In this document: in pieces, positions 1-64,000 of the stretch
Layout: each line of letters starts with the position of its first letter
How positions within the stretch are numbered: position 1 is the first letter of the stretch
Notes under the pieces: generated by a model
Database searches by the model: none
The model's input: the letters and a program-made list of their open reading frames with translations, nothing else
Told to the model about the DNA's origin: nothing
Assembly: GCA_030649055.1 (NCBI GenBank)
Contig: JAUSGH010000001.1
Coordinates: 10,907 to 74,906, forward strand
Direction of reading: 5' to 3'
DNA: 64,000 bases
Source: a bacterium
GTDB lineage: Bacteria > Patescibacteriota > Minisyncoccia > UBA6257 > JAUSGH01
Translations under genes and position numbers: made by a program

Positions 1-113
1 GCTTGATGCGGGGAACTCAGCCCTTCCAGACGTTCCCACGCTTGGGTGCTCAATCCCGGGCGACTTGATCCCAAGCAGAACGGTTGCCGAGTCGAAAGAC
101 AAGGTAACCGTTT

Positions 114-2597
114 CTATTTCCCATGACACTTCTTATATTTAATAGGATGTTCGCTCGCATCCTTCGCTCCGCACGGGCACGGGTCATTTCTCCCGATTTT
201 CTGACCAGGGTTGAGCGTATAGGGTTTAGCGTTTGGGATAACTGCAGGGCTCTGAATCTTTTTTTCTACTATACCCTCAACGCTAGACGCTAAACGCTCT
301 CTATTCGCACTCACCCACTCCTCAAACGTGGCGAGCAGCTGTTTGAACATAATGTGCCCCTCCCGTTTGTATTCAACAAGTGGGTCGTGCTGACCGTAGG
401 CACGGAGACGCACGGCGTCGCCCAATGCTTCCATGTCGGAGAGATGGTTCATCCAAATCATGTCCAGCATTGCCAACACGGTTGGCAATGCGGAATCAGG
501 AATTTTGAATAATGAATCAGGAGCCGCGGGCGTTTCGCTGTCGTGATTTATAATTCCTAATTCATGCTTCTCCAGCATCTCCTGCCTCTTCCTATATATA
601 GTAAGCCGCTGGCGGTTTAGGACGTCGTCGTACTCCAGCAAGTGTTTGCGGGAATCAAAGTGAAATCCTTCAACGCGGGATTGCGCCTCGCCGATGGCTC
701 GGGAGATAAGCCCTGCGCTGATGGGCATATCATCGGGAACGCTGAGGCGTTCCATAAGGCGCTTCAAGCGGTCGCCGGCAAAAATGCGCATCAGGTCATC
801 TTCCAGTGAAAGGAAAAATTGTGAGGAGCCCGGGTCCCCTTGCCGGCCGGCGCGTCCACGGAGCTGGTTATCAATGCGGCGCGCTTCGTGCCGTTCGGTG
901 CCGATGACGTGCAACCCCCCCGCGTCGCGCGCTTTCTGCGCTTCTAAAATCTCCGGCGGGTTTCCGCCCAGAATAATGTCCACACCACGGCCGGCCATGT
1001 TTGTTGCAACCGTAACTGCTCCGAGCCGTCCCGCTTGCGCGATGATGGCGCCCTCACGCTCGTTATTTTTGGCGTTCAGCATTTCGTGGCTAATGCCGGC
1101 GCGCTTCAGGCGGCGTGAGAGCTCCTCGTTCTTTTCAATGGAGACTGTGCCGATCAATACCGGCTGGCCTTTTTCGTGGCGCGCTTTGATGTCGGCGATA
1201 ATCGCATCGTGTTTCGCTTCAACGGTTTTGTAAATAAGGTCCGCCTCGTCATTGCGTATCATTTCGCGATTGGTCGGAATGGTGACCACTTCCAGTTTAT
1301 ACACCTTATCAAATTCTTCGGCGGATGTTTGTGCGGTACCGGTCATGCCGCCGAGTTTGTTGTACAAACGGAAATAGTTTTGAATGGAAATCTGCGCATA
1401 GGTGCGTGATTCCTGGTTCACGCGTACGCCTTCCTTCGCCTCTATTGCCTGGTGCAATCCGCCGGAAAAACGCCGTCCTTGCATGAGCCGTCCGGTGAAC
1501 TGGTCAACGATGATAATTTCTCCGTCTTTTGAAACATAGTCACGGTCGCGAAGGTAAAGGCCGTACGCTTTTAAGCTTTCTTGCAAGTAGTGCGTGAGGC
1601 GGAGGTTTTCGGGCGCGTAGATATTTTTGATATTCATCACCTGCTCCACCTTGTCGATGCCGGCATCGGTGATGTCGGCGGAGTGCATTTTCTCGTCAAC
1701 AAGGTAGTCCACGCCTTTTTCGAGGCGTGCGACAACGCGCGCGAATGTTTTGTAAAGCTCGCTTGATTCGCTGTCGGGCGCGGAAATAATAAGCGGAGTG
1801 CGCGCCTCGTCAATTAAAATGCTGTCCACTTCGTCGATAATGGCGTAGTGCCAGCCGCGCTGCACCTGCCGCAAAAGGTTGTTTTCCAGATTATCGCGGA
1901 GATAGTCAAAACCGAATTCGTGGTTGGTGCCGTAGGTAATGTCGGCGGCATATGCTTCACGCCGTGAAATCGGCCGGAGATATGCCTCTTGCACCAAGTA
2001 CGCGCCGGTTACGTCGCGTTCTTTATCTAACAAGGCCGACTCCGCGTGTTCGTGTTTCTGATCATTTGAATTTGTTTCGGATTTCGGATTTCGGATTTCG
2101 GATTTTGCGTGCAAATATGTGGGGTCGTATATCACGGCGCCTTCGTGAATAAGACACGCGACACTCATTCCGAGCGCACGATAAATCTGTCCCATCCAAA
2201 CGGCGTCGCGTTTTGCGAGGTATTCGTTGACGGTAACGACATGCACGCCCTCCCCTTTTAGCGCGTGCAGATACGCGGGTGCGGTTGCGGCCAAAGTTTT
2301 TCCTTCACCGGTGCGCATCTCAACAATTTTTCCCTGGGCAAGCGCGATGCCGCCCATGAGCTGCGCGTCATAATGGCGCTGTTTCAATGCGCGCTTTGCG
2401 GTTTCGCGCACAAGCGCGAACGCGCGGGGTAGAAGTGCCTCTATGGGTTCTCCTTTCCGGGCGCGTTCTCGAAGTTTTTTGCTTTCATTCAACAGAAACT
2501 CATCACCGAGCGGAGCGATCTCCGCTTCCAGCGCGTTGATTTCCGCAACGGTTTTTTTGAGTTTTTTTATTGGGCTAAACAAACCAAAAAAGTTCAT
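114..2597 (-). CDS. secA: Preprotein translocase ATPase SecA
   Basis: 827 aa translation has the SecA DEAD-motor motifs (MGGIALAQGKIVEMRTGEGKT, TVNEYLAKRD) and a C-terminal CPCG zinc-binding tail. Confidence 0.95.
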   Translation of the reverse strand: MNFFGLFSPIKKLKKTVAEINALEAEIAPLGDEFLLNESKKLRERARKGEPIEALLPRAFALVRETAKRALKQRHYDAQLMGGIALAQGKIVEMRTGEGKTLAATAPAYLHALKGEGVHVVTVNEYLAKRDAVWMGQIYRALGMSVACLIHEGAVIYDPTYLHAKSEIRNPKSETNSNDQKHEHAESALLDKERDVTGAYLVQEAYLRPISRREAYAADITYGTNHEFGFDYLRDNLENNLLRQVQRGWHYAIIDEVDSILIDEARTPLIISAPDSESSELYKTFARVVARLEKGVDYLVDEKMHSADITDAGIDKVEQVMNIKNIYAPENLRLTHYLQESLKAYGLYLRDRDYVSKDGEIIIVDQFTGRLMQGRRFSGGLHQAIEAKEGVRVNQESRTYAQISIQNYFRLYNKLGGMTGTAQTSAEEFDKVYKLEVVTIPTNREMIRNDEADLIYKTVEAKHDAIIADIKARHEKGQPVLIGTVSIEKNEELSRRLKRAGISHEMLNAKNNEREGAIIAQAGRLGAVTVATNMAGRGVDIILGGNPPEILEAQKARDAGGLHVIGTERHEARRIDNQLRGRAGRQGDPGSSQFFLSLEDDLMRIFAGDRLKRLMERLSVPDDMPISAGLISRAIGEAQSRVEGFHFDSRKHLLEYDDVLNRQRLTIYRKRQEMLEKHELGIINHDSETPAAPDSLFKIPDSALPTVLAMLDMIWMNHLSDMEALGDAVRLRAYGQHDPLVEYKREGHIMFKQLLATFEEWVSANRERLASSVEGIVEKKIQSPAVIPNAKPYTLNPGQKIGRNDPCPCGAKDASEHPIKYKKCHGK

Positions 2598-2695
2598 AGC
2601 ACGAGCTTAACACTAAAAAGGCGATTTTGCTATTGACGGTGAGGTTTTGTTGGTATAATATGTTCCTTAGTATTGGCTATGTTCGGGAGGACATC

Positions 2696-3274
2696 ATGGC
2701 AGAGGAAACACCTATGACGCCGGAAGGCGCGGTGACACAACCGGAGGAGATGGCCATGACGCGGCCGAAGCTGGACGAGCCGCCGCGGCTCGTGAAGGTC
2801 AACGGTGAAGACCGCTCGCGCCCGGGGTGTGGACTCTACGGAGAGTGGGGCGAATACGGCCTGAAGCATGCCATTGTCTATTTTCTGGACAACTTGCTCG
2901 CCGGCAACTTCGACGAGCTCCCCGCTCCGCACATCGTCTTCGGCCCTATCACGTTGAAGCTGCGTCGGCACGTGGGATGTGATGGCGAGTACATCGCCTA
3001 CGGTGAGCCGATGAACGACGAACGGCCGGATTGGTTCGTGGGTAGGACGCGGAAGCTGAGATTTGAGGTTGAGCTTCTGTCTTCTTCTGGCGTCGACGTG
3101 CTGGAATACAACCTCCGGAAGTTCGCGCTGAATAAGAGCTGGCGGGTGCTCGCGGTGTTCTTCGGTCCTGCCCGCACGCTGCGGATCTGGAAGAAGGAAG
3201 ACGGAGGGTATGGTCTGGAGACCTACGGCCTTCCGAAGACCGAGGAAGAATGGAACTGGCATCCGCACAGTTAG
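2696..3274 (+). CDS. Hypothetical protein (GC-rich orphan)
   Basis: ATG at 2696 sits 4 nt after a GGAGG RBS. The opposite-strand ORF 2630..3295 is Arg-rich and looks like a shadow ORF. A convergent terminator hairpin follows. Confidence 0.55.
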   Translation: MAEETPMTPEGAVTQPEEMAMTRPKLDEPPRLVKVNGEDRSRPGCGLYGEWGEYGLKHAIVYFLDNLLAGNFDELPAPHIVFGPITLKLRRHVGCDGEYIAYGEPMNDERPDWFVGRTRKLRFEVELLSSSGVDVLEYNLRKFALNKSWRVLAVFFGPARTLRIWKKEDGGYGLETYGLPKTEEEWNWHPHS

Positions 3275-3305
3275 CGCCCCTGTCAGACGGGGCAAGAAAC
3301 TGAAA

Positions 3306-3336
3306 CGGGAGTGGTCGCCTCAGGCGACCACTCCCG
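3306..3336. terminator. Bidirectional intrinsic terminator hairpin
   Basis: Perfect 14-bp inverted repeat cgggagtggtcgcc-tca-ggcgaccactcccg between convergent genes. Confidence 0.7.
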
Positions 3337-3366
3337 TTACTCATTTTCGCGTAATCCCCTACGGGA

Positions 3367-3675
3367 TTATTTCTGTTTAGAAAGTATATTTTTCAACTTA
3401 TCCTTTACTTCGGTGACCGCGACACGGATGTCCCAATCTTCATGCTCGGCGCGCGCGATGTTTTTACTCGTCGCGTCCAGATTCACCTCCGCGCGATACA
3501 CCGGGCCCTTCGTGTGATGTTTTGTGGTGCGCGCGATTTCAACAATCGCAATCACGCTCGTGCCGTTGCGCTCGTGCCGTTGCACGAACTTATCAAGCGA
3601 CCCGATTTTTTCGTTGATGTACTCGATCATCGCGGGCGTGAGGTCAAGGTTGGTTGCTTTGATGTTTATTTTCAT
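3367..3675 (-). CDS. hpf: Ribosome hibernation promoting factor (RaiA/YfiA family)
   Basis: MKINIKATNLDLTPAMIEYINEKIGSLDKF...VEIARTTKHHTKGPVYRAEVNLD is typical of HPF. I placed the start at the internal ATG giving about 103 aa. Confidence 0.85.
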   Translation of the reverse strand: MKINIKATNLDLTPAMIEYINEKIGSLDKFVQRHERNGTSVIAIVEIARTTKHHTKGPVYRAEVNLDATSKNIARAEHEDWDIRVAVTEVKDKLKNILSKQK

Positions 3676-3736
3676 GGAGTGGTGGGTGCTTTTATTCGCG
3701 TTATTTTTATCGTCCAATTCGCGATATTCGCGAACA

Positions 3737-4717
3737 CTATACGTAAATGACTTCTTCCTCAAGAACTATACCAAATTTTTTCTTTACTTGCGACTTTACA
3801 AGTTTAATCAGCGACTTCACATCGCTTGCCGAAGCGTCCAGCACGTTCACGATAAAGTTCGGATGTTTGGGTGAAATCATCGCGCCGCCATAGCTTACGC
3901 CTTTGACGCCGCTGGCTGCAATGAGATACGCGGCAGGTACTACAGGAAACGGATCATTCTTTACTGGAATCGCCGACCCACGCAGACTAAACGCTGACTT
4001 ACGCAGAGCTTCCGCGTAGTTCCGCGTGCGTTCCGCGTAAATCTGCGTCACTGGGACATTTTTGAATATACTGCCGATGTTCGGATAATCCATCGGATGC
4101 CGCTCTTCGCGGTAGCGGATTTTTTCGGCAACTGTCCTTGCGATGACAGCCGGGTCCCCCGTCTTCATTTGCAGCGTTGCTTCCAAAATTATTTCTTCGC
4201 CGTCGTTAATTTTGAAGATGCTGTTGCGGTAGCCAAAGGCACATTCATTTGCCATGCGGTTCATGAGGCGCGGTTCTTTTTTTGCAATGTTCAAACTCGC
4301 GACTTCAAACACCGCATCTTTTGTTTCCCCGCCAAATGCGCCGGCGTTTCCTCGGATGGCGCCGCCAACGGTGCCGGGAAGCCCGCCCGCCCACTCCAAC
4401 CCGGCGAGTCCGTGGATGGCAGCGAAGTCTACAAGTTCGCGCATGAGGACACCCGCGCCGACACGGATTTTTGTTTCATCGGCGGAGATGTGCCCAACGG
4501 CGGGCTTGATGACCAAGCCATCGAATCCTCCGTCATTGATGAGCAGGTTTGTTCCCCCACCGAGGATAAAAATGTCGCGTTTTTTTCTCTTGATTTTTCT
4601 CCATTCTTTGAGCGCGGCAATAATTTCATCGGCCGATGCCGGTTCACAAAAGTACCGCGCGATGCCGCCGATTTTGTAATTACTATAGAGGCTTAATTTT
4701 ACGTCGTGACGGAACAT
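3737..4717 (-). CDS. murB: UDP-N-acetylenolpyruvoylglucosamine reductase MurB
   Basis: FAD-binding GGGTNLL motif, GLAGLEWAGGLPGTVGGAIRGNAGAFGGE and SYGGAMISPKHPNFIVN motifs. Confidence 0.9.
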   Translation of the reverse strand: MFRHDVKLSLYSNYKIGGIARYFCEPASADEIIAALKEWRKIKRKKRDIFILGGGTNLLINDGGFDGLVIKPAVGHISADETKIRVGAGVLMRELVDFAAIHGLAGLEWAGGLPGTVGGAIRGNAGAFGGETKDAVFEVASLNIAKKEPRLMNRMANECAFGYRNSIFKINDGEEIILEATLQMKTGDPAVIARTVAEKIRYREERHPMDYPNIGSIFKNVPVTQIYAERTRNYAEALRKSAFSLRGSAIPVKNDPFPVVPAAYLIAASGVKGVSYGGAMISPKHPNFIVNVLDASASDVKSLIKLVKSQVKKKFGIVLEEEVIYV

Positions 4718-4931
4718 GATTGAAATAAAAAAGAAAAAGAAGCACTGGCTTCCTTCGTGCGACAGTTACAATGTACGCGCGTTGATTCTATGCCCTGAGC
4801 GACTGCCAGTGGTGACCTCCAATTCTATTTGTGTTGAACGAGTGCGCAGCCGGCAATCGCTCGGGAGACGGAATCAAGAACGCAATGCGTTCATTTATAT
4901 TATAATGCACGAACACCGTGCGAAGCAAACT

Positions 4932-4958
4932 AAAAACCTGTCTTGCGACAGGTTTTTA
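4932..4958. terminator. Bidirectional terminator hairpin
   Basis: aaaaacctgtc-ttgc-gacaggttttt, with an A-run before and a T-run after. Confidence 0.7.
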
Positions 4959-5058
4959 GCCAAATAGATTGGTGCGATTCCCGAGTTGATATCATCGCCT
5001 GGGAACACGACACTCATTCAAAAGTACTATAGCAGAGGAAGGGGTGCATTGTCAATAG

Positions 5059-5448
5059 CTAGAAAATATTCTCGTAATAATTTATTAGAAAATTATTTCC
5101 CAACTCTGTCAAGTACTCCGGAAAAAGCTGAACAGCGGCGACGTCCGCCCTCCATCCCCTCTCCCCTACTTGCTCCGGGTACTTTAATGCGTAGAATTCC
5201 GCGATCTTTTTGAACTTCTTTACCTTCGCCGAGGTCATATTGTCCTCCGGCTTTAACGCGGCTCCCCCGCCAGTAAGCAAGGTCTTTACCTCTATAAATA
5301 GAAGCAACCCATCTTTCGCCTTTGCAACGATGTCGATTTCACCGAATTTTTGCCGGTAGTTTCTTGCGATGATTTTGCAGCCACTTTTTACGAGGTGCTC
5401 TACGGCAAGCTCCTCGCCGAGATCACCGATGGTTTTGGTTGATGTCAT
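5059..5448 (-). CDS. yraN: YraN/UPF0102 family endonuclease
   Basis: GDLGEELAVEHLVKSGCKIIARNYRQKFGEIDIVA...LLFIEVKT matches UPF0102. Start trimmed to the internal ATG (MTSTKTIG). Confidence 0.75.
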   Translation of the reverse strand: MTSTKTIGDLGEELAVEHLVKSGCKIIARNYRQKFGEIDIVAKAKDGLLLFIEVKTLLTGGGAALKPEDNMTSAKVKKFKKIAEFYALKYPEQVGERGWRADVAAVQLFPEYLTELGNNFLINYYENIF

Positions 5449-5504
5449 ATGCGTTACAGTGTTTGACGGCAAACACTCGTACAATCCTTCGACAAGCTCA
5501 GGAT

Positions 5505-6015
5505 AAATAAAACAATAAAGCAATGAATCAAAAAAGCAACACAATGTTTACCGTCAAACAATGTTTACCGTCAAACATTGTTTCAGGCGAGGATGTTTGC
5601 CGGCAAACATTTGAAATGTATCAAAAGCCACTAAAAATACGGCAAGAGTACTGTTAATACGGCAAAACATGCTACTTTGCCGTATTTGTTTTATATTTTC
5701 GGTGAAATTGTTTCACGTCAAACACGCAGACAAGAAAACAATAAAGCAATAAATCAAAGAAGCGACAGATGTTTGCCGTCAAACAATTGTTTGACGGTAA
5801 ACAATTGTCTTGGGTGGAGGACATCGAAAAAACGTGATAAAGTGTTTGCCGTCAAACAATTGTTTTGGTAAAAATGACAAAAGTGTAGGTTTAATCAACC
5901 GATTGGATTATGGAGAAATTGCCTAGAAAGTAGGCTATAAAATGTTTAACAGATTGTTTAACGCCATGTAAATAAGTCAATCGGATAGGTTTAATCAACC
6001 GATTGGATTAAAAAA
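5505..6015. repeat. Cluster of iteron-like or operator-like direct and palindromic repeats in a 650-bp non-coding gap
   Basis: tgtttaccgtcaaaca is repeated in tandem three times at 5548-5598. Two roughly 70-bp imperfect direct repeats lie at 5507-5578 and 5737-5808. A perfect 22-bp palindrome ccgtcaaacaattgtttgacgg lies at 5777-5798. aggtttaatcaaccgattggatta occurs at both 5887 and 5988. Confidence 0.6.
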
Positions 6016-6112
6016 CACCCGTGAAACAAATTATACTGTAAAACAATATTGTGCGACAGATATGTAAAGTGTAACGGCCAGCTCGAGGTTGTCGGGCTGG
6101 CCGTCGTGTAGA

Positions 6113-6661
6113 TCACTTCTTGCTGTTCGCGATGCGGTGCTGCTCGAGCCGTTCGGCGGCAGCAAGGATGGAAAGCCAATACTGCATGAGTTCCGCGGTA
6201 TCGTCGCTGCCGCCGGGCCGGCAGTCCAGGATGCGCTTTAACGCGGCGATGAGCTCTCGGCGTGTTTCGCCGTCAAACTCTTCGACGGCGATCGTTTTGA
6301 CGCGTAGCGCTCCGGCAATCATATCTGCGACAACGCTCGCATCCTTTTCGTCTACACCGCCATAGGCACAGATGGATGATTCCAGCATCGTGCCGATGCG
6401 CAGATTGTGGACACACGCAATCGCGTCAAGGTCTCCCTGCAGCTGCGCGCCTTTGAGGAGGACATCCGGCGGCGACATGATATTTCCGACGTACGCATGA
6501 AGTTCCTCGTGTGTCATGTGCTGGAGCGAATTCTGCCGTTTGTACAGCCACCAGTGAGCGCGTTGGCACCAGTAGTAGATACCGCTCATCGCGAGCACGA
6601 GCAGTGCGAGCCCGACGACCGTCTGTCCGAACGGTGTGAGGAGCCGATACAAGGTATCCAT
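6113..6661 (-). CDS. Hypothetical membrane-anchored protein (N-terminal TM helix)
   Basis: 182 aa ORF with a hydrophobic N-terminal helix (VVGLALLVLAMSGIYYW). Last gene of a GC-rich three-gene minus-strand cassette. Confidence 0.5.
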   Translation of the reverse strand: MDTLYRLLTPFGQTVVGLALLVLAMSGIYYWCQRAHWWLYKRQNSLQHMTHEELHAYVGNIMSPPDVLLKGAQLQGDLDAIACVHNLRIGTMLESSICAYGGVDEKDASVVADMIAGALRVKTIAVEEFDGETRRELIAALKRILDCRPGGSDDTAELMQYWLSILAAAERLEQHRIANSKK

Positions 6662-6714
6662 GTGACCTCCGTAATGGAATGGCGGTGAATAACTGATTAC
6701 AGTATAACGCTATT

Positions 6715-6760
6715 ATTTAAAAAAAGAAAATCGCCGGCTCCCGGGAAGGGGAGTCGGCGA
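6715..6760 (-). terminator. Intrinsic terminator for the minus-strand cassette gene
   Basis: Hairpin cgccggctccc / ggggagtcggcg followed on the minus strand by a T-run (plus-strand ttaaaaaaagaaaat). Confidence 0.55.
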
Positions 6761-6779
6761 TCGGTGCGTTCGTGGGGTG

Positions 6780-7064
6780 CTAGCGTCCGCTGGGCGACCA
6801 CTTCGTCAGCGGCTCCAGCTTGTAGATGACGATGGCGCCATCCGCGGGATGGAAGCAGGGGAGGAACCCTTTCTCCACAAGCCACGCGGCGCGCTCCTGG
6901 AACTTGCACTGGGCAAGGAGCGCCCTGCTGCACTGACCGGGAGGGAGGTTGAACCGCTCGTGCTCCACGAGCGTCAGCCCGTCCTTCAGACGCTCCCGTA
7001 CTCCGCGCCAGGTGAAGATGCTCTGGCCGATCTTGGTCGGGTTAGGAACGGCGTTTCTGGGCAT
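6780..7064 (-). CDS. Hypothetical protein (94 aa)
   Basis: ATG at 7064 is preceded by a GGAGA RBS. Trimmed from the longer ORF 6780..7325. GC-rich. Confidence 0.45.
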   Translation of the reverse strand: MPRNAVPNPTKIGQSIFTWRGVRERLKDGLTLVEHERFNLPPGQCSRALLAQCKFQERAAWLVEKGFLPCFHPADGAIVIYKLEPLTKWSPSGR

Positions 7065-7129
7065 CCCATTTCTCCTTCTGACAAACCGAATGGCGGAGGA
7101 CTCCGGACAGTTCTGTTTACTCCTTTCTG

Positions 7130-7531
7130 TTAGGCGACCGCAGTAACATCCGGCGCCACGAGGTTCACGATGCTCTCGGCATCCTTGAGGAAGCCGTAGA
7201 CATTCTCCAGTGCGAATGGGATGTCGAAGCGCACTTCGTTGAAGCTCCAGTCGGCGCTGAGGTTTTCGTTCAGGTCGTGGAAGACCCTCAGGAGCAGCTG
7301 CCATGCCTCCCGAGTTGCGTCCCACGCCAGCTTCTCACTGAGCGTAGTGGGATTTACCCCAACGACGTCAAGGTAGAGTACGCACCGGTGTGCATCACCG
7401 CGGTGACGTTCCACGGTGAACGTGCGCCGCAGGATGCCCTTCGTTGCGTGGTGCTGCGGCCCATTGTCGGTCACCACATCCCTGTTGAGCTGTACGCAAA
7501 TCGCGACAGCTCCGGTAATCCGTTGCATCAT
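7130..7531 (-). CDS. Hypothetical protein (133 aa)
   Basis: ATG preceded by an AGGGGA RBS. First gene of the GC-rich cassette, divergent from the dksA-like gene. Confidence 0.45.
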   Translation of the reverse strand: MMQRITGAVAICVQLNRDVVTDNGPQHHATKGILRRTFTVERHRGDAHRCVLYLDVVGVNPTTLSEKLAWDATREAWQLLLRVFHDLNENLSADWSFNEVRFDIPFALENVYGFLKDAESIVNLVAPDVTAVA

Positions 7532-7632
7532 CGCGATTCCCCTGAAATGAGAACCTGCTGTTTATAGTCAGCTTACACAAGCCAACCGATTACTAGGAAG
7601 TAGTATAGCAATTCATTAGCATTTTGTCAATA

Positions 7633-7661
7633 TTGACTTCGCTTGGCGTGGACAATAATAT
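7633..7661 (+). promoter_or_regulatory. Sigma70-like promoter for the dksA-like gene (leaderless-type spacing)
   Basis: TTGACT at 7633-7638, 17-nt spacer, TAATAT at 7656-7661. The ATG at 7671 is about 10 nt downstream and has no RBS. Confidence 0.5.
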
Positions 7662-7670
7662 AAACGATAT

Positions 7671-8015
7671 ATGGCATTCACTAAAGAACAATTTGCAATT
7701 TTACGGTTGAAGTTGGAGGAGACGCTTGCCGATATTAAAGACGAGCTGAAAGGCGTTGATGGGAAAGTGACGGATATGGGCAGTGACAACGATCATCTTG
7801 AAGAAGAAGAGGATGAGGCCGAGGAGTTTTCCGTAAACGTTGCGATTGCGGGTGGATTAAAGGATCGTCGCGAGAATGTTGAAGTCGCGCTCCAGAAAAT
7901 GGCTGAAGGGAAATATGGGAAATGCGAGAAGTGTGGCATGGACATCGGCATGGACGTGCTCATGGCCGACCCTGAATCGCGACTTTGCAAGCATTGTAAG
8001 GAGGGCGCGAAATAG
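7671..8015 (+). CDS. DksA/TraR family C4-type zinc-finger protein
   Basis: C-terminal CEKCGMDI...CKHC zinc finger, acidic coiled-coil N-terminal region, 114 aa. Confidence 0.75.
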   Translation: MAFTKEQFAILRLKLEETLADIKDELKGVDGKVTDMGSDNDHLEEEEDEAEEFSVNVAIAGGLKDRRENVEVALQKMAEGKYGKCEKCGMDIGMDVLMADPESRLCKHCKEGAK

Positions 8016-8046
8016 CTTTAAAAATTATAGGAGAAAACGAAAGGTG

Positions 8047-8076
8047 CAAAACGCCTTTCGTTTTTTCTATACAAGA
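8047..8076 (+). terminator. Intrinsic terminator
   Basis: cgaaaggtg-caaaa-cgcctttcg followed by TTTTTT. Confidence 0.7.
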
Positions 8077-8078
8077 AG

Positions 8079-9629
8079 ATGAAAAACTTTTCAAAACTGT
8101 ATTCCGCGGAACTTGACGGCATTGACGCGCGGCTGATTGAAGTGGAGACAGACGTGAATGTGGGGCTCCATAGTTTTGCCATCGTCGGACTCGCGGATAA
8201 ATCCATTTCTGAGGCAAAAGAGCGTGTGAACTCCGCGTTAAAAAATATCGGTGCCAAAGCTCCGAACCGCGAAAATCGGAAAATCGTTGTGAACCTCGCG
8301 CCGGCGGATGTAAAAAAAGTCGGTTCGCACTACGACCTTGCGATCGCCCTTGGGTATCTTTTGGCTACCGGTCAGATTGCGCCCGTTGATACGAAGAGCA
8401 AACTTTTTCTTGGCGAACTTTCACTTGAAGGAAATCTTCGGCCGGTCGGCGGGGTGCTGAACATGGTGCGCGCGGCAGCAGCGAAAGGGTTTGATGAAGT
8501 TTTTGTGCCAAGCGCGAATGCCCGCGAAGCGGCGATTGTGGAAGGCATCGCCGTGTACCCTGTTGTTGCCTTGCGCGAGCTCGTTTCGCATCTTGAAGGG
8601 AAGGCGGGGATTGAGGCGCAGCCGAAAACCGAAATCATGGACGCGACCACGGGTATGGTGGACTTCGCGGAAATTAAAGGCCAAGCGTACGGTAAGCGCG
8701 CGTTGACCATTGCCGCGGCCGGTGGACACAATATTTTTATGGTCGGCGCTCCCGGTGGGGGAAAGACCATGCTCGCGGAAGCGTTCGCCGGAATTTTGCC
8801 TCCGCTCACGACCGAGGAGGCGCTGGAGGTGACGCAAATATACAGCGCCGCCGGCATGCTTCGTGAGGCGCCATACATTTCCGCGCGGCCGTTCCGCTCG
8901 CCGCATCACACGGCATCTCCCGTGGCTGTCATCGGCGGGGGAACGAACCCACGCCCGGGTGAAATCAGCTTGGCGCATCGCGGCGTGCTTTTTCTTGATG
9001 AGATTCCGGAGTTCCGCCGTGACTTGTTGGAGGCATTGCGCCAGCCGCTGGAATCCGGAAAAGCGCATATTGCCCGCGCCAACGGCAACACCGTGTTTCC
9101 GGCGCGGTTCACGCTTGCCGCGGCAATGAACCCATGTCCTTGCGGCTACCATGGCGACGAAGAAAAGGCGTGTACTTGCGGCGCGCATGAAGTGCTCCGC
9201 TATCAGAAAAAAGTATCCGGTCCATTGCTTGACCGCATTGACATCCAAATCCGCGTGCCGAGAGTGAAACCGGAGGAGCTGCGCGCAAAACTTGTGTCCG
9301 GCGAAACAAGCGCGGAGGTCCGCGCAAAAGTCATTGCCGCGCGCGGAGTGCAAGCTGAACGGTTTGCGCGGCTGGCAGTGAAGGCAAAACACCGCCCTCG
9401 CGTGAACGCGGAGATGACTTCAAAACAGTGCGACGACTATATTGTATTTACCGCCGAAGCGGAAAAGTTTTTAAACACCGCGCTCAAAGGCGCCCAGCTT
9501 TCCGCCCGGGGATATTTCCGCGTGCTGAAGGTGGCGCAAACCATCGCGGACTTGGAAAACGCTGAGAAAGTTTCCGATGCACACCTCGCGGAGGCATTCG
9601 GGTACCGGCTACGGAATCAGGAGATGTAA
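8079..9629 (+). CDS. comM: Mg-chelatase-like AAA+ ATPase, YifB/ComM family
   Basis: Lon-protease-like N-domain, Walker A GAPGGGKT, CPCGYHGDEEKACTCG zinc motif. 516 aa. Confidence 0.85.
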   Translation: MKNFSKLYSAELDGIDARLIEVETDVNVGLHSFAIVGLADKSISEAKERVNSALKNIGAKAPNRENRKIVVNLAPADVKKVGSHYDLAIALGYLLATGQIAPVDTKSKLFLGELSLEGNLRPVGGVLNMVRAAAAKGFDEVFVPSANAREAAIVEGIAVYPVVALRELVSHLEGKAGIEAQPKTEIMDATTGMVDFAEIKGQAYGKRALTIAAAGGHNIFMVGAPGGGKTMLAEAFAGILPPLTTEEALEVTQIYSAAGMLREAPYISARPFRSPHHTASPVAVIGGGTNPRPGEISLAHRGVLFLDEIPEFRRDLLEALRQPLESGKAHIARANGNTVFPARFTLAAAMNPCPCGYHGDEEKACTCGAHEVLRYQKKVSGPLLDRIDIQIRVPRVKPEELRAKLVSGETSAEVRAKVIAARGVQAERFARLAVKAKHRPRVNAEMTSKQCDDYIVFTAEAEKFLNTALKGAQLSARGYFRVLKVAQTIADLENAEKVSDAHLAEAFGYRLRNQEM

Positions 9630-9632
9630 TCA

Positions 9633-9668
9633 AAAAGCCCCCGATGTTTTATCGGGGGCTTTTTGATT
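9633..9668. terminator. Bidirectional terminator
   Basis: aaagcccccgat-gtttt-atcgggggcttt followed by a T-run, between convergent genes. Confidence 0.7.
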
Positions 9669-9684
9669 TGATGTATAACATTAC

Positions 9685-10809
9685 CTACATTCCCAAAAAC
9701 GGCAGAATTGCTTTCAGTCCGTTGAATGATGTGGAGATGATGAGGTAGTTGCCGAAGATGCCGTAGTTGAATGACGCTCCGGGTTTTGTGAATGTTGCAT
9801 AGCGCGTAGGAACACCATTTACTTGCCCGGCCTTGAATTCGCCTTTCGCGCCCGGATCTTCAATGTAGAAAGGAGCAAGGTTAGCCGATTCAAGCCGGGC
9901 AAAGGTGGTTTGCGCGTCGCTCGGGATTGCCGAGGGCTTCAGCGCGGCAACGTACCCCGGCCAATGGCCGTTGTTGTCAAAATACGCGAAGCCGGAGAAA
10001 TCGTCGGCGATAAGATCTTTGATGGTGTTGGCGGCAAGTTCGGGTACGAGCGCGTTCAAGAAATCACCGAACGGAACTTGGCCGCCATTTGAAAAAACAG
10101 CGAGTTCGTCCATCACGTGCGGTGCGGTGTGATTCGTCACCTCGCGGACTGTCGCCGCCATAATTGCCTCGGCGGTTATTGAAGGAAGGTCGAGCTGTGC
10201 TTGTGATGGTAGCGGATTGGGAAAAAGGGAAACATGCGGCAGCGGTTGTGGCGCTGAAACCCTCGGCGTCACAACGGGCTCGGGTTCCGGCGCTTGCGGA
10301 GTGAATATAAGCGGGTAGACGACGTAATAACCCAAGAGTCCCAGCACGACGACGCCAACAATACTTCCGCCGATAATGGCGATAAGTTTTCCGGATGGGT
10401 TCCCTGAGATCGCAACGCCATCGGGAAGTTGACCAATGGTTCCCGGCGCAAACACGGGCGTTTCATCGTCCAGGTCTTCCAATCGGATTTTTTTTGCTTC
10501 AGCTCCGGCACCTCCTGATGCCGAAAGCGTTTCCGCGTCCGAGGTGAGCGAACGAATGCGTACTTCCGGTCCCGGCGGGGGAGGGGTTTTCATTTCAGAC
10601 GGCGCCATCGGCGTCGGAACAGTTGAAGGCATTCCGGACGGGGCAACGGGTGCCACGTGCTGAAAGTCGCGCGTCATCGGCGGCGGCGGAGGCGGAGTGG
10701 GTCGCGGAGGAACCAGCGGAGGCGGAATAGGACGAGGCGGGAAAGACGGCTGATTATTTGCTAATGACTTCGGCGGAAGATTATTAAGATTTGATGGGAG
10801 GTTGTCCAT
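9685..10809 (-). CDS. Hypothetical single-pass membrane protein with a Pro-rich N-terminus and an extracytoplasmic domain
   Basis: 374 aa. PPRPIPPPLVPPRPTPPPPPP tract, one TM helix (IAIIGGSIVGVVVLGLLGYYVV), C-terminal domain with no recognised motif. Confidence 0.6.
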   Translation of the reverse strand: MDNLPSNLNNLPPKSLANNQPSFPPRPIPPPLVPPRPTPPPPPPMTRDFQHVAPVAPSGMPSTVPTPMAPSEMKTPPPPGPEVRIRSLTSDAETLSASGGAGAEAKKIRLEDLDDETPVFAPGTIGQLPDGVAISGNPSGKLIAIIGGSIVGVVVLGLLGYYVVYPLIFTPQAPEPEPVVTPRVSAPQPLPHVSLFPNPLPSQAQLDLPSITAEAIMAATVREVTNHTAPHVMDELAVFSNGGQVPFGDFLNALVPELAANTIKDLIADDFSGFAYFDNNGHWPGYVAALKPSAIPSDAQTTFARLESANLAPFYIEDPGAKGEFKAGQVNGVPTRYATFTKPGASFNYGIFGNYLIISTSFNGLKAILPFLGM

Positions 10810-10810
10810 A

Positions 10811-10938
10811 CCCTGTGCTACAACTTCGATTTACCCTGTGCCACAACTTACATACGCAATTTTTGGAAGATACCTTACCTATTGAGGCGTTCGCAATGGC
10901 CATTTCCTCAATCACGTATGATTTGTTGTGGCACAGGG
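10811..10938 (-). promoter_or_regulatory. Structured 5' UTR element with mutually exclusive pairings at the start codon
   Basis: Three copies of a 14-mer. ccctgtgctacaac at 10811-10824 abuts the ATG. ccctgtgccacaac at 10834-10847 and its reverse complement gttgtggcacaggg at 10925-10938 can form alternative hairpins. A nested hairpin attgagg/cctcaat lies at 10881-10913. Confidence 0.5.
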
Positions 10939-11053
10939 TTTAAGTTTGTAATATACTTCAAGCATTTTTGAGATATCAACGCTTTGTTATAAATCCCAAA
11001 ATATCGCCTTGGCGTGCCCTACGATCGAAGTTGTCGCACGGGGCATATTTTTT

Positions 11054-11336
11054 ATTGTAACATAGAACCCATCTCAAAATATGCCTGGCCGCGATACTGG
11101 TCAATTTCGCCCGTCGCAAGGAGCGAGGACGAGAGTGTATCCACTGTGATACTCCGAGTCCGTTGCGACACTGCGACGGGCGAAATTGGCCGTATCCCGA
11201 AGGGTTGCGGTAGTTTTTGCACGATGCGGCGTTACTCCTCGGAGTTGTAGCGCTGGGGCTACAAACTCCTTCGTCGCGCCTTGCATCGTGCAAAAACTCC
11301 TCGCAACGCGGCTCAGGGATATTTTGAGATGGGTTC
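11054..11336. mobile_element. MITE-like element with 18-bp terminal inverted repeats and flanking TA
   Basis: TIR gaacccatctcaaaatat at 11054-11071 versus atattttgagatgggttc at 11319-11336. Flanked by TA on both sides (11052-53 and 11337-38). The interior holds nested inverted repeats (11093-11107/11162-11176; 11211-11226/11283-11296). No credible ORF. Confidence 0.45.
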
Positions 11337-11402
11337 TAATTGACGCCAACCCTCTATTCCTTTATATTATTATGCAGTGCAGGCAGCAACGGGAGGTGAG
11401 CG

Positions 11403-11747
11403 ATGACGTGGGAAGAATTTCTGAAGCCGGATCTCAAAGGGCGCGAGGCCGAGATCCGATGGGGTGTCGGGTCTGGCGAACGCGGGTGCATCGACAACAT
11501 CATCTACTACGCCAGGACCGGGGTCGTCTCTGTGTACTGGCGCCTCACCGCTATGCGCTGGGACGTGACAGCGCCGTGGCGGAAGGTGGGCGAGGAAAGG
11601 GGCGGTAACCTGGACGACCCCATCTTCCAGGTCGTCGGCGACCCGGAGAAGAAGGAAGACGGATCGGTGCTATTTCATTTTGGTGGTGGTGAGGTGGAGA
11701 TCTCTCCTCCTGAAGCCGACCGCCAGGCGAAGATCCTCTGTCCGTAG
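11403..11747 (+). CDS. Hypothetical protein (114 aa, GC-rich)
   Basis: Strong GGGAGG RBS 8 nt before the ATG. Confidence 0.5.
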   Translation: MTWEEFLKPDLKGREAEIRWGVGSGERGCIDNIIYYARTGVVSVYWRLTAMRWDVTAPWRKVGEERGGNLDDPIFQVVGDPEKKEDGSVLFHFGGGEVEISPPEADRQAKILCP

Positions 11748-11775
11748 GCAGCCGACGGTTGGTAGTAGTACAACG

Positions 11776-11830
11776 CGAAAACGCAAAGGCCCCGGTGGTA
11801 AATCCATCGAGGCCTTCTACGTTTTACGGA
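11776..11830. terminator. Imperfect long hairpin between convergent genes (candidate terminator)
   Basis: gaaaacgcaaaggcc ... ggccttctacgttttac imperfect inverted repeat. Confidence 0.35.
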
Positions 11831-11854
11831 TCAACTAGGGCTGTCATCCACGCG

Positions 11855-13966
11855 CTATCCCCGCGATTTCTCTTCCTGCCCCATGGCTTTCAAGGATAAC
11901 CCGATCTTCCCATGTTCGGAGCGGACAACTTTCACGCGCACGTGGTCGCCAAGTTTCAATACCTCCGTCACTGTTTTCACGAACCCCTCTTTCAATTCGG
12001 AGACGTGAATCATGCCGTCCTGGTCACCACCCAAATCCACAATCGCGCCGAATTCCAGAATCCGCACCACGTTGCCTTCCACGATATCACCGACTTTATA
12101 TTCCTTGGTGATGCCTTCAATTTCGCGCTTCGCGGCTTCGGCGATTTCGCTGGAAGCACCAGTGATGTACACGAATCCGGTCTGGTCAATGTCAATAGAC
12201 ATGACGCCGGTCTTGGCGATGATGCCGTTAATCATTTTGCCGCCAGGCCCTATGATGAGCCCGAACTTCTCCGGATCCATCGGCATGATGATGATTGCCG
12301 GCGCGTACTTGGAAAGCGTGGCGCGTGGCGCCGCAATTGTCTTCTCCATCGCGCTTAAGATGTGCAAGCGCGCGGCTTTTGCTTGCGCCAAGGTCTTCGC
12401 CGCCATCTCCACCGTGAGTCCCTGGATTTTCACATCAAGCTGAATGGCGTTCACGCCGTCGCGTGTACCAGCGATTTTGAAATCCATGTCGCCATAGTGG
12501 TCCTCCGGCCCCTGGATGTCCGTCAGCACTTTATATTCGCCGTTCGCTCCGGTCATGAGTCCCATCGCGATACCCGCCGCGAGTTTTTTCATCGGCACAC
12601 CCGCGTCCATTAAGGCCATTGAGCCGGCGCAGACCGTTGCCATGGACGATGAGCCGTTGGACGAAAGAATTTCCGAAACCAAACGGATGGCGTACGGAAA
12701 TGTTTCCTTTGACGGAAGCAAATTCACGATGGCTTTTTCCGCCAACGCGGCGTGCCCGATTTCGCGCCGTCCAGGTCCGCGCATGGGGCCCGTTTCGCCG
12801 ACGGAATATTTCGGGAAGTTGTAGTGCAAAAGGAAGCGCTTCTTTCCGGAGAAATCCATCGTCTCAACAAGCTGCTCGCCGGACGGCGGCGCAAGCGTCA
12901 CAACCGCCAATGCCTGTGTGTTGCCGCGGATGAAGAGCGCGCTACCGTGGAGGCGTTCAAGCACGTGTGTCTCGGTGTAGAGTTCGCGCACCTCGTCCAG
13001 TTTGCGGCCGTCCGGACGGCGCTCTTTGGTCAAAATCTGTTCATGGACAAGTACATCAACCATGTCCTCAAACAAGTGCTCCGCCATGCCGAGCGCCGCA
13101 GCGTCCGCCTCGCCTTCTTTCAAATGCTCCATGAGTCCGTCGTGCACAGTCGCCATTTGCTCCTGGCGGGCAACCTTTTCTTTGGTGTATACCGCGGTTT
13201 CAATTTTATCTTTCAGGTATGCCGCGACTTTCTTTTTCAACTCCTCGTCCGGTTCCACGAGCGGAAGCGCCGCTTTCGGTTTGCCGATTTCTTTCACCAT
13301 TTTTTCCTGCAGCGCGACAAGCTTCGCGATTTCTTTTTGCGCGAGGGTGAATCCTTCCACGGTCGCGTCTTCCGATGCTTCGCGGCCTTCAAGCTCAATC
13401 ATGTTGATGCGGTCTTTCGTTCCCGCAACAAATGCATCAAATTCCGGCTCAATCACGTCGGGGAGCTTTGGGTTGACCTGCAAGGCGCCGCCAAGACGCG
13501 CGATGTTTACTCCCGCGACCGGTCCGCCCCACGGAATATCCGAAATGGCGAGCGCGGCAGACGCGGCCATGAGCGCCGCGAAGGGATGGTCGTTTTCTCC
13601 GTCAAAAGAAAGCACGGTGAGAATCACCTGGATTTCACGGCGGATACGTTGGTCAAACAACGGGCGGATAGTGCGGTCAACGAGACGGCCGGCCAAAATG
13701 GCATCGTCCGGCGCCCTGCCTTCGCGGCGCATAAAGCGGCTACCGAGAATTTTCCCGACGGCATAAAAACGCTGTTCGTAGTCAACGGTGAGCGGCAAAT
13801 AATCTCCTTTTGAGGAATTTTTACTCATAACAGCGGTCGCCAAAACGGCGGTGTCGCCATAGTGGCAAATGACCGCGGCGTTTGTCTGCTCCGCGAGCCG
13901 TGAAACTTCAAGCGTGAGCGGTCGGCCCTGAAAATCTATCGTGAACGATTTTTTATTGAGATCCAT
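11855..13966 (-). CDS. pnp: Polynucleotide phosphorylase (polyribonucleotide nucleotidyltransferase)
   Basis: Two RNase PH domains, a KH domain and a C-terminal S1 domain (GDIVEGNVVRILEFGAIVDL). Start set at MDLNKKSF. Confidence 0.93.
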   Translation of the reverse strand: MDLNKKSFTIDFQGRPLTLEVSRLAEQTNAAVICHYGDTAVLATAVMSKNSSKGDYLPLTVDYEQRFYAVGKILGSRFMRREGRAPDDAILAGRLVDRTIRPLFDQRIRREIQVILTVLSFDGENDHPFAALMAASAALAISDIPWGGPVAGVNIARLGGALQVNPKLPDVIEPEFDAFVAGTKDRINMIELEGREASEDATVEGFTLAQKEIAKLVALQEKMVKEIGKPKAALPLVEPDEELKKKVAAYLKDKIETAVYTKEKVARQEQMATVHDGLMEHLKEGEADAAALGMAEHLFEDMVDVLVHEQILTKERRPDGRKLDEVRELYTETHVLERLHGSALFIRGNTQALAVVTLAPPSGEQLVETMDFSGKKRFLLHYNFPKYSVGETGPMRGPGRREIGHAALAEKAIVNLLPSKETFPYAIRLVSEILSSNGSSSMATVCAGSMALMDAGVPMKKLAAGIAMGLMTGANGEYKVLTDIQGPEDHYGDMDFKIAGTRDGVNAIQLDVKIQGLTVEMAAKTLAQAKAARLHILSAMEKTIAAPRATLSKYAPAIIIMPMDPEKFGLIIGPGGKMINGIIAKTGVMSIDIDQTGFVYITGASSEIAEAAKREIEGITKEYKVGDIVEGNVVRILEFGAIVDLGGDQDGMIHVSELKEGFVKTVTEVLKLGDHVRVKVVRSEHGKIGLSLKAMGQEEKSRG

Positions 13967-14118
13967 GGTTTGAGCGCGTTGGCGTCTCACCGGATCTCGC
14001 AGGTCAAGAATCAAGAATAAAGAATCAATTCACAATCGATTACTTATTCCTGGCTCCGACCGTTGCTATCTCGGCAATTCCGCTCGCGCAGTTATTTTTT
14101 AATTTTTTAATGTATGAC

Positions 14119-14697
14119 CTATACCTGACCTTTTTTTAATAATATCTTCGGAATGTCCTCAAGGGCGATAAACTCATCCGCTACCTCTTTTATTCTCGCA
14201 TTTGTACTGCGGCTGAATGCGGCAACCTCCACCGTGCGTCCTTTGCCCCACTTTAAGTATTCCACGAGCGGCACAAAATCGCCATCACCGGTCACAAGCA
14301 CCACTGCGTCCAAAAATTCCGCCATGCGAATGGCATCCACCGCCATGCCAACGTCCCAATCCGCTTTTTTCGCGCCGGAGGCAAAAATTTGGATGTCTTT
14401 CATGCGCAGCTCAATGCCCACACGGCGGAGCGCGTCAAAAAACGACGCCTCGGGGGTGAGTCCGGAGCTGCCTCGTCCCTCCGCTGGAGCTTGCACGGGA
14501 TGCGAGTCGTGTCCGCCTTCCACGTCGGATTTCACCACGTAGGCGATGGCGCGGATGAGTTTCCGCCCGGCAAGCAGCGTCTTTAAGAGCTCCTTATAAT
14601 TCACGCGTGAGCTGTAAAGATTCTTCGCCGAGTGATAAAGGTTCTGGATATCAATAAAGATTCCGACGCGCTGCTCTTTATTTTTGATTGCTGCCAT
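14119..14697 (-). CDS. NYN-domain (LabA-like) protein
   Basis: GIFIDIQNLYHS...VLVTGDGDFVPLV matches LabA/NYN PIN-like nucleases. Lies between rpsO and pnp. Confidence 0.7.
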   Translation of the reverse strand: MAAIKNKEQRVGIFIDIQNLYHSAKNLYSSRVNYKELLKTLLAGRKLIRAIAYVVKSDVEGGHDSHPVQAPAEGRGSSGLTPEASFFDALRRVGIELRMKDIQIFASGAKKADWDVGMAVDAIRMAEFLDAVVLVTGDGDFVPLVEYLKWGKGRTVEVAAFSRSTNARIKEVADEFIALEDIPKILLKKGQV

Positions 14698-14733
14698 AAA
14701 ATTTCTTACGTCCTACTTCTTACGTCTTATTTC

Positions 14734-14997
14734 TTATTTAAGCCCCAGCTTCTTTACTGTCGCAGTGTGCGCTTTGGCATCATTTTTTGCGAGATAGGCC
14801 AAAAGGCGGCGGCGCTTGCCGACCATCTGCAGGAGTCCGCGGCGGGAGGTGTTATCTTTCGGATTCTTTTTCAAGTGCGCCACGAGTTCGTCAATACGGC
14901 GGGAGAGAATGCCGATCTGCACGCCGGAAGAACCGGTATCAGTGTCGTGTATGGCATGCTCTTTTACGATGATTTTCTTTTTTCTTGGAGTTAACAT
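14734..14997 (-). CDS. rpsO: 30S ribosomal protein S15
   Basis: TGSSGVQIGILSRRIDELVAHLKKNPKDNTSRRGLLQMVGKRRRLLAYL. Confidence 0.93.
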   Translation of the reverse strand: MLTPRKKKIIVKEHAIHDTDTGSSGVQIGILSRRIDELVAHLKKNPKDNTSRRGLLQMVGKRRRLLAYLAKNDAKAHTATVKKLGLK

Positions 14998-15012
14998 ATG
15001 AGTTTTGGTAAT

Positions 15013-15064
15013 GGTTCGACTGTGCTCACCAAATAAATATTTCCTGAGCTTGTCGAAGGAATAC
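15013..15064 (+). repeat. Hairpin-plus-RBS intergenic repeat, copy A
   Basis: ttcgac-tgtgctca-ccaaataaatatttcc-tgagc-ttgtcgaa-ggaatac. Shares the core ataaatatttcctgag...tcgaaggaatac with copies at 16169-16220 (reverse) and 18833-18884. Confidence 0.6.
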
Positions 15065-15065
15065 T

Positions 15066-16160
15066 CTACTTTTTAAGTTTAAGAATAATGCGTTTCTCGG
15101 CGGGTTTCACTGTTGCAATATGGAACGTGTACGACTTGCCCAATTCAAGTTGCTTTTTCATTTCATCAACGCCTCCGAACTCCGACACGTGGATAAGGCC
15201 CTGGATATCCGCATCCAGCGCAACAAACGCGCCGAACGGATTGAACTTCGTGACGGTGCCTTGCACATCGGTGTCATCTTTGTATTTCTCCGGCACCTTG
15301 AGCCACGGGTCTTCCTGAAGGGCTTTGAGTGAAAGCGAAACGCGGCCGTCCTTGATTTCAAGGATTTTCGCTTTGATGGAATCATTCACTTTCACGATTT
15401 CTTTCGGGTTTTCAATGAGGCGATGGCTTAATTCCGAAATGTGGATAAGGCCTTCAATGTCCGGGTTGTCCGCGAAGCGTACAAACGCGCCGAAGTCCGC
15501 GACTCCCGAAACAATGCCTTCCACCATGTCGCCCACCTTATACTTCTCCAAAAGCTCCTTCACATTCGTGCTCATAGTCTCGCGCTCGGAGATGATGAGC
15601 TTGTTGGTGCGGGGATTGAGGTCAATGATTTTCACCTTCAATTCCTGACCGATGAATTTTTTGAGTTCCTCAAGAATCTTGCCTTTGTCGCCGTCCTCAA
15701 TGTGCGGATAGTGGTCCGGGGTCAATTGCGACACCGGCAAAAACGCTTTGACGTCGCCGATGGGGGCAATGAGTCCGCCGGAATTCGCCGCCGTAATTTT
15801 GACGGTAACAATTTCCCCGCGCTCCAACAGATTCTTGATGTCCTGCCACGCGCGTTGCTTGCCGGCTTCGGCGAGCGAGAGTTCGATATAGCCGTCGTCA
15901 TTTTCCGGATCAACGACCTTCGCGCTGACTTTATCGCCCGGCTTCAGTGCTTTCACGGCTTCCGCGGCGTTGGAATATTCGGCGCCGTACACAATGCCGG
16001 TGCCGAACCTGCCGAGATCAAAATAGGCGGACTTGGTTCCTTTGCTTAAAAATACTGCTTCAACGAGGTCGCCGTGCTTTAATGTAGCGAGCAGGCCAGA
16101 ATCGCCTTTCAAGAGCTGCGTAATGGGCGAATTCAACTTCTTCGGAATGGTAATGGGCAT
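15066..16160 (-). CDS. rpsA: 30S ribosomal protein S1 (four S1 domains)
   Basis: Repeated S1 motifs (GDMVEGIVSGVADFGAFVRF, GTVTKFNPFGAFVALD). 364 aa. Confidence 0.9.
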   Translation of the reverse strand: MPITIPKKLNSPITQLLKGDSGLLATLKHGDLVEAVFLSKGTKSAYFDLGRFGTGIVYGAEYSNAAEAVKALKPGDKVSAKVVDPENDDGYIELSLAEAGKQRAWQDIKNLLERGEIVTVKITAANSGGLIAPIGDVKAFLPVSQLTPDHYPHIEDGDKGKILEELKKFIGQELKVKIIDLNPRTNKLIISERETMSTNVKELLEKYKVGDMVEGIVSGVADFGAFVRFADNPDIEGLIHISELSHRLIENPKEIVKVNDSIKAKILEIKDGRVSLSLKALQEDPWLKVPEKYKDDTDVQGTVTKFNPFGAFVALDADIQGLIHVSEFGGVDEMKKQLELGKSYTFHIATVKPAEKRIILKLKK

Positions 16161-16168
16161 ATATATAT

Positions 16169-16220
16169 GTAGTCCTTCGACTTTGCTCAGGAACTATATA
16201 GTTGGTGAGCTTGTCGAACC
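16169..16220 (-). repeat. Hairpin-plus-RBS intergenic repeat, copy B (rpsA leader)
   Basis: The reverse complement reads ggttcgacaagctcaccaactatatagttcctgagcaaagtcgaaggactac and ends 9 nt before the rpsA ATG. The GAAGGA segment serves as the RBS. Confidence 0.6.
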
Positions 16221-16410
16221 ACTACAACCGTGAGGATGAAATTTACTTATAATGTCGCTTTTCGGCGCATCCCCGGCAGCCGATCCGCAATTACTCCAAA
16301 TGATAGCGGAGTCCGCTCAAAAATGCAAGCGCGTACTCTGTCATTGCGAAGGGCCGATAGCCATCGGCCCTGTGGCAATCTTACATTATAAAAACCCTAA
16401 AAATGGATTA

Positions 16411-16441
16411 GGGGCGGGTGAGCATTATACTCACCCGCCCC
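16411..16441. terminator. Strong GC hairpin terminator
   Basis: ggggcgggtgag-cattata-ctcacccgcccc, immediately downstream of the minus-strand gene 16452..17063. Confidence 0.65.
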
Positions 16442-16451
16442 CGTTGCTGTT

Positions 16452-17063
16452 CTACTGGCCGTTGTTGCCGGACTCACCGTTCCCGCCGCTCGTCGCCGCG
16501 GTCACGGGCTCGAGTGCCGGCTCGGTCGTCGCCAGAGCCGGTTCCGCCGCCGGCGTGGTCGTGGGCGGCTGCGTTGCCGCCGCGATCTGCGCCTGGAGCG
16601 CCTTGATGGTCTTCTGCGCGTTCGCCGCGCGTCCGTTCGCCTCGGCGAGCTTCCTGCGCGCCTCGCTGAGGTTGTTCTTCAAGTCGTCCTCCGCTCGCAA
16701 GTTCGTGTCCTTCAGCGCCTGAATCGTCTGCTGCGCTTTCAGCCGCTGGTCGTCCTTGCCGTGCTGGTAGGCCTCGTCCATGACGTCCCACAGGCTCTGC
16801 ATGGCCGGGACCTCTCCCGTGTTGGTGTTGATCGTCTGGCTCATGAGCCAGGAGAGGAGACCGTTGTAGTCGCCGACCTGGCGGATGACCTTCGCCTTCT
16901 TCCCGTCGAGCATCGTGATCTCGCTCCCCGGCACGTACTTGTGCGCGGGATTCTCGATGGTCATCGTGGGCACAAACTGCAGCAACCGGCCGCCCTCGTA
17001 CTGCTTGTGGGCCTCGCACCAGCCCGTCTCCACCACTAGGAACCGTCCAACCAAACTCTTCAT
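16452..17063 (-). CDS. Hypothetical coiled-coil protein with a Thr/Pro/Ala-rich C-terminal tail (GC-rich)
   Basis: AAGGAG RBS 9 nt before the ATG (MKSLVGRF). Central heptad-like region (LKAQQTIQALKDTNLRAEDDLKNNLSEARRKLAEANGRAANAQKTIKALQAQI). Confidence 0.5.
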   Translation of the reverse strand: MKSLVGRFLVVETGWCEAHKQYEGGRLLQFVPTMTIENPAHKYVPGSEITMLDGKKAKVIRQVGDYNGLLSWLMSQTINTNTGEVPAMQSLWDVMDEAYQHGKDDQRLKAQQTIQALKDTNLRAEDDLKNNLSEARRKLAEANGRAANAQKTIKALQAQIAAATQPPTTTPAAEPALATTEPALEPVTAATSGGNGESGNNGQ

Positions 17064-17309
17064 CACGACCCGCTCCTTTCCACCAAAATGGGTGAAACCA
17101 GATCTTTCGCGCAACCCGCCGAACGACGGATACTAACGCGAAATTAGATACAGTATACTCTTTCGCCGGAAAAAGTCAAGCCCCCATAGGCGTCGCGCTA
17201 ACGGCTCAACGGCGTATGCCCCGTTGAGCCGTTAAAAATTGAGGAACTAAGCGGCTTCTTAGTGTACCTTTTGCCCCACAAGCGGCAGGGTCGGCATCAG
17301 AAAGGAATC

Positions 17310-17353
17310 GTATATAAAAGGAAGCGGCCGCAGGTTTCAGGAACCTGCGGCCA
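17310..17353 (-). terminator. Intrinsic terminator for the Cys-rich gene
   Basis: gcggccgcaggtt-tcaggaa-cctgcggcc followed on the minus strand by a T-rich run. Confidence 0.55.
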
Positions 17354-17380
17354 CGGTGCTTGCGTCGTGCGCGTTGCGCA

Positions 17381-17992
17381 CTATGACTGCGCGTTGCCGA
17401 CGATCTTCTCGATCATCTGTGTGGTGATGATGCCCTTCGCTCCCTCGACGGCATCCAAGAGCTGATCGAGGCTACCCTTGTGCTGGTCGCAGCCGCCGAT
17501 CTTCGCTTGTATGCGGTCGGGTTCGTAACTGCGGTAGTCCAGCCGGGCACCGCTCTTGAACATCGCGACGACGCGTTCGCCCGCCGCCTTGCACTGGACG
17601 AACGCGGCGATGTTGTTGTAGAGGTTTTCCGGTCCGCCGCAGACGAAGCAACCCGGGGTCTGGTCGAGGCCGATGCCTCTCACCCAGAAGAACTCGCCTT
17701 CGCCATCCGGCCGCTTGTCCGGCTTGCCGTGGGAAGGGGTGCCGCGACGCGGATGCGGCTGGAGTTCGGGGTAGATTGTCTTTTCGGCGTCGTTGCCGAA
17801 TCCGATGGGCGACTTCGTGATGCCTTCCCCCAGAATGACACAACCCTTCTCGCACTCCCCGCAGTTCCACGTTGCCGCGCCACCGCCGGACGCCATGCTG
17901 TAGCCGGAACGGTAGCCGCAGTAGGGACAGCCGAACTCTTTCATCTCAGCGAAGCTGACTGCGATGATGTCAGCGGATTTGTTCTCACTCAT
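17381..17992 (-). CDS. Hypothetical Cys-rich (zinc-ribbon-like) protein, GC-rich
   Basis: GAGGAG RBS. CPYCGY...CGECEKGC and CFVCGG...C motifs. 203 aa. Confidence 0.5.
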   Translation of the reverse strand: MSENKSADIIAVSFAEMKEFGCPYCGYRSGYSMASGGGAATWNCGECEKGCVILGEGITKSPIGFGNDAEKTIYPELQPHPRRGTPSHGKPDKRPDGEGEFFWVRGIGLDQTPGCFVCGGPENLYNNIAAFVQCKAAGERVVAMFKSGARLDYRSYEPDRIQAKIGGCDQHKGSLDQLLDAVEGAKGIITTQMIEKIVGNAQS

Positions 17993-18192
17993 CGCCAGAT
18001 CTCCTCAAAAGAGGGTCTTCCCAAATGCGCCTCGTTAGAACATCTAACGATGCTGGCATAATAGCACGCAATATATTGATTTGTCAAGCGCCGTGAAATC
18101 TCGCATTGCGTGCGTTGCTTAATCGAAAAAATTTTGCTACTCTTCCATATATACTAGTGGCTAAACCCTAGTCGCTAGTGGCTTCTATATAT

Positions 18193-18786
18193 ATGGTCAT
18201 CAACTGGTACGGTGAAGGATGTTTCAAGGTTGCGAGCGGCCCGCTGACGCTGGTTTCCGATCCCTTTGAATCCGGTAACGGATTAACACCGCCGCGGTTT
18301 AAGACCGACTTGGTGTTGAAGACCGGCGGCTACGGCGCGTACGCGTCGGAAAAAGACGCGGAAGCACGGTTGGTTTCAGGCCCTGGCGAATACGAGGTGA
18401 AGGGGATTGAGGTTTCCGGCTACCCATCAGGGGTGGGCGCAGTATATATGGTACGCATGGAAGAAATGCGCCTTGTGTTTCTTGGTGGACTGTCAGCCGA
18501 ACTTACCGCCGACGTCCAGGAGCAGCTCATCGGCGCGCATATACTATTTGTTCCCGCGGGAGGTTCTCCGCAGCTGGAAGCGAAGGATGTCGCGACGCTC
18601 ATCAAAAAACTTGAGCCGAAAATCGTCATCGCGTCATTTTTCAGGATTCCGGAGTTAAAGCGCAAGGCCGAAGATTTGAAAGAGCTTGAAAAATCGATGG
18701 GGCAAAAATTTGAAATTGTTGATAAGCTGACCATCAAAGCGAAAGAAATCGGCGAGGGGTTGCGGCTCATTGCTATGAAGCTATAG
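18193..18786 (+). CDS. MBL-fold metal-dependent hydrolase (UPF0173-like)
   Basis: MVINWYGEGCFKV N-terminus and HILFVPAGG motif are typical of the small beta-lactamase-fold hydrolase family. ATG at 18193 preferred over the GTG at 18178. Confidence 0.6.
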   Translation: MVINWYGEGCFKVASGPLTLVSDPFESGNGLTPPRFKTDLVLKTGGYGAYASEKDAEARLVSGPGEYEVKGIEVSGYPSGVGAVYMVRMEEMRLVFLGGLSAELTADVQEQLIGAHILFVPAGGSPQLEAKDVATLIKKLEPKIVIASFFRIPELKRKAEDLKELEKSMGQKFEIVDKLTIKAKEIGEGLRLIAMKL

Positions 18787-18832
18787 CAATGAAATGTCTA
18801 ATTCCTAATAACTAATTTCTAATTACGGTAGC

Positions 18833-18884
18833 GCTTCGACGGGCTCAGCACATAAATATTTCCTGAGTGGAATCGAAGGAATAC
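18833..18884 (+). repeat. Hairpin-plus-RBS intergenic repeat, copy C
   Basis: cttcgacgggctcagcacataaatatttcctgagtggaatcgaaggaatac. Its AAGGA lies 10 nt before the ATG at 18891. Confidence 0.6.
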
Positions 18885-18890
18885 AATAAC

Positions 18891-19289
18891 ATGAGGCGTT
18901 GGATAGAAGACATAAGAAATTCCGATGAGGCGACAAAGCAGCGCTGGGTTATTGGGTTTACGGTTGCGACATCAAGCATCGTTGTGGCATTGTGGATGGG
19001 ATACGTTGCCTTGCAAGTTCCGGACATCACGCAACCGAAAGCGAGATTACTTGCGAACGCGGGAATAGCGGCGCGGACAATAACCGCCCCGCCTAAAACA
19101 GCGGGCGTCACGGAAACATTTACGGCGGGAGCGGGTGCCATCGCGGACGGCATCGGTTTGCGGTTGAGTCGCGGCATCGCGATGGTGAAAGGGATTCTTG
19201 GTCCCTCAAACACCATCGAGGTGCGCGGAGTAAAACAAGATTTTATACTGAAAGGCGTGGAAGCTGTGCCGGAGACGGAGTTTCCGTAA
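18891..19289 (+). CDS. Small membrane protein (hypothetical)
   Basis: MRRWIEDIRNS... followed by a TM helix (WVIGFTVATSSIVVALWMGYVAL). RBS provided by repeat copy C. Confidence 0.5.
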   Translation: MRRWIEDIRNSDEATKQRWVIGFTVATSSIVVALWMGYVALQVPDITQPKARLLANAGIAARTITAPPKTAGVTETFTAGAGAIADGIGLRLSRGIAMVKGILGPSNTIEVRGVKQDFILKGVEAVPETEFP

Positions 19290-19385
19290 TGTCCGTAGTC
19301 GGACGTCCGAAGACCGGCAGCCGAGTCAGCCGCCTCGTCTTCGGTCAAGCGCAGCGATCGAACATCCGTCATCCAACTTAAACTC

Positions 19386-21809
19386 ATGGACAACGTAGAA
19401 AAACGAGAAATAACCCAGGAGCTTCGCGATTCGTATTTGGATTACGCGATGTCGGTCATTGTGTCGCGCGCGCTGCCGGATGTGCGCGACGGTTTGAAGC
19501 CCGTACAGCGGCGTATTTTGTACACCATGCACGAGCTGGGACTTACCTCCACCGCGAAGTTCAGAAAGTGCGCGAAAATCAGCGGCGACACGACCGGCAA
19601 CTACCACCCGCACGGCACGGTCGCGGTCTACGACGCCTTGGCGCGCATGGCGCAGGATTTTTCGCTGCGTTACCCGCTGATTATCGGCCAGGGAAATTTT
19701 GGATCGATCGACGGCGATCCGCCGGCGGCTGAACGTTACACTGAGGCGAAACTTTCCAAAATCGCGGACGAATTGCTTACCGATATTGATAAAGAAACCG
19801 TGGACTGGCAGCAAAACTATGACGGCGTGCGCATGGAGCCGAAATATTTTCCGGCGAGATTGCCGAACATGCTGTTAAACGGCGCCGTTGGTATTGCCGT
19901 CGGCATGGCAACCAACATCCCCCCGCACAATTTGACGGAAGTGGTGGACGCGACGCTGCACACGATTGATAATCCCGATGCCACCGCTGAAGACCTGATG
20001 AACTTTGTGAAAGGGCCGGATTTTCCGACGGGCGGAATTATTTACGACCGCAAAGCAATCACCGCCGCTTACATCGCCGGCCGGGGTGCCATGACCATCC
20101 GCGCGCTTGCGGAAGTAAAGGAGCGCAAAGGCGCGAAAGGCGAGCAGTACAACATTGAAATCACGGAGATTCCGTACCAGGTGAATAAATCCGAGCTTAT
20201 CGTAAAGATGGCGGAACTCGTGACTGAGAAAAAAATTGACGGTATCCGCGACATCCGCGACGAGTCCGACAAGGACGGTATGTCCATTATTGTTGAATTG
20301 AAAAACGACGTACCTCCGCAAAAGGTATTAAACCAGCTCTATCAATACACCGACCTGCAAAAAGATTTCCATTTGAACCTCTTGGCCTTAGCGGACGGCC
20401 TGCAACCGCGGGTCATGTCCATCAAGGACGTCATCGCGGCATACATTGCTCACCGGAAAAACATGGTGCGCCGCCGCGCGGAGTTTGATTTGCGGAAAGC
20501 CGAGGAGCGCGCGCATATTTTGACCGGTCTCGTGAAGGCGTTGGACGACATTGACGCGGTGATTAACACCATCAAGAAATCCGAAGATCGGAACGCCGCG
20601 CACGCGAACCTGATGAAAAAGTTTAAGTTTTCAGAGATTCAGGCGAACGCGATTTTGGAAATGCGTTTGCAGACGCTGGCCGCGTTGGAACGGGAAAAAC
20701 TTGATGCCGAACTGAAAGAAAAGAAAGCGCTTATCGCGGAACTGCAACTTCTCCTAAAAAGCGCGGCAAAAATTTTGGGCGTCATTAAAAAAGAATTGAC
20801 CGAGTTGAGGGAAAAATACGGCGACGAACGGCGCACGAAAGTGGTGGTCGGGGGACTCAAAGAATTCCGTCAGGAAGACCTCGTGCCGCAGGAAGACGTG
20901 GTGATTACGCTTTCTCATGGCGGCTACATCAAGCGCGTGCTGCCGGAGGCGTTTAAGAGCCAGCACCGCGGGGGCAAGGGACTCATCGGATCGGACGTTG
21001 CCGAGGAAGATTTCCTCCAGCATTTTATTTCCGCGAACACGCACGACAACATGCTCTTTTTCACGGATCGCGGAAGAGTATTTCAGACAAAAGCGTATGA
21101 AATTCCTGAGGGTTCGCGCACGTCAAAGGGAAAGTCCGTGCATAACTTTTTGGAAATTTCTCCGGAAGAAAAAATCAGCGCGGTCATCAGTTACACCAAC
21201 GACGACAAGGGCTACCTGGTAATGGCGACGAAAAACGGCATGGTCAAAAAGACCGCGCTTACTGATTTCGGCAATGTCCGCCGCACCGGCATCATCGCGA
21301 TTCGCCTCAAAAAAGGCGATGAGTTGAATTGGGTTATGCTTTCGTCGGGTGGTGATGAGTTGCTGATCACAACCGCGAATGGTCAGGGTATTCGTTTCAA
21401 AGAATCACAAACCCGGCCGATGAGCCGTACGGCAAGCGGCGTTCGCGGTATCCGCCTCAAGGGGAGCGACCACGTGAGCGGATTGGAAATTGTGAAGAAA
21501 GAAACAAAAGACGCGCGTCTCTTAACCGTCATGGCAAACGGCTATGGCAAGCAAACGGAGGTGAAGGAATATAAAACGCAGAATCGCGGAGGATCGGGTG
21601 TCCGCGCCGCGAAAATTACGGCAAAAACCGGACCGCTGATTTCCGCGCATCTTGTTTCAGACGAAACGGAACTTTTAGTACTTTCAGCAAAAGGACAAAT
21701 CATTCGCACGTCATTGGAAAGCGTCCGCCAAGCCGGCCGCGCCACGCAAGGCGTCCGGATTATGAGCTTGAACGCGGGAGATCATTTGATAGGAGTCATC
21801 TGCCTTTAG
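19386..21809 (+). CDS. gyrA: DNA gyrase subunit A
   Basis: [31 protein letters not shown] and the active-site Tyr region, plus C-terminal beta-pinwheel repeats. 807 aa. Confidence 0.93.
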
Positions 21810-21827
21810 TTGTGGTAATATTGTAGT

Positions 21828-23117
21828 ATGTCTCGTCGGCTTTTGATTACATTGGGAGTTTTGGCGCTCATCGTCGTCCTTTTTGTATTGGTGTTTACCG
21901 GAGTCATCCCCGGTCTCCGAAAGGACATCACCGCGAATAAAGTCGCGCTTTCCATGTGGGGCGTGTTTGACGCGCCGGATGCATTCAGCGCGGTAATAAA
22001 CGCGTATAAAGCGCAAGCGCCGAATGTGTCAATCGCGTACAAGCAATTTGCTCCGGAGGATTATGAGCGTGAACTGGTGAATGCGTTGGCGGCGGGGAAG
22101 GGGCCGGATATGTTCATGGCGCATAACACCTGGCTCCCGAAACACTATGACAAAATGCTTCCGCTGACCGGCGAATCGCTACCCATCGCGACATTTCGGA
22201 ATCTGTTCCCGCGTGTCGTGGAGCAGGACTTCGCGCCGGACGGCCTCATCTATGCCCTTCCTTTATATGTAGACTCTCTGGCGCTCTTCTATAATAAGGA
22301 CGCGTTTGATAACGCGGGCCGTGCCGTGCCGCCGAAAAATTGGGAACAAGTAAATGCCTTGATTCCCAAACTCCGCGCCATTGACCGGAGCGGAAAAATT
22401 ACGAAAGCCGCGGTTGCTATCGGCGGTTCGCCTAAGAGCATCAACCGCGCGACGGATCTGCTTTCGCTTATTATGATGCAGGGCGGCGCGCCGATGGTCT
22501 CCGAGGGTTTCGGCGGCGCGCAGTTTGCCGTGAAAGGGGCGGCTGGGTTGGATTTCTATACGCAGTTTGTTGATCCAAAAAGCCCGCTCTACACATGGAA
22601 TGACCAACTGCACTATTCACTGGACGCATTCGCGGAGGGGAGCGTGGCGATGATGTTTAACTATCAGTACAACATCGCCGCGTTGAAGCAGAAAAATCCG
22701 TTTTTGATGTTCGGCGTCGCCGGAATGCCGCAGCCACGCACCGCCGCGAATCGCGTTGATTACGCGAACTACTTTGGGCTTGCGGTTTCGGGACGTAGCC
22801 GCAACGCAGCCGCGGCGTGGGATTTCATCAAGTTTTTGACGACAAACGAAAATGTTTCCGCGGCGTATCTTCGGGCAAACGGCCATGCGCCGGCGCTTCG
22901 TGTGCTTATTGACGCGCAGAGCGATGAGTCCGACGCCGGCGTGTTCGCGAGGCAGGCATTGACCGCGCGGTCATATCCGCAAATTGACAATACCGAAGTG
23001 GAGCGCGTCATGGGCGAGTTGATTGAGAACGCCATTTACGGAAAACTTCCGAAGGACCGGGCTTTGCGGCAGGCAGAGGATGCGATAACGACGCTGATTA
23101 GGGAACGGGCGAAGTAA
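21828..23117 (+). CDS. Extracellular solute-binding protein (ABC family-1, sugar type), orphan
   Basis: N-terminal TM/signal anchor and a fold typical of maltose/oligosaccharide-binding proteins. No permease or ATPase genes adjacent. Confidence 0.65.
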   Translation: MSRRLLITLGVLALIVVLFVLVFTGVIPGLRKDITANKVALSMWGVFDAPDAFSAVINAYKAQAPNVSIAYKQFAPEDYERELVNALAAGKGPDMFMAHNTWLPKHYDKMLPLTGESLPIATFRNLFPRVVEQDFAPDGLIYALPLYVDSLALFYNKDAFDNAGRAVPPKNWEQVNALIPKLRAIDRSGKITKAAVAIGGSPKSINRATDLLSLIMMQGGAPMVSEGFGGAQFAVKGAAGLDFYTQFVDPKSPLYTWNDQLHYSLDAFAEGSVAMMFNYQYNIAALKQKNPFLMFGVAGMPQPRTAANRVDYANYFGLAVSGRSRNAAAAWDFIKFLTTNENVSAAYLRANGHAPALRVLIDAQSDESDAGVFARQALTARSYPQIDNTEVERVMGELIENAIYGKLPKDRALRQAEDAITTLIRERAK

Positions 23118-23195
23118 TCCCCTTGTCATTCTGAAGCCGATAGCCATCGGCTGAAGAATCTCAGAGATCCTTCGCTCCGCTCAGGATGACACAGC

Positions 23196-23738
23196 ATGCG
23201 TATATTTATGAAAAAATTTTTTATCACATCAAGCATCGCCTTTCTCGCAAACACGTCAATCGTGTCCGCTGCCGGAATCGTTCCGCAGTGCGAAGGCGTC
23301 ACCTGCTCCATCTGCGATCTCATTAAGCTCGCGCATAACGTGATTCAGTATGCTATTCAACTTTCGTTCGCGCTCGCCGTGGGAATGGTGGTGCTTGGTG
23401 GCTATTATCTGATTACCGCCGGCGGTTCGGAAGAAAAAGTGACGCAAGGGAGAAAAATTGTATGGTACGCGGTAGTGGGACTGGGCATCGTGCTCTCGGG
23501 TTGGGTGCTTATCAATACCATGTTTCAGATTCTCATTAAGTCGCCGTCACCGCGGCCATGGAATGATATTCCCGATGATTGCGGATTGCCCGGAGTAGTG
23601 AATACGATGTCGGCGCCGCCGGTGGTTGGGGCGTCCGGCGCGTTGGAGCCTCAGGGTCCATCGAGCGATCTCATGACTAACCCGAACGACGAAATCAATC
23701 AGCGTTTTCGCGCGCCCGGGGGCGGCGGGAGTTTGTAA
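23196..23738 (+). CDS. Pilin-like small membrane protein, paralog 1 (TrbC/VirB2-like architecture)
   Basis: Signal peptide, CxxC, then two TM helices bracketing a LITAGGSEEKV...GRKIVWYAVVGLGIV motif, and a Gly/Pro-rich tail. The start could be the ATG at 23208. Confidence 0.5.
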   Translation: MRIFMKKFFITSSIAFLANTSIVSAAGIVPQCEGVTCSICDLIKLAHNVIQYAIQLSFALAVGMVVLGGYYLITAGGSEEKVTQGRKIVWYAVVGLGIVLSGWVLINTMFQILIKSPSPRPWNDIPDDCGLPGVVNTMSAPPVVGASGALEPQGPSSDLMTNPNDEINQRFRAPGGGGSL

Positions 23739-23792
23739 AGCCCGCACGCTTGCTTAACGGCGGCAGAACAATGTGTTAGGGTAAAATAAATC

Positions 23793-24227
23793 ATGCTTAA
23801 TCTTCTCGTCAAAACTGCGCACGCGATTACTATCGCTAACCCGTTGGGATACAATACGATTTCCGATCTTATTTGCGGCATCGCTGCCGCGTTGGCGGTG
23901 ATTGCCGGAGCTATAGCGGTGATTATGGTGCTCTACGGCGCGTTCCAGATTTTGACCGCCGGAGGAGAACCAAAAAAGTTCGAGGAAGGCAGGCACACCA
24001 TTATTTACGCCGCGATCGGTCTCGCGGTGGTACTTCTTGCGAGCGGCATTGTTTCGCTGGTAGGAAATATTTTAGGTGACGCCGGAATACAAACGGGAAT
24101 CTTCAGCTGCGGACGGGGCGCGCCGACACAAAATATCCCCGTTCCCATCGTTCCGGAACGTAATCCGTTGTGGGGTAATGACTTCCCAATACCGTCATTA
24201 GATGAGCGTTCTACATTGCGTTTATAA
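23793..24227 (+). CDS. Pilin-like small membrane protein, paralog 2
   Basis: ISDLICGIAAALAVIAGAIAVIMVLYGAFQILTAGGEPKKFEEGRHTIIYAAIGLAVVLL shares the architecture of paralog 1. Confidence 0.5.
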   Translation: MLNLLVKTAHAITIANPLGYNTISDLICGIAAALAVIAGAIAVIMVLYGAFQILTAGGEPKKFEEGRHTIIYAAIGLAVVLLASGIVSLVGNILGDAGIQTGIFSCGRGAPTQNIPVPIVPERNPLWGNDFPIPSLDERSTLRL

Positions 24228-24322
24228 CGCATCCCGGGCACTTTCGCTGTTTTTTAGAAACGGATATGTTATATTGAAACCATAGCATTTTACCGAAAGG
24301 TCGATTATTCACAACATTCAAC

Positions 24323-24694
24323 ATGAAAAATACATTAAATAAATTGGCTGTCGCGGGGGTGGTGGTGATGGCGCTTGCTCCGCTCGCGAGCTTCGCGATT
24401 GTCGGCGTCAACCCGACGCTCCCGTCGGCTGATCTCACTCTCGGAAAGGTAACGACTCTCATTGGCACGATTGCCAACTGGATATTCGCCATTTTCCTTG
24501 CCGTCGCGGTGGTGTACATTCTCTACGCGGCGTATTTGTACTTGAAAGGAGAAGAGGCGGAAATTGAAGAGGCGAAAAAGCGTCTTATCGCGGCAGCGAT
24601 TGCCATCGCAATCGCGTTACTCGCAAAAGGTATTCAACCGTTGGTGGAGAACTTGCTCGGAAGCCAAGGGCAAGGAGGCGCAGGAATCCTTTAG
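24323..24694 (+). CDS. Pilin-like small membrane protein, paralog 3
   Basis: Signal peptide, two TM helices and a LYLKGEEAEIEEAKKRL linker. Same family layout as the two upstream genes. Confidence 0.5.
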   Translation: MKNTLNKLAVAGVVVMALAPLASFAIVGVNPTLPSADLTLGKVTTLIGTIANWIFAIFLAVAVVYILYAAYLYLKGEEAEIEEAKKRLIAAAIAIAIALLAKGIQPLVENLLGSQGQGGAGIL

Positions 24695-24712
24695 TAGCAA
24701 GTGTTGCAAATC

Positions 24713-24750
24713 AAAAACTCCCTTGATGTTCATCGGGGGAGTTTTTGATT
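24713..24750 (+). terminator. Intrinsic terminator
   Basis: aaaaactccc-loop-gggagttttt. Confidence 0.6.
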
Positions 24751-24785
24751 TTAGTGATATTATGTTATGATGGCGGGGAAAGCAT

Positions 24786-24871
24786 GCCCTCGTGGTGCAA
24801 CTGGCAGACACGCAGCGCTTAGGACGCTGTCCCCTAAAGGGTTGGAGGTTCAAATCCTCCCGAGGGCACCA
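24786..24871 (+). tRNA. tRNA-Leu (anticodon TAG), class II with long variable arm, CCA encoded
   Basis: Acceptor gccctcg/cgagggc, anticodon stem cagcg/cgctg with loop cttagga, T-arm ggagg-ttcaaat-cctcc, 3' acca. Confidence 0.75.
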
Positions 24872-24895
24872 ATAAACCAAGAACACGTTCGTTAT

Positions 24896-26668
24896 ATGAA
24901 CATCCCATTGATTTATCTTTTTAGAAAAATGTGGCGATACGCCGAAGATAACCGGCGCAACGTGGTGTTGTATATCTCCATGTTTGTGCTGGCGAATCTT
25001 ATAAGCGCTCTTGAACCGCTTATCGTCGGCGTATTTCTGAATGCCGTTCAGTCGGAGGGAGTGCGCGCGGAGAATGTCCCACACCTTTTTCTTCTCCTTT
25101 GCTTGCTCCCGCTTCTTGAAGTAACATTCTGGTCTTTGCACGGACCGGCGAGAACGATTGAGAATAGGAACGCCTTCATTGTTCGCGCGAATTATAAAAA
25201 CTATCTTTTGCGCGGCGTCATCGCTCTGCCCATTGAGTGGCATACCGACCATCATTCCGGAGATACGATTGATAAGATTGATAAAGGAACTGAGGCGCTA
25301 TTCGGTTTTTCAGAACGGACGTTTGAAGTGCTGCAAACGATTATTATGTTAATCGTTTCGTTTGGCGTGCTGTTCTTCTACGACCGCGTCGCGGGAATTG
25401 TGGCGCTCACGATTAGTGCGCTGACGTTTTATATCATTGCACTTTTTGACAGGAAACTTGTGCCGGGATACAAACGCGTGAACCGTATGGGGAACACTAT
25501 TTCCGAGAAAGTTTTTGATGTCTTGAGTAACGTGACGACCGTGATTATCCTTCGCGTCGAATCGCTTGTCCTCGCATCCATCGACACATTCATCCGGAAA
25601 CCGTTCGCGCAGTATAATATCAACAGCAAATTGAACGAATGGAAATGGTTTTCCGCGGCATTCCTCGGGCGGATGGCGGTTGTTGTAGTGGTCGGTCTGT
25701 ATCTCTTTTCGCGTCTCGGGACGGGGAGCATTCTTATCGGCACGATTTACATTCTCTATGGTTATGCAAATCAGATACGCGAGGCATTCTTCAAATTTTC
25801 ATTTCTCTATAACGACATTGTCCGTTATCGGACATCGGTCAGTAACGCCGAAGAGCTTTCGGAAAATTTTCGCGACGCCGGCGTGTCCGCGGGAAGACAA
25901 CTTCCTGGAGAATGGTCGGTTATCGCGGTCGACGGATTATCGTTCTCATACCATGCGGAAGATGGCGCAACCCTTCACTTGGATAACGTCTCCTTGAGTG
26001 TGCGCAAGGGAGAACGCATTGCGTTTATCGGTGAAAGCGGCGGAGGAAAAAGTACGTTCCTCAAGGTCATGCGCGACCTTTACCACCCGAGGACGCTTGC
26101 GCTAACGGTGGATGGAACACCGATGCCCGAAGGGTTTCTCGCGATTAGCGACTCAATCTCCCTTATTCCGCAAGATCCGGAAATATTCGCAACCACCATA
26201 CGGGAAAATATTACGTTGGGCGTTGATTACACGGATGAACACGTCGGCGCGTTCACCGACATGGCCGCATTTACTGACGTGGTCAGGCGTCTTCCGAAAG
26301 GGCTGGAGTCGTCAATCGTGGAGAAGGGGGTGAACTTGTCCGGAGGTGAGAAACAGCGCCTTGCACTGACGCGCGGACTTTTGGCGTCCGTTGACAAAGA
26401 TATTGTGCTGCTGGATGAACCGACGAGCAGCGTTGATTTTCATAATGAGCTCCAAATCTACGAGAACATATTTAGCGCGTTCCCAAATAAAACGATTATT
26501 TCCTCCGTGCATCGCCTGCATTTGCTGTCGCTTTTCAACTCCGTCTACTTTTTGCGGGACGGAAAAATCATCGCTGCGGGTTCATTTGAGGAGCTGAAAA
26601 AATCATCGCTCGAGTTTCAGGAGTTGTGGGAACAATACATCCGTACGAGAGATGCCTCGGTGTTGTAG
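24896..26668 (+). CDS. ABC transporter permease/ATP-binding fusion protein (MsbA-like exporter)
   Basis: Six-TM N-domain plus NBD with Walker A GESGGGKST, signature LSGGEKQRLALTRGL and Walker B ILLDEPTSSVD. Start trimmed to the ATG at 24896 because the longer ORF overlaps tRNA-Leu. Confidence 0.85.
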   Translation: MNIPLIYLFRKMWRYAEDNRRNVVLYISMFVLANLISALEPLIVGVFLNAVQSEGVRAENVPHLFLLLCLLPLLEVTFWSLHGPARTIENRNAFIVRANYKNYLLRGVIALPIEWHTDHHSGDTIDKIDKGTEALFGFSERTFEVLQTIIMLIVSFGVLFFYDRVAGIVALTISALTFYIIALFDRKLVPGYKRVNRMGNTISEKVFDVLSNVTTVIILRVESLVLASIDTFIRKPFAQYNINSKLNEWKWFSAAFLGRMAVVVVVGLYLFSRLGTGSILIGTIYILYGYANQIREAFFKFSFLYNDIVRYRTSVSNAEELSENFRDAGVSAGRQLPGEWSVIAVDGLSFSYHAEDGATLHLDNVSLSVRKGERIAFIGESGGGKSTFLKVMRDLYHPRTLALTVDGTPMPEGFLAISDSISLIPQDPEIFATTIRENITLGVDYTDEHVGAFTDMAAFTDVVRRLPKGLESSIVEKGVNLSGGEKQRLALTRGLLASVDKDIVLLDEPTSSVDFHNELQIYENIFSAFPNKTIISSVHRLHLLSLFNSVYFLRDGKIIAAGSFEELKKSSLEFQELWEQYIRTRDASVL

Positions 26669-26673
26669 GCGCC

Positions 26674-27582
26674 TTATCTCCGTCTTCCGTGAAAACTTTT
26701 ATGAATTTCTTTCAGTTCTTTGTTGGTGAGGTGGGTATACACTTGCGTCGTTGAAACATTGCTGTGTCCGAGGAGTTCCTGCACCGAGCGGAGATCCGCG
26801 CCGTTCACGAGGAGGTCGGTGGCAAAAAGATGGCGCAAGCCATGCGGAGTGAGTCGCTTCCCGACAATGCCGGCTTTCTTGCCATAGTAATGAATAAGCC
26901 GCTGCACGGTGCGCGGAATGATGCGCCCCAACACCTTCGGCTGCTTCGCTTTGCTCATGCTGACAAACAGCGCTTCGTCGGCATCACCGCGCCCGGCGAG
27001 ATATGTGTCAACGGCTTTCCTTGCGCGGTCGGAGATAAACACTACGCGTAGCTTGTCTCCTTTGCCGCGCACGGTGATTTCACCTTGCTTGAAGTTAAGG
27101 TAGCGGCTTAATTTGCAAAGTTCCGAAACGCGCAGTCCCGTGGAGAAAAGCATTTCAAGAATTGCGCGATCGCGGAGCGCGCGGAGATCGGTGCCCGAAG
27201 GCGCGGCAAGCAGGCGTTCCAGTTCGGCATATTCAATAATTTCAATTTGCCGGTCGCCGAGCTTTGGGAGTTCTATTTTTTCGGGAGAGGGAACAACGTA
27301 ATCCTGCTTCGCGAGATATTTCAGAAAATTGCGGATAGCGATGACGTAGTAGCTTTGGGTGCTTTTCTTGAGCGGCTCGCCGGATGGGGCGCTGGTGCGG
27401 GCGAGCGCGAGGCGAAAATCCTTTATTTTATCAAGGGTGAAATTACGCAACGTCGTGACGCCGGACTGCTTGATGAAATGACGCAAATAGCGCTCGTAAT
27501 TCTCGCGCGTTTTTGGCGAGCGGTTTTTCTCAACTTCAAGGTAGTCCAGATATTCTTTTAAAAGTTTTTCAATCTCGATCAT
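26674..27582 (-). CDS. Tyrosine site-specific recombinase XerC/XerD family
   Basis: C-terminal catalytic region HGLRHLFATDLLVNGADLRSVQELLGHSNVSTTQVYTHL with R..HxxR..Y. Start set at MIEIEKLLKEYLDYL. Confidence 0.8.
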   Translation of the reverse strand: MIEIEKLLKEYLDYLEVEKNRSPKTRENYERYLRHFIKQSGVTTLRNFTLDKIKDFRLALARTSAPSGEPLKKSTQSYYVIAIRNFLKYLAKQDYVVPSPEKIELPKLGDRQIEIIEYAELERLLAAPSGTDLRALRDRAILEMLFSTGLRVSELCKLSRYLNFKQGEITVRGKGDKLRVVFISDRARKAVDTYLAGRGDADEALFVSMSKAKQPKVLGRIIPRTVQRLIHYYGKKAGIVGKRLTPHGLRHLFATDLLVNGADLRSVQELLGHSNVSTTQVYTHLTNKELKEIHKSFHGRRR

Positions 27583-27721
27583 TATCTTCAGTATACATTG
27601 TGCGACACATGGGGAACATGTATTGAGTATCGAGTATTGAGAAGTGAGTATGGGATGCATACGCTCAGCATTTGTTTGGCATACTGTCTTCTCTATACTC
27701 AATACAGCATACTTCGCAAAG

Positions 27722-27749
27722 TTGCATCTTTTTGCGTATCGCGTATAAT
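27722..27749 (+). promoter_or_regulatory. Sigma70-like promoter upstream of ftsH
   Basis: TTGCAT, 16-nt spacer, TATAAT. A second extended -10 TGTATAAT lies at 27773-27780, only 10 nt before the ATG. Confidence 0.5.
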
Positions 27750-27790
27750 TTACGGAATACCGCAAGCACGTTGTATAATGAAGTCATCGT

Positions 27791-29626
27791 ATGAATTCAC
27801 TCTATAAAAACATCTTCTGGTCCATTACCACCCTCTTGACGGTCGCGATCGTTTTTTCGCTTTTCGCGGAAACAGGAAAAAAGTCGGACGCGTGGAGTAT
27901 GGATCAGCTTGTGGCGAAGCTCAACGCCGGCGCGGTGGAGAAGGTGACCGTGAACGGGCAAGATATTGCTGTTGATTTAAAAGACGGAGGCAAAGCGACG
28001 GCGCGCAAAGAAGATGAAGCGGGACTCACGGAAACACTCAAGAACTTCGGGCTTGATCCGCGCTCACTCCAGGGTGTGTCGTTCGCGGTGCAGGAAGAAT
28101 CCGGCACGCGTTTTTGGCTGGGCATTTTGATCCCGACACTCCTCCCCGTCATCATTATCGCGTTTATTTTTTGGTATATGTTCCGCCAGGCGAAAGGGGG
28201 AGCAAGCCAGGCGTTCACCTTCGGGCGCGCGAATTTGCGGTTATCTTCGCCGTTCAAAAATCGCGTGACGTTTAAGGATGTCGCGGGTTTGAAAGAGGCA
28301 AAGCAGGAGCTGGAGGAAGTCGTGGATTTTTTGAAGAATCCGAAAAAGTTTTTGGATATTGGCGCGCGGATTCCGAGAGGAGTCTTGCTTATGGGCCCTC
28401 CAGGCACAGGAAAAACGTTGCTTGCGCGCGCGGTGAGCGGCGAGGCTGGTGTGCCGTTCTTTCATATTTCCGCCTCGGAATTTGTGGAGATGTTTGTTGG
28501 CGTAGGCGCCGCGCGTACGCGTGACGCGTTTGAAACGGCGAAAAAAGCCGCGCCGTCCATTTTGTTTATTGATGAAATTGATGCCATTGGGCGCGAACGC
28601 GGCGCGGGCGTGGGCGGAGGGCACGACGAGCGCGAGCAGACACTCAATCAGATTCTTGTGGAAATGGACGGTTTTGACCGAGACACAAAAGTCATTGTGC
28701 TTGCGGCAACCAACCGGCCTGACGTGCTGGACTCGGCCCTGCTTCGTCCGGGTAGATTTGACCGGCGCGTGGTGCTGGACTTGCCGGACATCGCCGACCG
28801 CGAACAGATTTTGAAAATCCATTCAAATAACAAGCCGATGGATCGCATGGTGGATTTGCGGAAAATCGCCGTCCGCACGCCGGGATTTTCGGGGGCGGAC
28901 CTCGCGAACTTGGTGAACGAAGCCGCGATTTCCACGGCACGGAAAAATAAGCGCATCATCGGGCAGGACGAACTGTATAATTCCATTGAAAAAGTGATGC
29001 TGGGGCCTGAACGGCGTGGGCGAGTTATTTCTGCAAAAGAAAAAGAGATTACGGCATATCACGAAGCGGGTCATGCCCTTGTCGCCGCGAGTTTGAAAGA
29101 TTCCGACCCGGTGCATAAAGTGTCTGTCGTGAGCCGCGGGAATGCCGGCGGATATACATTGAAGTTGCCGTTGGAGGAAGTGCATTTGCGCACGAGGACT
29201 CAGTTTTTGACGGATATCGCGATGATGATGGGAGGTTATGCCGCCGAGGAACTGATGTTCGGCGAGATGTCCACCGGCGCATCTAGTGACCTGCGGCAGG
29301 CGTCGGAACTCGCGCGGCGGCTCGTGATGCAGTATGGCATGAGCGAAAAGCTCGGGCCACAGACCTTCGGAGATATGCAGGAGCTGATATTCTTGGGACG
29401 TGAAATCTCTTCCACGAAAAATTATTCCGAAGCCGTCGCGGAAAAAATCGACGATGAGGTGAGCGCGTTTATTTCGCGCGCGTATAAATCCGCGCAAAAG
29501 ATTCTCTCCTCGCGCCGGAAAGTGCTGGAAGCAATCGCGAAGCGGCTGTTGGAAAAGGAAATTTTGGAACAGGAGGATTTCTACGCATTGCTTAAGCCTT
29601 TTAACTTGAAGCCGGTGACGGTGTAG
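27791..29626 (+). CDS. ftsH: ATP-dependent zinc metalloprotease FtsH
   Basis: Two N-terminal TM helices, AAA+ Walker [17 protein letters not shown] zinc site. Confidence 0.95.
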
Positions 29627-29635
29627 TGCGCGTTT

Positions 29636-29722
29636 TGTCATTCCGGACCTGATCCGGAATCCAGCTCGCTAGGCTCTGGATTCCCGCTGGAGTTTATCCG
29701 CCTTTGGCGGGCGGGAATGACA
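29636..29722. mobile_element. MITE-like palindromic intergenic repeat, copy 1 (TGTCATTCC...GGAATGACA)
   Basis: 87 bp. Its reverse complement is about 90% identical to the copy at 37481-37566. Compound palindrome with internal hairpins. Lies directly after the ftsH stop. Confidence 0.6.
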
Positions 29723-29810
29723 CATAATCGATGGCTCGCTTGTTTTCCGCAACGCATTGCGTTACTTTTGATATGGTTCTTCTCGGGTGGTTTTTGTACG
29801 GAGGTAACCC

Positions 29811-30551
29811 GTGGGTCCGCATCGTCGGAGATTGCTTCGTCGCGCGGTGCGGCAGGCAAAGATTATCTCGTTTGATGCCGACGGAACACTGGTGGATTCG
29901 CGCATAACCGCGGTTCCGATCCACGCGGAGCTTGCGTCGAAGTATGGCCTCGCGACACCGGCGCCGTATGACGGGTGCTCCATTCCGGCTTGGCTTACAG
30001 CGCAAGGGCTAACGCCCCGCGCGCGCCGGCAGTACCTCAATGAGTGTCGGAAGATGGAGGAGGAGCGGCGTCCGCGGATATTCCCTGGCGTGAACGAACT
30101 CGTGCGGAAACTTAAGGACGCGGGGAAGTGCGTCGGAGTGATGACAAACCGTCCGGCGGAGGTACGGGGTTTCCGGATGTTCTGGAATTCCGGGCTCGAC
30201 CTGAACCTTTTTGATTTCTTCGCGACCTACGATCCGCATCCGCGGCGCGTTATGTGGATGAAGCGCTTGTGGCTCATGCGGAACATGCCCGATCATCACG
30301 TATCCGCTGCGTTCCCGAAGCCGGATAAGCGGGCATTTGATCCGATTTACCCGTGGATCGCGAAACTTGGTGCGAGTCCGGGTGAAGTCATCCATGTCGG
30401 CGATTCCATTCCGGATATCGTGGCGGCTCGCGAGAACTACTTCATGCCCATCGGCGTCCTCACGGGCGCGGTGCGGCACAAGAGCATCTTCTTTGAGCAC
30501 GGGGCGCAGTTTGTGCTCCCGTGTGTCACTGATGCGTTGAACGATCTCTAA
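29811..30551 (+). CDS. HAD-superfamily hydrolase (GC-rich)
   Basis: FDADGTLVDS (motif I) and GDSIPDI (motif IV). GTG start 6 nt after GGAGG. Confidence 0.65.
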   Translation: MGPHRRRLLRRAVRQAKIISFDADGTLVDSRITAVPIHAELASKYGLATPAPYDGCSIPAWLTAQGLTPRARRQYLNECRKMEEERRPRIFPGVNELVRKLKDAGKCVGVMTNRPAEVRGFRMFWNSGLDLNLFDFFATYDPHPRRVMWMKRLWLMRNMPDHHVSAAFPKPDKRAFDPIYPWIAKLGASPGEVIHVGDSIPDIVAARENYFMPIGVLTGAVRHKSIFFEHGAQFVLPCVTDALNDL

Positions 30552-30629
30552 TGGACCCGGTTTGCTTAGGCATCCGGGTCCGCTCTATTTGAAAATATGT
30601 CGGCGAAGCAGTATGATATGAATGCAAAT

Positions 30630-30771
30630 GCGCCCGTAGCTCAATGGTTAGAGCACCGAGCTTCCAATCGGCAGCGAGGATGGAGTAAAGTTGTGGCAAT
30701 GCGCCTGTAGCTCAATGGTTAGAGCACCGAGCTTCCAATCGGCAGCGAGGATGGAGTAAAGTTGTGGCGTT
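30630..30771 (+). pseudogene. Two tandem 71-bp units, each a tRNA 5' half plus a 37-nt spacer
   Basis: Unit 1 at 30630-30700 has acceptor gcgcccg, and unit 2 at 30701-30771 has acceptor gcgcctg. Both read ..gtagctcaatggttagagcaccgagctt + ccaatcggcagcgaggatggagtaaagttgtggc and lack an anticodon loop 3' side, T-arm and 3' acceptor. Confidence 0.7.
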
Positions 30772-30844
30772 GGGCGTGTAGCTCAATGGTTAGAGCACCG
30801 AGCTTATACCTCGGTGGTTCCTGGTTCGAGTCCAGGCACGCCCA
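30772..30844 (+). tRNA. tRNA-Ile (anticodon TAT)
   Basis: Acceptor gggcgtg/cacgccc, D-arm gctc-aatggtta-gagc, anticodon stem ccgag/ctcgg with loop cttatac, T-arm cctgg-ttcgagt-ccagg. No CCA encoded. Confidence 0.7.
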
Positions 30845-30890
30845 CAAATTTATTACATCCGAGCGAACCGATTGCATGCTAAAGGCATGG

Positions 30891-30927
30891 ACCTCGGTGG
30901 TTCCTGGTTCGAGTCCAGGCAGGCGCA
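30891..30927 (+). pseudogene. Orphan tRNA 3' half (anticodon-stem 3' strand, T-arm, acceptor caggcgc)
   Basis: acctcggtggttcctggttcgagtccaggcaggcgca. Its acceptor strand is complementary to the gcgcctg of 5'-half unit 2, implying a tRNA split by about 150 bp that contains the intact tRNA-Ile. A third 3'-end copy (tccaggcacgcccacaaatttta) lies at 31361-31385. Confidence 0.65.
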
Positions 30928-31639
30928 CAAATTTTATAATCAGCTTAATTGTTGATTATAAAATTTTGCGCCCGGACTCGAATGGGAAAGGGGTCGGGAA
31001 AACGGGAGTTTTCCCGTGGAGGAAGTGGACCCTATCGCAATTCTTGCTCTCGGCGCGTTGCGCTCCGCGCGCGTGAGCACAAGAAGCGACGACGAGGTTG
31101 TATGCTCTTGCATACGCCGAGGAGGAGCGACGCCGTGATTCGCGCGCGTGGTGCGCAACCCTTCGGGAAGCCGCATCTTGCCGCACATCGCAACGTTGCT
31201 CGTCGATTCATGTATCCCAGGGGATACACTTCACTCCTCGCGCCTTGCGCTGCGCCTAGCAATCTGCGGCTTCGCGCCAGAGATAAGAATTGCGATAGGG
31301 TCCGAACCGCTGGGTTTCAAAGCGCAAGCCCCGCAATGCGGGGCTGAGCAGTGAGATGTCCAGGCACGCCCACAAATTTTAAAACCAGAAGGAGGCGCGC
31401 TGTGGAAAACCCTCTTGCGCCTATGTGTCGCGATTTGTTATATATAAATGGTATGAAAAATGGTCGGCAACAGTTTACGTATGTCATGATTACGACGTCG
31501 CTTACGCGGAGGTCGCTTTCTCTTCATTCGTAACGCAGCCGATTCATACGAACGAAACAAGAAAGAGGCCTTCGCGAAACCGGAGGCCTTTTTCGTTTCG
31601 GGGCAGATTTTGTGGTTCTTTGACAATTCGGAGGTCGTC

Positions 31640-32068
31640 ATGCGTTTCACCGACGGGGATAAACATGCCGTTGCGGTGCTTCGGCAGTTTGCCCAGGACT
31701 TTTTGGAGCCGGGCGGGCTCCATGGGCCGATCTACTATCTTGGACAAGATACGCGGCTCTATGTGCTTGGCATCGTGAAAGATGCGAGCAGAGCGGGTTA
31801 CCCGGAGCGGCAGGTGCTCATATTGGGGAGCGATCCGTTGCCAAAGGAGAAATTTCCCGACATTCCCCAAGGGTGCGAGTTGCGGCTCTGCACGTTCGCG
31901 GTGTTGAAGCGCCCGCCGACTCCCGAAGAGCGCGAGGCGGACAAGCGGGAAGGGAGTGGGGGCGAGGACGGCTTCACCTACGAGCTCCTGGAGTTCAAGG
32001 GATGGAGCGACCACACGGTGTTCTTCGCCGGAACGACGATTCGTTCCCGATCCGCGGGGTTTCTTTGA
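31640..32068 (+). CDS. Hypothetical protein (142 aa, GC-rich)
   Basis: GGAGG RBS 5 nt before the ATG. The opposite-strand ORF 31544..32092 is Arg/Pro-rich and looks like a shadow ORF. Confidence 0.5.
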   Translation: MRFTDGDKHAVAVLRQFAQDFLEPGGLHGPIYYLGQDTRLYVLGIVKDASRAGYPERQVLILGSDPLPKEKFPDIPQGCELRLCTFAVLKRPPTPEEREADKREGSGGEDGFTYELLEFKGWSDHTVFFAGTTIRSRSAGFL

Positions 32069-32083
32069 CACGGTAGTCGCGTG

Positions 32084-32123
32084 ACCCAGCACTCGCCAAA
32101 GGCGAGCGCTGGGTTGCTTTTTT
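32084..32123 (+). terminator. Intrinsic terminator
   Basis: acccagcactcgcc-aaa-ggcgagcgctgggt followed by a T-run. Confidence 0.65.
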
Positions 32124-32207
32124 AGAAAAATGTTACGCTATGCAGTTGGCATGAGCTGTATGCGCGGTATAATTAGATATTAGACATTAGGAATTAGGAA
32201 TTGAACC

Positions 32208-33359
32208 ATGTCCCTCATTGAACAAAAAGATACGTTCGGTCCCGAGTTGGTGCTCCGTGTATATGATGCCGCAATCGGCATGGAAGGATTTTTAGTAATT
32301 GATAACACTGCTATCGGTCCCGGAAAGGGAGGCATCCGAATGACGCCGGATGTAACAGTAGAAGAAGTGTTTCGTCTTGCGCGGACAATGACGTGGAAAA
32401 ACGCGCTTGCTGACATTCCGTTCGGCGGCGCGAAGGGCGGGATTGTTTGGCCGGGTGGTTCCGACGAACTCAAAAAACAATTCATTCAAAGTTTTGCGCG
32501 CGCATTAAAGCCCTTTATGCCGAAGCGGTACATTGCGGGGCCGGACGTGAACACCGGCGAGCGCGAAATGCAGTGGTTTGTGGAGGCAACCGGCAACTGG
32601 CGCACGGCAACGGGGAAGCCGGCAAATTATTGTATGACGGTCTTCGGGAAGAAAGGAGAAAAGTGCGGCATTCCGCACGAGTTCGGCAGTACCGGATTCG
32701 GTGTGGTGCACGCGACGCGCGTGGCGGCGGATCTCGCGGGCTTGGATATCAAAAAAGCGAGCGTTGCGATTGAAGGATTCGGCAACGTGGGGAGTTTTGC
32801 GTTTCAGTACTTGAAAGAACTCGGCGCGAACGTGGTCGCGGTTTCCGATAAGGACGGCGCAATCTATAACCCAAAGGGCTTGGACGGCGCGAAACTCATG
32901 GCGCTCAAAAACGCGGGGAAGTCCGTCGCCGCCTACGGCAACGGCGAAAAAATTTCGCATGACGAAATCTTCGGATTGCCGGTGGATATTTTGATTCCCG
33001 CGGCGGTAACCGATGTCATCAACGACAAAAATAAAAACTCCGTCAAAGCGAAAATCATCGTGGAAGGCGCGAATATTCCAATGCAGGAACGCATTGAAGA
33101 AGAATTATTTAACAAAGGCGTCATGATTGTTCCGGATTTTGTGGCAAATGCGGGCGGGGTTATTTCTTCATACGCCGAGTACCGCGGCTATAACCCGAAG
33201 CGTATGTTTGAGTTGGTGGAACGAAAAATTGTGAAGTCCGCAAAAGTAGTACTTGGCAAGAGCTTGAAAGAGCACCGTCCGGCGCGTGCCATCGGCGTGG
33301 AGCTCGCAATGGCGAAAGTGGAGGCGGCGGGAAAGAAACGTAAAATGACGTTCCGGTAA
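32208..33359 (+). CDS. Glu/Leu/Phe/Val dehydrogenase family protein (glutamate dehydrogenase-like)
   Basis: GPGKGGIRM...IPFGGAKGG substrate-domain motifs and a GFGNVG Rossmann motif. Confidence 0.8.
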   Translation: MSLIEQKDTFGPELVLRVYDAAIGMEGFLVIDNTAIGPGKGGIRMTPDVTVEEVFRLARTMTWKNALADIPFGGAKGGIVWPGGSDELKKQFIQSFARALKPFMPKRYIAGPDVNTGEREMQWFVEATGNWRTATGKPANYCMTVFGKKGEKCGIPHEFGSTGFGVVHATRVAADLAGLDIKKASVAIEGFGNVGSFAFQYLKELGANVVAVSDKDGAIYNPKGLDGAKLMALKNAGKSVAAYGNGEKISHDEIFGLPVDILIPAAVTDVINDKNKNSVKAKIIVEGANIPMQERIEEELFNKGVMIVPDFVANAGGVISSYAEYRGYNPKRMFELVERKIVKSAKVVLGKSLKEHRPARAIGVELAMAKVEAAGKKRKMTFR

Positions 33360-33370
33360 TATTGGTCATC

Positions 33371-33437
33371 TGTCATTCCCGCGGAAGCGGGAATCTAGAA
33401 TTTGTGGACTAGATTCCGGATCGAGTCCGGAATGACA
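33371..33437. mobile_element. MITE-like palindromic intergenic repeat, copy 2 (short variant)
   Basis: tgtcattcccgcggaagcgggaatctagaatttgtggactagattccggatcgagtccggaatgaca. Same termini as the other copies. A related mini-palindrome gtcatccgaggatgac follows. Confidence 0.6.
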
Positions 33438-33485
33438 AGTCATCCGAGGATGACAAGCAGGGAGTGGTGCTATAATGAAAATACA

Positions 33486-36400
33486 ATGACGCTATATTTT
33501 GGTCCGTCAAAATTCTTGCTTCTTTGCTTTCTTGCTTCTTTGCTTTTATTTTCCTCTGCGCACGCCCAGACCGCCGGCACGTGGGACTCGCGCGCGGCGG
33601 TTTCGGCAAGCGTGAGTCAATCCGCGAGCCTTCTCGCATACCCGGGTAGCGGCAATCTTATCTATCAGCGCCGTGGCGACGATAATACGTTCAATAGTTA
33701 CAGCATCTCCGGAGATTCGTGGTCGGCGCTTACCTCCGACAACTGCGGCGCAGGCATCGGCAACGGCTCATTTTTAGTGCGCGGCGATAGCGGATTTTTG
33801 TACGCCGCGTGTCCCGGCGGGAACGACACAACGGACTTCGTGCGCTATGATATCTCTGGCGCCGATTGGGAGGAGCGCGCAACCTCGCCTTCTGGTTTTG
33901 GAAACGGTGCTGCGGCGGTATGGGACGGCAGCGACTATATATACGCGCTTCCTGGCGATGCAATGGCTGCTTTTTATCGCTACACCATTTCTACTAATGT
34001 GTGGGACTCCATGACTGCCTCGCCGACGGGTGTTACCGGTGGCGGCTCACTTGCATATCCCGGGAGCGGCAACTTTATTTACGCTTTCCGTGGTAGTGAC
34101 CTCACAACATTCTACCGCTACCACATCACCGAAAACGACTGGTCACCCATAACCGCCGCGCCAGATACCGTTGGTGGCGGCGGCTCGCTTGTTGCTATCG
34201 ACACGTCAACAATCTACGCCTTGCGCGGTGAAGGGGGCGGTACGCCACGAACGGATTTCTGGAGCTACGGCATCTCCGGCGACAGCTGGACGGTGCTCAC
34301 CGTCGCCCCAGCGGCTGTCGGCGCAGGTGGATCTCTTGCCTATGTGTCCAATTCATCGGGAACATTTCTCTATCAGCTCCGCGGTAATGCGACTACGGAT
34401 TTCAATCGGTATACCATTTCCGTCGTAGCGGCGAGTACCGGCAGTTCGGCCGGCAGCTTCCTTCTTGCCGCTCGGCAAGACGGGGGACTTTCGCTTGCTC
34501 GCGCAACGCCACCCGCCTCGCCGACAAATGTCGTGGTGACGCCATTGCCGTGCAACGGCACCTGCGGCGCGACAATCGCGCTTTCATACGCCGCGCTTTC
34601 CGTGCATCGTGGGCGCCCGATGACGTTCGCGTTTATCGATGAATCCGGGAAAACATTGGGAAGCATCTACGAGCCGTACGCGAACGGAAAGTCATACACT
34701 ATGGAGCTCAAAAATCTTCCGCAAAACAGCCCATTAAACGGACGGCTTTGCGCGCAGTTCAGTCCTGGTGAGGGTTGCGCGAATGTCCAAAGCTGGACGC
34801 TCTGGTCGCTTGACGCCGCAAAAGTGAAATTAAGCGCCGCGCCTGAGGGTGACCGGTATCGTGTGCGCGTGGCAGTCCCTCCGTTTATGAATGAGGGGGT
34901 GGATGCGAGCGGCGTGCGTGTTGCGATAGAGGAGAACGGCGCGGTAAAACCCATGAGCATGAAAAACGGCCGCGTGCCGGCCGCGACGCTTGCGCAAGTC
35001 GTTACAACAATCGGTACGCACGAGACAATAACGCAGGTTGCGCCGTTCATAAACACCGCGATTACCCCCCCAGCGCCTTCCGGTGGACTTTCCGTGCCCC
35101 GTACTACGCTTGATGTTATTTCTATACTTCCCGTCATACAGGCGGCGCCGAAAACAGGGAGTGGCGGAATCTCCGTGCCGTCAAAAGCAGCTCCGTCGCC
35201 GGTGCCGGTGAAGGAGAGTTTGCCCGGAACATTACTCCAAAGATCCGGCGAGTGGGCAACCATGCTTGCGCCTGGCGAATATCGCATGGTCTTGACTCCC
35301 ATAAACGGCAAAGGCGTGCTCGGTGTTCCGCTTACACTGCCGCTGTCACTCAAACCCTTTGGCGAAGCGATGACACTTACGGCCGGCATGGAGGCGGAGG
35401 ATGGCACGCTCCGGACAATAATCGATGCGACCTCGAATCGTCTTGGGAATACCGGCATAGACATCATTGCGGAGCGTAAAGGAAGCGCCTTCGCGTTTCG
35501 CTCGACGGAGAAATCCGTTGAGGTACGCGTGTCACTTGTCGCGGCGCTCGCGAAAGCTGAAGAACATTTTGATTTTGTTTTTGCGTGCGCGCCCGGGGGA
35601 GGTAACTGCGCGGTAAAAAGCGTTGCCGCGCAAAAAGGGAATATTATCAACCGAGCGGCCATTGCGAAAAACAGCAACGGATTTGTGACGGTGAAAACGG
35701 AAGATGCGATTGCGACGGTGCGCGTAACCGAAGGGATAACGCAGATAAGCATTTCCGCGACCGGGGAGTTGAAGCGGCTGAGGAGCGAAGAATACGTCGC
35801 GTTAAACGCGCTTCGCGGCGGCACCGCGACATTTTCCGTTTCAGCGGCCGATGTACTTGGAAATACCGCGGCGATCCGCGACGTGCCGGTGAACATTCCG
35901 GGGAGCGAGGCGGCGATTGCCGCGTTTACCGTTACGTCCGCGGGCGATGAGGGTGACGTGGAAGCGCGTGGAGTTATTGATTATTCGAATTTCACCGCGC
36001 GCGGATTGCTACTTAATCTTTCGTTCGCCGAGGAAGGATTGAGCGTCGAGGGTACAGTGGCAAGTATTCCGCAGTTGGTGCAGTTGCTCGTCGCGCGCGA
36101 TGACGGGACGGGCGTACAATTCGCGCTTTCGTGCGAAGCCTCGCCACAGGCGGGCGAAGCCTCGCCGCAGGTAGGCGAAAAAACTTGCGGTATTGTCGCG
36201 ATCGCGGCGCCTCAAGGAACGCCGCTTGAAGTAGTGCCTGAAGAAAATCCGGACGGCACAATGCGCGCGGAGGCGGGCGGCATCACGCTGACGTATGATA
36301 CGCAAAACGCATTGCCGATGCTTGTCGGGGCGGATGCGGCGGGATTTTCCAATATTGAAATCCGCGCGCGCTACCCGTCATTCGGTCTCGGTAATTTCAC

Positions 36401-36689
36401 GGGAGTTATGATCGCGAATGAAGCGCGCGCCAGCGCGGCATTTTTTGGAGTCGGAAAATATTTAAATCTTTTTCCGGAGGTGATTGAAAAGGTTATTTTG
36501 GACCTTGCTCCGCTTATCATTAACTACATCGCGCCGCAAAACGCCGCTCCGATTATAGAAAGTGTAGAGGGATCGCGCATGGTGTCCCAGTCGCGTCCGG
36601 TACAGATTTTGCGGCAAGCATCCGAGGTTGGCGCGCCGGTGAGTCCGTTGCTCAACGCCATCCGTAATCTTTTCGGCGGCGAGCAGTAG
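33486..36689 (+). CDS. Large secreted protein with an N-terminal six-blade Kelch-like repeat region and a long Ala/Gly/Thr/Val-rich C-terminal region
   Basis: Signal peptide (LLLCFLASLLLFSSAHA). Six repeats of about 50 aa with Y[AQ][LF]RG...TDF.RY.IS...W, consistent with a beta-propeller. Start trimmed to the ATG at 33486 downstream of the MITE-like copy. Confidence 0.6.
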   Translation: MTLYFGPSKFLLLCFLASLLLFSSAHAQTAGTWDSRAAVSASVSQSASLLAYPGSGNLIYQRRGDDNTFNSYSISGDSWSALTSDNCGAGIGNGSFLVRGDSGFLYAACPGGNDTTDFVRYDISGADWEERATSPSGFGNGAAAVWDGSDYIYALPGDAMAAFYRYTISTNVWDSMTASPTGVTGGGSLAYPGSGNFIYAFRGSDLTTFYRYHITENDWSPITAAPDTVGGGGSLVAIDTSTIYALRGEGGGTPRTDFWSYGISGDSWTVLTVAPAAVGAGGSLAYVSNSSGTFLYQLRGNATTDFNRYTISVVAASTGSSAGSFLLAARQDGGLSLARATPPASPTNVVVTPLPCNGTCGATIALSYAALSVHRGRPMTFAFIDESGKTLGSIYEPYANGKSYTMELKNLPQNSPLNGRLCAQFSPGEGCANVQSWTLWSLDAAKVKLSAAPEGDRYRVRVAVPPFMNEGVDASGVRVAIEENGAVKPMSMKNGRVPAATLAQVVTTIGTHETITQVAPFINTAITPPAPSGGLSVPRTTLDVISILPVIQAAPKTGSGGISVPSKAAPSPVPVKESLPGTLLQRSGEWATMLAPGEYRMVLTPINGKGVLGVPLTLPLSLKPFGEAMTLTAGMEAEDGTLRTIIDATSNRLGNTGIDIIAERKGSAFAFRSTEKSVEVRVSLVAALAKAEEHFDFVFACAPGGGNCAVKSVAAQKGNIINRAAIAKNSNGFVTVKTEDAIATVRVTEGITQISISATGELKRLRSEEYVALNALRGGTATFSVSAADVLGNTAAIRDVPVNIPGSEAAIAAFTVTSAGDEGDVEARGVIDYSNFTARGLLLNLSFAEEGLSVEGTVASIPQLVQLLVARDDGTGVQFALSCEASPQAGEASPQVGEKTCGIVAIAAPQGTPLEVVPEENPDGTMRAEAGGITLTYDTQNALPMLVGADAAGFSNIEIRARYPSFGLGNFTGVMIANEARASAAFFGVGKYLNLFPEVIEKVILDLAPLIINYIAPQNAAPIIESVEGSRMVSQSRPVQILRQASEVGAPVSPLLNAIRNLFGGEQ

Positions 36690-36745
36690 CGATAGCGGCG
36701 AAAGGTCAGCTTGTATTCTGATGCGAAATAGATATTATAGAGGCT

Positions 36746-37471
36746 ATGAAACGCCATCGTTTTTTTATTGATCCGCGCGCCATTCAAGGACGCTTTGCGT
36801 ATATTGAGGACGCAAGTGTTTGCGGGCAGATAAGCAAAGTATTGCGGCTCCGCGCGGGGGATGAAGTGATCCTGCTCGACGGGCTTGGTTTTGAATACGC
36901 CGCGCGCCTCGTTGAGGTGAACGCGCGGAAAGCGCAGGCAGAAATTTTGCATCGGCAGATGAATAAAAATGAAGCGGAGCTCAAAATTACTTTATATCAG
37001 GCGTTGGTCAAGAAGGATAAATTTGAATGGGTGCTCCAAAAATGCACCGAAGTCGGTGTTACGCATTTTGTGGCCGTGCAAGCCGCGCGCAGTGAAAAAA
37101 CGGGCTTGAACGAGGAGCGCGCGAAAAAAGTGCTGAAAGAAGCCGCGGAACAGTCCGAGCGCGCGATCATCCCAGAACTTTCGGAAATAAAAACATTTGA
37201 GAGCGCGCTGCGCAAAGCTGTAACGCCGGATACGCCGACGATGATTCTTGACGCAAGCGGTGAATCGATCGTAAGCTCAAAAATGGCGCGCACGCGGTAC
37301 ACGCTGAACGTTTTTGTCGGCCCCGAAGGGGGATGGGATGAGGCAGAGCTTGAGGCGGTTCGAGGACTGATGCGCGAGGGGTATCCGTTGGAAATTGTGA
37401 ATCTTGGTCCACGCGTGCTTCGCGCGGAAACCGCGGGACTTGTGGCGGCGGGGATAGTGCTCAACCGATAA
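36746..37471 (+). CDS. rsmE: 16S rRNA (uracil1498-N3)-methyltransferase RsmE
   Basis: RsmE-type N-terminal PUA-like domain and C-terminal SPOUT motifs (VFVGPEGGW, LGPRVLRAETA). Confidence 0.8.
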   Translation: MKRHRFFIDPRAIQGRFAYIEDASVCGQISKVLRLRAGDEVILLDGLGFEYAARLVEVNARKAQAEILHRQMNKNEAELKITLYQALVKKDKFEWVLQKCTEVGVTHFVAVQAARSEKTGLNEERAKKVLKEAAEQSERAIIPELSEIKTFESALRKAVTPDTPTMILDASGESIVSSKMARTRYTLNVFVGPEGGWDEAELEAVRGLMREGYPLEIVNLGPRVLRAETAGLVAAGIVLNR

Positions 37472-37480
37472 AACGTTAAG

Positions 37481-37566
37481 TGTCATTCCCGCCCGCCGAA
37501 GGCGGATAAACTCCAGCGGGAATCCAGAGTTGGCGTGCTGGATTCCGGATCAAGTCCGGAATGACA
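37481..37566. mobile_element. MITE-like palindromic intergenic repeat, copy 3
   Basis: tgtcattcccgcccgccgaaggcggataaactccagcgggaatccagagttggcgtgctggattccggatcaagtccggaatgaca. Lies directly after the rsmE stop. Confidence 0.6.
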
Positions 37567-37576
37567 GATTAATCTC

Positions 37577-37606
37577 TTGACGTCCACGAAGCACCAGTGC
37601 TATATT
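37577..37606 (+). promoter_or_regulatory. Sigma70-like promoter for the tRNA cluster
   Basis: TTGACG, 18-nt spacer, TATATT. Gives a roughly 60-nt leader with the hairpin ggatgg..ccatcc before the first tRNA. Confidence 0.5.
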
Positions 37607-37675
37607 CGTACCTAGTATAAAGCATATAGGGGATGGTGGTGCAATTCCATCCGGATCCATGACCGTCCTACTTGG

Positions 37676-37747
37676 AGCGCATATGGTGCAACGGTAGCAT
37701 CTCCCTTCCTGACGGGGAGAGATGGAGGTTCGAATCCTCCTATGCGT
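37676..37747 (+). tRNA. tRNA, anticodon region ambiguous (CCT-Arg or CTG-Gln depending on the stem register)
   Basis: Acceptor gcgcata/tatgcgt (G1-U72), D-arm gtgc-aacggta-gcat, T-arm ggagg-ttcgaat-cctcc. The anticodon stem can be drawn as tccct/gggga with loop tcctgac, or as ctccc/cgggg with loop ttcctga. Confidence 0.55.
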
Positions 37748-37754
37748 TTTCTGC

Positions 37755-37865
37755 CGCGGGCGTAGTTCAATTGGTAGAACCTGAGCGTCTTCCTTCTTCG
37801 TTTGTAGCTAAGACCTGGAGAAGGTAATGATACCCAGATATGTCGGTTCAAGACCGACCGCCCGC
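37755..37865 (+). tRNA. tRNA-like gene with an insertion of about 40 nt in the anticodon region (candidate intron-containing or non-canonical tRNA)
   Basis: Canonical acceptor gcgggcg/cgcccgc, D-arm gttc-aattggta-gaac and T-arm gtcgg-ttcaaga-ccgac. About 60 nt lie between the D-arm and T-arm. They hold an 8-bp helix (37791-37798 paired with 37816-37823) nested inside a 5-bp helix ctgag/cccag. Confidence 0.5.
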
Positions 37866-37935
37866 TTTCCGCGATATCGCCCGGGACCTCACGGTTTCCG
37901 GGCGATGATCTTTTTGGTAACAAGCAAGGAGGCGA

Positions 37936-38445
37936 ATGATGTTCTGCCCTCGTTGTGGACACCGGATGGAAAGCCGCGAAAGGGTGTTTCTGGGTGGCGT
38001 CGTATTCTCCGAGTTCGGCTGTGTGCGATGCAACCGGGCATTCCTCACGAACACGCCACGCGTAAAGACGATGGATGATCGGTTCAAGCTCGGCGAGTCC
38101 ATGTGTACGTGGAAGGAAACGCTGAAGAGCCCGGTGATGCCATTGGGAGAGGCGAAGCGTCGCAGGGATGTGTGGACGGGCAAACGGATGCGTCGGCGTT
38201 GTGTGCCGCGCTTTTGCCCGAAGTGCGGCGCGCTGCTCGAGATGCTGCGCGAGTGCTACGAGCGTGGTCGTCCGCGCGCGGTCTACGGATGTCCGAGTCG
38301 CCGGAGTTGCGGCATGATCTACGTCCAGCCAGCCAAGTACTTCATGGAGCTCTCCGAAGTGGGCCGTGACTGGACGGAGTACAAGCGGTGGTGTATCCGG
38401 AAGAACCGGCAATTGTGCCGGGAAAAGGCGTCGAGACGGATCTAG
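37936..38445 (+). CDS. Hypothetical Cys-rich zinc-ribbon protein (GC-rich)
   Basis: AAGGAGG RBS. CPRCGH..CVRC and CPKCGALL..YGCPSRRSCG motifs. 169 aa. The opposite-strand ORF looks like a shadow ORF. Confidence 0.5.
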   Translation: MMFCPRCGHRMESRERVFLGGVVFSEFGCVRCNRAFLTNTPRVKTMDDRFKLGESMCTWKETLKSPVMPLGEAKRRRDVWTGKRMRRRCVPRFCPKCGALLEMLRECYERGRPRAVYGCPSRRSCGMIYVQPAKYFMELSEVGRDWTEYKRWCIRKNRQLCREKASRRI

Positions 38446-38452
38446 TGCGAGT

Positions 38453-38491
38453 ACGGGTCGGTTGCTTCAGGCGACCGACCCGTATCCTTTT
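38453..38491 (+). terminator. Intrinsic terminator
   Basis: acgggtcggt-tgcttcaggcg-accgacccgt followed by a T-rich run. Confidence 0.65.
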
Positions 38492-38515
38492 CGTGGTAGA
38501 ATAAGATAATAGGGT

Positions 38516-39532
38516 ATGCAAAAGATTATCTCATTTATTCTATCCGAAGCGCCAAATTTGAGGGGTGGCGAAGTGCTCGCGGTGCCGCAAAGTGAGAGCG
38601 CGCCGCACTATTTCGGCGCCTCGGTGCCGAAGCAGGTCCTTTTTGATAAAGAAGAACATGAAGTTGAGGGGCAAAAGGTGATGTTTGAGGTGAAGGCATA
38701 TCGTCCGGACGTGTTGCTGGTGGAAGGACAAGCCGAAGTTGAGGACATTTTCAGCGAAGAGGCGTTTAAACTCCGCGAGCGTCTCATTGATACGTGCCAC
38801 GCTATCACGAAGCGCCGTGGGGGAAAATTTGAATTCAGCGAAGAGTATTCGGTCGCAGTGGTGGGCGGTTACACCGGCGACCCTGAGCAATTTTTTACGC
38901 ACGCCGATAAGATTGCCGGATTTTTGAAATCCGAGCGGCTCCCACTGGACGAAAAAGAAGTTGCCTACACGCTTTCTTCGCAAATGAAATACGCGAAAGA
39001 CGACTTAGTCATCGTGGACTGGGACGGCGCGTTTATTTTTGATCCGAACGGAGAATACGAATCGGTCGTGGAGCTTTTGCAAATCGCCAACTTGCAGCTA
39101 TTGCGGTACCGCATTCTGGATTCGGATTTGGACGCGCGTCTTCAGAAAATTGGGAAGTTTATGCAGGCGACCATTGGAAAAAAGACGATGTTCCGCAATC
39201 GCGAACTGTCACAGGCGTTTCGCGACGTTATTGCCGTGCGTTCGCGCTCCGTCGCGGAATTTGAGGGCATCGATCGCGAAATCAAACTCATCGGCGACTG
39301 GTATTCGGCGCGCCTGTACGATTTCGTCGGGAAAAAGTTTAAGCTGGATACCTGGAAGGCGGATATTAAAGAAAAACTTGATTCGCTGGAAGACGTGTAT
39401 TCCATCGTCGCGGAAAATTTTAGTATCACGCGCCATCAACTCTTGGAGCTCATCCAAATTATTTTATTTTTCGTCTTGCAGGTCGGGTGGTTTGGACTAC
39501 TCATCCTCGAGTTTTTATACTTTACGAGGTAA
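38516..39532 (+). CDS. Hypothetical protein with a C-terminal TM helix (possibly DUF155/RMD1-like; family uncertain)
   Basis: 338 aa soluble domain followed by a hydrophobic tail (LIQIILFFVLQVGWFGLLILEFLYF). Confidence 0.45.
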   Translation: MQKIISFILSEAPNLRGGEVLAVPQSESAPHYFGASVPKQVLFDKEEHEVEGQKVMFEVKAYRPDVLLVEGQAEVEDIFSEEAFKLRERLIDTCHAITKRRGGKFEFSEEYSVAVVGGYTGDPEQFFTHADKIAGFLKSERLPLDEKEVAYTLSSQMKYAKDDLVIVDWDGAFIFDPNGEYESVVELLQIANLQLLRYRILDSDLDARLQKIGKFMQATIGKKTMFRNRELSQAFRDVIAVRSRSVAEFEGIDREIKLIGDWYSARLYDFVGKKFKLDTWKADIKEKLDSLEDVYSIVAENFSITRHQLLELIQIILFFVLQVGWFGLLILEFLYFTR

Positions 39533-39612
39533 TAGAAAGCGATACGTCTCCGTATGTGTTGGAAATTAAATACCGCCCAGCTCTCCTTTTTGGGAAAACC
39601 GGGCGGGCGTGT

Positions 39613-40938
39613 TTATTGCTGCGTTTCCGCGTCACAGAGTACGAGTAGCTGATCGAGCGTCACGATCGCTTTGCACAGTTGCGGCGTACTGATCACGAGT
39701 GGCGGCGCGATAACGATGAGGTTGCCGCGAACGGCGAACGATACGCCGAGCTTGCGGCCTTCGGCAACAAGCGTCTTCAGCGCCGGCGCGATTTTCGGCC
39801 AAGTCGACAGAGGTTCCTTGGTTTCGCGGTTCTTTACCAGTTCAAGAATTGCGAAAAGCCCTTCTCCGCGAACGTCGCCGATGGAACAGTGCTTCGTGGC
39901 AAGTGAGCGCAGGGCTTCGTGCATCTTGGCGCCAAGCGCGCGCGAACGAGTGATGAGTTGTTCGTCACGGTACGCGTCTATCGCCGCGACTCCTGCCGCG
40001 CACGCAAGCGGATGCCCGCTGTAGGTGAGTCCGGTTTGGAGCTTGCGGAAATCAAAGTACGCGGCGACTTCCTTGGAAACGATAACGGCGCCTAGCGGAA
40101 CATGTGCTCCGGTCAGACCCTTCGCAATCGTCATGATGTCGGGCCGTCCGGCCTCTCCATGCTTCTGCCACGCGAACCATTCGCCGACACGGCCGAATCC
40201 GCTCATCACCTCGTCGGCAATGAGCAGGACGCCGTACCGCGATGTGATTTCGCGCAGTTTCGGCCAGTACTCCGGAGGTGCCGCGATGCCATTTGTTCCT
40301 GCGGCCGGCTCCATGAGCACCGCCGTAACTTTAGACGACCCTTCTTGTGCGATGATTTCATCGATCGTCTCGGCGCAGAGGATGCCGCACGAATTGTACC
40401 GCGCGTGGAAAGGACAACGGTAGCAGTAGGGCGGCAGTACGTGGACAACCCTTAGGCCACCAGGAGGATATTCCGCTCCGCGGTCGTCGCCGGAAAGCTC
40501 CATCGTCGCGAATGATGCCCCGTGATAGGAGCGGTACCGCGTGATGATTTTCCCGGAAGTCTTTCCCGAAGCCCAGAGCGCCATTTTCACCGCGTTTTCA
40601 TTTGCGTCGGCTCCGCCGGTGGTAAAGAAGACGCGACCTCCCGCAAACCCCGAAACTTCCAGTAGTTTTGCGGCGAGTTCCGCGCGCGGATCAGACCCCC
40701 ACGCGGAGGTGACAAAGCACATTTTGTCGGCCTGTCGCTTGATGGCGGCAACCACTGCCGGATGCTGATGGCCGAGGTTGGAACATTCCGCCATGCTGGA
40801 CATGTCAATGTAGCGCTTGTTGTTCGTGTCCCAAAACACGGCGCCACTCCCCCCGACAATTGTCGGCCCGTTCCATTGCTCCTGCGCGGTCCATGTATGC
40901 ATCACCGATGCGCGTTCGATATCATTCCACTTATTCAT
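39613..40938 (-). CDS. Class-III PLP-dependent aminotransferase (GC-rich)
   Basis: Lysine motif TIAKGLTGAHVPLGAVIV and an ADEVMSGFGRVG segment are typical of the omega-aminotransferase/BioA family. Confidence 0.8.
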   Translation of the reverse strand: MNKWNDIERASVMHTWTAQEQWNGPTIVGGSGAVFWDTNNKRYIDMSSMAECSNLGHQHPAVVAAIKRQADKMCFVTSAWGSDPRAELAAKLLEVSGFAGGRVFFTTGGADANENAVKMALWASGKTSGKIITRYRSYHGASFATMELSGDDRGAEYPPGGLRVVHVLPPYCYRCPFHARYNSCGILCAETIDEIIAQEGSSKVTAVLMEPAAGTNGIAAPPEYWPKLREITSRYGVLLIADEVMSGFGRVGEWFAWQKHGEAGRPDIMTIAKGLTGAHVPLGAVIVSKEVAAYFDFRKLQTGLTYSGHPLACAAGVAAIDAYRDEQLITRSRALGAKMHEALRSLATKHCSIGDVRGEGLFAILELVKNRETKEPLSTWPKIAPALKTLVAEGRKLGVSFAVRGNLIVIAPPLVISTPQLCKAIVTLDQLLVLCDAETQQ

Positions 40939-41011
40939 CTATTCCTCCAATCTGTATTCGCTTGCGTTTCAGAACTGCTACCATGGTAACGGGTTCCATG
41001 GGGTGCGTCAA

Positions 41012-41052
41012 TCAATAAAAATAACCCCACAAAGCGGGGTTATTTTTATTGA
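41012..41052. terminator. 17-bp perfect hairpin terminator
   Basis: tcaataaaaataacccc-acaaagc-ggggttatttttattga. Confidence 0.7.
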
Positions 41053-41065
41053 TCCGGTATCCGGA

Positions 41066-41704
41066 TTATCGCGGAGTGGTGGTGGCAACCGTGGTTGTAC
41101 TAGTAGCAACTGTTGTTGTTGCCGGCGGAGTGTAGGTGATGACGGTTGCGATGCGGCTGAGCCGCGCTCCGTTAGTTCCAACTGAAATCACGGCGCCTAT
41201 TTGAATCACGCTTGAAGAATTTTTTACCAGCGACAATCCGTTAAATGTCGTTGGGGCAAGTTGAGTCGGGGTGAGGCCTGCAAGGTTATAATTCCACGCG
41301 ACGGTGCTATCCATATTGTTATAGCGGTAGAAGACGCCGAGTGTTGTTGTGCTACTCCCGTAGTTGTTGTTCTTTGATGCGCAGGGAGTGATAGTGATTG
41401 CTGTGATTGTGGAACCGTTCGGAACTGCGGCAAGACTTATGCCATATGATTCGCGACTTCCCGCGGCATTCGTGTAGTTGTAACTAGCCAGCCCATCGCA
41501 CGTCAGCTCATTGACGTTGTTGAAATGCCCTCTCCGCGCCGTGCTTATGCTTGGCATCCATCGAAGATATGTTCCGTCGGATGAAGGAAGGAGTGCATTG
41601 GTCGTGTCTGCGAATACCGAATAAACCGAAAAGAGGGAGGCAATACCTAAAAGTGCGATGCCGCTGATTAAGATTTTGTGTTTGACGTTATAGGTCGTTG
41701 TCAT
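41066..41704 (-). CDS. Hypothetical secreted or anchored protein with a Thr-rich C-terminal tail
   Basis: N-terminal TM/signal (ILISGIALLGIASLFSVYSVFA), C-terminal TTTVATSTTTVATTTPR. Confidence 0.5.
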   Translation of the reverse strand: MTTTYNVKHKILISGIALLGIASLFSVYSVFADTTNALLPSSDGTYLRWMPSISTARRGHFNNVNELTCDGLASYNYTNAAGSRESYGISLAAVPNGSTITAITITPCASKNNNYGSSTTTLGVFYRYNNMDSTVAWNYNLAGLTPTQLAPTTFNGLSLVKNSSSVIQIGAVISVGTNGARLSRIATVITYTPPATTTVATSTTTVATTTPR

Positions 41705-41886
41705 AAAAGTTTATTTTTTTATTAGTATTTCTTTCGTTGTGGAATTAATCGACCATATGTGAGATCCACGATTTAATTTGTGTAGTTGGAAGTATCCCTA
41801 TGCGTAACGCATCGGATGCGGAAAGTCTAACTTGTAAATTTTGGGATATGCTTGCATTCCGCCTCGGCAACCCCACAGACAAACTT

Positions 41887-41958
41887 GTGGACCCAGGGAG
41901 AATCGAACTCCCACCTCGGCAATGCGAATGCCGCGTAATACCATTTTACTATGGGCCC
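41887..41958 (-). tRNA. tRNA-Ala (anticodon CGC)
   Basis: The reverse complement gives acceptor gggccca/tgggtcc with a G3-U70 wobble (the Ala identity element), anticodon stem cggca/tgccg with loop ttcgcat, and T-arm gggag-ttcgatt-ctccc. Confidence 0.7.
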
Positions 41959-42021
41959 ATTAAGGACATACTAAGGGAAAGCAGCGTGACTGACAAGGTC
42001 TTGCCAACAGTTATAATCTGC

Positions 42022-42339
42022 ATGAAAGAAATCAGCCACATCGTAAAAAGTTTGCTACACGCCTCGGGTGTATTTTTATACATCCTTGGGATTGTGGGAT
42101 TACTCTCCAACGCGAAAGGAATGTTTGGTCCCACGGACCCGCCTTTCCCTCTTGCGCCGCTCTTTATGCTGTTGCTCTTCATTATATCGGCAACCATTAC
42201 CGGATCGTTGGTGCTCGGGAAACCAATCTATTTGTATCTGGAACACCGGAAAAAAGAAGCGTTTATTTTTCTTTGCTCCACGTTAGTATGGCTCACGTTC
42301 TTTCTCGCGGTGGTTGCGGCGGCGATGCTGGCATTTTAG
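42022..42339 (+). CDS. Small multi-TM membrane protein (hypothetical)
   Basis: 105 aa with three hydrophobic helices. Trimmed from ORF 41800..42339, whose N-terminus overlaps tRNA-Ala. The start is uncertain. Confidence 0.4.
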   Translation: MKEISHIVKSLLHASGVFLYILGIVGLLSNAKGMFGPTDPPFPLAPLFMLLLFIISATITGSLVLGKPIYLYLEHRKKEAFIFLCSTLVWLTFFLAVVAAAMLAF

Positions 42340-42430
42340 TTCAGTCCCCGGCCGCGCCACGAAGTTTTTGCGATGTGGTAATTGCGCGTCCGGCCGGCGC
42401 GTTCTATATTGGTGATGAACGTATATCTGT

Positions 42431-43528
42431 ATGAGTTCTGAGAATCCAAAACAAGAAAACGACGCGGAGAACACAGAAGAAGGGCATGGAGCAGCAGCGA
42501 AAGGCGCGGAGCGCAGTTTTTTTGATCTCGAAAACGTTGATCATGAGATCGTAAAAAAGTTTAAGCCGGAATTTATCGCGATGGGCGGCGAGCATATCGT
42601 TTATAGCATTCCGGAACATCCCGACGTTGTGGCAAAAGTGAACATTCTATCGGTGCGCAGGATTTTACACGAGAATCGGCGGGCGCTACAGCGCCCCGAC
42701 GCGCTCACTGATGGCGCGAAGCGATACATGGATAATTTTCTTCATGAAGAAGCGGAGAAGTATCAAGGAGTTAGGGCCTATTTTGGCGCTGAACACGCGC
42801 CGAATCAGAAAAAGTTTTTATTGAAGATTCCGATAACTAAAAACATATTGAAGGCTATCGGGGAAGAATCTTCCGGTGAGCTTGCAGAGGTTTGGGGCGT
42901 GGTGATGATTCAGAAGCGCGCCGAGCTGGAGGGGCCGGATCACTTCAGTTTGGCGACAAACGGATATCCGGAGCAAAGGGATATACCCGGCGGAGTTTAT
43001 CAGGCCGCGACCATGTGTTTGCTGTATGGCGACGAGTATTCGGGATTGTCGGGAAAAGAAGCATTGCTGGAATTGCTGGGAGAGGGTGGCGGAGACCTCA
43101 AGAACTTAATCGCGGCCGCGGAACAGGACGCCAAGCTTCGCGTGATGCTCAAGGATCTCGTCGAAAAACTTATTGTTTATTTTGAAAAAACCGGAGCGAT
43201 ATTTGACGTCGTCGGGAAGGATAACATCGCGATAATGAAGGAGGGAGGGGTTTGGACGTATAAGTTTGTAGACGCGATTTATCCCGAGGGGGTGGATGTT
43301 AGCGCTGACGCACGGAATGCTATTGTCAAGCTTGCGCGCAAGGAAGAGATTACGGACGTGGAGCGGAATGAGGTGTTGAATACCATAAACTTTGTCCGCA
43401 CCATGAACGGACTCGCCGAGTTTTTGGGTTCCGAGAAGCGGATAAATATTATTCCCGATGAGGTGTGGGATGGCGAGTCTAACTTTTCATACGTTGATTT
43501 CCAAAAAACCCTTAAAGAAGAGGATTAA
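42431..43528 (+). CDS. Hypothetical protein with protein-kinase-like motifs (atypical kinase fold?)
   Basis: Gly-rich loop plus VAK-like segment (MGGEHIVYSIPEHPDVVAKV), a catalytic-loop-like VVGKDNIAI and a DFG-like VDAIYPEG. By inference only. Confidence 0.4.
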   Translation: MSSENPKQENDAENTEEGHGAAAKGAERSFFDLENVDHEIVKKFKPEFIAMGGEHIVYSIPEHPDVVAKVNILSVRRILHENRRALQRPDALTDGAKRYMDNFLHEEAEKYQGVRAYFGAEHAPNQKKFLLKIPITKNILKAIGEESSGELAEVWGVVMIQKRAELEGPDHFSLATNGYPEQRDIPGGVYQAATMCLLYGDEYSGLSGKEALLELLGEGGGDLKNLIAAAEQDAKLRVMLKDLVEKLIVYFEKTGAIFDVVGKDNIAIMKEGGVWTYKFVDAIYPEGVDVSADARNAIVKLARKEEITDVERNEVLNTINFVRTMNGLAEFLGSEKRINIIPDEVWDGESNFSYVDFQKTLKEED

Positions 43529-43529
43529 T

Positions 43530-43981
43530 ATGTCTCAACCCAATGTCACTATCGGGTGCAGTATTATGTTGGAGCGGGACGGCAAGCTCTTGCTCATTAA
43601 AGAGGCTCGCCCGAACGTGCGCGGGAAATGGAATACTCCCGCGGGCACCTTGAGGGTGTAGAGACTCCTATTGAATGTGCGTTAAGAGAGGCAAAGGAAG
43701 AATCGGGTTACGACGTGGAGCTCACCGGCATACAAGCGGTGTATCACCGGCCGAGCGCGGACGAGTATATCATTGACTACTGTTTTTTGGCGCGTCCAAA
43801 GAGTTTGGTGACGTCGCCGCTCGCGGACGATGTGCTTGAAGCAAAATGGTTCACGCGCGAAGAAACTGAAAAATTACCGCGCGAATCGTTGCGTTCGGCG
43901 CGGAGCGCAAAGCGGTTGGAGGATTGGCTTGCCGGTGTGCGCCATCCGATTAGTGTTGTTGCGCAGCCCCCGCTTTCATAA
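43530..43981 (+). pseudogene. NUDIX hydrolase interrupted by a frameshift
   Basis: The N-terminal frame (MSQPNVTIGCSIMLERDGKLLLIKEARPNVRGKWNTPAG) ends with TAG at 43659-43661. The Nudix box GHLEGVETPIECALREAKEESGYDVEL continues in a second frame from about 43640. One base appears missing near gcgggcacc. Confidence 0.65.
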
Positions 43982-44010
43982 TCCTCTCGTGGGTTGTTGC
44001 GCCGGCAAAG

Positions 44011-44058
44011 TGTTTACATTATTAAAGCTTAAGCGCTGAAGATGTAAACATTTTTTTG
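44011..44058 (+). terminator. Intrinsic terminator
   Basis: gtttacat-22 nt loop-atgtaaac followed by TTTTTTT. Confidence 0.55.
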
Positions 44059-44151
44059 CGGTTGTTTTTCTTCTTCTTGCGTTTTTTCCGTTGCCGCGTA
44101 ATACTTTGTGCAGCACGACTCGGAATGTTCTATGTAAGGAAGGAGAACATC

Positions 44152-44751
44152 ATGGAGGAAACTTACCTCACGATTCTGCGCGACAAGGAGACAAAGACGG
44201 CGGAGTTCCGCTGGGCGGCTCACGGGTTGGCAAGACTGCTGATCCCGAAGGTGGTGGCGAAGCTTCCTATGAAGTCTCGCGCCATTGAGACGCCGATTGG
44301 CGCCGCGCAAGGCGCGTACGTCACCGACGACGTCATGGGGGTGCCTATCCTTCGCGCTGGCACCGCGTTCGTTCCCGCGTTGATGGATGTGTTGCCCGGG
44401 GTGCCGATCGGGTACCTGGGGATGGCGCGTGACGAGAAGACCGCAGAGGCAAGCGTGTACTGCGAGAAGCTGCCGCCGGAGCTTTATCACTACGCCGTCA
44501 TCATGGACCCGATGCTCGCGACCGGCGGAAGCGTCTGTCTGACGGTGGAGATCCTGAAGCACGCGGGCTATGACGAGAAGAACGTTTTCTTTGTCGGTAT
44601 GTTCGCGGCGCAGGTGGGGTTCGACAGGCTGAAGAACGTAATCCCCGAGGGGAACATCGTGGTGGCGTCAAACGGCGCGCAGCTCGATGAGCGGTTTTAC
44701 ATCATCGGTGGCTGCGGCGACTTCGGCGACCGGTACTGCGGGACAATGTAG
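44152..44751 (+). CDS. upp: Uracil phosphoribosyltransferase
   Basis: AAGGAAGGAG RBS. GAAQGAYVTDDVMGVPILRAGTAF, VIMDPMLATGGS and IIGGCGDFGDRYCGT motifs. Confidence 0.85.
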   Translation: MEETYLTILRDKETKTAEFRWAAHGLARLLIPKVVAKLPMKSRAIETPIGAAQGAYVTDDVMGVPILRAGTAFVPALMDVLPGVPIGYLGMARDEKTAEASVYCEKLPPELYHYAVIMDPMLATGGSVCLTVEILKHAGYDEKNVFFVGMFAAQVGFDRLKNVIPEGNIVVASNGAQLDERFYIIGGCGDFGDRYCGTM

Positions 44752-44761
44752 GGAGGACAGC

Positions 44762-44959
44762 ATGAACGCATTCACTTTGTGCCTCGCCATGACGGGGAAG
44801 CTCAGTCCCAAGAGGAGGAAGCAGATGGCTCGGATAGAGAAGCCGCGGTTGGGCAAGGTTACCACCACGCAGGATGGCGACCTCACTCGCTACAAGGTGG
44901 AGCTGAATCCGCCGAGGCCGCGGAAGCTGGTGATCAACTCGAAGCCGCGCAATAGATAG
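44762..44959 (+). CDS. Small basic hypothetical protein (65 aa)
   Basis: GGGAGG RBS 5 nt before the ATG. Lys/Arg-rich. Followed by a strong terminator. Confidence 0.45.
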   Translation: MNAFTLCLAMTGKLSPKRRKQMARIEKPRLGKVTTTQDGDLTRYKVELNPPRPRKLVINSKPRNR

Positions 44960-44975
44960 CGCGGAAGCAAGTGGT

Positions 44976-45010
44976 GGGGCAGGGAACGGCGAACGTTCCC
45001 TGCCCCTTTC
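44976..45010 (+). terminator. Intrinsic terminator
   Basis: ggggcagggaacg-gcgaa-cgttccctgcccc-ttt. Confidence 0.7.
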
Positions 45011-45075
45011 CATTTGTAGATTTCTATACTATGTTATGTGCAGTGCGTGGTTGGACATTCCTTGAAGGAGGACTT

Positions 45076-45651
45076 ATGTTCGCGGGAAATTGGTTGCTGC
45101 TCTCGGTCATCGCTGACCAGAAAATCGGGCAGGCGCACATGGTCTATGTGCGGCATGATTCGGACGGAAAGTACGCAGCAGGGAAGGAATACGTATTGCC
45201 GGACGGGAGGCGCTGCACGGTGCGGTGTACTATTCCTGGCGATACATATGCCGGCGAACTTCTCGGCCGCATCTACGCGATGAAGATCGATGGCGAGGGT
45301 GGCGTGTGGCACGATCTCGAATGGCTGCTGCTCAACGTTCGCGAGTTGGGCGTGGAAGACGGGAAAGCGCAGGCGGAGCATGAGCGCACCATAAAGGCGG
45401 CGCGAGACAAGGAGGTGATGAAGGCGGTGGGCGCCGGAATTGTCGCGTTGGAACAGAAGGTAGATGCTTTCAGGCGCGACAGCGAGGAGCGTGAAGCCGC
45501 GTACAAGGCGAAGCTCAAGGAGCTCAACTGGACGATCTATTGCCTGCGGCACAAGTCGCAGCCGAAGGTGTCAAAGGAAGTGCGCCGGGAACTCGGCAAG
45601 GCGGCTACCCAGATCTACGAAGGCAGGCGCAACAAGAAGAACAAGAAGTAG
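45076..45651 (+). CDS. Hypothetical protein (191 aa)
   Basis: AAGGAGG RBS. Start trimmed so the ORF no longer overlaps the upstream terminator. Confidence 0.5.
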   Translation: MFAGNWLLLSVIADQKIGQAHMVYVRHDSDGKYAAGKEYVLPDGRRCTVRCTIPGDTYAGELLGRIYAMKIDGEGGVWHDLEWLLLNVRELGVEDGKAQAEHERTIKAARDKEVMKAVGAGIVALEQKVDAFRRDSEEREAAYKAKLKELNWTIYCLRHKSQPKVSKEVRRELGKAATQIYEGRRNKKNKK

Positions 45652-45667
45652 AAGTGAACACGGGATA

Positions 45668-45696
45668 GTCACGCAATGCGTGACTATCCCGATCCA
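45668..45696 (+). terminator. Intrinsic terminator
   Basis: gggatagtcacgc-aat-gcgtgactatccc. Confidence 0.7.
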
Positions 45697-45807
45697 TTTT
45701 GTTATCCACAGCCAATAATGAGTAGGCGCCTGTTATAATAGAAAAGTACGGGGAAAACCCGTAAAGGTCGAGGATTTTTAGGTAATAATTTTCTTCAACT
45801 ACTATAT

Positions 45808-46488
45808 ATGTATGTACAAGGATGGGTTGATGTAATTGTGGTGTCGCTCCAGAACCTTTGGGCGTTGGTTATCGGATTCCTTCCGAACATGCTCGGCGCA
45901 TTGTTGGTCCTTCTTATCGGACTCATTGTCGCCGCCGGCCTTGAGCGTTTGGTAGAGCGATTGGTCTTCTATCTCCGCATTGACGCGCTTCTAGAGAAGA
46001 TGGGCGTCGGTGCGTACTTGCAGCGCGCGAATCTCCAGCTGAACGTCGGACACTTCTTGGGTAAGATTGTGTATTGGTTTATGGTTGTCGCTTTCTTATT
46101 GGCGGCATCAGACATCTTGAGCTTCACGGCATTGTCCGGATTCTTGCAGGATGTGCTCCTCTACATTCCGAACGTTCTGATCGCGGCGCTCATTCTGCTC
46201 GTTGCGGTGGTGGCAGCGAATTTCTTGAAAGGACTGGTGCTTGCATCAGTGCTTGGCGCGAAACTCCACGCGGCGAAATTCTTGGGAACAGCGACATGGT
46301 GGGTGGTGATGATCTTTGGACTTCTCACCTCTGCTGCGCAATTAAACATTGCGGTGGCGATCATCAATACGCTTATCACGGGAATGATCGCGATGCTGGC
46401 GCTTGCCGGAGGTCTTGCATTTGGCCTTGGCGGCAGAGACTCGGCCTCGCGTTGGATTGCGAAGATGGAAAACGAAGTGCGCCATTAA
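45808..46488 (+). CDS. Integral membrane protein with repeated TM helices (hypothetical; conserved-TM-helix-repeat type)
   Basis: Five to six hydrophobic helices. Repeated LxxLLVLLIGLIVAAGL-like segments. Confidence 0.5.
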   Translation: MYVQGWVDVIVVSLQNLWALVIGFLPNMLGALLVLLIGLIVAAGLERLVERLVFYLRIDALLEKMGVGAYLQRANLQLNVGHFLGKIVYWFMVVAFLLAASDILSFTALSGFLQDVLLYIPNVLIAALILLVAVVAANFLKGLVLASVLGAKLHAAKFLGTATWWVVMIFGLLTSAAQLNIAVAIINTLITGMIAMLALAGGLAFGLGGRDSASRWIAKMENEVRH

Positions 46489-46552
46489 AATGGTGCTTGC
46501 ATTGTTTGTGCATGCTGCGCTGTGAGGGTGCGGCACGCGCAAACGATTGAAC

Positions 46553-46585
46553 AAAAACACTCGCCTAGGCGAGTGTTTTTGTTTG
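46553..46585 (+). terminator. Intrinsic terminator
   Basis: aaaaacactcgcc-tag-gcgagtgttttt. Confidence 0.7.
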
Positions 46586-46629
46586 TCCCACCTTGCGGGG
46601 TTATGCACACCTTATACATGTCACCCCTA

Positions 46630-46657
46630 TTGACAGATTTTCATTGGTGGCTATACT
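46630..46657 (+). promoter_or_regulatory. Sigma70-like promoter for the 23S-5S rRNA unit
   Basis: TTGACA, 16-nt spacer, TATACT, about 340 nt upstream of the 23S 5' end. Confidence 0.55.
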
Positions 46658-47552
46658 AATGATTACACTGAAATGTTGACCTTAAAGCATAACCCCTGCG
46701 GCTCCTAGTCCTCCATAAAGAGGACAATTTCCAGAGCCGCGCACAGCGGCTTTTGTCGTTGTAAGGGGACCGGTGCTGACTGAAACGAACGGACATTGAT
46801 AAACAGGATCTGACAGAAAATTCTTTTTTGTCGGGTGCTCATAAGTAAATCAATGCAAATGAAAACGCAATTTCAAGAGTATTATCGAAAGCATTCAATG
46901 CTTCGATGATCGGTTTTACTGCTCAATATCTGCATGATGGCGGAGTATTGAGTACGCCTCGTTAAGTCGCCTCAGGCGACCGCGAGGTTGCACGCGTTGA
47001 ATTCAGAGCGTGTATAAGGGCGTATGGTGGATGCCTAGACACAAAATGGCGATGAAGGACGCAGCATAACTGCGATAAGCTTCGGGGAGGTGTGTAGCAA
47101 CCTTTGATCCGGAGATTTCCGAATGGGGAAACCCTGCGCGGTAAACCCGCGTAACGCATGCGATTAAACGCGCATGTGAGCAGACCCGCTGAAGTGAAAC
47201 ATCTCAGTAAGCGGAGGAATAAAAATAGATTAGATTCCCCAAGTAGCGGCGAGCGAAAAGGGAACAGCCTAAACTTTAGTGTGTGCAGCAATGTATACGC
47301 TGGAGGGTTGCAAGGGTAAGACATTTTTGCGTATCGCAAAGCTCTCGTTAAACAGGGCTGTGCGATTCGCGGAAGATTGGTTACAAATTGCTTCGTTAGC
47401 TGAAGCTTCTGGAAAGAAGCGCCAAAGTGAGTGATAGCCTCGTAAGCGAAAACAAAGCAACCAATTCGTTTTATTTCTTAAGTACCTCGAGACCACAACA
47501 TCTCGAGGGAATCCGCCAGTACTATCTGGTAAGGCTAAATACATTTTGTGAT

Positions 47553-47589
<37 letters not shown>

Positions 47590-49458
47590 CAGCCCGGCGA
47601 GGGCGCTGAAATAGTACCTGAAACCATATGTCTACAAGGACTAGAAGTCCAACCACTGAGCAATCAGTGGCGGACAACTAGGTGCCTATTGAAGAATGAG
47701 CCAACGACTTTACGTTTACTGCTTGTCTAAGTCGCTTCATGCGACGGAGGCATAGGGAAACCGAGTGTTAATAGCGCGTTCTCTTATTTATGACCGAGTA
47801 GCTGGTATGCTTCCAGCGTTCGGTCATAGATGAGAAGGCAGTAAGTGTAAGACCCGAAGCCAAGGCGAGCTTGCCCTGACCAGGATGAACCCGAGCGAAA
47901 GCGAGGGGGAGGTCCGAACCAGTTGATTGTGCAAAATCTTTGGATGAGTTGGGGTAAGAAGTGAAAAGCTAATCGAGCTTGGTAATAGCTGGTTCTCTCC
48001 GAAATAGTTTTAGGACTAGCGTTCCGCAAAAACCGTATGGGGGTAGAGCACTGGTTGATTCGTATTGGGGGAAACCTCGGCGCATCAGTCAAACTCCGAA
48101 TACCATACGGGACGCGGGATAGTCAGACTGTGGGGGCAAAGCTCCATGGTCGCGAGGGGAATAGCCCAGACCGTCGTCTAAGGTCCCTAAATTCTTGCTA
48201 AGTGTAAAAGGTAGTCATGCCCCAGAGACAGATAGGAGGTTGGCTTAGAGGTAGCCATCCTTTAAAGAGTGTGTAACAACTCACTATTCGATGGGTCGTG
48301 GCGCCAAAAATGTACCGGGGCTAAGCAAGATACCGACGACACGGGTGTCCATGACTTCGGTCGTGGACGCGGTAGGAGAGCATTCTGATTGCTGTGAAGG
48401 TTCATCCGTGAGGAGGACTGGAGCGTTCAGGAGTGAGAATGTTGGCATGAGTAACCATCAAATCCGATGAGAAATCGGATCCCCGAAAATCCAAGGTTTC
48501 CGTGGCAATGGCAATCAACCACGGGTTAGGCGATCCTAAGGCAATGGCGAAAACCGTAGCCGATGGGTAGCCGGTTAATATTCCGGCCCGCGCTTATTTG
48601 TGCGATGGGGTGACGGAGGAAAAAAGGTTGAGCGTCTCAATGGTTTGACGTCGCTGATGATAAGGAATGTGTTCTTGGCAAATCCGGAGCACTGTGTTTA
48701 ATCGCGAATTCCGCGCGTCGGCGTAAGGCCAAGTTTTACTTGGCTAATTCAACTGAAGAGCCTTCCAAGAAAAACCTCTAAGTTTAGGATAAGCGCATCG
48801 TACCGTAAACCGACACAGGTGGGTGAGGCGAGACGCCTCAGGGGAACGAGTGAGTCTTGGTCAAGGAACTAGGCAAAAAAGCGGCCGTACCTTCGGTATA
48901 AGGCCTGCCCGTCACGCCGCAAGGTGTGCATGGGCTGCAACAAAAGTACATTTGGCGACTGTTTATCAAAAACACAGCTTCCTGCTAACTCGTAAGAGGA
49001 TGTATAGGAGGTGACACTTGACCGATGCGAGAAGGTTAACGGTGGGTGTGTATTCGAAAGCAATTTTGGATATGCTCACTGCCCGAAGCCCTCGTCAATG
49101 TCAGCGGTAACTATAACCGTTCTAAGGTAGCGCAATTCCTTTCCGGGTAAGTTCCGGAGCGCATGAATAGTGTAACGATCGAATGACTGTCTCGACCAAG
49201 AGCTCGGTGAAATTGCGATTCCCGTGAAGACGCGGGATACCTGTAACGGGACGAAAAGACCCCGGGAGCTTTACTGTAGTTTGATATTGGCTTTAACGTT
49301 TTTCTGCGTAGCGTAGTGGCGAGGGTATGAAACCTGGTTTTCGGATCAGGTGGACCCGACAATGAAACAGCCATCTGGAAAATGTTAAAATCTAACCTTT
49401 ACGGCAAAAACGTATTGGGACAGTGTCTGATGGGCAGTTTTAATGGGGCGTTATCCTC

Positions 49459-49793
49459 AACAAAACGATTGACATCCGTTCAATCGAGGGGGTTAACGTA
49501 ATAAAAAATTCAGCTATATGCTGGGACATCCGTGCATCTTCAAGTACTCGGGCGCTTCGCGCTCAGTGAAAATCTTGAAGTGGCATCCGCCAGGTGGCGG
49601 ATCGACGGACAATCAGCAGGCAACCTCCGACGGACATCGGAGAGAGTCCTCAACGACTATACGCTGAACATCGTGATGTCACTCGCGATGAAGATATAGT
49701 CTGACCTCTGTGGCGACACAGAGAGTTGTGGTAGAAATGCCGCGCCGATCACCGGCAACTAAATTTTAGAGTTGCTGGCGATGTGTAACAAAT
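49459..49793 (+). other. ORF-less insertion of about 335 nt in 23S next to the P-loop region (candidate group I intron)
   Basis: Flanking sequence reads ...ggcgttatcctc | insertion | ctaaaaagtaacggaggag. The flanks together restore the conserved GGTCTCCTCCTAAAGAGTAACGGAGGAG. Boundaries +/- 2 nt. Confidence 0.55.
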
Positions 49794-50127
49794 GCCTAAA
49801 AAGTAACGGAGGAGTTTATTAAGGTTGGCTTAGCGCGAATGGAAACCGCGCTGGACGTGTAAACGCAAAAGCCAGCTTGACGGCAAGACCTACAAGTCGC
49901 GCCGGTGCGAAAGCAGAAGTTAGTGACCCGATGATCCGTCATAGAATGGTCAGAGACATCGGCTAAAAGTTACCCCGGGGATAACAGGCTAGTCTGGTCC
50001 GAGAGTTCCTATCGACGACCAGGCTCGGCACCTCGATGTCGGCTCGCCCTAGCGCGGAGGTGGAGAAGCTTCCAAGCGTATGGCTGTTCGCCATTTAAAA
50101 GGGCACGTGAGCTGGGTTCAAACCGTC

Positions 50128-50401
50128 AACGAAAAAGAACCTAGAGAAGACATCAACAAACGGCGGCGCTTTGCCGTAAGGCAAAGCTGAGAAGTTGACT
50201 CATATCGGTGAAGTCCTACAAAATCTTTAACCTGGGTTTTGAGGATAACCCCGAGGGAAGGTCCGATGAACGTCGGACCCCCGTAGAGACTTGATCGTAA
50301 GGGATCGGAATCCGGTTTTATAATCGGGTTAATACGTCAACCCTCCGATGAATATCGGAGTGATGGTATAGTCCAAACAATTAGTAATAATTGAGTATTG
50401 C
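50128..50401 (+). other. ORF-less insertion of about 274 nt in 23S at the I-CreI-type homing site (candidate group I intron)
   Basis: Flanks aaccgtc | insertion | gtgagacaggttagtc restore the conserved AACGTCGTGAGACAGTTCGG. Boundaries +/- 2 nt. Confidence 0.55.
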
Positions 50402-50826
50402 GTGAGACAGGTTAGTCTCTACCTGTTACAGGCGTGTGATGCTTGAGGGCAGTCGACCCTAGTACGAGAGGACCGGGTTGAACGAACCTCTGGTCTACCA
50501 GCTTTAGTACCAACTGAATCGCTGGGTAGCTAAGTTCGGAAGGGATAAGCGCTGAAAGCATATAAGCGCGAAGCCTAGCCCAAGATAAGGCATCTTTCCG
50601 CAAGGAAGCAGTCCGTAGAAGATTACTACGTTGATAGGTCGCAGGTGTAAGATCAGTAATGATTTCAGCCGAGCGATACTAATAGACTGTCACACGCTCT
50701 GAATTGAGCGCATGAAAGTAGCGTTCTCTGTAGAAATATAGAGGGCGCCAGTAAAACCGATCATCAAAGCATTGAACCCCCGCCTTTCGGCGGGGGGAAA
50801 GGGTTAGAAAAAACAACCTTTTTGTT

Positions 50827-50943
50827 TGCTGGTGTTTTGTTTCGATGTGTCCCACCTCTTCCCATTCCGAACAGAGTCGTGAAAGCATCGTGAGCCGATG
50901 ATACTAGCTGCTTCGGCGGCCGGGAAAGTAGGATATGCCAGCA
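50827..50943 (+). rRNA. rrf: 5S ribosomal RNA
   Basis: tgctggtg...cccacctcttcccattccgaacagag...ccgatgatact...gggaaagtaggatatgccagca. Confidence 0.85.
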
Positions 50944-50972
50944 ATCAAAAGGGTTGTTTTTGTAAAAAGATC

Positions 50973-51008
50973 AACGGCCTCGCTCTTTAATTAGAGCGAG
51001 GCCGTTGC
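50973..51008. terminator. Bidirectional terminator after 5S
   Basis: caacggcctcgctct-ttaatt-agagcgaggccgttg, a perfect 15-bp stem. Confidence 0.75.
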
Positions 51009-51027
51009 GCGTTGGCTGTGTTCGGCG

Positions 51028-51561
51028 TTACTTCTTTTCGTTCTTGTCCTTGTCCTCCCGATCCTTCTCCGCGGCGTCTTCTTTCTCCATTTCGTCCGTC
51101 GCCGCCTTCCACTCGTCGCCGGTGAGTGCGGTGAGCAGGAACCTCCATTCGGTGTTGAACTTCATCGCACACCACGCGAGTCTTGCGACGGTGTCGCGGC
51201 ATTCGGCGAGCTTGTCCTCTTCGTTCATGAGGTTGGGATTGCACAGGAGTCCGTAGGCGTGCACCCAGTGACGCTCGGTGCGCATGTAGAATTTCTCACA
51301 GTCGCGCAGTGCCGCCTTCGCCTCGTCCGTGAAGCGCGCGGGGTCCGCCTGCTTCTGGATGATGAGGAGGCACAGCACTTCCTCGCATGCCTCAGGAAGG
51401 CTCAGCCGGGCAGTCGAGGATATTCGCTGGAGCTCTGTGAATTCCTTGTACTGCGGAGACTTGGGGTTGTTCCGCTGGTCGCGCTTCTGCTCCTCTCCGA
51501 ACGCGGTCGCAGTGAGCATGGTGAGGGCGAGAACGAAACCGATGAGGGTACGTGCGCTCAT
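51028..51561 (-). CDS. Hypothetical secreted protein with an acidic/Lys-rich C-terminal tail (GC-rich)
   Basis: GGAGGA RBS. Signal peptide MSARTLIGFVLALTMLTATAFG. C-terminal EKEDAAEKDREDKDKNEKK. Confidence 0.5.
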   Translation of the reverse strand: MSARTLIGFVLALTMLTATAFGEEQKRDQRNNPKSPQYKEFTELQRISSTARLSLPEACEEVLCLLIIQKQADPARFTDEAKAALRDCEKFYMRTERHWVHAYGLLCNPNLMNEEDKLAECRDTVARLAWCAMKFNTEWRFLLTALTGDEWKAATDEMEKEDAAEKDREDKDKNEKK

Positions 51562-51678
51562 GGCGCATCCTCCGAAGGGAGACAATCAAAACACTAATCA
51601 GAACCATAACGGAACTCGTCGCCTTTGTCGAGCGTCTTTTGTTTTCTTGTTTTTTTGATTTCTTGGTAGAGTGAATGT

Positions 51679-52446
51679 ATGTCCAATCGCATCGTCAAAC
51701 AATTTCTCTACGGCATGTTCTATCTCCTCTCGCTCACGCTTATCGGCGGAAGCGTGTATTTGGGATATTTCAAACCCGCGGCGTCGTGTGTTGATAAGGT
51801 GCAAAATCAGGGAGAGGAAGAGGCGGACTGCGGGGGCCCATGTGTTGCCTGCGCCGTCCGGAAACTGCGGCCCATCAAGGTGTTGCCGTTGCAGTTGTTT
51901 GATATCGGCAACAACGCAAGCTCGGTGCTTGTGGAGCTTGAAAATCCGAACTTGAACTACGGAGCATCGCACATTGCTTATACCGTGACGCTGTATGACG
52001 CGCAAAACGCGGCGCTCACTTCATTCAACGGCGATACGTTCATTCACGCAGGCGAGGTAAAACTTATCGTATTTCCGGCGCTTGAGGTGCCATTCCGCGC
52101 TATCATGAGAGGCGATTTTGTGGTGCGCGATTCCGCGTGGCTCGCGGCGGGTGAGTTTCCGCGGCCGAATGTGGAAGTGCGTGAAGTGGTGACAAAACGT
52201 GAAGGAAAAACCGCAATCGTGGAAGGAGTGGTGCAAAATAATAATTCGTATGGCTTAAGACAGGCGGTGGTGAGCGCTGTTGCGATGAACCACGCGGGGC
52301 TTTTTGCGGACGCCTCACGCACGGTTCTCTTGGATATCCAGCCGTTTGAAGAACGCTTTTTTAAGATCGTAATCCCGCTGCTTGACGCTGATGCCGCAAC
52401 CCTTGATACTGCCCGTACGCGCGTGGTCGTGGATACGCGTCGATAA
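51679..52446 (+). CDS. Hypothetical membrane-anchored protein
   Basis: N-terminal TM helix (FLYGMFYLLSLTLIGGSVYLGYF), then CGGPCVAC, then an extracytoplasmic domain. Confidence 0.55.
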   Translation: MSNRIVKQFLYGMFYLLSLTLIGGSVYLGYFKPAASCVDKVQNQGEEEADCGGPCVACAVRKLRPIKVLPLQLFDIGNNASSVLVELENPNLNYGASHIAYTVTLYDAQNAALTSFNGDTFIHAGEVKLIVFPALEVPFRAIMRGDFVVRDSAWLAAGEFPRPNVEVREVVTKREGKTAIVEGVVQNNNSYGLRQAVVSAVAMNHAGLFADASRTVLLDIQPFEERFFKIVIPLLDADAATLDTARTRVVVDTRR

Positions 52447-52447
52447 C

Positions 52448-53524
52448 ATGCTTTCATATTTCAAGCGTCTTGATTGGGGCGTCACCGTTCCTGTGCTGGT
52501 GATGACCGCGGTGAGTTTGACTATGGTCGCGAGTATTGCTCCGCGGCTTTTTCCGATGCAGCTTGCGTGGTTCGGGATTGGCATTGCTGTGGCGGTATTG
52601 CTTGGCGTGAGCGACATACGTTCGCTCACCAATCATCGCGCCGTTGTCTACGGTTTATATATGTTGGCAATCGGGCTGCTGCTCGCCACGGCGCTTTTCG
52701 CGCCCACGATCCGCGGGTCGCGGAGCTGGTTAAGCTTCGGCCACGCGCAGTTTCAGGCATCCGAATTCGCGAAAGTGGCGCTTATTGTTCTTTTTTCATA
52801 TTTTTTTGCGAAGGGACACGCGCGCATCGCGCACGGCTCAACCATCCTTGTTTCATTTTTGTATCTTGCCTTGCCTGCGGCATTTGTCATGAAGCAACCG
52901 GACTTGGGATCGGCGCTGATCATGGGCGGTGTGTGGATCGGATATCTGTTTGCTTCAGGTATCAAGCCACGGCACGTGGGGTTGGGGCTTATTGTTGCCG
53001 TCGTCGGATTCATCATCGCGTGGAACGGATTTTTGAAACCATATCAGAAAGAACGCATTGTTGGACTTTTTGTGCCCGATCGCGACCCGCTGGGGGTAAA
53101 TTACAACGTTATTCAGGCAAAAATTGCCATCGGGTCCGGCGGATTTTTTGGCAAAGGATTTCGGCAGGGAACGCAGGTACAGCTGGGGTTTTTGCCGGAG
53201 GCGCAGACGGATTTTATTTTAGCCGCGCTTATTGAGGAGTGGGGACTAGTCGGGGCAATTATTCTGTTCGGCGCGTTTTTGTCGCTCATGCTCCGCATTA
53301 TTTGGATTGCGTTGGAATCGCCGAATAATTTTTCACGCCTCTTGTGTCTTGGGGCGATCATTTTATACCTTTTGCATTTTGTGGTGAATGTCGGTTCAAA
53401 TGTGGGACTGTTGCCCGTCATCGGAGTTTCGTTCCCATTTTTGAGCTATGGCGGCTCTAACCTGCTTGCAAATTTTATGCTTATCGGCATTATTCAAAGC
53501 ATCGCGGCGCGGAAGTCATTCTAA
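52448..53524 (+). CDS. SEDS-family peptidoglycan glycosyltransferase (RodA/FtsW)
   Basis: Ten-TM layout with conserved segments FQASEFAKVALIVLFSYF, GSGGFFGKGF, GFLPEAQTDFI and SYGGSNLLANF. Confidence 0.85.
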   Translation: MLSYFKRLDWGVTVPVLVMTAVSLTMVASIAPRLFPMQLAWFGIGIAVAVLLGVSDIRSLTNHRAVVYGLYMLAIGLLLATALFAPTIRGSRSWLSFGHAQFQASEFAKVALIVLFSYFFAKGHARIAHGSTILVSFLYLALPAAFVMKQPDLGSALIMGGVWIGYLFASGIKPRHVGLGLIVAVVGFIIAWNGFLKPYQKERIVGLFVPDRDPLGVNYNVIQAKIAIGSGGFFGKGFRQGTQVQLGFLPEAQTDFILAALIEEWGLVGAIILFGAFLSLMLRIIWIALESPNNFSRLLCLGAIILYLLHFVVNVGSNVGLLPVIGVSFPFLSYGGSNLLANFMLIGIIQSIAARKSF

Positions 53525-53525
53525 T

Positions 53526-54527
53526 ATGGGTTCTTTCTTGCGATATTGTTTTATTGCTATCACTGCGGCGTTTGTGCTTGCCAGTGCTGTATTTGTGCGC
53601 AGTTTGGCGGCGCCGGCTCGCGAAAACAAAGCGCAAATTTTCACCGTACTCCCGGGCGAGGGTTTGCGGGACCTCTCCGATCGTCTAGAGACCGAAGGAT
53701 TTATCCGCTCCGCGGGAAGTTTTCGCTTCTACGCGGTGCTTGTCGGTTCCGCGCACGCGCTGAAGCCCGGCACGTATGAAGTCACGTCCTCCGAAAGTGT
53801 TCCCGATATTGTGGAGCGGTTTGCCGAGGGGCCGCAAGACATCACGGTCACCATTCAAGAGGGAGGCACCCTCAAAGACGTTGACCGCATACTCGGCGAC
53901 CGCGGCATACTTACCGAAGGTGCCATTGTACAATTATCAGTGGCCGAATTCCGCGACCGTTACCCGTTCCTTAAAAATGTAAAATCGCTTGAAGGATTTT
54001 TATTTCCCGATACGTACAAATTCGCGCCGGGTTCGTTAGCGCGGGTAGTTACAGAAAAAATGCTGGATGTATTCGCGGTAAAGGCGTATCCCGAACTCGC
54101 GGCCTCCGGAAACGATTGGTACAAACATCTCATCATCGCCTCGCTCGTGGAAAAAGAAGTGCCCGACGTTGCGGAGGATCGGGCTATCGTCTCCGGCATC
54201 ATCGCGCGGCGGCTCAATATCGGCATGGGACTCCAAATTGACGCGACAATTGCGTACGCAAAATGCGGCGGAGCGCTTTTAACCTGCGGAGATATTCGCC
54301 TGGTGCGCGATGACTATGCCATTGCCTCGCCATATAATACCTATGCCCACGCCGGACTTCCGCCGACGCCGATTGCAAACCCGGGCGTTAATGCCATCCG
54401 CGCGGCCATAAACCCCAAGAAAACCGACTATCTGTTCTACCTTTCCGACCCAAAAACCAAACGCACCATTTTTAGCAAGGATTTTGAAGAACACAACGAA
54501 CAACGGGCGAAGTATCTTGGGCTATAA
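53526..54527 (+). CDS. mltG: Endolytic murein transglycosylase MltG (YceG-like)
   Basis: N-terminal TM helix, YceG-like domain with EGFLFPDTYKF and GLPPTPIANPG motifs. Confidence 0.8.
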   Translation: MGSFLRYCFIAITAAFVLASAVFVRSLAAPARENKAQIFTVLPGEGLRDLSDRLETEGFIRSAGSFRFYAVLVGSAHALKPGTYEVTSSESVPDIVERFAEGPQDITVTIQEGGTLKDVDRILGDRGILTEGAIVQLSVAEFRDRYPFLKNVKSLEGFLFPDTYKFAPGSLARVVTEKMLDVFAVKAYPELAASGNDWYKHLIIASLVEKEVPDVAEDRAIVSGIIARRLNIGMGLQIDATIAYAKCGGALLTCGDIRLVRDDYAIASPYNTYAHAGLPPTPIANPGVNAIRAAINPKKTDYLFYLSDPKTKRTIFSKDFEEHNEQRAKYLGL

Positions 54528-54550
54528 ATGGTACAATAAAGAACATATAT

Positions 54551-56134
54551 ATGACGACATTATCGGCACCAATGCAAAAACTGCTCACGGCGTTCCGCGT
54601 GTGGCGCGAGGTGACGCCAGTGGAAGAGGTCCCGAAAATCCACGTTGATGAAATCGCGGCGAAAATTGCCGCCTTTTACGAGAAGGTTCGGAACATCGTG
54701 GATTATCACGATGAGCACCTACTGCGGAAGCGGTTTATTTTGCGCGCGTTGAAACGCCGTCTCATTATGCAGCGTTCGGACGACATGGCCGAGGCGCTCA
54801 TCAAGGAAATTATCCGTTCGGGGCATTTGCCCAACGACACGATTCCACAGGGAAAGATTCCGGAAGTCCAGCAGTTGATTGACGGCATGCGCGTCGTAAC
54901 CGACCGCTTGCGAGGCCAAAATCCGCGCGAAGCCAGAGCGCTAGAAGAATGGCTTATTGAAATTGCCGCGAACTCCATTGAAGAAAATCTGGTGCCGCCC
55001 GCGAAAGACGCCATCCTTTTTGAACTTGCCTTCGCGACGGTGCGGAAAGATTGCGCGGTGACGGGGGCGGCATTAAGCGAGGATGAAATCGCGTTGCACC
55101 TCTTTGTCGCGCTCCAGCGGTCGCTGTTTCGCGTGGACGACGATCAGTTGTGCTATCGCTTATTCGCGTTTATTGCTCCGCAGTGGAAGCTGCTGCCAGG
55201 CATGGACGCCGAGCGCATTGCCATGGAACTTCCGGCATTGAAGAACAGCATCAACGCCGCGATGAAAAGCCGGCATATCGGCGCGTTTGAAAAACTGTGC
55301 AACCGATACAACACCGCCTTTTTTCTTATCGGAGACATTATTGAAGAGTACCAGACCATTGACGCGTTTACAGGCCTTTTGCAGGACGAAGCGGCGCTCA
55401 AAAGCGCAATCGCGCGGATGTACGCGCGCCGGTTTGAACGTGAGAGGCATCGCCTGCACCGCCTGGCATTCTTCAGTGTTCTTTCGTTTTTGCTTTCTAA
55501 AATCACCATCGCGCTAGCCGTGGAAATCCCGATTGAAACATACCTCACGCATAGCTTTTCCCTTACCAACACCATTTTAAACATCCTTTTCCCGCCGTTT
55601 TTGATGCTGATGATTGTCGCCGGTATCCGCATGCCGGGGAAGAAGAACGCGGAGCTTGCTACCGCCGCGGTTGCCGAAATCGTATACGAAGAAAAACCCC
55701 GCCGGTACTTTATCGTGATTCCGAAGCGCCACGGTATTGTTGTCGGGGCGTTTATGTACGGCACTTACCTCGCGCTCTTCGCGCTGTCCTTCAACGCGCT
55801 CTACCGTGTGCTCACGGCATTGCATTTCAACATCGCAAACATCATCGTTTTCGCGCTCTTTGTCTCACTGGTCTTGGCGGCCGGCGTGCGGATTAAAAAC
55901 CGCGCGCGCGACTTGAGCGTCGCGCCATTGAAGGCGACAGTCGCGTCGTTTATCCTTGATCTCTTTATTTTCCCGTTCATCACCGTTGGCCAATGGATTA
56001 TCTCCGGACTTGCGAAATTTAACGTGCTCGTGCTCGCGATGAACGCGGTCATTGAACTCCCGTTCCAATTTTTGGTTGAGTTTTTGGAAAACCTCCGCGG
56101 ATTTATTGAAAGCAAAAAAGACAAGTTGCGATAA
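54551..56134 (+). CDS. Hypothetical membrane protein (soluble N-domain of about 300 aa plus a C-terminal multi-TM domain)
   Basis: 527 aa. Several hydrophobic helices after residue 300. No recognised motif. Confidence 0.55.
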   Translation: MTTLSAPMQKLLTAFRVWREVTPVEEVPKIHVDEIAAKIAAFYEKVRNIVDYHDEHLLRKRFILRALKRRLIMQRSDDMAEALIKEIIRSGHLPNDTIPQGKIPEVQQLIDGMRVVTDRLRGQNPREARALEEWLIEIAANSIEENLVPPAKDAILFELAFATVRKDCAVTGAALSEDEIALHLFVALQRSLFRVDDDQLCYRLFAFIAPQWKLLPGMDAERIAMELPALKNSINAAMKSRHIGAFEKLCNRYNTAFFLIGDIIEEYQTIDAFTGLLQDEAALKSAIARMYARRFERERHRLHRLAFFSVLSFLLSKITIALAVEIPIETYLTHSFSLTNTILNILFPPFLMLMIVAGIRMPGKKNAELATAAVAEIVYEEKPRRYFIVIPKRHGIVVGAFMYGTYLALFALSFNALYRVLTALHFNIANIIVFALFVSLVLAAGVRIKNRARDLSVAPLKATVASFILDLFIFPFITVGQWIISGLAKFNVLVLAMNAVIELPFQFLVEFLENLRGFIESKKDKLR

Positions 56135-56225
56135 GTGGGATCACAAAGCGCAAATTGCCGAGTGCGTGTGTTATAATAAAGAAATGTGGCGCGGAAAGTG
56201 GGTCTTGACAAAAGTTTTAGGGCTA

Positions 56226-56255
56226 TTGACAAAACTTGACCCTTTCGCATATAAT
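56226..56255 (+). promoter_or_regulatory. Sigma70-like promoter upstream of rpoB with a roughly 190-nt leader
   Basis: TTGACA at 56226-56231, 18-nt spacer, TATAAT at 56250-56255. A second TTGACA lies at 56205. Confidence 0.5.
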
Positions 56256-56448
56256 TACTTTCATATTGTGAGTCACCAAAAATAAACGAAACTTTCCCGT
56301 TTGGGTGGGTTTTGTTTTGTGTAATACGGACAGTTTCTTATTCATGCAATAATAGCCGCTTTGCGGCCAGGGGACACCGCGGGTAAAATTCACCGCGCGC
56401 ATTGAGTGCAGTATTACCATTAAGACGTGACGCGTTCGTAGGGCTTTT

Positions 56449-59400
56449 ATGATTAAACAACTCCCCACGAAGGTTTTCTCAGCGCACAAAGGAGCTCTAG
56501 TGAAGCAGCCGAATTTGGTTGAGGTTCAGACAAATTCGTATCGCTGGTTTTTAGAAAAAGGCATCCGTGAATTGCTTGATGAGGTCTCTCCCATCAAGGA
56601 CTACTCGGGCAAAGAGCTTGAGTTGCATTTTACCGACTTCGCTTTTGACGAGCCGAAGTACGACGAGGCGTATTCACGTTTCAAAGATTTGACGTACGAG
56701 GCGACGTTAAGAGTGAAGGCGAAGCTCACAAACAACCGCACGAAAGGCGAACATGAGCAAGAAGTGTACTTCGGGGATTTTCCGATCATGACCGATCGCG
56801 GTACGTTTATCATCAACGGCGTGGAGCGCGTGGTGGTCTCCCAGCTCATCCGTTCGTCGGGCGTGTATTTCACCGCGAACGTGTGGCGTGGCCGGAAGCT
56901 GTTCGGCGCGAAAGTTATTCCGAACCGCGGCGCGTGGCTTGAATTTGAAACCGACGCGGACGGATTTATCGGAGTGAAGATTGACCGCCGTCGCAAGGCG
57001 CCGGTTACTGACTTGCTCCGCATTTTCGGAAACGTTTCAAACGAGGAAATTTTGAAGGCGTTTGCCGACGCGGACACCGGACCGATTAAGCACATTGCTC
57101 AAACACTGAAAAAAGACAGCGCGGAATCCGCGGACGACGCGTATTTGGAAATATATAAGCGTATCCGTCCGGGCGATTTGGCCGCGCCGGAAAACGCAAA
57201 GAGCTTGATTGACGCGATGTTTAACCGCAACGACCGCTACGATTTGTCGCTGGTTGGCCGGTTTAAGCTCAATGAGCGGCTGAAGTCATATGTTGGCGAC
57301 AAGATCCCCATGGGAGCGGAAGGCACTGCCTCGGGCAAAAAGGACGCGAATTCGCGTCTTTTGGGCTACGACGATTTGGTCCGCATCATTAAAGAAGTCA
57401 TCCGTTTGAATAACGACCAGAGCAATGAGCCGGATGATATTGACCATTTGGGGAACCGCCGCGTGCGTCCAGTGGGGGAATTGTTGCAGAACAAACTCCG
57501 CGTGGGACTCGCGCGCATGCGCCGCATTGTGCAGGACAGAATGTCCACGCTGGAGATTGACACCCTGACCTCCGTACAGCTCGTGAACGCGCGGCCGCTG
57601 ATTTCGGTGGTGAAAGAATTCTTCTCGTCCTCACAGCTTTCGCAGTTCATGGACCAAGTGAACCCGTTGGCTGAGGTGGAACACAAGCGTCGCATCTCCG
57701 CGATGGGTCCGGGCGGTTTGACTCGTGAACGCGCCGGATTTGAGGTGCGCGACGTGCACCGCTCCCATTATGGCCGCATTTGCCCGATTCAAACGCCGGA
57801 AGGCGCGAACATCGGTTTGGTGAATCACTTGTCAAACTATGCTCGTTTGAATGAATTCGGATTTTTGGAAACGCCATACGCGGTGGTCAAAAAAGGGAAA
57901 ATTACCACCGAGATCGTTTGGCTGAACGCGCTTGACGAAGAGAAAAAGAAAATCGCGCATGCCGGCGTGCCGGTGAACGATAAAGGAGAGATAGTGGGCG
58001 AAATTATTGAAGCGCGCGTGAACGGCGAGCCGGGTATTTGCCATCGTGACGAAGTGGACTTGATTGACGTGGCGCCGCAGCAATCCATCAGCGTCGCGAC
58101 CGCGCTTATTCCGTTTTTGGAGCACGACGACGCGAACCGCGCCTTGATGGGTTCTAACATGCAGCGGCAGGCGGTAGTTTCCGTTCGCGCCGACGCGCCG
58201 TATGTCGGCACCGGCATGGAGGACAAGGCCGCGCACGATTCGGGACACTTGGTGCTCGCGGAAGGCGACGGCGAAATTATGGAGGTTGATGCGACAAAAA
58301 TCGTGTTAAAGACGGCGAAGGGCATCACAACGACGCTCCTCAACAAGTTTAAGCGTTCCAACCAGTTCACCTGCATTTCGCAGCGCCCGCTGGTGCAGAA
58401 AGGGGAGTATGTGAAGAAAGGCGCGCTCTTGGCGGACGGTCCTTCCATTGAGAACGGGACCCTCGCCTTGGGACAAAACCTCCTCGTGTCATTTGTGCCG
58501 TGGGATGGAGGCAACTTTGAGGACGCCATCATTTTGTCTGAGCGCGTGGTGCAAAACGACCAGTTCACTTCCATTCATATTGAAGATTTTTATTGTGATG
58601 TCCGGGACACGAAACTTGGGCCCGAAATGACAACCCCTGACATACCGAACGTTTCCGAGGAAAAACTCCGTAATTTGGATGAAGACGGAGTGGTGCGCGT
58701 CGGCGCGGAAGTGAAATCCGGAGATATTTTGGTCGGCAAAATTTCTCCGAAAGGTGAAAGCGAGCTCACTGCCGAGGAGCGTCTGCTCCGGGCGATTTTC
58801 GGTGAAAAAGCGCGTGACGTGAAAGACACCTCGCTTACCATGCCGCATGGCAAATATGGACGCATTGTGGGCATCAAGATCTTCTCGCGTGAGCACGGCG
58901 ATAAGCTTGAGCCGGGTATCATCAAACGGGTGCAGGTGGAAATTGCACAGCTCCGCAAAGTCATGGCGGGCGATAAGCTCGCCGGACGCCACGGCAACAA
59001 GGGTGTTATCTCGCAGGTGCGTCCGGTGGAGGATATGCCGTATCTTGCCGACGGTACACCGGTGGATATCGTGTTAAACCCGCTTGGCGTTGCCTCGCGT
59101 ATGAACCTCGGGCAGATTTTGGAAACGCATTTGGGTTGGGCGGCGAAGACCTTGGGCTACCGCGCGGTGACCCCGGCGCTCTCGGGAGCGACCGACGCGG
59201 ATATTAAAGTGGAACTTAAAAAAGCAGGATTGCCCGAAAGCGGGAAAGTGACGGTGTACGATGGTCGTACCGGAAAACCGTTCAGCCAGCCGGTGACCGT
59301 GGGCATCATCTATATGATGAAGCTCAACCACTTGGTGGAAGACAAGATCCACATGCGCTCCATTGGTCCTTATTCGCTTATTACGCAGCAGCCGTTGGGA

Positions 59401-59691
59401 GGCAAGGCGCAATTCGGCGGTCAGCGCTTCGGCGAAATGGAAGTATGGGCGCTGGAAGGGTATGGCGCTGCGGCGACATTGCAGGAAATGTTGACCATTA
59501 AGTCCGACGACGTGGTTGGCCGTTCCGCCGCATACGAAGCCATCATCAAGGGCGAAAAGATTAAAGCTCCAAACATTCCCGCGTCATTCAATGTGCTCGT
59601 GTCTGAACTGAAAGCGCTTGGCTTAAACGTCGAATTATTGCGGCGCGAACTGACGGCTGAAGAAGAGGCCGCGCGCATGGAACAGAAATAA
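56449..59691 (+). CDS. rpoB: DNA-directed RNA polymerase subunit beta
   Basis: 1080 aa with conserved RpoB blocks ([35 protein letters not shown]). Confidence 0.97.
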
Positions 59692-59703
59692 AGCACTAAA
59701 TCT

Positions 59704-63300
<3,597 letters not shown>

Positions 63301-63331
63301 GGGATAGAGCATGGGAAGCAATGAAACAAAA

Positions 63332-63366
63332 AAGCATGGAAGCATATGGCGCCATGCTTTTTTGTT
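63332..63366 (+). terminator. Intrinsic terminator after rpoC
   Basis: aagcatgg-loop-ccatgctt followed by ttttgtttg. Confidence 0.6.
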
Positions 63367-64000
63367 TGCTATGTTTTGTTATACTTAAAGTAATATGCAA
63401 TTCCAGAATCAAAGAAGCAACCACCTTCCCAATTTATTGCTTTATTGCTTTATTGCTTTATTTCCCTGCCGCCGCTCATGCCTTCAACGGTCCGCCGCCG
63501 GGAAATCCGCCAACCGGTAACGGCTCCATTGTTACGGATGCCTCAAACCGCGTTGGGATTGGAACAGCATCACCCGACCAACTACTCACCGTTAAAAACG
63601 GAATGGTGCATGTCGCGAACGGCGCGACGCTTACGACAACTCCGGGAAGCACCGCTGGATATGGTCTTTTTATCGGCACCGATAACGCAACGGGCGAGTC
63701 GCGCATTCAAACCTATTGGAATACAGGCACGTCATTTTTGACTTTTCATACAAATACCGGCGGACTTGCAAGCGTGGAACGTGCGCGTATTGACGCAAAT
63801 GGCTTGACGACCACCGGCTTCAAACTTACCACCGGACCGGCAATCGGCTACGTTTTGACAAGCGACGCGACAGGTGTTGGCACATGGCAAGCAACGGCGG
63901 GTGATATCACCGGAGTTACGGCCGGAACGGGACTCACAGGAGGAGGAGTTTCAGGCACGGTTACGTTAAATCTTTCTACCCCCGTGACAGTCGCGAATGG
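63354..64000 (+). CDS. Secreted Gly/Thr-rich repeat protein, 5' partial (runs off the window); start uncertain
   Basis: This frame encodes a signal peptide ending AAAHA followed by NGPPPGNPPTGNGSIVTDASNRVGIGTASPDQLLTVKNG..., a fibre or adhesin-like low-complexity protein. The only in-frame ATG upstream of the signal peptide is at 63354, inside the rpoC terminator. Confidence 0.45.
   Translation, partial: MLFCLLCFVILKVICNSRIKEATTFPIYCFIALLLYFPAAAHAFNGPPPGNPPTGNGSIVTDASNRVGIGTASPDQLLTVKNGMVHVANGATLTTTPGSTAGYGLFIGTDNATGESRIQTYWNTGTSFLTFHTNTGGLASVERARIDANGLTTTGFKLTTGPAIGYVLTSDATGVGTWQATAGDITGVTAGTGLTGGGVSGTVTLNLSTPVTVAN

Follow-up and report, generated by a model that had tools for sequence, protein, structure and literature searches.

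The region 21828–24752 on the forward strand of the window (the whole 64 kb stretch of DNA analysed here) is probably the Paceibacteria (Parcubacteria) version of the VirB2-like pilin array of Patescibacteria. It contains a gene for a family-1 solute-binding protein (SBP), three small pilin genes (pil1, pil2 and pil3) and an intrinsic-terminator-like hairpin. The pairing of the SBP with the pilin genes is itself a conserved unit, which was overlooked in the original prediction, where the SBP had been described as an orphan. The open reading frames named in that prediction are all present at the coordinates given there.

Conservation of the SBP–pilin pairing

We have compared the locus with 80 related loci in species-representative genomes of Paceibacteria, of which 75 are usable for the SBP–pilin adjacency. 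In 68 of these 75 loci, pilin genes are found within 300 nt 3' of the SBP ortholog and directly follow it as a contiguous run of one to six genes, which does not agree with the SBP being a stray gene. The median gap between SBP and pilin genes is 5 nt, and the SBP orthologs in these loci are 37–54% identical to the window SBP. Overall, at least 91% of loci have retained the junction, while what lies downstream of the array differs greatly from locus to locus. In addition, the SBP gene of Yanofskybacteria-type loci is followed by a gene that encodes a pilin-like hairpin fused to an SLT lytic transglycosylase (VirB1-like). In the literature searched on Patescibacteria arrays, we have found no mention of an SBP heading a pilin array.

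The solute-binding protein

The gene at 21828–23117 (+) heads the block and, as predicted, encodes a family-1 SBP (PF01547, 2e-28; PF13416, 1e-27). A profile search against the PDB returned oligosaccharide SBPs (best 1e-29), and a Foldseek search with the AlphaFold (AF2) model (pLDDT 86) also gave oligosaccharide-binding SBPs with E values of 1e-22 to 1e-25, the best being 5ci5, 7x0k and 3uor. The N-terminus has a TM helix at residues 5–23 and lacks a lipobox Cys. Judging from the profile matches and the predicted model, the protein should be a membrane-anchored, MalE-like binder of the oligosaccharide type within family 1.

The claim that this SBP is without a cognate permease or ATPase also holds. 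Neither a BPD_transp_1 permease nor an importer ATPase is present among the ORFs of the 64 kb window, and no permease/ATPase cluster recurs within ±10 kb across the 80 related loci. That is, compared with a MalEFGK-type importer, the family-1 SBP is there while the adjacent BPD_transp_1 permeases and ABC ATPase are not.

SBPs that are tied to a type IV secretion system (T4SS) without an adjacent permease of their own, and that sense or capture an external cue, are known elsewhere. PrgZ and TraC are the pheromone-binding SBPs of the Enterococcus plasmids pCF10 and pAD1, PrgZ being a family-5 peptide binder, and ChvE, a monosaccharide binder of the family-2 type, acts in the sugar sensing of Agrobacterium through ChvE–VirA. 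The window SBP, as a TM-anchored family-1 oligosaccharide-type binder, resembles them by analogy only, and neither a signalling partner nor a permease was identified for it.

Between the SBP gene and pil1 lies a structured element (23124–23191, +), for which RNA folding predicts a three-way junction of -29.1 kcal/mol (z -4.1; 0 of 200 shuffles as stable). The element has no T-run and occurs once in the 64 kb window. It is not conserved in L002, a related locus with a 90%-identical SBP, where the SBP–pil1 gap is only 45 nt.

The three pilin genes and their family

The genes pil1 (23196–23738, +), pil2 (23793–24227, +) and pil3 (24323–24694, +) are separated by gaps of 54 and 95 nt. They are indeed paralogs, though distant ones (BLASTP E 4e-9 for pil1–pil2 and 0.012 for pil2–pil3). 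All three exceed the gathering threshold of PF18895 (T4SS_pilin; 26.6 bits), with scores of 33.7, 45.7 and 45.3 bits for pil1, pil2 and pil3, an assignment shared by the precomputed annotation of these genes in L001. The lack of HMM support for pilin families, named beforehand as an outcome that would speak against the prediction, was thus not observed. The more specific assignment to the TrbC/VirB2 type stands only in part: the proteins belong to a T4SS pilin-like family, but PF04956 proper stays below its gathering threshold of 27.9 bits, with 18.3 bits (E 0.0028) for pil2 and no match for pil1 or pil3 in the Pfam profile search. Several homologs of the pilins do carry PF04956 matches. Sequence and Foldseek searches gave no significant match of the pilins to VirB2, TrbC or TraA; in hhalign, a profile of 64 pilin sequences matched VirB2 of A. 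tumefaciens C58 with a probability of 0.9%, and a PDB sequence search with the pilins returned no match.

Type IV pilus (T4P) pilins were considered as well. No N_methyl or pilin Pfam model matched the three proteins at E <= 1, and the class III signal peptide motif G|F(T/S)LxE is absent from their N-termini, which together speak against this identity.

Hydropathy analysis confirms that each paralog has two hydrophobic helices with a short charged loop between them. The conserved core described in the prediction, LTAGG...G(R/K)xxI(I/V)(Y/W)AA, is present in pil1 and pil2 but degenerate in pil3 (YLK-GEEAE...KRLIAAAIAI), and a signal peptide, claimed for each gene, is predicted for pil1 and pil3 but not for pil2. 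In pil1, cleavage is predicted at VSA|AG and is accompanied by a Cys-rich N-terminal segment (PQCEGVTCSICD); TM segments at 49–67 and 88–106, a further Cys and a variable Pro/Gly-rich tail follow, and four Cys are conserved. For pil2, the conserved ITIANPLG segment is preceded by a leader of just 11 residues (MLNLLVKTAHA), so that there is no canonical signal peptide; the short leader is also present in an 84%-identical ortholog. Its AF2 model has helices at 20–55 and 60–95 and a variable disordered tail (pLDDT 52–66). Cleavage of pil3 is predicted at SFA|IV, with TM segments at 9–27 (the signal), 54–72 and 88–106 and a short tail.

Each paralog tends to keep its place across genomes. Array position 1 is the best match of pil1 in 59/67 loci, position 2 that of pil2 in 52/66, and the last position that of pil3 in 40/59. 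The pilin cores are conserved, and the variation between close relatives is confined to the C-terminal tails of pil1 and pil2; for instance, the pil1 tail diverges from that of its L002 ortholog. From these comparisons, the three paralogs appear to be ancient, specialised subtypes in a conserved order, not interchangeable cassettes. The proposal that they serve as antigenic variants fits poorly, because each paralog is positionally orthologous across genomes whose SBPs are only 37–54% identical.

Relation to published arrays and secretion systems

Tandem VirB2-like arrays have already been published for Patescibacteria, so the core finding belongs to a known kind. A total of 441 arrays with 2–11 genes each have been described in 383 assemblies, an array being defined as at least two genes matching PF04956 or PF18895, in tandem or with one non-pilin gene between them (PMC12102498). 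With three consecutive PF18895 genes, the secretion-system pilin array here is a further example of this array type, and its gene number is inside the published range. Paceibacteria are among the best-represented classes of that 3,035-genome dataset, in which 2,417 genomes have VirB4, often not adjacent to the pilin genes (PMC12102498). In Southlakia epibionticum, the pilin array at the SEML1 T4SS locus is essential (Wang et al. 2023, PMC10633639), and a review regards array proteins as possible builders of pili (PMC12857230). A surface appendage or a host-interaction module, as suggested in the prediction, would be in line with this body of work (PMC12102498, PMC10633639, PMC12857230). According to a perspective from 2024, what the T4SS does in Patescibacteria is 'completely unknown', although the one species in which it was tested cannot do without it (PMC11665869). 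In the literature searched, no imaged filament of PF18895 proteins was reported.

The window array resembles the published ones (Quinonero-Coronel et al. 2025, PMC12102498; PMC10633639) in its tandem small genes of the PF18895/PF04956 type, in their high divergence (about 25–40% identity) and in its chromosomal, non-conjugative setting in an ultrasmall monoderm. It differs from them in that it lies away from a virB4 cluster, has a conserved SBP_bac_1 gene, neighbouring gyrA, at its head, and consists of three order-conserved subtypes. Actually, VirB4, VirB3, VirB6 and VirD4 are all absent from the 64 kb window and from 10 kb around the 80 species-genome loci, and the pilin locus has no virB/trb/tra mating-pair-formation cluster; the pilin neighbours in the window are gyrA, the SBP gene, tRNA-Leu, an ABC exporter, Xer and FtsH.

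The PF18895 family is T4SS-linked in monoderms. The sole plasmid match of the pilins is a 'Mbov_0395 pilin-like conjugal transfer protein' located 4 kb from a VirB4-like ATPase. Similarity to the Mbov_0395 family (NCBIfam NF045849), which occurs in ICEs and plasmids of Mycoplasma and Bacillota, is weak and consistent for all three pilins, at 27.7, 23.3 and 15.7 bits, all below the cutoff of 40 bits; tblastn gives an E of 0.02 to a Pontibacillus gene. Genes of that family neighbour monoderm T4SSs (VirB4 of the CD1110 type), where they are single-copy members of conjugation clusters, whereas here a three-gene array lies away from VirB4.

Canonical conjugative pilins undergo cyclisation or acetylation. 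Compared with diderm VirB2/TrbC/TraA pilins (T-pilus, RP4, F, R388 TrwL), for which the PF04956 and hhalign results are given above, the window pilins have long disordered C-terminal tails, with the four conserved Cys in pil1, and belong to a monoderm organism without an outer membrane in which virB genes are not adjacent.

A possible mechanism

The two-helix hairpins of pil1–3, each with a short loop of Lys, Arg and Glu, would sit in the cytoplasmic membrane so that both their termini face outwards. A VirB4-based T4SS of the monoderm type (MPF-FATA-like), presumably encoded elsewhere in the chromosome, may extract the pilins from this membrane pool and polymerise them into a short filament or channel, either heteromeric or with major and minor subunits, that would touch the host cell. 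The variable tails of pil1 and pil2 would then lie on the filament exterior. Least certain of all, the SBP would remain at the membrane surface, where it would bind an oligosaccharide from the host or the envelope. Instead of feeding a local ABC importer, it might be a receptor or sensor to which the appendage is coupled. As a whole, this explanation, covering the SBP, the three pilin subtypes, the terminator and the mechanism, seems to us on balance the probable one.

A further step is more speculative. It is conceivable, and we put it forward only tentatively, that in Paceibacteria the T4SS pilus module has taken in the membrane-anchored, MalE-like SBP as a permanent part, which couples recognition of a glycan on, or released by, the host to appendage assembly or use without an ABC permease. 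The layout expected from such a recruitment, namely the SBP, an SLT–pilin fusion in some lineages and at least three order-conserved pilin subtypes, is proposed with the same reserve. If true, a monoderm episymbiont would possess a type IV secretion pilus guided by a binding protein, of which we found no mention in the literature searched. The published picture of Patescibacteria arrays is left unchanged by the locus; Paceibacteria keep a defined three-subtype array tied to an oligosaccharide-binding protein. The SBP ectodomain offers a soluble, expressible handle, and its ligand could give a hint as to the host feature that the appendage recognises.

Alternative explanations and the extent of the unit

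Since the upstream housekeeping genes are nearly as syntenic as the pilins, the SBP–pilin adjacency could be gene order inherited in compact genomes rather than functional coupling. The SBP and the pilins might then be unrelated parts of a frozen gyrA region, the former serving a distant ABC sugar importer and the latter a distant T4SS, a possibility that we doubt but take seriously. LactB3, a 117-aa gene and gyrA approach the pilins in synteny, gyrA is found at 70/81 loci, and the order LactB3, c5, gyrA, (methyltransferase) is kept in most of the same loci. Short intergenic gaps are found everywhere, with a median of 22 nt between the upstream gene and the SBP; the SBP resembles an ordinary oligosaccharide SBP, and it is missing from a pilin array of a non-Paceibacteria lineage (L089). 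Nevertheless, two independent rearrangements (L019 and L045) have cut the gyrA–SBP link and spared the SBP–pilin one, the junction persists beside highly variable downstream genes, and a permease cluster is found in none of the 80 genomes within 10 kb of the locus. It is rather unlikely that pil1–3 are small membrane parts, lining or stabilising a channel in a T4SS translocon or another envelope complex, instead of filament subunits. The name 'pilin' would then merely have been transferred on the strength of a weak similarity. Such a role would suit the lack of significant VirB2/TrbC/TraA matches, the missing signal peptide of pil2 and the general absence of pili from monoderm T4SSs (PMC12102498). 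Against it, all three proteins pass PF18895 and several homologs match PF04956, divergent arrays of several copies whose exposed tails vary would be expected of exposed subunits more than of fixed parts of a channel, and the array proteins are held to be potential pilus formers (PMC12857230).

The co-orientation and physical closeness of the genes had suggested one host-interaction block reaching from the SBP through the pilins and tRNA-Leu to the exporter. We regard such a block, in which the exporter would secrete an appendage-linked substrate, as very improbable. The genes are co-oriented and close, but they do not form one unit: a strong hairpin followed by a T-run at 24708–24752 (+), recognised by sequence reading and RNA folding, separates pil3 from the tRNA and is the predicted end of the pilin transcription unit, the segment 24690–24790 folding at -40.4 kcal/mol (z -5.4; 0 of 200 shuffles as stable). 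In L002, tRNA-Leu is present while HicAB and a PMT glycosyltransferase take the place of the exporter, and the exporter is not a recurrent neighbour or cluster among the 80 related loci. Therefore, the exporter and the tRNA-Leu are outside the module.

The tRNA itself, tRNA-Leu(UAG) at 24786–24871 (+; ARAGORN; Rfam 51 bits), was correctly predicted and is a syntenic neighbour, since in L002, L019, L024, L033, L037 and L044 the array is followed by the same tRNA-Leu at a distance of a few kb, with variable cargo between this tRNA and Xer. The exporter is a variable neighbour in a separate transcription unit. Its ORF (24767–26668) overruns the tRNA gene, and with the start taken from the L001 gene call it occupies 24896–26668 (+; 590 aa). 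The fold expected of an MsbA-type exporter is confirmed (ABC_membrane, PF00664; ABC_tran, PF00005), but the MsbA equivalog TIGR02203 scores only 152.5 bits against a cutoff of 602, and the best NCBIfam match, PRK13657, 196 bits against 733. As no NCBIfam equivalog cutoff is reached, only a generic ABCB-type half-transporter exporter can be claimed. As a general remark, co-orientation in compact genomes tends to over-suggest operons.

Distant paralogs in the T4SS_pilin family

The window is a housekeeping part of a Patescibacteria (CPR) chromosome, with genes for SecA, MurB, PNPase, ribosomal protein S1, GyrA, FtsH, RpoB/RpoC and FtsW. All the open reading frames of the original prediction are found where it had placed them, and its observation is largely right. 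A gene for a family-1 solute-binding protein (SBP, 21828–23117, plus strand) is followed on the same strand by three pilin-like genes, pil1 (23196–23738, 180 aa), pil2 (23793–24227, 144 aa; identical to the NCBI protein with locus tag Q7R85_00185) and pil3 (24323–24694, 123 aa). Against the Pfam family PF18895 ('T4SS_pilin') they score 33.7, 45.7 and 45.3 bits, respectively, all above the gathering threshold of 26.6 bits, so that the earlier pilin call has passed its own HMM test. The canonical TrbC/VirB2 family PF04956, to which the core motif had been compared, is not reached: only pil2 scores, at a sub-threshold 18.3 bits. Identity as type IV pilus pilins was rejected, since the class III leader is absent.

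The link to type IV secretion systems (T4SSs) receives independent support from three observations, namely that several homologs match both PF18895 and PF04956, that each of the three proteins gives a sub-threshold match to the NCBIfam 'Mbov_0395 pilin-like conjugal transfer protein', and that a single match on a plasmid was obtained (E 0.02), to a Mbov_0395-type gene of a Pontibacillus megaplasmid, with genes for a VirB4-like CD1110-family ATPase and for a large peptidoglycan hydrolase 4 kb downstream of it.

The three proteins are distant paralogs. BLASTP aligns pil1 with pil2 over the loop and second helix (E 4e-9) and pil2 with pil3 at E 0.012, and detects no similarity between pil1 and pil3. 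Each contains two hydrophobic helices with a short loop rich in Lys, Arg and Glu between them. In the AlphaFold model of pil2, built from a 75-sequence alignment, the helices span residues 20–55 and 60–95 and the tail 96–144 is unstructured (mean pLDDT 69, about 80 for the hairpin). A signal peptide had been proposed for all three; plausible Sec signal peptides are seen in pil1 (VSA|AG) and pil3 (SFA|IV), but the leader of pil2 is only MLNLLVKTAHA, followed by a conserved ITIANPLG, and the same holds in its 84%-identical ortholog. A full hydrophobic leader is present in L006b, a more distant pil2 ortholog. The shared sequence motif likewise stands for pil1 and pil2, and is degenerate in pil3. 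In pil1, a conserved C-x7-C-x2-C precedes helix 1 and a further Cys lies past helix 2, a pattern which dominates the consensus of the wider family; from the sequence, we infer that these cysteines may form extracellular disulfides.

A word-indexed homolog search with pil2 alone returned just 5 proteins, and a 64-sequence profile was used instead. The pilin family is very large: at E ≤ 1e-3 it comprises 108,786 representative clusters, of which 44,613 remain at E ≤ 1e-10. Many database proteins carry several pilin-like domains per chain (P0243–P0255), for example 17 matched stretches in the 1,775-aa P0244. UGA is recoded in some CPR lineages, and gene calling under the wrong code could there have merged whole arrays; otherwise these proteins are genuine poly-pilin fusions.

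The SBP–pilin block is conserved among relatives

With a profile from 18 aligned SBP orthologs, a scan of species-representative genomes matched 298 loci, and 80 were kept, from Harrison-, Wolfe-, Lipton-, Yanofsky-, Colwell-, Brenner-, Portnoy- and Azambacteria and others. Pilins were called among all ORFs of these loci by an iterated, hmmalign-based local pilin HMM. Where at least 500 nt of downstream sequence is available, a same-strand pilin-like ORF starts no more than 300 nt past the SBP in 68 of 75 loci, and two more loci (L063 and L045) have adjacent arrays which are overlapping or divergently oriented. The contiguous run contains 1–6 pilin genes, most commonly three, and the median gap between SBP and pilin is 5 nt. 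Leaving aside L087, in which ~1.9 kb downstream of the SBP is without a pilin-HMM match, SBP and pilins are clearly apart in no locus of sufficient length; the other seeming exceptions result from contigs ending early or from the selection of ORFs.

In the close relative L002, gyrA is followed by the SBP, three pilins, HicB/HicA, tRNA-Leu and a gene of unknown function, then by a PMT glycosyltransferase, Xer and FtsH. In L006, whose SBP is 42% identical to that of the window, three pilins likewise come after the SBP, with different genes further downstream.

The three genes also keep their positions. The best match of pil1 is the first array gene in 59 of 67 loci, that of pil2 the second in 52 of 66, and that of pil3 the last in 40 of 59. 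That is, the triplet represents old specialised subtypes kept in order. Recent duplicates or interchangeable cassettes for antigenic variation were rejected, since the paralogs are positional orthologs, and the suggestion that the repeated genes could serve as antigenic variants is correspondingly weak. What is left of this idea is the variation of the tails. Between the window and L002, identity is 97% for FtsH and 90% for the SBP, and 76%, 80% and 80.5% for pil1, pil2 and pil3, respectively; the pilin differences cluster in the C-terminal tails of pil1 and pil2, which are rich in Pro/Gly/Ser and change in length too. VirB2/TraA hairpins have both ends outside and the loop facing the cytoplasm or lumen; if the present hairpin is oriented likewise, pil1 and pil2 would display their tails on the surface of the filament.

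Longer arrays show additional elements. In a Yanofskybacteria-type locus (L060), the first gene past the SBP (11354–13183) encodes ~600 aa, with a pilin-like TM hairpin and a C-terminal SLT lytic transglycosylase (PF01464, 3e-11), which is the VirB1 activity of T4SSs, here tethered to a pilin-like hairpin. First genes past the SBP of similar size are found in L065 (11343–13163), L077 (11237–12745) and L081 (11326–13116), and unannotated conserved genes (clusters c20, c23, c38 and c65) lie within the longer arrays of these four loci. The metagenome-assembled genome VMGG01 (Parcubacteria bacterium Gr01-1014_2) has two methyltransferase–SBP–pilin modules, L065 and L069, of similar internal order; either the module is duplicated or the bin mixes two related populations.

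The transcription unit and its flanks

Directly past the pil3 stop codon lies a terminator-like element, a long, perfect hairpin (24708–24752) flanked by A- and T-runs, with a folding energy of −40.4 kcal/mol (z −5.4; 0 of 200 shuffles as stable). The tRNA-Leu(UAG) gene (24786–24871) begins 34 nt past it, and 25 nt after the tRNA an ABC exporter of 590 aa (ABC_membrane and ABC_tran) starts at 24896 and ends at 26668. This start is taken from the gene call in L001, the precomputed annotation of the same genes; a longer ORF (24767–26668) overlaps the tRNA. A Xer/phage-integrase-family recombinase follows on the minus strand (26674–27765).

The tRNA-Leu(UAG) is a syntenic landmark: of nine relatives scanned for tRNAs, six have it a few kilobases downstream of their array. 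The interval from it to Xer (24786–27765 in the window, 11518–14317 in L002) differs in cargo between genomes, holding the exporter in the window and the unknown gene with the PMT glycosyltransferase in L002, where HicAB immediately precedes the tRNA. The interval resembles a small variable region or integration hot spot. The exporter reaches no specific NCBIfam family, the best score being 196 bits against a cutoff of 733 (MsbA: 152 against 602). Considering the terminator, the landmark character of the tRNA, the variable cargo and the lack of a specific exporter family, we have left the tRNA and the exporter out of the module.

Within the block, the 78-nt spacer between SBP and pil1 contains a 68-nt element (23124–23191) with a stable three-way-junction fold (−29.1 kcal/mol, z −4.1) and no T-run. 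It is absent in L002 and has no Rfam match at the gathering threshold, and since the window contains a single copy, a repeat family was rejected. A spurious ORF on its reverse strand includes the peptide 'HPERSEGS'.

Possible function and alternative explanations

The SBP belongs to the families PF01547 (2e-28) and PF13416 (1e-27), and has a single N-terminal TM helix and no lipobox. Its nearest named relatives are from Candidatus Harrisonbacteria and other Parcubacteria/Paceibacteria. Its AlphaFold model (pLDDT 86) matches oligosaccharide-binding proteins in Foldseek (E 1e-22 to 1e-25), among them 5ci5, the cellodextrin-binding CbpB 7x0k and MalE 3uor, and a PDB profile search is concordant. 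No MalFG-type ABC-importer permease is found among the window ORFs of ~100 aa or more, nor are VirB4, VirB6, VirD4 or type IV pilus assembly genes; within 10 kb on either side of the SBP in the 80 loci there is no recurrent cluster of permease genes or of VirB4, VirB6 or VirD4. The SBP thus stands without a nearby permease, as had been noticed from the sequence.

On balance, we favour a block of the SBP and three T4SS-pilin subtypes associated with a host-contacting appendage. The pilins would form a membrane pool, from which a VirB4-type machine encoded elsewhere would assemble a host-contacting filament or channel with the pilin tails exposed on the surface; the SBP would bind an oligosaccharide at the cell surface, acting with the appendage and not with an importer. 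A true functional coupling of SBP and pilus is a more tentative proposal, possible but less likely than not.

The pairing could also be inherited synteny around an ordinary importer SBP. The recurrent neighbours are gyrA (in 70 of 81 loci), the beta-lactamase-fold hydrolase, S1/PNPase, NYN, FtsH, Xer, Band7 and the SAM methyltransferase, and the upstream hydrolase, a 117-aa gene, gyrA and sometimes the methyltransferase are conserved nearly as much as the pilins, so adjacency by itself cannot prove a function of SBP with pilins. Two rearrangements are informative here: in L019 an inversion has carried off the hydrolase–gyrA block without parting the SBP from the three pilins, and in L045 the pilins are inverted yet still abut the SBP, which is now ahead of the hydrolase–gyrA block. 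With the missing permease also taken into account, we consider simple synteny rather doubtful. That the pilins are membrane subunits which build no filament is unlikely; it would agree with the null results of hhalign between the 64-sequence profile and Agrobacterium C58 VirB2 (probability 0.9%), of a search of all PDB chains with the pilin profile (no solved structure beyond a designed repeat protein at E 0.42) and of Foldseek with the pilin model against the PDB (no match at E ≤ 0.001), and the T4SS_pilin membership speaks for the appendage. As for a four-part block of SBP, pilins, tRNA-Leu and exporter, as first proposed, it is favoured by the shared orientation and close spacing of the genes; with a terminator after pil3 and no ABC exporter in L002, the last two members are bystanders and such a block is very improbable.

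Relation to published pilin arrays

Pilin arrays have already been described for the phylum. Using PF04956 and PF18895 on 3,035 Patescibacteria genomes, Quinonero-Coronel et al. (2025, PMC12102498) reported VirB2-like pilins in 1,948 VirB4-containing assemblies, close to virB4 in just 1,135, as well as 441 arrays of 2–11 pilin genes with ~25% mean identity, for which host-range or antigenic versatility was suggested. VirB4 itself was present in 2,417 of the 3,035 genomes, as a clade nested inside the monoderm MPF-FATA class (PMC12102498). In Southlakia epibionticum the pilin series of the T4SS locus is essential (Wang et al. 2023, PMC10633639). According to a 2025 review, the Patescibacteria systems stand alone among monoderms in that they could potentially form conjugative pili (PMC12857230), and a 2024 perspective calls the role of the T4SS 'completely unknown' (PMC11665869).

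Very probably pil1–pil3 are an array of this kind, and the pilin part of our finding therefore adds one more example of a known phenomenon. What is new, if modestly, is that Paceibacteria have a conserved SBP–pilin operon next to gyrA whose three subtypes keep their order. The available parts of these four papers mention no binding protein with the arrays, and a full-text literature search combining SBP with pilin or VirB2 in Parcubacteria/Patescibacteria found no paper.

Other features of the window

The 23S rRNA gene (47004–50703) is 3.7 kb long, compared with 2.9 kb for the model, and contains a group I intron (49461–49723; Rfam RF00028, 75 bits). It is paired with a 5S rRNA gene (50828–50943); as no 16S gene is detected in the window, the rRNA operon appears unlinked. 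A tRNA-Ile(UAU) lies at 30772–30845 and is kept in relatives (L002 17384–17457, L008 285–358, L033 2548–2622). In most bacteria the AUA codon is read by a lysidine-modified CAU tRNA, and this gene suggests a different AUA-decoding solution in the lineage. The ORF 33402–36689 (1,095 aa), with an N-terminal hydrophobic segment and without a Pfam match, may encode a large secreted or surface protein of a kind common in CPR genomes. The window GyrA (19386–21809) is 807 aa long and intein-free; that of several relatives reaches 1,220–1,344 aa (L002 3792–7454, L065 5383–9417, L060 5087–8992, L070 5271–9134), and the L002 protein contains an intein-splicing domain.

Follow-up and report, generated by a model that had tools for sequence, protein, structure and literature searches.

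Hairpin pairs behind stop codons of a Patescibacteria genome belong by sequence to the NTS/SRM repeats and are probably gene-less relatives of ssn units

Compound palindromes standing shortly after stop codons in a Patescibacteria genome raise the question of what these repeats are, how they multiply, and whether their place at the end of genes reflects a function. Hitherto unexplained, and a source of spurious ORF extensions, they can be tied to a repeat family described in 2025. The initial annotation of the window, i.e., the whole stretch of 64,000 nucleotides analysed here, had reported three intergenic copies, a divergent relative and a mini-palindrome. All of them are present, with the coordinates of the three copies correct, and they are listed here with their parts and a solitary related hairpin.

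16340..16383, + strand: solitary related hairpin, GTCATTGC..GCAATC, with the nested stem GGGCCGATAGCCATCGGCCC
23122..23190, + strand: divergent element with the same architecture, 4 nt past the stop codon of a solute-binding-protein gene
23125-23163, + strand: its hairpin 1, GTCATTCT..AGAATC, with a nested stem
23163-23190, - strand: its hairpin 2, GTCATCCTGAGCGGAGCGAAGGATC
29636..29722, - strand: copy 1, long form, 9 nt past the ftsH stop codon, reversed with respect to copies 2 and 3
29637-29664, + strand: hairpin of copy 1, GTCATTCCGGACCTGATCCGGAATCCAG
29676-29721, - strand: long hairpin of copy 1
33371..33437, + strand: copy 2, short form, 11 nt past the stop codon of a Glu/Leu/Phe/Val dehydrogenase gene
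33371-33398, + strand: left hairpin of copy 2, close to the NTS 28-mer and containing an exact dRS3
33409-33436, - strand: right hairpin of copy 2, GTCATTCCGGACTCGATCCGGAATCTAG
33440..33455, no strand: mini-palindrome GTCATCCGAGGATGAC, immediately 3' of copy 2, made of both element termini with hardly any interior
37481..37566, + strand: copy 3, long form, 9 nt past the rsmE stop codon
37482-37527, + strand: long hairpin of copy 3
37538-37565, - strand: second hairpin of copy 3

The hexamer GTCATC also abuts copy 2 on its left side (33365-33370), and the GTCATC repeat around this copy may perhaps be just part of the adjacent mini-palindrome.

Architecture of the Elements

Each of copies 1-3 comprises a pair of GTC-palindrome-C hairpins in inverted orientation, in which the palindrome starts with ATTCC and the final C is mostly followed by YAG, connected through a short CYAG/CTRG joining stem. 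Their GTCA ends face outward, so that a forward hairpin lies at the 5' edge of either DNA strand. Perfect 8-bp stems are found in 6/6 hairpins, whose palindromes are of the hairpin-forming, 20-50 nt kind required for NTS/SRM repeats. The terminal inverted repeats TGTCATTCC and GGAATGACA, described in the initial annotation as shared, were recovered in 3/3 copies. The motif GTCATTCC occurs seven times in the window, against 2.0 expected, a number reached in 0/100 shuffles, and six of these seven occurrences are accounted for by element ends; GTCATTCCGGAN5TCCGGAATCYAG occurs three times, against 0 expected.

When copy 1 is read as its reverse complement, it shares 81 of 87 positions with copy 3 (93%, where about 90% had been estimated), the six mismatching positions being confined to predicted loops (P ~0.001). 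Copy 2 is indeed a short variant without the internal hairpin, the 19-nt nested insert being absent from its first hairpin, and its middle stem carries a compensatory change from CCAG/CTGG to CTAG/CTAG. Stems are thus conserved, while loops vary between copies. All copies are predicted to fold, as RNA or as DNA, into a 5-bp terminal stem with three hairpins (z -3.1 to -5.2; z about -4.4 for the single-stranded DNA). This cloverleaf shape was not read as an RNA gene, because neither Rfam (at gathering score) nor ARAGORN gave a match to an RNA family or a tRNA at the elements.

Kinship with the NTS/SRM and dRS3 Repeats

The Ssn proteins are GIY-YIG nucleases that cut NTS/SRM repeats as single-stranded DNA, and on one strand only (Chenal et al., Nat Commun 2025, PMC11893778), these repeats being intergenic and spread across phyla (PMC11893778). 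With the enzymes of Neisseria and Wolbachia, the hairpin is bound only in single-stranded DNA, and the cut is made a few nucleotides 5' of it (PMC11893778). Judged by their sequence, the window elements are GTCA-flanked hairpin repeats of this NTS/SRM family, called dRS3 in Neisseria; that the family crosses phyla and had already been described escaped the initial annotation.

The likeness lies in an oriented hairpin with a 5' GTCA, a palindrome starting with ATTCC, and then C + YRG. GTC stands directly 5' and C directly 3' of the palindrome in 6/6 hairpins, and these are the bases decisive for cleavage and binding by SsnA (PMC11893778). The hairpin at 33371-33398 agrees with the NTS 28-mer CGTCATTCCCGCGMAVGCGGGAATCYRG at 26/28 positions, the mismatches affecting base 1 and a base of the loop; it is the best match in the window, where no sequence comes within the single mismatch that PMC11893778 allows for an NTS. 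The published degenerate SRM expression, applied exactly, gave 0 matches in the window, and with one substitution it matches 4/6 hairpins, an unspecific result (14 observed against 8.5 in random sequence). Two hairpins contain the 19-nt nested insert, which lies outside the published motif, and their 23-nt loops go beyond the SRM loop definition. The window elements also differ from the published repeats in being tight inverted pairs, about 10 nt apart and without a gene, in having no ssn gene within the 64-kb window, and in their host, a Patescibacteria MAG, from a group unnamed in the main text of PMC11893778. The NTS/SRM family is thereby extended to a genome of the candidate phyla radiation.

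The dRS3 pattern ATTCCCNNNNNNNNGGGAAT has one exact match in the window (0.02 expected), at 33375-33394, where ATTCCCN8GGGAAT is found without deviation; the other five of the six hairpins do not match it. The intergenic arrangement of a spacer between inverted hairpins also recalls the NIMEs of Neisseria, which are dRS3-RS-dRS3 units with dRS3 pairs flanking RS repeat families of 19-214 bp, often in long arrays adjoining surface-protein genes, and which have been described as Neisseria-specific (PMC1797815). In contrast, the window spacers measure about 10-12 nt, and the elements are single units beside housekeeping genes, not arrays.

Hairpins Around ssn Genes

The pattern GATTCCGGAN5TCCGGAATGAC, scanned across species-representative genomes, was found in at least 120 stretches from many phyla. 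Among the matches listed, the unconstrained loop was TCAAG in 85/122, and an inverted partner hairpin lay upstream in 61/122, versus 12/122 in the control direction. In another organism, the locus L112 holds a GIY-YIG gene between recA and recX, exactly bracketed by GTCATTCTGGCTTGGCCAGAATC and its inverse. In a metagenome sample, a forward hairpin upstream was combined with a reverse one downstream at 34 of the 69 ssn homologs with enough flank, whereas the opposite arrangement was seen at about two of these loci. The Ssn concerned is a single-domain GIY-YIG nuclease of about 97 aa, its gene in these units being enclosed by outward-facing hairpins; the metagenomic proteins match Pfam GIY-YIG, and NCBIfam holds no model for them.

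By sequence comparison, some ssn-flanking hairpins differ little or not at all from the three types of the window. Thus, the flanks at two metagenomic loci (L159 and L146) are GTCATTCCCGCGGAAGCGGGAATCCAG, the same as the hairpin of copy 2 as far as ATC; a third (L177) has the ATTCCGGA stem, and a fourth (L182) is the long variant with GGGATAAACTTCAGC. Pairs around ssn genes are usually alike; the window elements pair hairpins of different subtypes. A protein search with the Ssn of L159, aimed at close relatives in Patescibacteria, returned entries of which all the named ones were from Desulfobacterales. A copy in a Thermodesulfobacteriota MAG resembles those of the window at about 88% identity. 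Neither the window (64 kb) nor some 60 kb of related contigs yielded a GIY-YIG gene in searches by regular expression and tblastn.

Since the same outward hairpin pair surrounds ssn genes elsewhere, the window elements look like gene-less miniatures of such units. The initial annotation had considered REP/BIME-like or non-autonomous elements, which fits, and gene-bearing counterparts with the same outward terminal hairpins exist; however, the enzyme that they encode is not a known transposase. The IS200/IS605 TnpA or other transposase proposed as a partner has thus to give way to Ssn (PMC11893778) as the associated gene.

Insertion Sites in Relatives

In syntenic relatives, whose rsmE is 77-85% identical, all three positions are either empty or hold different elements. 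The site of copy 1 is empty in L123/L124; that of copy 2 is empty in L129, occupied by a terminator in L131 and by a different hairpin pair in L123/L124, where the subtype of the solitary hairpin at 16340..16383 is found; that of copy 3 is empty in L123/L126 and L132, with 5-8 nt between the stop codon and TTGACG. From this variation, a lineage-specific gain of the elements is deduced by sequence comparison. The three copies are taken as recent insertions, and the proposed repeat family is borne out.

Insertion polymorphism would also be expected if the elements were classical MITEs or REP-like sequences, moved by a DDE transposase or a Y1 HUH enzyme (IS200/IS605 TnpA or RAYT) encoded elsewhere. 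The elements share with MITEs their shortness, inverted termini, lack of genes, presence or absence between relatives, and termini common to a gene-bearing unit, and TGTCA...TGACA begins with TG and ends with CA, as in many DDE elements. Their hairpin-plus-flank layout resembles IS200/IS605 ends and REPs, systems in which short hairpins with a conserved 5' flank are recognised as single-stranded DNA and often lie as inverted pairs after genes; in REP/BIME-RAYT, moreover, the enzyme gene is itself bracketed by repeats, a comparison already made in the Ssn paper (PMC11893778). However, the target-site duplications that the initial annotation suggested looking for were not encountered, no consistent direct repeat being present at the four junctions, where the empty sites of relatives are too diverged to define the junctions. 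The conserved flank is GTCA, and not the GTAG of REPs, no transposase adjoins any copy in the window, and the product of the gene enclosed by such termini in 34/69 cases is of the GIY-YIG nuclease type, being neither an HUH tyrosine enzyme nor any known transposase. Movement by a classical transposase is therefore very unlikely.

It could also be considered that the elements passively serve as landing or recombination sites, for other mobile elements or as homology patches for imported DNA, in an organism without Ssn. In Neisseria, dRS3 is the integration target of a filamentous phage recombinase (PMC1797815), and NIME arrays associate with variable genes; in the lineages compared here, the dehydrogenase intergenic site holds different elements, and partial GTCATTCC terminus duplications adjoin full hairpins. 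Nevertheless, no integrated element or recombinase adjoins the three copies, and such a role would account for how the repeats are used but would leave their origin and conserved pairing unexplained, which makes it quite an improbable reading.

Position Behind Stop Codons

With their starts 4-11 nt past a stop codon, all four elements lie between genes of the same direction and precede the next promoter. REP sequences of E. coli protect transcripts from 3' exonucleases, and the primary reason for the existence of the window elements could likewise be a host-selected RNA structure in the 3' untranslated region, ending or protecting transcripts. Their strong predicted RNA folds (-28 to -40 kcal/mol, at the z values given above) would agree with such a role. 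However, the positional bias is weak, consisting of four cases with a combined P of ~0.007; orientation is not kept, copy 1 being reversed; orthologous genes in relatives lack the element, or have an ordinary terminator or a different element; and the same sequences flank a nuclease gene across phyla. Host selection for RNA structure is accordingly an unlikely primary cause.

The more specific reading as intrinsic terminators, raised in the initial annotation, was rejected because no T-run follows any of the elements. The terminator scan lists no element on the transcribed (+) strand, and the sole listed stem touching one is that of the mini-palindrome (33439-33454), on the opposite strand and with a 4-T tail; terminator-like sites are no commoner in the window than in shuffles.

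A Proposed Origin of the Elements

The account that we favour as the probable one is that the window elements are gene-less miniatures of units composed of a hairpin, ssn and an inverted hairpin, which are nicked by Ssn and spread without a classical transposase. Thus, Ssn would be encoded elsewhere in this Patescibacteria genome, or would have been present formerly; whenever replication or DNA uptake exposed the element in single-stranded form, it would recognise each of the strands and nick at the element boundary, and copies would then spread through repair or copying triggered by the nick. The sites between a stop codon and the next promoter would be those where insertions are tolerated, and any effect on mRNA 3' ends would be secondary. 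GIY-YIG nucleases form no covalent intermediate, and thus re-joining would need host functions; to our knowledge, no transposition chemistry has been described for the GIY-YIG Ssn.

A bolder and doubtful, although conceivable, extension is that the hairpin-ssn-hairpin arrangement constitutes a new kind of mobile element, driven by a nuclease of ~97 aa. The window pairs would then be its non-autonomous derivatives; nick-triggered repair at single-stranded DNA would copy them, and they would be exchanged among more than 20 phyla, Patescibacteria with their reduced genomes among these. How the repeats multiply is a question left open in the Ssn paper, the literature yielded no further work on Ssn beyond it, and no report of Ssn moving NTS/SRM repeats was found there. 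Two observations made here bear on this question: ssn genes typically lie between hairpins that face outward, and gene-less pairs with the same termini have, by comparison with relatives, been gained lineage-specifically.

Consequences for Annotation

The initial annotation had attributed two false N-terminal extensions to ORFs read through the elements. One of them holds, since the TTG codon taken as the start, at 33402, belongs to copy 2 and the extension is therefore an artefact; the other does not, as the ORF at 24767 crosses tRNA-Leu (24786-24871) and no element. If the elements were masked, false start codons like that at 33402 would disappear. Domain matches support the identification of FtsH next to copy 1 and of the solute-binding protein next to 23122-23190. 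Upstream of tRNA-Gln stands a promoter whose -35 box, TTGACG, follows the end of copy 3 after 10 nt, and a Logan contig (L001) breaks within this copy.

Structure and likeness of the elements

Three paired-hairpin elements and a divergent relative are found in the window:

29636-29722, minus strand: copy 1, after ftsH
33371-33437, plus strand: copy 2, after the dehydrogenase gene
37481-37566, plus strand: copy 3, after rsmE
23122-23190, plus strand: divergent element, after a solute-binding-protein gene

The coordinates of the three copies had been proposed in the initial annotation and were borne out, the divergent relative and a mini-palindrome reported at 33440-33455 also being real. The terminal sequence GTCATTCC occurs seven times in the window, against two expected, six of these being element ends, and a 28-nt pattern of the right-hand hairpin appears three times, with none expected. 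Each element is built of two GTC-palindrome-C-YAG hairpins, one per strand, with GTCA at the outer ends. The stem is ATTCCCGC/GCGGGAAT in the left hairpin and ATTCCGGA/TCCGGAAT in the right one, the latter with a TCRRG loop; pairing of the YAG/CTR tails forms a middle stem. A structural scan of the window (GTC, a perfect stem of at least 6, then C) returned 8 sites against 1.8 expected, 6 of them being hairpins of the three copies. The predicted DNA and RNA folds of each element have a 5-bp terminal stem, TGTCA/TGACA, enclosing three hairpins (z -3.1 to -5.2).

The stems are under selection. Once copy 1 is reverse-complemented, it is identical to copy 3 at 81 of 87 positions, in agreement with the 90% or so first estimated, and the six mismatches are confined to predicted loops (P about 0.001). 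Copy 2 is indeed a short variant, without the 19-nt nested insert, and its middle stem reads CTAG/CTAG instead of the CCAG/CTGG of the other copies, a compensatory change. Regarding the false N-terminal ORF extensions ascribed to these repeats, the TTG start at 33402, inside copy 2, is such an artefact, but the ORF at 24767 overlaps a tRNA-Leu instead.

Incomplete duplicates of the GTCATTCC terminus adjoin whole hairpins at 33365-33375 and in two database contigs, L146 (about 210-250) and L075 (GTCATCTGTCATTCC; GTCATTCCCGCCCCTTTGTCATTCCCGC). These partial duplications may be traces of a copying process.

Relationship to the NTS/SRM repeats

Chenal et al. 2025 (PMC11893778) defined the NTS of Neisseria (CGTCATTCCCGCGMAVGCGGGAATCYRG), within which the older dRS3 repeat lies, and SRM, a degenerate cross-phylum repeat class. 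Small GIY-YIG proteins termed Ssn (cd10448) bind and cut the hairpins of these repeats only as single-stranded DNA, cleaving one strand a few nucleotides to the 5' side of the hairpin (PMC11893778). Cutting depends critically on the bases that precede the palindrome, and binding on the C that follows it (PMC11893778). The repeats often flank ssn genes in an insertion-sequence-like manner, and the route of their multiplication was left open (PMC11893778).

NTS matches 33371-33398, in copy 2, at 26 of 28 positions, and dRS3 matches 33375-33394 exactly. The published SRM expression has no exact match in the window, failing by one loop base, and is unspecific with one substitution. Judged by sequence and build, the window repeats are a real family and a member of the NTS/SRM repeats described in 2025. 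What is new is that they occur in another host group and as compact pairs lacking a gene, a form similar in design to the isolated dRS3-RS-dRS3 units of Neisseria and to the BIMEs of E. coli.

When one genome per species was scanned with the pattern GATTCCGGAN5TCCGGAATGAC, at least 120 stretches matched, against about one expected by chance (our estimate from the 20 fixed bases). The matches listed include, non-exhaustively, Patescibacteria, Chloroflexota, Bacteroidota, Ignavibacteriota, Thermodesulfobacteriota, Nitrospirota, Rickettsiales, sphingomonads, Campylobacterota and spirochaetes. Among these listed matches, 85 of 122 instances have TCAAG as the unconstrained N5 loop, 61 have an inverted partner hairpin within 130 nt upstream (12 in the control direction), and partner stems differ by paired changes (ATCCTGAA, ATTCCCGC, ACCCCGGA, ATGCTGAA and others). 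Over 69 nt, nested insert included, copy 3 shares 88% identity with a Thermodesulfobacteriota copy (L015).

Association with ssn genes

The same hairpins are tied to ssn genes. In the database contig L112, GTCATTCTGGCTTGGCCAGAATC and its inverse form exact brackets around a 96-aa GIY-YIG gene located between recA and recX. A metagenome scan using the alignment of three bracketed GIY-YIG proteins yielded 80 loci, 69 with enough flank; 34 of the 69 have hairpins within 120 nt on both sides, forward upstream and reverse downstream (GTCA outward), the opposite arrangement occurring about twice. All three window hairpin types are found as brackets:

L159 and L146: GTCATTCCCGCGGAAGCGGGAATCCAG ... 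CTGGATTCC...GGAATGAC
L177: ATTCCGGA stem
L182: long form with GGGATAAACTTCAGC

Thus, the window elements correspond to the same termini, with the gene of about 320 bp replaced by about 10 nt. A protein search with the L159 Ssn gave thousands of close relatives (E<=1e-10 for 7784 of 8000 scored candidates), mostly on contigs below 3 kb, a pattern to be expected of multi-copy units that interrupt assemblies.

By manual reading, the ssn frame of L159 (1501-1830) apparently enters the right-hand hairpin and stops at a TGA in GGAATGAC; if this is correct, the terminal repeat encodes the protein's last residues. The other ssn loci stop earlier.

An ssn gene was found neither in the window nor across some 60 kb of related contigs. 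An Ssn may act on the window copies in the host organism, and nicks at the two element boundaries, one per strand, would drive copying; to our knowledge, rejoining of DNA is beyond a GIY-YIG enzyme by itself. The family bears on whether Ssn units constitute a novel type of mobile element.

Gain and loss at orthologous sites

Syntenic contigs of relatives (rsmE 77-85% identical) were compared at the insertion sites.

Orthologous sites in contigs of relatives
After ftsH: L123/L124, element-free 82-nt spacer; L129, different repeat
After the dehydrogenase gene: L129, 26-nt spacer; L131, ordinary terminator; L123/L124, different hairpin pair of GTCATTGC type, as at window 16340
After rsmE: L123/L126 and L132, stop codon 5-8 nt from a TTGACG -35 box

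In the window, this same -35 box lies 10 nt beyond copy 3. The gain is lineage-specific, insertion in the window's lineage being the simplest reading. No target-site duplication was definable in the comparison of window and relatives. Short-read contigs break within copy 3, as expected of a multi-copy repeat.

Downstream of rsmE, three relatives (L129, L130, L131) carry TGCGGAT(G)-rich arrays where the window has copy 3.

Genomic setting

The window belongs to a Patescibacteria-type MAG, the nearest named relatives of its rsmE protein being Harrisonbacteria and Patescibacteria. Genes flanking the elements encode FtsH, a HAD hydrolase, an ELFV dehydrogenase, a large unknown protein and RsmE. 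All four elements start 4-11 nt past a stop codon, with co-directional genes on either side and the next promoter downstream; this placement (n=4, combined P about 0.007) is only suggestive. The terminator role initially put forward is not upheld, the T-run being absent at all four.

The 23S rRNA gene (47004-50943) spans 3700 nt against a 2925-nt model and is interrupted by a group I intron (49461-49723). It is followed by a 5S gene, with 16S absent nearby. This arrangement is typical of candidate-phyla-radiation genomes. At 30627-31379, a tRNA 5' half with an altered anticodon loop forms two tandem 71-nt copies (99% identical), followed by a complete tRNA-Ile(TAT) at 30772-30845, an additional 3' half (30891-30934) with an acceptor strand matching the second 5' half, and again a partial 3' end near 31358-31379. 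These fragments could represent a split tRNA or attachment-site duplications.

In an AT-rich intergenic stretch of 600 nt, a 22-nt palindrome (GATGTTTGCCGGCAAACATTTG) recurs six times at 5458-5862, together with other repeats; this could be a binding-site array. A second paired-hairpin family (CCTGAGCTTGTCGAAGG / GGTTCGAC..GCTCACC), ending in GTAAT/GTAGT and not GTCAT, is located at 15008-15064, 16169-16225, 18836-18880 and 5485-5508; its motif also occurs in other phyla (contigs L010 and L046), and related Logan contigs break within it.

What the first reader, a model, noticed from the sequence alone, without database searches (positions are those of the whole stretch)
30630..31385. Scrambled tRNA-Ile(UAU) locus: tandem tRNA 5'-halves, an intact tRNA, an orphan 3'-half and a further 3'-end copy
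Two 71-bp tandem units at 30630-30700 and 30701-30771 each carry a tRNA acceptor, D-arm and anticodon-stem 5' strand, then stop. An intact tRNA-Ile(TAT) follows at 30772-30844. An orphan 3' half sits at 30891-30927. Its acceptor strand caggcgc is complementary to the gcgcctg of 5'-half unit 2. Joining unit 2 to this 3' half would make a full tRNA with a cttggac (UGG) loop, so one tRNA appears split by about 150 bp that contains another tRNA. The 3'-end string tccaggcacgcccacaaatttta recurs at 31361-31385. It works as a direct repeat about 520 bp downstream of the intact tRNA, which is the usual look of an attL/attR pair. The acceptor stems of the copies differ by compensatory changes (gggcgtg/cacgccc versus gcgcctg/caggcgc), so these are evolved paralogs, not assembly noise. 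Taken together this is the signature of repeated site-specific integration and excision at a tRNA gene, with a small element remnant between the repeats.
Basis: seen in the sequence. Interest (0 to 1): 0.62.

Follow-up and report, generated by a model that had tools for sequence, protein, structure and literature searches.

The report
Working tRNA nested inside broken tRNA
In this candidate-phyla-radiation (CPR) bacterium, a working tRNA-Ile(UAU) gene sits inside the split remains of the original tRNA-Ile gene, next to a conserved unknown structured RNA; relatives rebuilt the same locus independently, so small insertions into tRNA genes look recurrent in this group.

Summary
There are two 71-bp tandem units (tRNA positions 1-34 plus 37 nt), an intact tRNA-Ile(UAU) at 30772-30844, an orphan 3' part at 30891-30927, and a 21-nt exact copy of the tRNA 3' end at 31359-31379.

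The organism is a Harrisonbacteria-like CPR bacterium. Syntenic relatives carry one plain tRNA-Ile(UAU) here. Its acceptor stem (gcgcctg/caggcgc) matches unit 2 plus the orphan 3' part. So the outer pieces are the resident gene, split in its anticodon loop by a 156-bp cassette that carries a complete replacement tRNA. The 5' wreck was then duplicated.

Independent nested tRNAs occur in two Harrisonbacteria MAGs and in one Saccharibacteria MAG. There the outer copies are visibly dead.

The DR-bounded "remnant" (about 30929-31379) is not junk. It is a conserved structured element ("X") that follows tRNA-Leu(UAG) in relatives. It shows G·U-preserving covariation on the + strand and matches no Rfam, phage or plasmid entry.

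No integrase, group I intron core or bulge-helix-bulge (BHB) motif is present. The anatomy is well supported; the insertion mechanism and the function of X remain inferred.

The parts
30589..30617 (+). Sigma-70-like promoter (TTGAAA-17-TATGAT) of the whole locus
   Evidence: It is the only promoter-like site in 30450-31750. The same motif at the same spacing lies upstream of the single tRNA-Ile in simple loci such as L010 and L005.
30630..30663 (+). Unit 1: 5' part (positions 1-34) of the resident tRNA-Ile gene, acceptor strand gcgcccg, at the native distance from the promoter
30664..30700 (+). 37-nt non-tRNA arm, copy 1 (part of the 71-bp tandem duplication)
   Evidence: No homolog in any held locus.
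30701..30734 (+). Unit 2: 5' part (positions 1-34) of the resident tRNA-Ile gene, acceptor strand gcgcctg, identical to the acceptor of the single tRNA-Ile(UAU) of L006, L009 and L010
30735..30771 (+). 5' arm of the inserted cassette (37 nt)
   Evidence: CAATCGG pairs with CCGATTG in the 3' arm (I13/I14).
30772..30844 (+). Intact, presumably functional tRNA-Ile(UAU), acceptor gggcgtg/cacgccc (the inner gene)
   Evidence: ARAGORN; Rfam RF00005 at 75.7 bits.
30845..30890 (+). 3' arm of the inserted cassette (46 nt, contains the hairpin catgc-taaag-gcatg)
30891..30927 (+). 3' part (positions 37-73) of the resident tRNA-Ile gene, acceptor strand caggcgc; positions 35-36 are missing
   Evidence: D2. 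Joining unit 2 + AT + this part gives a tRNA-Ile(UAU) by ARAGORN.
30908..30982 (.). Long palindrome: T-loop to 3' end of the resident tRNA plus trailer, then an inverted copy. The right arm is the 5' end of element X
   Evidence: I5, I7. The same architecture follows the tRNA in L005, L006 and L031.
30967..31026 (+). X element, 5' module: tRNA-3'-end complement, GGGAAAGGGGTC, hairpin GGGAAAACGGGAGTTTTCCC, GTGGAGGAAGT
   Evidence: Conserved in L005, L006, L011 and L031. The covariance model (CM) finds one copy per locus.
31027..31303 (+). X element, 277-nt variable domain closed by a perfect 19-bp stem. It looks like a MITE (miniature inverted-repeat transposable element) but is a conserved RNA domain
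   Evidence: (I2). Its homolog sits at the same place in the X of L006 (89% identity). Of 30 differences, none breaks any of the 99 predicted pairs; 8 one-sided changes keep pairing through G·U and 2 changes are compensatory. The domain is absent in L005 and replaced by a small hairpin in L011.
31304..31358 (+). X element, 3' module: hairpin GAACC-GCTG-GGTTT, covarying hairpin AGCCCCGC-AAT-GCGGGGCT, then GAGCAGTGAGATG
31359..31379 (+). Direct copy of the 3' end of the inner tRNA (T-stem 3' strand, acceptor 3' strand, discriminator, and 7 nt of trailer). It is the 3' terminus of X and abuts the native downstream flank
   Evidence: 21 nt exact. In L005 and L011 the corresponding copy ends in CCA. 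The native flank GCTGTGGAAAAC follows, as in simple loci.

Best explanation
Shown. One promoter (30589-30617) drives a transcription unit whose only intact tRNA is the inner tRNA-Ile(UAU) at 30772-30844. That gene lies inside the wreck of the resident tRNA-Ile(UAU) gene. The resident gene was interrupted in its anticodon loop (after position 34, with positions 35-36 lost) by a 156-bp cassette made of a 37-nt arm, a complete tRNA-Ile(UAU) with its own acceptor stem, and a 46-nt arm.

Inferred. The insertion happened at the DNA level. It was tolerated because the cassette carries a working copy of the gene it destroys, a self-compensating insertion. RNase P and 3' processing then release the inner tRNA, and the outer pieces are by-products. 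Later, a 71-bp tandem duplication copied 'native leader + 5' wreck + arm'.

Shown. The downstream 3'-end copy belongs to a separate conserved element, X (about 30929-31379). X consists of a palindrome with the tRNA's 3' end, a conserved core, an optional 277-nt domain, and a terminal copy of a tRNA 3' end.

Inferred, low confidence. X is a + strand structured RNA. Its ends mimic a tRNA acceptor/T minihelix, either to be processed by tRNA enzymes or to serve as a homology or attachment site that lets X sit beside different tRNA genes.

The enzyme that inserts the cassette is unknown. The best lead is nuclease-triggered repair at tRNA genes, because GIY-YIG and HNH genes sit at analogous loci in other CPR genomes.
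For: Synteny Xer-FtsH-HAD-[tRNA-Ile UAU]-small ORF-GDH is conserved. L006/7/9, L008, L010, L011 and L043 have a single plain tRNA-Ile(UAU).

The L006, L009 and L010 acceptor gcgcctg/caggcgc equals window unit 2 plus the orphan 3' part. Unit 1 sits at the native distance from the conserved promoter.

Both break points fall within 3 nt of the anticodon loop. The same holds for independent nested cases with unrelated arms:
- L003/L005 have a break exactly at 35/36, with a 123-bp insert consisting of an arm, a complete tRNA-Ile(UAU) and an arm.
- Saccharibacteria L033 has a break after position 35, with a complete tRNA-Val(GAC) between perfect 12-nt inverted arms.

The outer copies are dispensable. 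The window outer lacks positions 35-36. The L033 outer lacks positions 36-40 and has a mutated T-loop. The L003 outer has a recombinant 5' end that gives two acceptor mismatches, while the interior is identical to L005.

The other three tRNAs of the window have no partial copies. The predicted fold of the primary transcript keeps the inner cloverleaf intact.

For X: homologs lie after tRNA-Leu(UAG) in L006/L007, at the start of L011, after the outer tRNA-Ile in L005, and after an intron-bearing tRNA in Saccharibacteria L031. The + strand folds better in all homologs. In the 277-nt domain, 0 of 99 pairs are broken by 30 differences and changes are concentrated in unpaired columns. The domain is 89% identical between window and L006, compared with FtsH DNA at 87.5%.
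Against: No enzyme or mechanism for the cassette insertion was identified.

The arms in the window are only weakly complementary (7-11 nt), unlike L005 and L033.

The inner and outer copies in the window are identical except for two flipped acceptor base pairs. That needs either gene conversion or very recent origin, and it could also mean that the outer pairing is under selection.

The terminal copy of X is of the inner (B) type, while the tRNA part that abuts X is of the outer (A) type. The order of events therefore cannot be reconstructed, and at least one additional recombination must be assumed.

All comparison sequences are metagenome assemblies. No expression data exist.
Confidence: 0.55

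Rival explanations
1. This is the first reader's model: scars of repeated tyrosine-integrase-mediated integration and excision of phages or islands at the tRNA gene. The 21-bp repeat (30831-30851 and 31359-31379) would be attL/attR, and the 507 bp between them would be a decayed element.
For: There is a perfect 21-nt direct repeat of the tRNA 3' end, and the distal copy abuts the native flank. The segment between the repeats is present in L005 but missing in the otherwise 98-100% identical L003. Many lineages show different scars at this one tRNA. L012 has about 900 bp of extra DNA with an orphan ORF here.
Against: No integrase lies between the repeats. The nearby Xer-like gene (26674-27765) is part of the conserved synteny, including genomes with an undisturbed tRNA. 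There is no match to phages, plasmids or viral contigs. The interior is under RNA-type purifying selection and is conserved across CPR classes. Integrase integration yields 3' fragments and hybrid tRNAs, not 5' fragments and a complete nested tRNA with its own compensated acceptor stem.
Confidence: 0.17
2. The arrangement is a recombination mosaic. Natural transformation with DNA from diverged strains, anchored on the conserved tRNA sequence (homology-facilitated illegitimate recombination or gene conversion), stacked pieces of different tRNA-Ile alleles. No dedicated mobile element is involved.
For: L003 versus L005: 98% identity across Xer-FtsH, 73% across HAD plus the outer 5' tRNA part, and 100% downstream. 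So a recombination tract ends inside the tRNA locus. The tRNA-Ile alleles are mosaics of three acceptor types on shared bodies.
Against: Three independent nested cases break at anticodon positions 34-36, and two of them have long inverted arms around the inner tRNA. The same terminal repeat, CCCGCCCG...CGGGCGGG, bounds a 51-nt hairpin in the D-loop of L045 and the tRNA-bearing insert of L005. That pattern points to discrete elements with site preference.
Confidence: 0.15
3. The arrangement is functional at the RNA level. The outer tRNA would be a genuine intron-containing or split tRNA whose 'intron' is itself a tRNA. RNase P and RNase Z would release the inner tRNA, and the outer halves, held together by the arms, would be ligated or used as a two-piece tRNA.
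For: The transcript is predicted to fold as a cloverleaf within a cloverleaf (z = -5.3). In L005, removing both inserts restores a perfect tRNA-Ile(UAU). The L005 and L033 inserts sit at position 35/36, the site reported for self-splicing group I introns in Patescibacteria tRNAs (PMC13011429). The inner and outer acceptor stems differ by compensated pairs.
Against: The window outer lacks two anticodon nucleotides, and any join gives a non-Ile anticodon or a 5-nt loop. The L033 outer lacks positions 36-40, and the L003 outer has acceptor mismatches. There is no group I core (Rfam at E<=10) and no bulge-helix-bulge geometry (read from the sequence). No bacterial splicing endonuclease is known. 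The 5' piece is tandemly duplicated.
Confidence: 0.06
4. The arrangement is an assembly artefact: the tandem units or the nesting come from collapsed or chimeric metagenome assembly of strain variants.
For: The Logan contig of the same run carries a single unit, and the Logan assembly breaks between 30801 and 31274. All data are metagenomic.
Against: The unit1-unit2 junction and both cassette junctions are unique sequences that must exist in reads. L001 independently contains 'fragment-arm-intact tRNA'. Analogous nested layouts occur in independent assemblies from other samples and phyla (L003 and L004, L005, L033, L045 and L044).
Confidence: 0.05

Closest known systems
tRNA-gene integration scars of integrative elements (tyrosine-integrase attL/attR; partial tRNA genes, as discussed in PMC9897764)
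   Same: Partial tRNA copies lie next to an intact gene. A direct repeat of the tRNA 3' end bounds an inserted segment. The insertion does not cost the cell its tRNA.
   Different: There is no integrase or cargo. The compensating copy is a complete tRNA nested in the anticodon loop rather than a 3' part fused to the resident 5' part. 5' fragments are present. The bounded segment is a conserved structured RNA-like element.
Disrupted tRNA genes of Archaea (BHB introns at non-canonical positions; split and tri-split tRNAs of Nanoarchaeum and Caldivirga; reviewed in PMC4390854, PMC4033280 and PMC4090602)
   Same: tRNA halves are separated by other sequence. Insertions sit in the D-loop and anticodon loop without target duplication. 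Complementary sequences flank the break.
   Different: The organism is bacterial. No BHB geometry is present. The outer exons are defective in three of four cases, and the 'intron' is a whole tRNA. Nothing indicates splicing.
Group I introns at position 35/36 of Patescibacteria tRNA genes (Nakagawa et al. 2026, PMC13011429)
   Same: The phylum is the same, and the insertion site is the same in L005 and L033 (one or two nt away in the window). An HNH-bearing group I intron sits in the neighbouring tRNA of L031.
   Different: The inserts are 123-156 nt with no group I catalytic core (no Rfam hit at E<=10), and they consist mostly of a tRNA.
Small palindromic insertion elements in RNA and protein genes (e.g. 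Rickettsia palindromic elements; from my own knowledge, not tested here)
   Same: Stem-closed insertions of 50-280 nt occur at precise sites inside structured RNA genes.
   Different: There is no sequence relationship. Here they are found in tRNA loops of redundant copies, and one class carries a tRNA.
RNAs with tRNA-like termini (tmRNA, including permuted two-piece tmRNA; mascRNA-type 3' ends)
   Same: X starts with an acceptor-like strand plus GGACTCGAA and ends with a T-stem strand, an acceptor strand and A(CCA). The layout 'T-arm-acceptor-hairpin-acceptor 5' strand' drew a weak beta_tmRNA alignment.
   Different: The score was 7.6 bits against an 84-bit threshold. There is no G3·U70, no tag reading frame and no T-arm at the 3' end. 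The short forms (about 135 nt) are too small to be a tmRNA.

Membership tests
tRNA (RF00005), inner gene 30772-30844 | Cloverleaf with a score above the Rfam gathering threshold, and an anticodon call | tested here: met
   75.7 bits versus 29. ARAGORN calls tRNA-Ile(tat).
tRNA (functional gene), outer pieces | Contiguous or spliceable sequence that gives a 7-nt anticodon loop | tested here: not met
   Positions 35-36 are absent. Only artificial insertion of 2 nt gives a tRNA call. No Rfam tRNA hit to the halves at E<=10.
Integrase-type integrated element at a tRNA gene | Direct repeat of the tRNA 3' end at both borders | tested here: met
   21 nt exact at 30831 and 31359.
Integrase-type integrated element at a tRNA gene | Integrase or recombinase gene and cargo inside the borders | tested here: not met
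   Only spurious ORFs overlap a structured RNA in 30845-31358. The Xer-like gene lies 3 kb upstream, outside the borders, and is syntenic in undisturbed relatives.
Integrase-type integrated element at a tRNA gene | Similarity to known phages, plasmids or viral contigs | tested here: not met
   No match.
Group I intron in tRNA | Group I catalytic core | tested here: not met
   No RF00028 hit at E<=10 in 30400-31700 or at E<=5 in L005 3900-4370. The model does detect the 23S intron of this window and the intron in L031.
Archaeal-type BHB intron or split tRNA | Two 3-nt bulges separated by a 4-bp helix at the exon-intron borders | tested here: not met
   Read from the sequences and the fold. The borders form an internal loop next to a long continuous helix (L005, L033) or a three-way junction (window).
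Archaeal-type BHB intron or split tRNA | Splicing endonuclease and ligase in the genome | not testable with these tools
   Only 64 kb of the genome is available.
tmRNA (standard or permuted) | Covariance-model score, G3·U70, tag reading frame | tested here: not met
   ARAGORN finds no tmRNA. beta_tmRNA scores 7.6 bits versus 84. Position 70 is C. No conserved tag-like frame was seen by reading the sequence.
MITE (for 31027-31303) | Terminal inverted repeats | tested here: met
   19-bp perfect inverted repeat.
MITE (for 31027-31303) | Multiple dispersed copies and target-site duplication | tested here: not met
   Single copy in the window. No target-site duplication. The homolog in L006 sits at the same internal position of X and evolves with pair-preserving changes.

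The most novel reading that the evidence does not exclude
CPR bacteria would harbour a family of small, stem-closed insertion elements that leave no target duplication and home to defined positions of tRNA genes (D-loop 16/17 and 19/20, anticodon 35/36). One class would carry a complete replacement tRNA, making it a self-complementing parasite of tRNA genes. It might be mobilised by homing-type nucleases (GIY-YIG or HNH) or through an RNA intermediate. Element X would be a new, widely conserved CPR RNA whose termini copy the 3' end of the neighbouring tRNA.
Probability: 0.25. Interest if true: 0.8.

Novelty: new variant of a known kind. Interest (0 to 1): 0.6.

Why it matters
Disrupted tRNA genes (split, permuted, multi-intron) are regarded as an archaeal and organellar speciality. 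In bacteria, the known cases are group I or II introns and integrase scars.

A bacterial tRNA gene that carries a complete second tRNA in its anticodon loop, seen independently in two CPR classes, would add a new way in which tRNA genes are invaded and repaired.

It also has practical consequences. Annotation pipelines will call or miss tRNAs wrongly at such loci, and tRNA halves can be mistaken for att sites.

The neighbouring X element is as conserved as FtsH, has clear RNA-type covariation and matches no known family. It is therefore a candidate new non-coding RNA in a phylum whose RNA biology is largely unknown.

Tried and rejected
- A HAD-based search of genome contigs found no relative. 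The metagenome scan added only two simple loci.
- The 18-mer of the D-loop insert gave 24 chance hits and 4 real Saccharibacteria hits. In viral contigs it gave only chance hits in coding sequence.
- X-core patterns found nothing in viral contigs.
- BLASTN of 30929-31385 against phages and plasmids found nothing.
- Rfam at permissive thresholds on the window locus, the L005 locus and the L006 X gave only hairpin-type chance hits (miRNA, Plastid-ycf2 antisense to tRNA).
- The tmRNA or permuted-tmRNA idea for 'orphan 3' half + hairpin + X' was rejected. The score is 7.6 bits, there is no G3·U70 and no tag frame, and the resemblance of GGACTCGAA to the tmRNA D-analog follows from TTCGAA being a palindrome.
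- The MITE reading of 31027-31303 was rejected (single copy, conserved position inside X, RNA covariation). The 3-mismatch hit at 53119 was not followed and is probably chance.
- The two arms of the window cassette have no homolog in any held locus.
- Reading the 37-nt arm as a decayed tRNA 3' half was rejected: identity beyond 'tcgg' is about 25%, judged by eye.
- A covariance model (CM) of the X 5' module found no further copies in about 160 kb of held sequence.
- Literature searches for nested or split tRNA in Patescibacteria returned nothing relevant beyond the group I intron paper.
Full report
**1. Observation**

- Two tandem 71-nt copies lie at 30627-30697 and 30698-30768, with 1 mismatch (D3).
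- Each copy begins with tRNA positions 1-34. The acceptor 5' strands are gcgcccg and gcgcctg. The D-arm and the anticodon-stem 5' strand are identical to the intact gene. A 37-nt non-tRNA stretch follows.
- ARAGORN and Rfam find one intact tRNA-Ile(UAU) at 30772-30844, at 75.7 bits.
- At 30891-30927 lies a 3' part identical to the intact gene from position 37 onward, except for two acceptor positions. It is complementary to unit 2.
- A 21-nt exact copy of the intact gene's 3' end plus trailer lies at 31359-31379.
- Shuffles give zero expected matches for these repeats.
- A Logan contig of run SRR13727527 reproduces the junctions 'promoter-fragment-arm-intact tRNA' with only one unit. The Logan assembly is broken between 30801 and 31274. 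A k-mer assembler can collapse such a repeat, so the copy number is unverified but the layout is not in doubt.

**2. Organism and empty sites**

The flanking HAD-hydrolase gene has its nearest relatives in Candidatus Harrisonbacteria MAGs, so this is a CPR / Patescibacteria genome. The gene order Xer-like recombinase, FtsH, HAD, tRNA-Ile(UAU), small ORF, glutamate dehydrogenase is conserved.
- Seven related contigs (L006, L007, L009, L008, L010, L011, L043) carry a single undisturbed tRNA-Ile(UAU) behind the same TTGAAA-17-TATxAT promoter.
- The genes of L006, L009 and L010 have the acceptor stem gcgcctg/caggcgc, the same as window unit 2 plus the orphan 3' part.
- Unit 1 sits at the native distance from the only promoter-like site of the region, 30589-30617.

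The outer pieces are therefore the resident gene. It is an Ile(UAU) gene that has lost positions 35-36, not a Pro(UGG) gene.

**3. The same kind of event elsewhere**

Four other layouts were found at the same or analogous loci.
- L003 and L005 (two Harrisonbacteria MAGs) carry an outer tRNA-Ile(UAU), gggtgtg/cacgccc, interrupted exactly between positions 35 and 36. The 123-bp insert consists of a 27-nt arm, a complete tRNA-Ile(UAU) (gcgcgtg/cacgcgc) and a 24-nt arm. The arms are inverted repeats, CCCGCCCGCCTTGAC... / ...GTCAAGGCG..GGGCGGG. The outer gene also has a roughly 53-nt two-hairpin insert in its D-loop.
- A Saccharibacteria MAG (L033) has an outer tRNA-Val(GAC)-like gene with the same D-loop insert. 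It is interrupted after position 35 by a complete tRNA-Val(GAC) between perfect 12-nt inverted arms. This outer copy lacks positions 36-40 and has a mutated T-loop.
- L045 and L044 show promoter, a 5' fragment with a 51-nt hairpin bounded by the same CCCGCCCG...CGGGCGGG repeats in the D-loop, 14 nt, and then an intact tRNA-Ile(UAU).
- L012 has an intact gene directly followed by a 5'-truncated copy that bears the D-loop insert.

The arms differ between lineages and have no homologs elsewhere, so these are independent events. In three nested cases the 5' break is at position 34 or 35. Two chance deletions meeting within 3 nt, three times over, is far less likely than insertion into the anticodon loop.

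**4. The outer copies are dead**

- The window outer lacks two anticodon bases.
- The L033 outer lacks five bases.
- L003 and L005 are 98% identical across Xer-FtsH and 100% identical downstream. They differ over HAD and the outermost tRNA parts (73%).
- The L003 outer therefore combines a 5' strand gggccag with a 3' strand cacgccc, giving two acceptor mismatches, while its interior is identical to L005. A recombination tract ending inside the locus was tolerated.

No group I core is detectable, although the same model finds the 23S intron of this window and the intron of L031. The borders do not form a bulge-helix-bulge. RNA-level joining is thus unlikely. It is not excluded for L005, whose exons would rebuild a perfect tRNA.

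**5. How the locus most likely works**

Transcription from 30589-30617 gives a precursor with a 148-nt leader (two 5' wrecks), the inner tRNA, the 3' arm, the 3' wreck, and then X.

The predicted fold keeps the inner cloverleaf and pairs outer with outer. The two flipped acceptor base pairs (2-71 and 5-68) would disfavour mispairing between inner and outer strands. This last point is inference.

RNase P and 3' processing would release the inner tRNA.

The tandem duplication includes 3 nt of native leader and the arm. It therefore post-dates the insertion (read from the sequence).

**6. Element X**

*Not an att remnant.* The segment between the repeats is not a decayed island. It comprises, in order:
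- a palindrome made of the tRNA's T-loop to 3' end plus trailer, followed by an inverted copy (30908-30982);
- a conserved module, TCGAAYGGGAAAGGGGTC, a hairpin, and GTGGMGGA;
- a 277-nt domain closed by a perfect 19-bp stem (31027-31303);
- a hairpin with a GCTG loop;
- a covarying hairpin;
- the tRNA-3'-end copy.

*Distribution.* The same element follows tRNA-Leu(UAG) in L006 and L007, with an inverted and a direct copy of a tRNA-Leu 3' end. It also lies at the start of L011 (ending ...CGAGGGCACCA), after the outer tRNA-Ile in L005 (ending CCA), and in part after an intron-bearing tRNA in Saccharibacteria L031. The 277-nt domain is present in the window and in L006, is a small hairpin in L011, and is absent in L005, so it is a variable domain and not a MITE. 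The covariance model (CM) finds one copy per held locus. L003 lacks X between the repeats. No Rfam family, phage, plasmid or viral contig matches.

*RNA evidence.*
- Between window and L006 the domain is 89% identical. For comparison, FtsH DNA is 87.5%, GDH 81-86% and HAD 71%.
- Of 30 differences, 19 fall in the 80 unpaired columns and 11 in the 198 paired columns.
- None breaks a predicted pair: 8 one-sided changes keep pairing via G·U and 2 pairs change on both sides.
- The + strand folds better than the - strand in every homolog.

X is therefore most likely a + strand structured RNA of unknown function. X sits at tRNA-Ile in some genomes and at tRNA-Leu in close relatives, with termini matching the local tRNA. 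This suggests it relocates together with, or by means of, tRNA sequence. How it does so is not known.

**7. What remains unexplained**

- The terminal copy of X is of the inner (cacgccc) type, while the tRNA part abutting X is of the outer (caggcgc) type.
- The inverted copy at the 5' end of X resembles a third type (cgggcgc), which matches unit 1.
- The inner and outer copies share an identical body that differs from those of other lineages.

At least one further recombination or gene-conversion step is needed, and the order of events cannot be recovered.

The agent of insertion is unknown. Leads are a GIY-YIG gene lying between a D-insert-bearing tRNA-Phe fragment and the intact tRNA-Phe in L032, and an HNH gene in the group I intron of the L031 tRNA. 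Patescibacteria group I introns are also reported to use position 35/36 (PMC13011429).

**8. Verdict**

It is wrong on the anticodon reading and on the nature of the 'remnant'.

The best-supported reading is a self-compensating DNA insertion into the resident tRNA gene, followed by a tandem duplication, sitting next to a conserved structured RNA with tRNA-like termini.

I found no description of nested bacterial tRNA genes, of the D-loop insert, or of X in the searched literature. That search is limited to open-access full text.

Noticed in passing
L003 6988-7040, L005 3948-4000, L012 1071-1123; Saccharibacteria L031 ~3926-3985, L032 ~3241-3297, L033 ~6050-5989 (-), L038 ~5134-5103 (-): A conserved insert of about 55 nt with two hairpins (CCCCGAC..loop..GGAAGTCGGGG AGCCGAC..loop..GTCGGCT) sits at the same D-loop position (after AGCTCAG) of tRNA-like sequences of different identities (Ile, Val, Phe, His?, Gly) in two CPR classes. 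It is always in a defective or truncated copy, usually next to an intact copy. There is no Rfam match. The four CCGAC/GUCGG motifs allow two alternative folds.
   Followed up: partly
L045 1332-1382; L005 4032-4154; L003 7061-7183: The same terminal inverted repeat, CCCGCCCG...CGGGCGGG, bounds a 51-nt hairpin inserted without target duplication in a tRNA D-loop (L045). It also bounds the 123-bp tRNA-bearing insert in the anticodon loop of L003 and L005. This suggests one family of stem-closed insertion elements, with and without tRNA cargo.
   Followed up: partly
L032 3318-3584 (+); L031 4098-4412 (+): An 88-aa GIY-YIG protein (Pfam 1e-15) is encoded between a D-insert-bearing tRNA-Phe 5' fragment and the intact tRNA-Phe. 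The 23-nt upstream-plus-5' tRNA sequence is directly repeated on both sides. In L031 an HNH protein sits in a group I intron within the anticodon loop of the tRNA that precedes X.
   Followed up: partly
window 31398-31600: A conserved non-coding element of about 200 nt lies between the tRNA locus and the small ORF. It has a promoter-like TTGCGC-17-TATATA, the segment GGTATGAAAAATGGTCGGCAACAGTTTACG...ATTACGAC..., and a terminator, GGCCTTCGCGAAACCGGAGGCCTTTTTCG. It is 85-92% conserved in L006, L008, L009, L011, L012 and L005. There is no Rfam family (only weak leader-type hits). It may be an sRNA or a 5' leader of the 142-aa ORF of unknown function (no Pfam hit).
   Followed up: no
L012 ~2068-2181: The conserved element above is interrupted in L012 by an insert of about 115 nt with 13-nt terminal inverted repeats (CCCCGTTAGAAGT / ACTTCTAACGGGG) and an apparent TTTAC duplication. 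This looks like a classical MITE, in contrast with the duplication-free inserts in the tRNA loops.
   Followed up: no
L003 versus L005 (whole loci): The two MAG contigs are 98% identical over Xer-FtsH and 100% identical downstream of the tRNA locus, but only 73% identical over the HAD gene and the outermost tRNA parts. This is either a recombination import whose ends lie at FtsH/HAD and inside the tRNA locus, or a chimeric assembly.
   Followed up: partly
window 47004-50703, 49461-49723: The 23S rRNA gene spans 3.7 kb and contains a group I intron (75.1 bits), typical of CPR. The remaining extra length beyond about 2.9 kb was not examined.
   Followed up: no
window 30552-30582 and homologs: A hairpin, GGACCCGGTTTGCTTAGGCATCCGGGTCC, directly after the HAD stop codon is conserved (97-100%) in L003, L004, L006, L007 and L009 even though HAD itself is much more diverged.
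   Followed up: no
window 53119-53137 (-): There is a 3-mismatch match to the 19-nt closing-stem sequence of the X domain. It is probably chance and was not examined.
   Followed up: no

Follow-up and report, generated by a model that had tools for sequence, protein, structure and literature searches.

We consider it likely, on balance, that a highly structured block in a 64,000-nucleotide stretch of DNA (hereafter the window) from a Harrisonbacteria-like Patescibacteria genome forms the cargo of a non-autonomous mobile element, small and without ORFs, that inserted at the 3′ end of a tRNA-Ile(UAU) gene. The block is a real and unusual feature, as the same sequence is present in the independent assemblies L001 (Logan) and L022 and L023 (two JGI samples) and it is therefore not an assembly artefact. 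The first-pass annotation had offered the cargo of a small integrated element as one of its options, which gains support from the absence of the block in five syntenic relatives, from the tRNA 3′-end repeats that bound it, and from the presence of the same unit at a second tRNA. Full-text searches of the literature found no description of the ~130-nt unit or of nested tRNA cassettes, and the element family is best read as small and undescribed, a variant of small non-coding mobile elements.

The block begins with TGCGCCCGGACTCGAATGGG (30967-30986) and carries the hairpins GTATGCTCTTGCATAC and CCCTTCGGG as well as GCCCCGCAATGCGGGGC (31328-31344), all as first described. A long-range inverted repeat reported as 16 bp is also real, although it extends to a perfect 19 bp (31027-31045 with 31285-31303) and had been placed 1-2 nt off. 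Folding of the + strand at 30969-31375 is far beyond dinucleotide shuffles (-212.4 kcal/mol vs. -162.7 ± 5.7 kcal/mol, z = -8.7, 0/100 shuffles as good), in agreement with the initial description of a structured block, and the - strand of the same segment also has a z of -8.7 (MFE -204.2 kcal/mol). The claim of elevated GC content holds against the AT-rich spacers only: the block has a GC content of 0.60-0.66 vs. 0.41-0.47 in the immediate intergenic flanks and 0.53 as the window mean, but neighboring genes (0.55-0.67) are comparable. The tRNA 3′-end repeats around the block are genuine, with an exact 22-nt repeat between 30830-30851 and 31358-31379 and a 24-nt match at 92% identity between 30913-30936 and 31358-31381. 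Neither the rest of the 64-kb window nor 230 kb of loci yielded a second block-like sequence, and a Pfam search inside the block found no ORF with a match and no integrase.

Table 1 Parts of the tRNA-Ile array and of the insertion, in window coordinates
Feature	Position	Strand	Remarks
Promoter-like site TTGAAA, 17-nt spacer, TATGAT	30589-30617	+	Upstream of the whole tRNA array; outside the block
Extra tandem tRNA-Ile 5′ half (acceptor GCGCCCG) and 36-nt arm X	30629-30699	+	71-nt period, 99% identity to the next copy
Outer tRNA-Ile 5′ half (acceptor GCGCCTG, 30700-30734) and arm X (30735-30770)	30700-30770	+	
Inner tRNA-Ile(UAU), intact (30772-30845), and trailer CAAATTT	30771-30851	+	75.7 bits
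Arm Y, predicted to pair with arm X in the folded transcript	30852-30890	+	z = -5.55
Outer tRNA-Ile 3′ half (…CAGGCGCA) and trailer CAAATTTT	30891-30936	+	Same layout in L025
Left tRNA 3′-end repeat, attL-like	30913-30936	+	92% vs. 31358-31381
AT-rich palindrome, arms 30929-30942/30953-30966	30929-30966	.	14/14 bases paired
Unit 5′ arm, inverted tRNA-Ile T-loop/acceptor 3′ end (TGCGCCCGGACTCGAATGG)	30967-30985	+	5′ strand of helix P1
5′ unit core: conserved GAAAGGGGTC, hairpin H1 (30995-31016), linker GTGGAGGAAGT	30986-31026	+	
H2, GC-rich Y-shaped domain, 277 nt, nested in the unit	31027-31303	+	Bulk of the flagged block
H3, small hairpin GAACC-GCTG-GGTTT	31304-31317	+	Loop invariant in 4/4 copies
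Ile-type tail: AGCGCAAG, hairpin H4 (31328-31344), CTGAGCAGTGAGAT	31318-31357	+	Common to L025
Right, attR-like repeat: tRNA-Ile T-stem/acceptor 3′ end and trailer (GTCCAGGCACGCCCACAAATTT)	31358-31379	+	Holds the P1 3′ strand

The tRNA-Ile locus is strewn with tRNA halves (Table 1). The acceptor of the outer 5′ half pairs perfectly with the 3′ half at 30891-30927, and the TTGAAAA motif of the promoter-like site is common to the relatives L014, L018, and L020. The AT-rich palindrome is made of the tRNA trailer and an inverted copy of it, has equivalents in L025 and L024, and may terminate transcription weakly or include a TATAAA of the -10 type.

The block is an insertion at the 3′ end of the tRNA-Ile gene. 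Syntenic contigs, some of them named Candidatus Harrisonbacteria, were collected through homologs of the downstream 142-aa ORF and the upstream HAD protein, and exact-match anchoring on the tRNA-Ile(UAU) body led to Patescibacteria MAGs, several with FtsH beside the tRNA. Gene order in these relatives is Xer-like tyrosine recombinase, FtsH, HAD hydrolase, promoter, tRNA-Ile(UAU), a conserved element of ~200 nt with a terminator at its end, ORF142, and GDH. Four of them (L014, L015, L016, and L018) have one tRNA-Ile, the conserved element directly after it and no block, and 750 bp of the window (30629-31379) correspond to their 74-nt tRNA; in L019 (= L022), the tRNA-Ile slot lacks the block and holds a different insertion. 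Given these relatives with a single tRNA and no block, the insertion is lineage-specific. L020 (GCA_016182685.1) is a clean empty site: it shares its nested-tRNA context with L025, including a D-loop insert that is 100% identical, and the two differ at the locus by exactly the unit. Empty tRNA-Ile sites are present in L014, L016, L018, and L020, and empty tRNA-Leu sites in the window itself and in L020, whose contig spans both tRNA sites (those of L014 and L018 reach the tRNA-Ile slot only).

In line with elements integrated at tRNA genes, direct repeats of the tRNA 3′ segment lie at both ends of the insert (15 nt in L025; ~24 nt, imperfect, in L024) and relatives have the empty site; no integrase is encoded beside the att-like repeats. 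A gene for a Xer-like tyrosine recombinase (Phage_integrase) lies at 26674-27765, 3.2 kb from the element. It is syntenic in relatives, including those free of the element, and stands between the two target tRNAs (tRNA-Ile and tRNA-Leu) in every genome seen.

Four copies of the unit are known, at tRNA-Ile in the window and L025 and at tRNA-Leu in L024 and L016, with the same boundaries and, in 4/4, the same orientation relative to the upstream tRNA. The recurring unit is ~130 nt long (~170 bp counting one repeat and the trailer palindrome, ~450 bp with H2) and consists, in order, of an inverted tRNA arm, GGGAAAGGGGTC, H1, GTGGCGGA(A), an optional H2, H3, a tail that carries H4 in the Ile type, and a direct tRNA 3′ end. 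Its start is an inverted and its end a direct copy of the T-arm/acceptor 3′ segment of the local tRNA, Ile-like at tRNA-Ile and Leu-like at tRNA-Leu, and a further repeat of this segment lies on the tRNA upstream of each unit. The arms pair (P1) around H1, H3, and H4 in a cloverleaf-like multibranch fold, and the 5′ arm also pairs with the 3′ end and trailer of the upstream tRNA in a 35-38-bp palindrome. The window's own tRNA-Leu, at 24786-24871, has a 3′ end equal to the tail of the tRNA-Leu units of L024 and L016.

H2 is present in two of the copies only, those of the window and L024 (8063-8340), at the same position within the unit and with 89.6-89.9% identity; a helix of ~30 bp, 19 bp of it perfect, closes the domain, which further contains two long arms with imperfect pairing and the small CCCTTCGGG hairpin. 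The L024 locus reads tRNA-Leu(UAG), a perfect palindrome, TGCTCCCGGGAGTTGAAC-GGGAAAGGGGTC, a different H1 hairpin, GTGGCGGAAAT, the 277-nt domain, GAACCGCTGGGTTT, and, as the tail, a degenerate 3′ end of tRNA-Leu. L016 matches the window at 92% identity in the 5′ core (positions 1-39 vs. window 30986-31024, blastn), has a 17-nt hairpin at the H2 position vs. 277 nt in the window, and resumes similarity at GAACCGCTGGGTTT. L025 (GCA_016180745.1) carries a 134-nt unit at its tRNA-Ile slot, without the 277-nt domain, and resembles the window in trailer palindrome, tail (AGCGCAAG, H4, CTGAGCAGTGAGATG), and terminal tRNA-Ile 3′ end. The window copy is a mosaic, with H1 like that of L016, H2 like that of L024, and a tail like that of L025, a pattern that favors exchange or modularity. 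We infer that H2 is a secondary hairpin insertion or expansion outside the minimal unit.

Searches for further copies were negative. A covariance model of the core found none in the window or in 24 loci. With the tRNA anticodon arm as the anchor in genome contigs and the 3′ half in metagenome contigs, 12 Patescibacteria loci with FtsH-tRNA-Ile synteny and nested tRNAs were recovered, 0 of which had the block. A genome-contig search with the HAD protein returned nothing, blastn against phages gave a tRNA-like 34-nt match only, and blastn against plasmids gave no match. Exact patterns for the inverted-repeat arm, the tRNA 3′ half, the H1 region, and the core motif had 0 matches in viral contigs, and no circular or excised form was seen. 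Hairpin-type insertions are common in this clade; L026, for example, has a different Y-shaped insert with a TTTAC direct repeat at its flanks.

We consider it very improbable that the block is a known type of RNA in divergent form, be it tmRNA, RNase P RNA, or a group I intron. The GCGCCCG-GACTCGAAT-GGG start resembles a tmRNA 5′ end, GGAGGAAGT is loosely like an RNase P P4 strand, and group I introns are frequent in Patescibacteria tRNA genes, at position 35/36 (PMC13011429), with one also present in the 23S rRNA of the window (49461-49723, RF00028, 75.1 bits). Against these likenesses, the block has no T-arm, no tag reading frame, and no P/Q/R/S core, the upstream tRNA is intact with nothing to splice, and a large ribozyme would require the 277-nt domain, which is missing from L025 and L016. 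Rfam searches of the window, L016, L024, and L025, at the gathering threshold and at E ≤ 10, returned only tRNAs and noise. The best match at the block was beta_tmRNA (7.6 bits, E = 9), confined to the palindrome, and across the window Rfam reported only tRNAs, a 3.7-kb 23S rRNA with its group I intron, and a 5S rRNA. The Rfam comparison proposed earlier therefore leaves the block unexplained by any family, with tmRNA, RNase P RNA, and group I intron all unmatched. The echo of tmRNA and tRNA noted at the start of the block is real in the sequence, but it is accounted for as an inverted copy of the T-loop/acceptor 3′ end of the adjacent tRNA, because the unit arms follow the tRNA beside them and are of the Ile type in the window and in L025 but of the Leu type in L024.

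Candidate by candidate, ARAGORN reported four tRNAs and no tmRNA in the window, detected no tmRNA-type tRNA-like domain there or in L024, and gave no tag reading frame with a resume codon; the tails of L016 and L024 yield no plausible tag. The P4/CR-I to CR-V core of RNase P RNA was unmatched at E ≤ 10 in the window, L016, L024, and L025, and the absence of a tmRNA 3′ end and of RNase P motifs that had been remarked on is thus confirmed by ARAGORN and Rfam. For a group I intron, RF00028 (a model less sensitive for subgroup IA) was silent in the block, no host gene is interrupted, with the tRNA complete upstream (outer 3′ half 30891-30927 in the window; the tRNAs of L025 and L024), and splicing by the usual rules, with U as the last base of the 5′ exon and G as that of the intron, would retain one U too many. 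We also considered whether the unit is a tRNA-Leu in permuted or degenerate form, for which we found only a 15/16 match of the linker to the D-arm region of the L024 tRNA-Leu and no complete cloverleaf.

The earlier statement that the block holds no credible ORF calls for a qualification: a 132-aa frame with a TTG start (30949-31347) does span it, without a Pfam match. The chance that this frame encodes a small protein is close to nil. It is open across the block and a related ORF is called in L024, but it has no ribosome-binding site and an Arg-rich, junk-like composition, and its sole homolog among 1.84 billion representatives (phmmer hit P0018, encoded in the JGI contig L024, = L022 and L023) is the overlapping spurious ORF of the L024 copy. 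Moreover, the frame is lost in the other copies through the exchanged H1 and the variable presence of H2.

Across the two to four available sequences, substitutions spare the predicted fold and favor the + strand. Between the window and L024, 0/116 consensus pairs are broken, with 6 double compensations and 9 one-sided G-U changes. As the consensus-structure test risks circularity, we repeated it on the MFE structure of the window alone, where 2/118 pairs are broken vs. 21.3 ± 3.0 expected (P < 5e-5) when substitutions of the same number and type are placed at random; for H2 alone, in the same structure, 1 pair is broken vs. 13.9 ± 2.4 expected (P < 5e-5). The MFE structure of L024 alone has several pairs that are missing in the window. 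Of the paired columns, 9.7% carry a substitution, vs. 21.9% of the unpaired ones. Across the four copies, 96.4% of cells in H1 and H3 are paired, with 4 covarying pairs, and H1 shows compensatory changes in L024 and L025, the hairpin being swapped with full compensation. The closing pair of H3 varies by copy (G-U, A-U, or G-C), and H4 differs between the window and L025 by three compensatory pairs (GCCCCGC/GCGGGGC vs. GCCGACC/GGTCGGC), while the joining sequences GGGAAAGGGGTC and GTGGCGGA and the loop GCTG are invariant. One-sided changes keep 8 pairs and break 1 on the + strand and keep 2 and break 7 on the - strand, and the + strand has the lower MFE in every copy measured (-212.4/-204.2 for window 30969-31375, -191.1/-164.8 for the L024 body, and -69.6/-61.3 for the L025 unit).

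The level of conservation is also high. Nucleotide identity between the window and L022 is 89.9% in H2, vs. 68.4% in the HAD gene, 81.8% in the recombinase gene, and 87.5% in FtsH (68.5% at its third codon positions), from which it follows that H2 is either constrained or recently exchanged. A lack of conservation in relatives, which had been named as grounds for discarding the block as a structured RNA, is thus not what we observe: the fold is kept between copies and substitutions spare its pairs, so the proposal stands in so far as it concerns a structured nucleic acid. Covariation for secondary structure, expected of a novel structured ncRNA, is present in two to four sequences only.

These observations bear directly on the main and serious rival to a mobile insertion, a free-standing, tRNA-linked gene on the + strand for a structured ncRNA with a cloverleaf-like core (P1, H1, H3, and H4), conserved joiners, and a variable arm, H2. 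Such a gene would vary in position only since tRNA loci are recombination hot spots. We regard this reading as possible but the less probable one. The compensatory and G-U changes that keep the fold, the preference for the + strand, the invariant joiners and GCTG loop beside varying stems, and the conservation of H2 above synonymous sites are all what such a gene would predict, as are a -10-like TATAAA in the palindrome just upstream and the shared orientation of every copy with its upstream tRNA. On the other hand, the ends of the unit copy whichever tRNA adjoins, which is not expected of a normal gene; only some of the copies have the 277-nt arm; neither a terminator nor a consistent downstream gene follows the unit; and no Rfam family matches. 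The unit is also missing from L014, L018, and L020 as far as their contigs reach, so that any function must be dispensable.

Quasi-palindrome mutagenesis yields paired changes, and compensatory hairpin changes can arise without selection, via template-switch mutation in quasi-palindromes. The block could on such grounds be an inert scar, left as remnants by larger elements that integrated and excised repeatedly at the tRNA, its palindromes grown and "corrected" by template-switch errors, and would itself be neither mobile nor functional. We find this improbable. The locus is indeed full of tRNA halves and no integrase lies within the insert, and tRNA gene fragments beside insertions are a classic footprint of integrase-borne elements (PMC9897764, PMC5495485). 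A scar would nonetheless be at odds with a small unit that has the same boundaries at two different tRNAs in four genomes and with the pair L020 and L025, which differ by the unit alone. Neither the strand asymmetry of one-sided changes nor the invariant unpaired motifs are expected under neutral palindrome correction, and conservation above synonymous sites likewise speaks against it.

If the block is the cargo of a mobile insertion, the unit would move by site-specific recombination at the tRNA T-arm/acceptor segment, catalyzed in trans by a tyrosine recombinase, for which the conserved Xer-like gene at 26674-27765 is a candidate. The link between this gene and the unit is circumstantial, as the gene is syntenic in element-free relatives too. 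The form under selection would be the folded + strand, either as a single-stranded DNA substrate for recombination or as a transcript, and the order att, short spacer, inverted att, cargo, att may, by analogy, reflect integration of a folded single strand of the type used by CTX phage. None of the simple inversion and integration schemes for the tRNA-matched inverted arm reproduces the observed order, and the high conservation and + strand bias would fit a functional RNA equally well.

A more far-reaching version, which we think rather unlikely, is that the unit is a structured element mimicking tRNA ends, whose folded + strand (RNA or ssDNA) is a substrate for the Xer-like recombinase or for an RNA-processing/ligation route. 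It would belong to a wider Patescibacteria system in which hairpin modules and tRNA cassettes with complementary arms insert at tRNA loops and 3′ ends and continually replace resident tRNA genes. Such a system, if true, would account for acceptor stems that change quickly between close relatives.

Should the reading as a mobile insertion hold, reduced Patescibacteria genomes are host to minute elements, devoid of genes but with conserved folds, that target tRNA 3′ ends, and integrative elements would be more varied in size and design. This reading would also help to explain the mosaic make-up of the tRNA loci here, with their halves, nested tRNAs, and inserted hairpins, and would make the unit a candidate substrate for the conserved Xer-like recombinase beside ftsH. 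If the fold is RNA instead, it would represent a new class of ncRNA, linked to tRNAs and with an arm that can expand. On the practical side, inserts of this kind interrupt assemblies and mislead the annotation of tRNAs in metagenome-assembled genomes.

Among known RNAs, the group I introns of Patescibacteria tRNAs (PMC13011429) are similar in phylum, structure, size (a few hundred nt, mostly ORF-less), and association with tRNAs, but the unit has neither their core nor an RF00028 match, sits after an intact tRNA rather than inside an anticodon loop, and does not fit their splice-site rules. With tmRNA (ssrA) it shares an acceptor-like heptamer followed by GGAnTCGAn-GGG at the 5′ end, and 5′ and 3′ ends that pair; in contrast to tmRNA, it lacks a T-arm, a tag ORF, and pseudoknots, and its motif changes with the neighboring tRNA.

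Folded single-strand recombination substrates offer a further parallel. By analogy with the attP(+) site of CTX phage (XerCD) and with integron attC sites, the unit would present att, a short spacer, inverted att, cargo, and att, with structure kept more than sequence, a strand bias, and a Xer-like gene nearby, although an RNA gives the same signal. It differs in its target, a tRNA 3′ end rather than dif or attI, and in its lack of replication or phage genes.

Overall, the element works most like a MITE or a non-autonomous integrative element (CIME), though it encodes no integrase and H2 shows no target-site duplication. MITEs such as the Correia elements of Neisseria and the RUP elements of pneumococci are likewise short, ORF-less, and hairpin-forming, with terminal inverted repeats, which H2 also has (19 bp perfect, ~30 bp extended). 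Differences are that the flanks of H2 (GGAAGT/GAACC) share no direct repeat, the analysis turned up no related transposase, the 64 kb contain a single copy, and the unit arms derive from the target tRNA and are not element-specific. CIMEs and other integrative remnants at tRNAs share with it the site at the tRNA 3′ end, direct repeats of the T-arm/acceptor segment, the lack of their own recombinase, and presence or absence among relatives; no parent element is known for the unit. Compared to a CIME, the element described here is far smaller (~170 bp, ~450 bp with H2) and has no genes, and it carries an extra inverted att copy matched to the local tRNA together with a conserved single-strand fold.

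One tRNA is nested within another in the window: the anticodon loop of an outer tRNA-Ile holds the inner tRNA-Ile(UAU) together with two arms, X and Y, which pair with each other in the predicted fold (z = -5.6). The same design recurs at three loci in other assemblies, with unrelated arm sequences. Upstream of the nest lies an additional tandem copy of the tRNA 5' half with arm X, whose acceptor, GCGCCCG, differs from that of the next copy by one base. This acceptor matches the inverted arm (at 30967-30975) of the ORF-less unit inserted 3' of tRNA-Ile, and is also that of the native tRNA of the relative L018.

Comparison of the syntenic tRNA-Ile(UAU) genes (window, L014, L016, L018, L019, L020 and L025) found acceptor stems that vary in almost every relative (GGGCGTG, GGCCCGT, GGGCCGG, GCGCCCG, GCGCCTG and GCGCGTG), and the gene bodies likewise differ. 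These differences in both stem and body point to a gene that has been replaced repeatedly, not one that has drifted vertically.

Two further cases concern tRNA D-loops. L020 and L025 share the 54-nt insert in the outer tRNA-Ile at 100% identity, with a variant in L026. Separately, in L002 the D-loop of another tRNA houses a complete tRNA-Val(GAC), and the acceptor stem of this outer tRNA is lengthened by its flanks (AAAACATAAAGT … ACTTTATGTTTT).

Features of the tRNA loci, intergenic element and rRNA gene (L-numbers, loci or contigs from other assemblies)
Feature	Location	Remarks
Nested tRNA-Ile	window 30700-30927; L011 5917-6166; L020 6973-7217; L025 3944-4192
Additional tandem copy, tRNA 5' half and arm X	window 30629-30699	71-nt period, 99% identical
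Outer tRNA-Ile halves	window 30700-30734 and 30891-30927	perfectly matched
Arm X	window 30735-30770
Inner tRNA-Ile(UAU)	window 30772-30845	intact
Arm Y	window 30852-30890
54-nt insert, D-loop of outer tRNA-Ile	L020 6988-7041; L025 3959-4012; L026 about 1071-1125	two hairpins
tRNA-Val(GAC) nest	L002, on the downstream side of the tRNA-Ile at 5013-5087 (minus strand), at a distance of about 120-290 nt
tRNA-Leu(UAG)	L020 2817-2901; L022 3081-3163; window 24786-24871	adjoins recombinase gene
Intergenic element	window 31399-31600	about 200 nt in length; conservation extends to six related genomes
Y-shaped hairpin insertion	L026 2061-2182	122 nt; closing stem CCCCGTTAGAAGT / ACTTCTAACGGGG
23S rRNA gene	window 47004-50703	3.7 kb
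Group I intron in 23S rRNA gene	window 49461-49723	75 bits

In L024 the unit's linker, CCGTGGCGGAAATGGA (8049-8064), agrees at 15 of 16 positions with CCGTGGCGGAACTGGA (7888-7903), from the acceptor/D-arm region of the neighbouring tRNA-Leu; partial tRNA ancestry of the core could lie behind this similarity. The tRNA-Leu(UAG) adjoining the recombinase gene lies in L020 on the strand opposite to that in L022 and the window, an orientation difference suggestive of local inversion in this hot-spot region. Contigs in independent assemblies break inside the element or the tRNA array, or at its margin: L001 starts at the equivalent of window 31274 and L016 at that of 30986, and the third break is the end of L020. 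These breaks hint at repeats or population heterogeneity here. Set against the bacterial model, the 23S rRNA gene elsewhere in the window carries several other insertions besides its group I intron. The window has no 16S rRNA gene.

The conserved intergenic element, upstream of ORF142 and glutamate dehydrogenase, comprises, in order, CTGTGGAAAAC, a long imperfect hairpin and a terminator, GGCCTTCGCGAAA-CGGAGGCCTTTTTCG. It has no match in Rfam; a leader, a riboswitch and an sRNA are the candidate identities. In L026 it is interrupted by the 122-nt insertion, which is flanked on both sides by the direct repeat TTTAC and is MITE-like; its overall shape is that of H2, the 277-nt Y-shaped hairpin domain nested in the unit, whereas the two sequences are unrelated.
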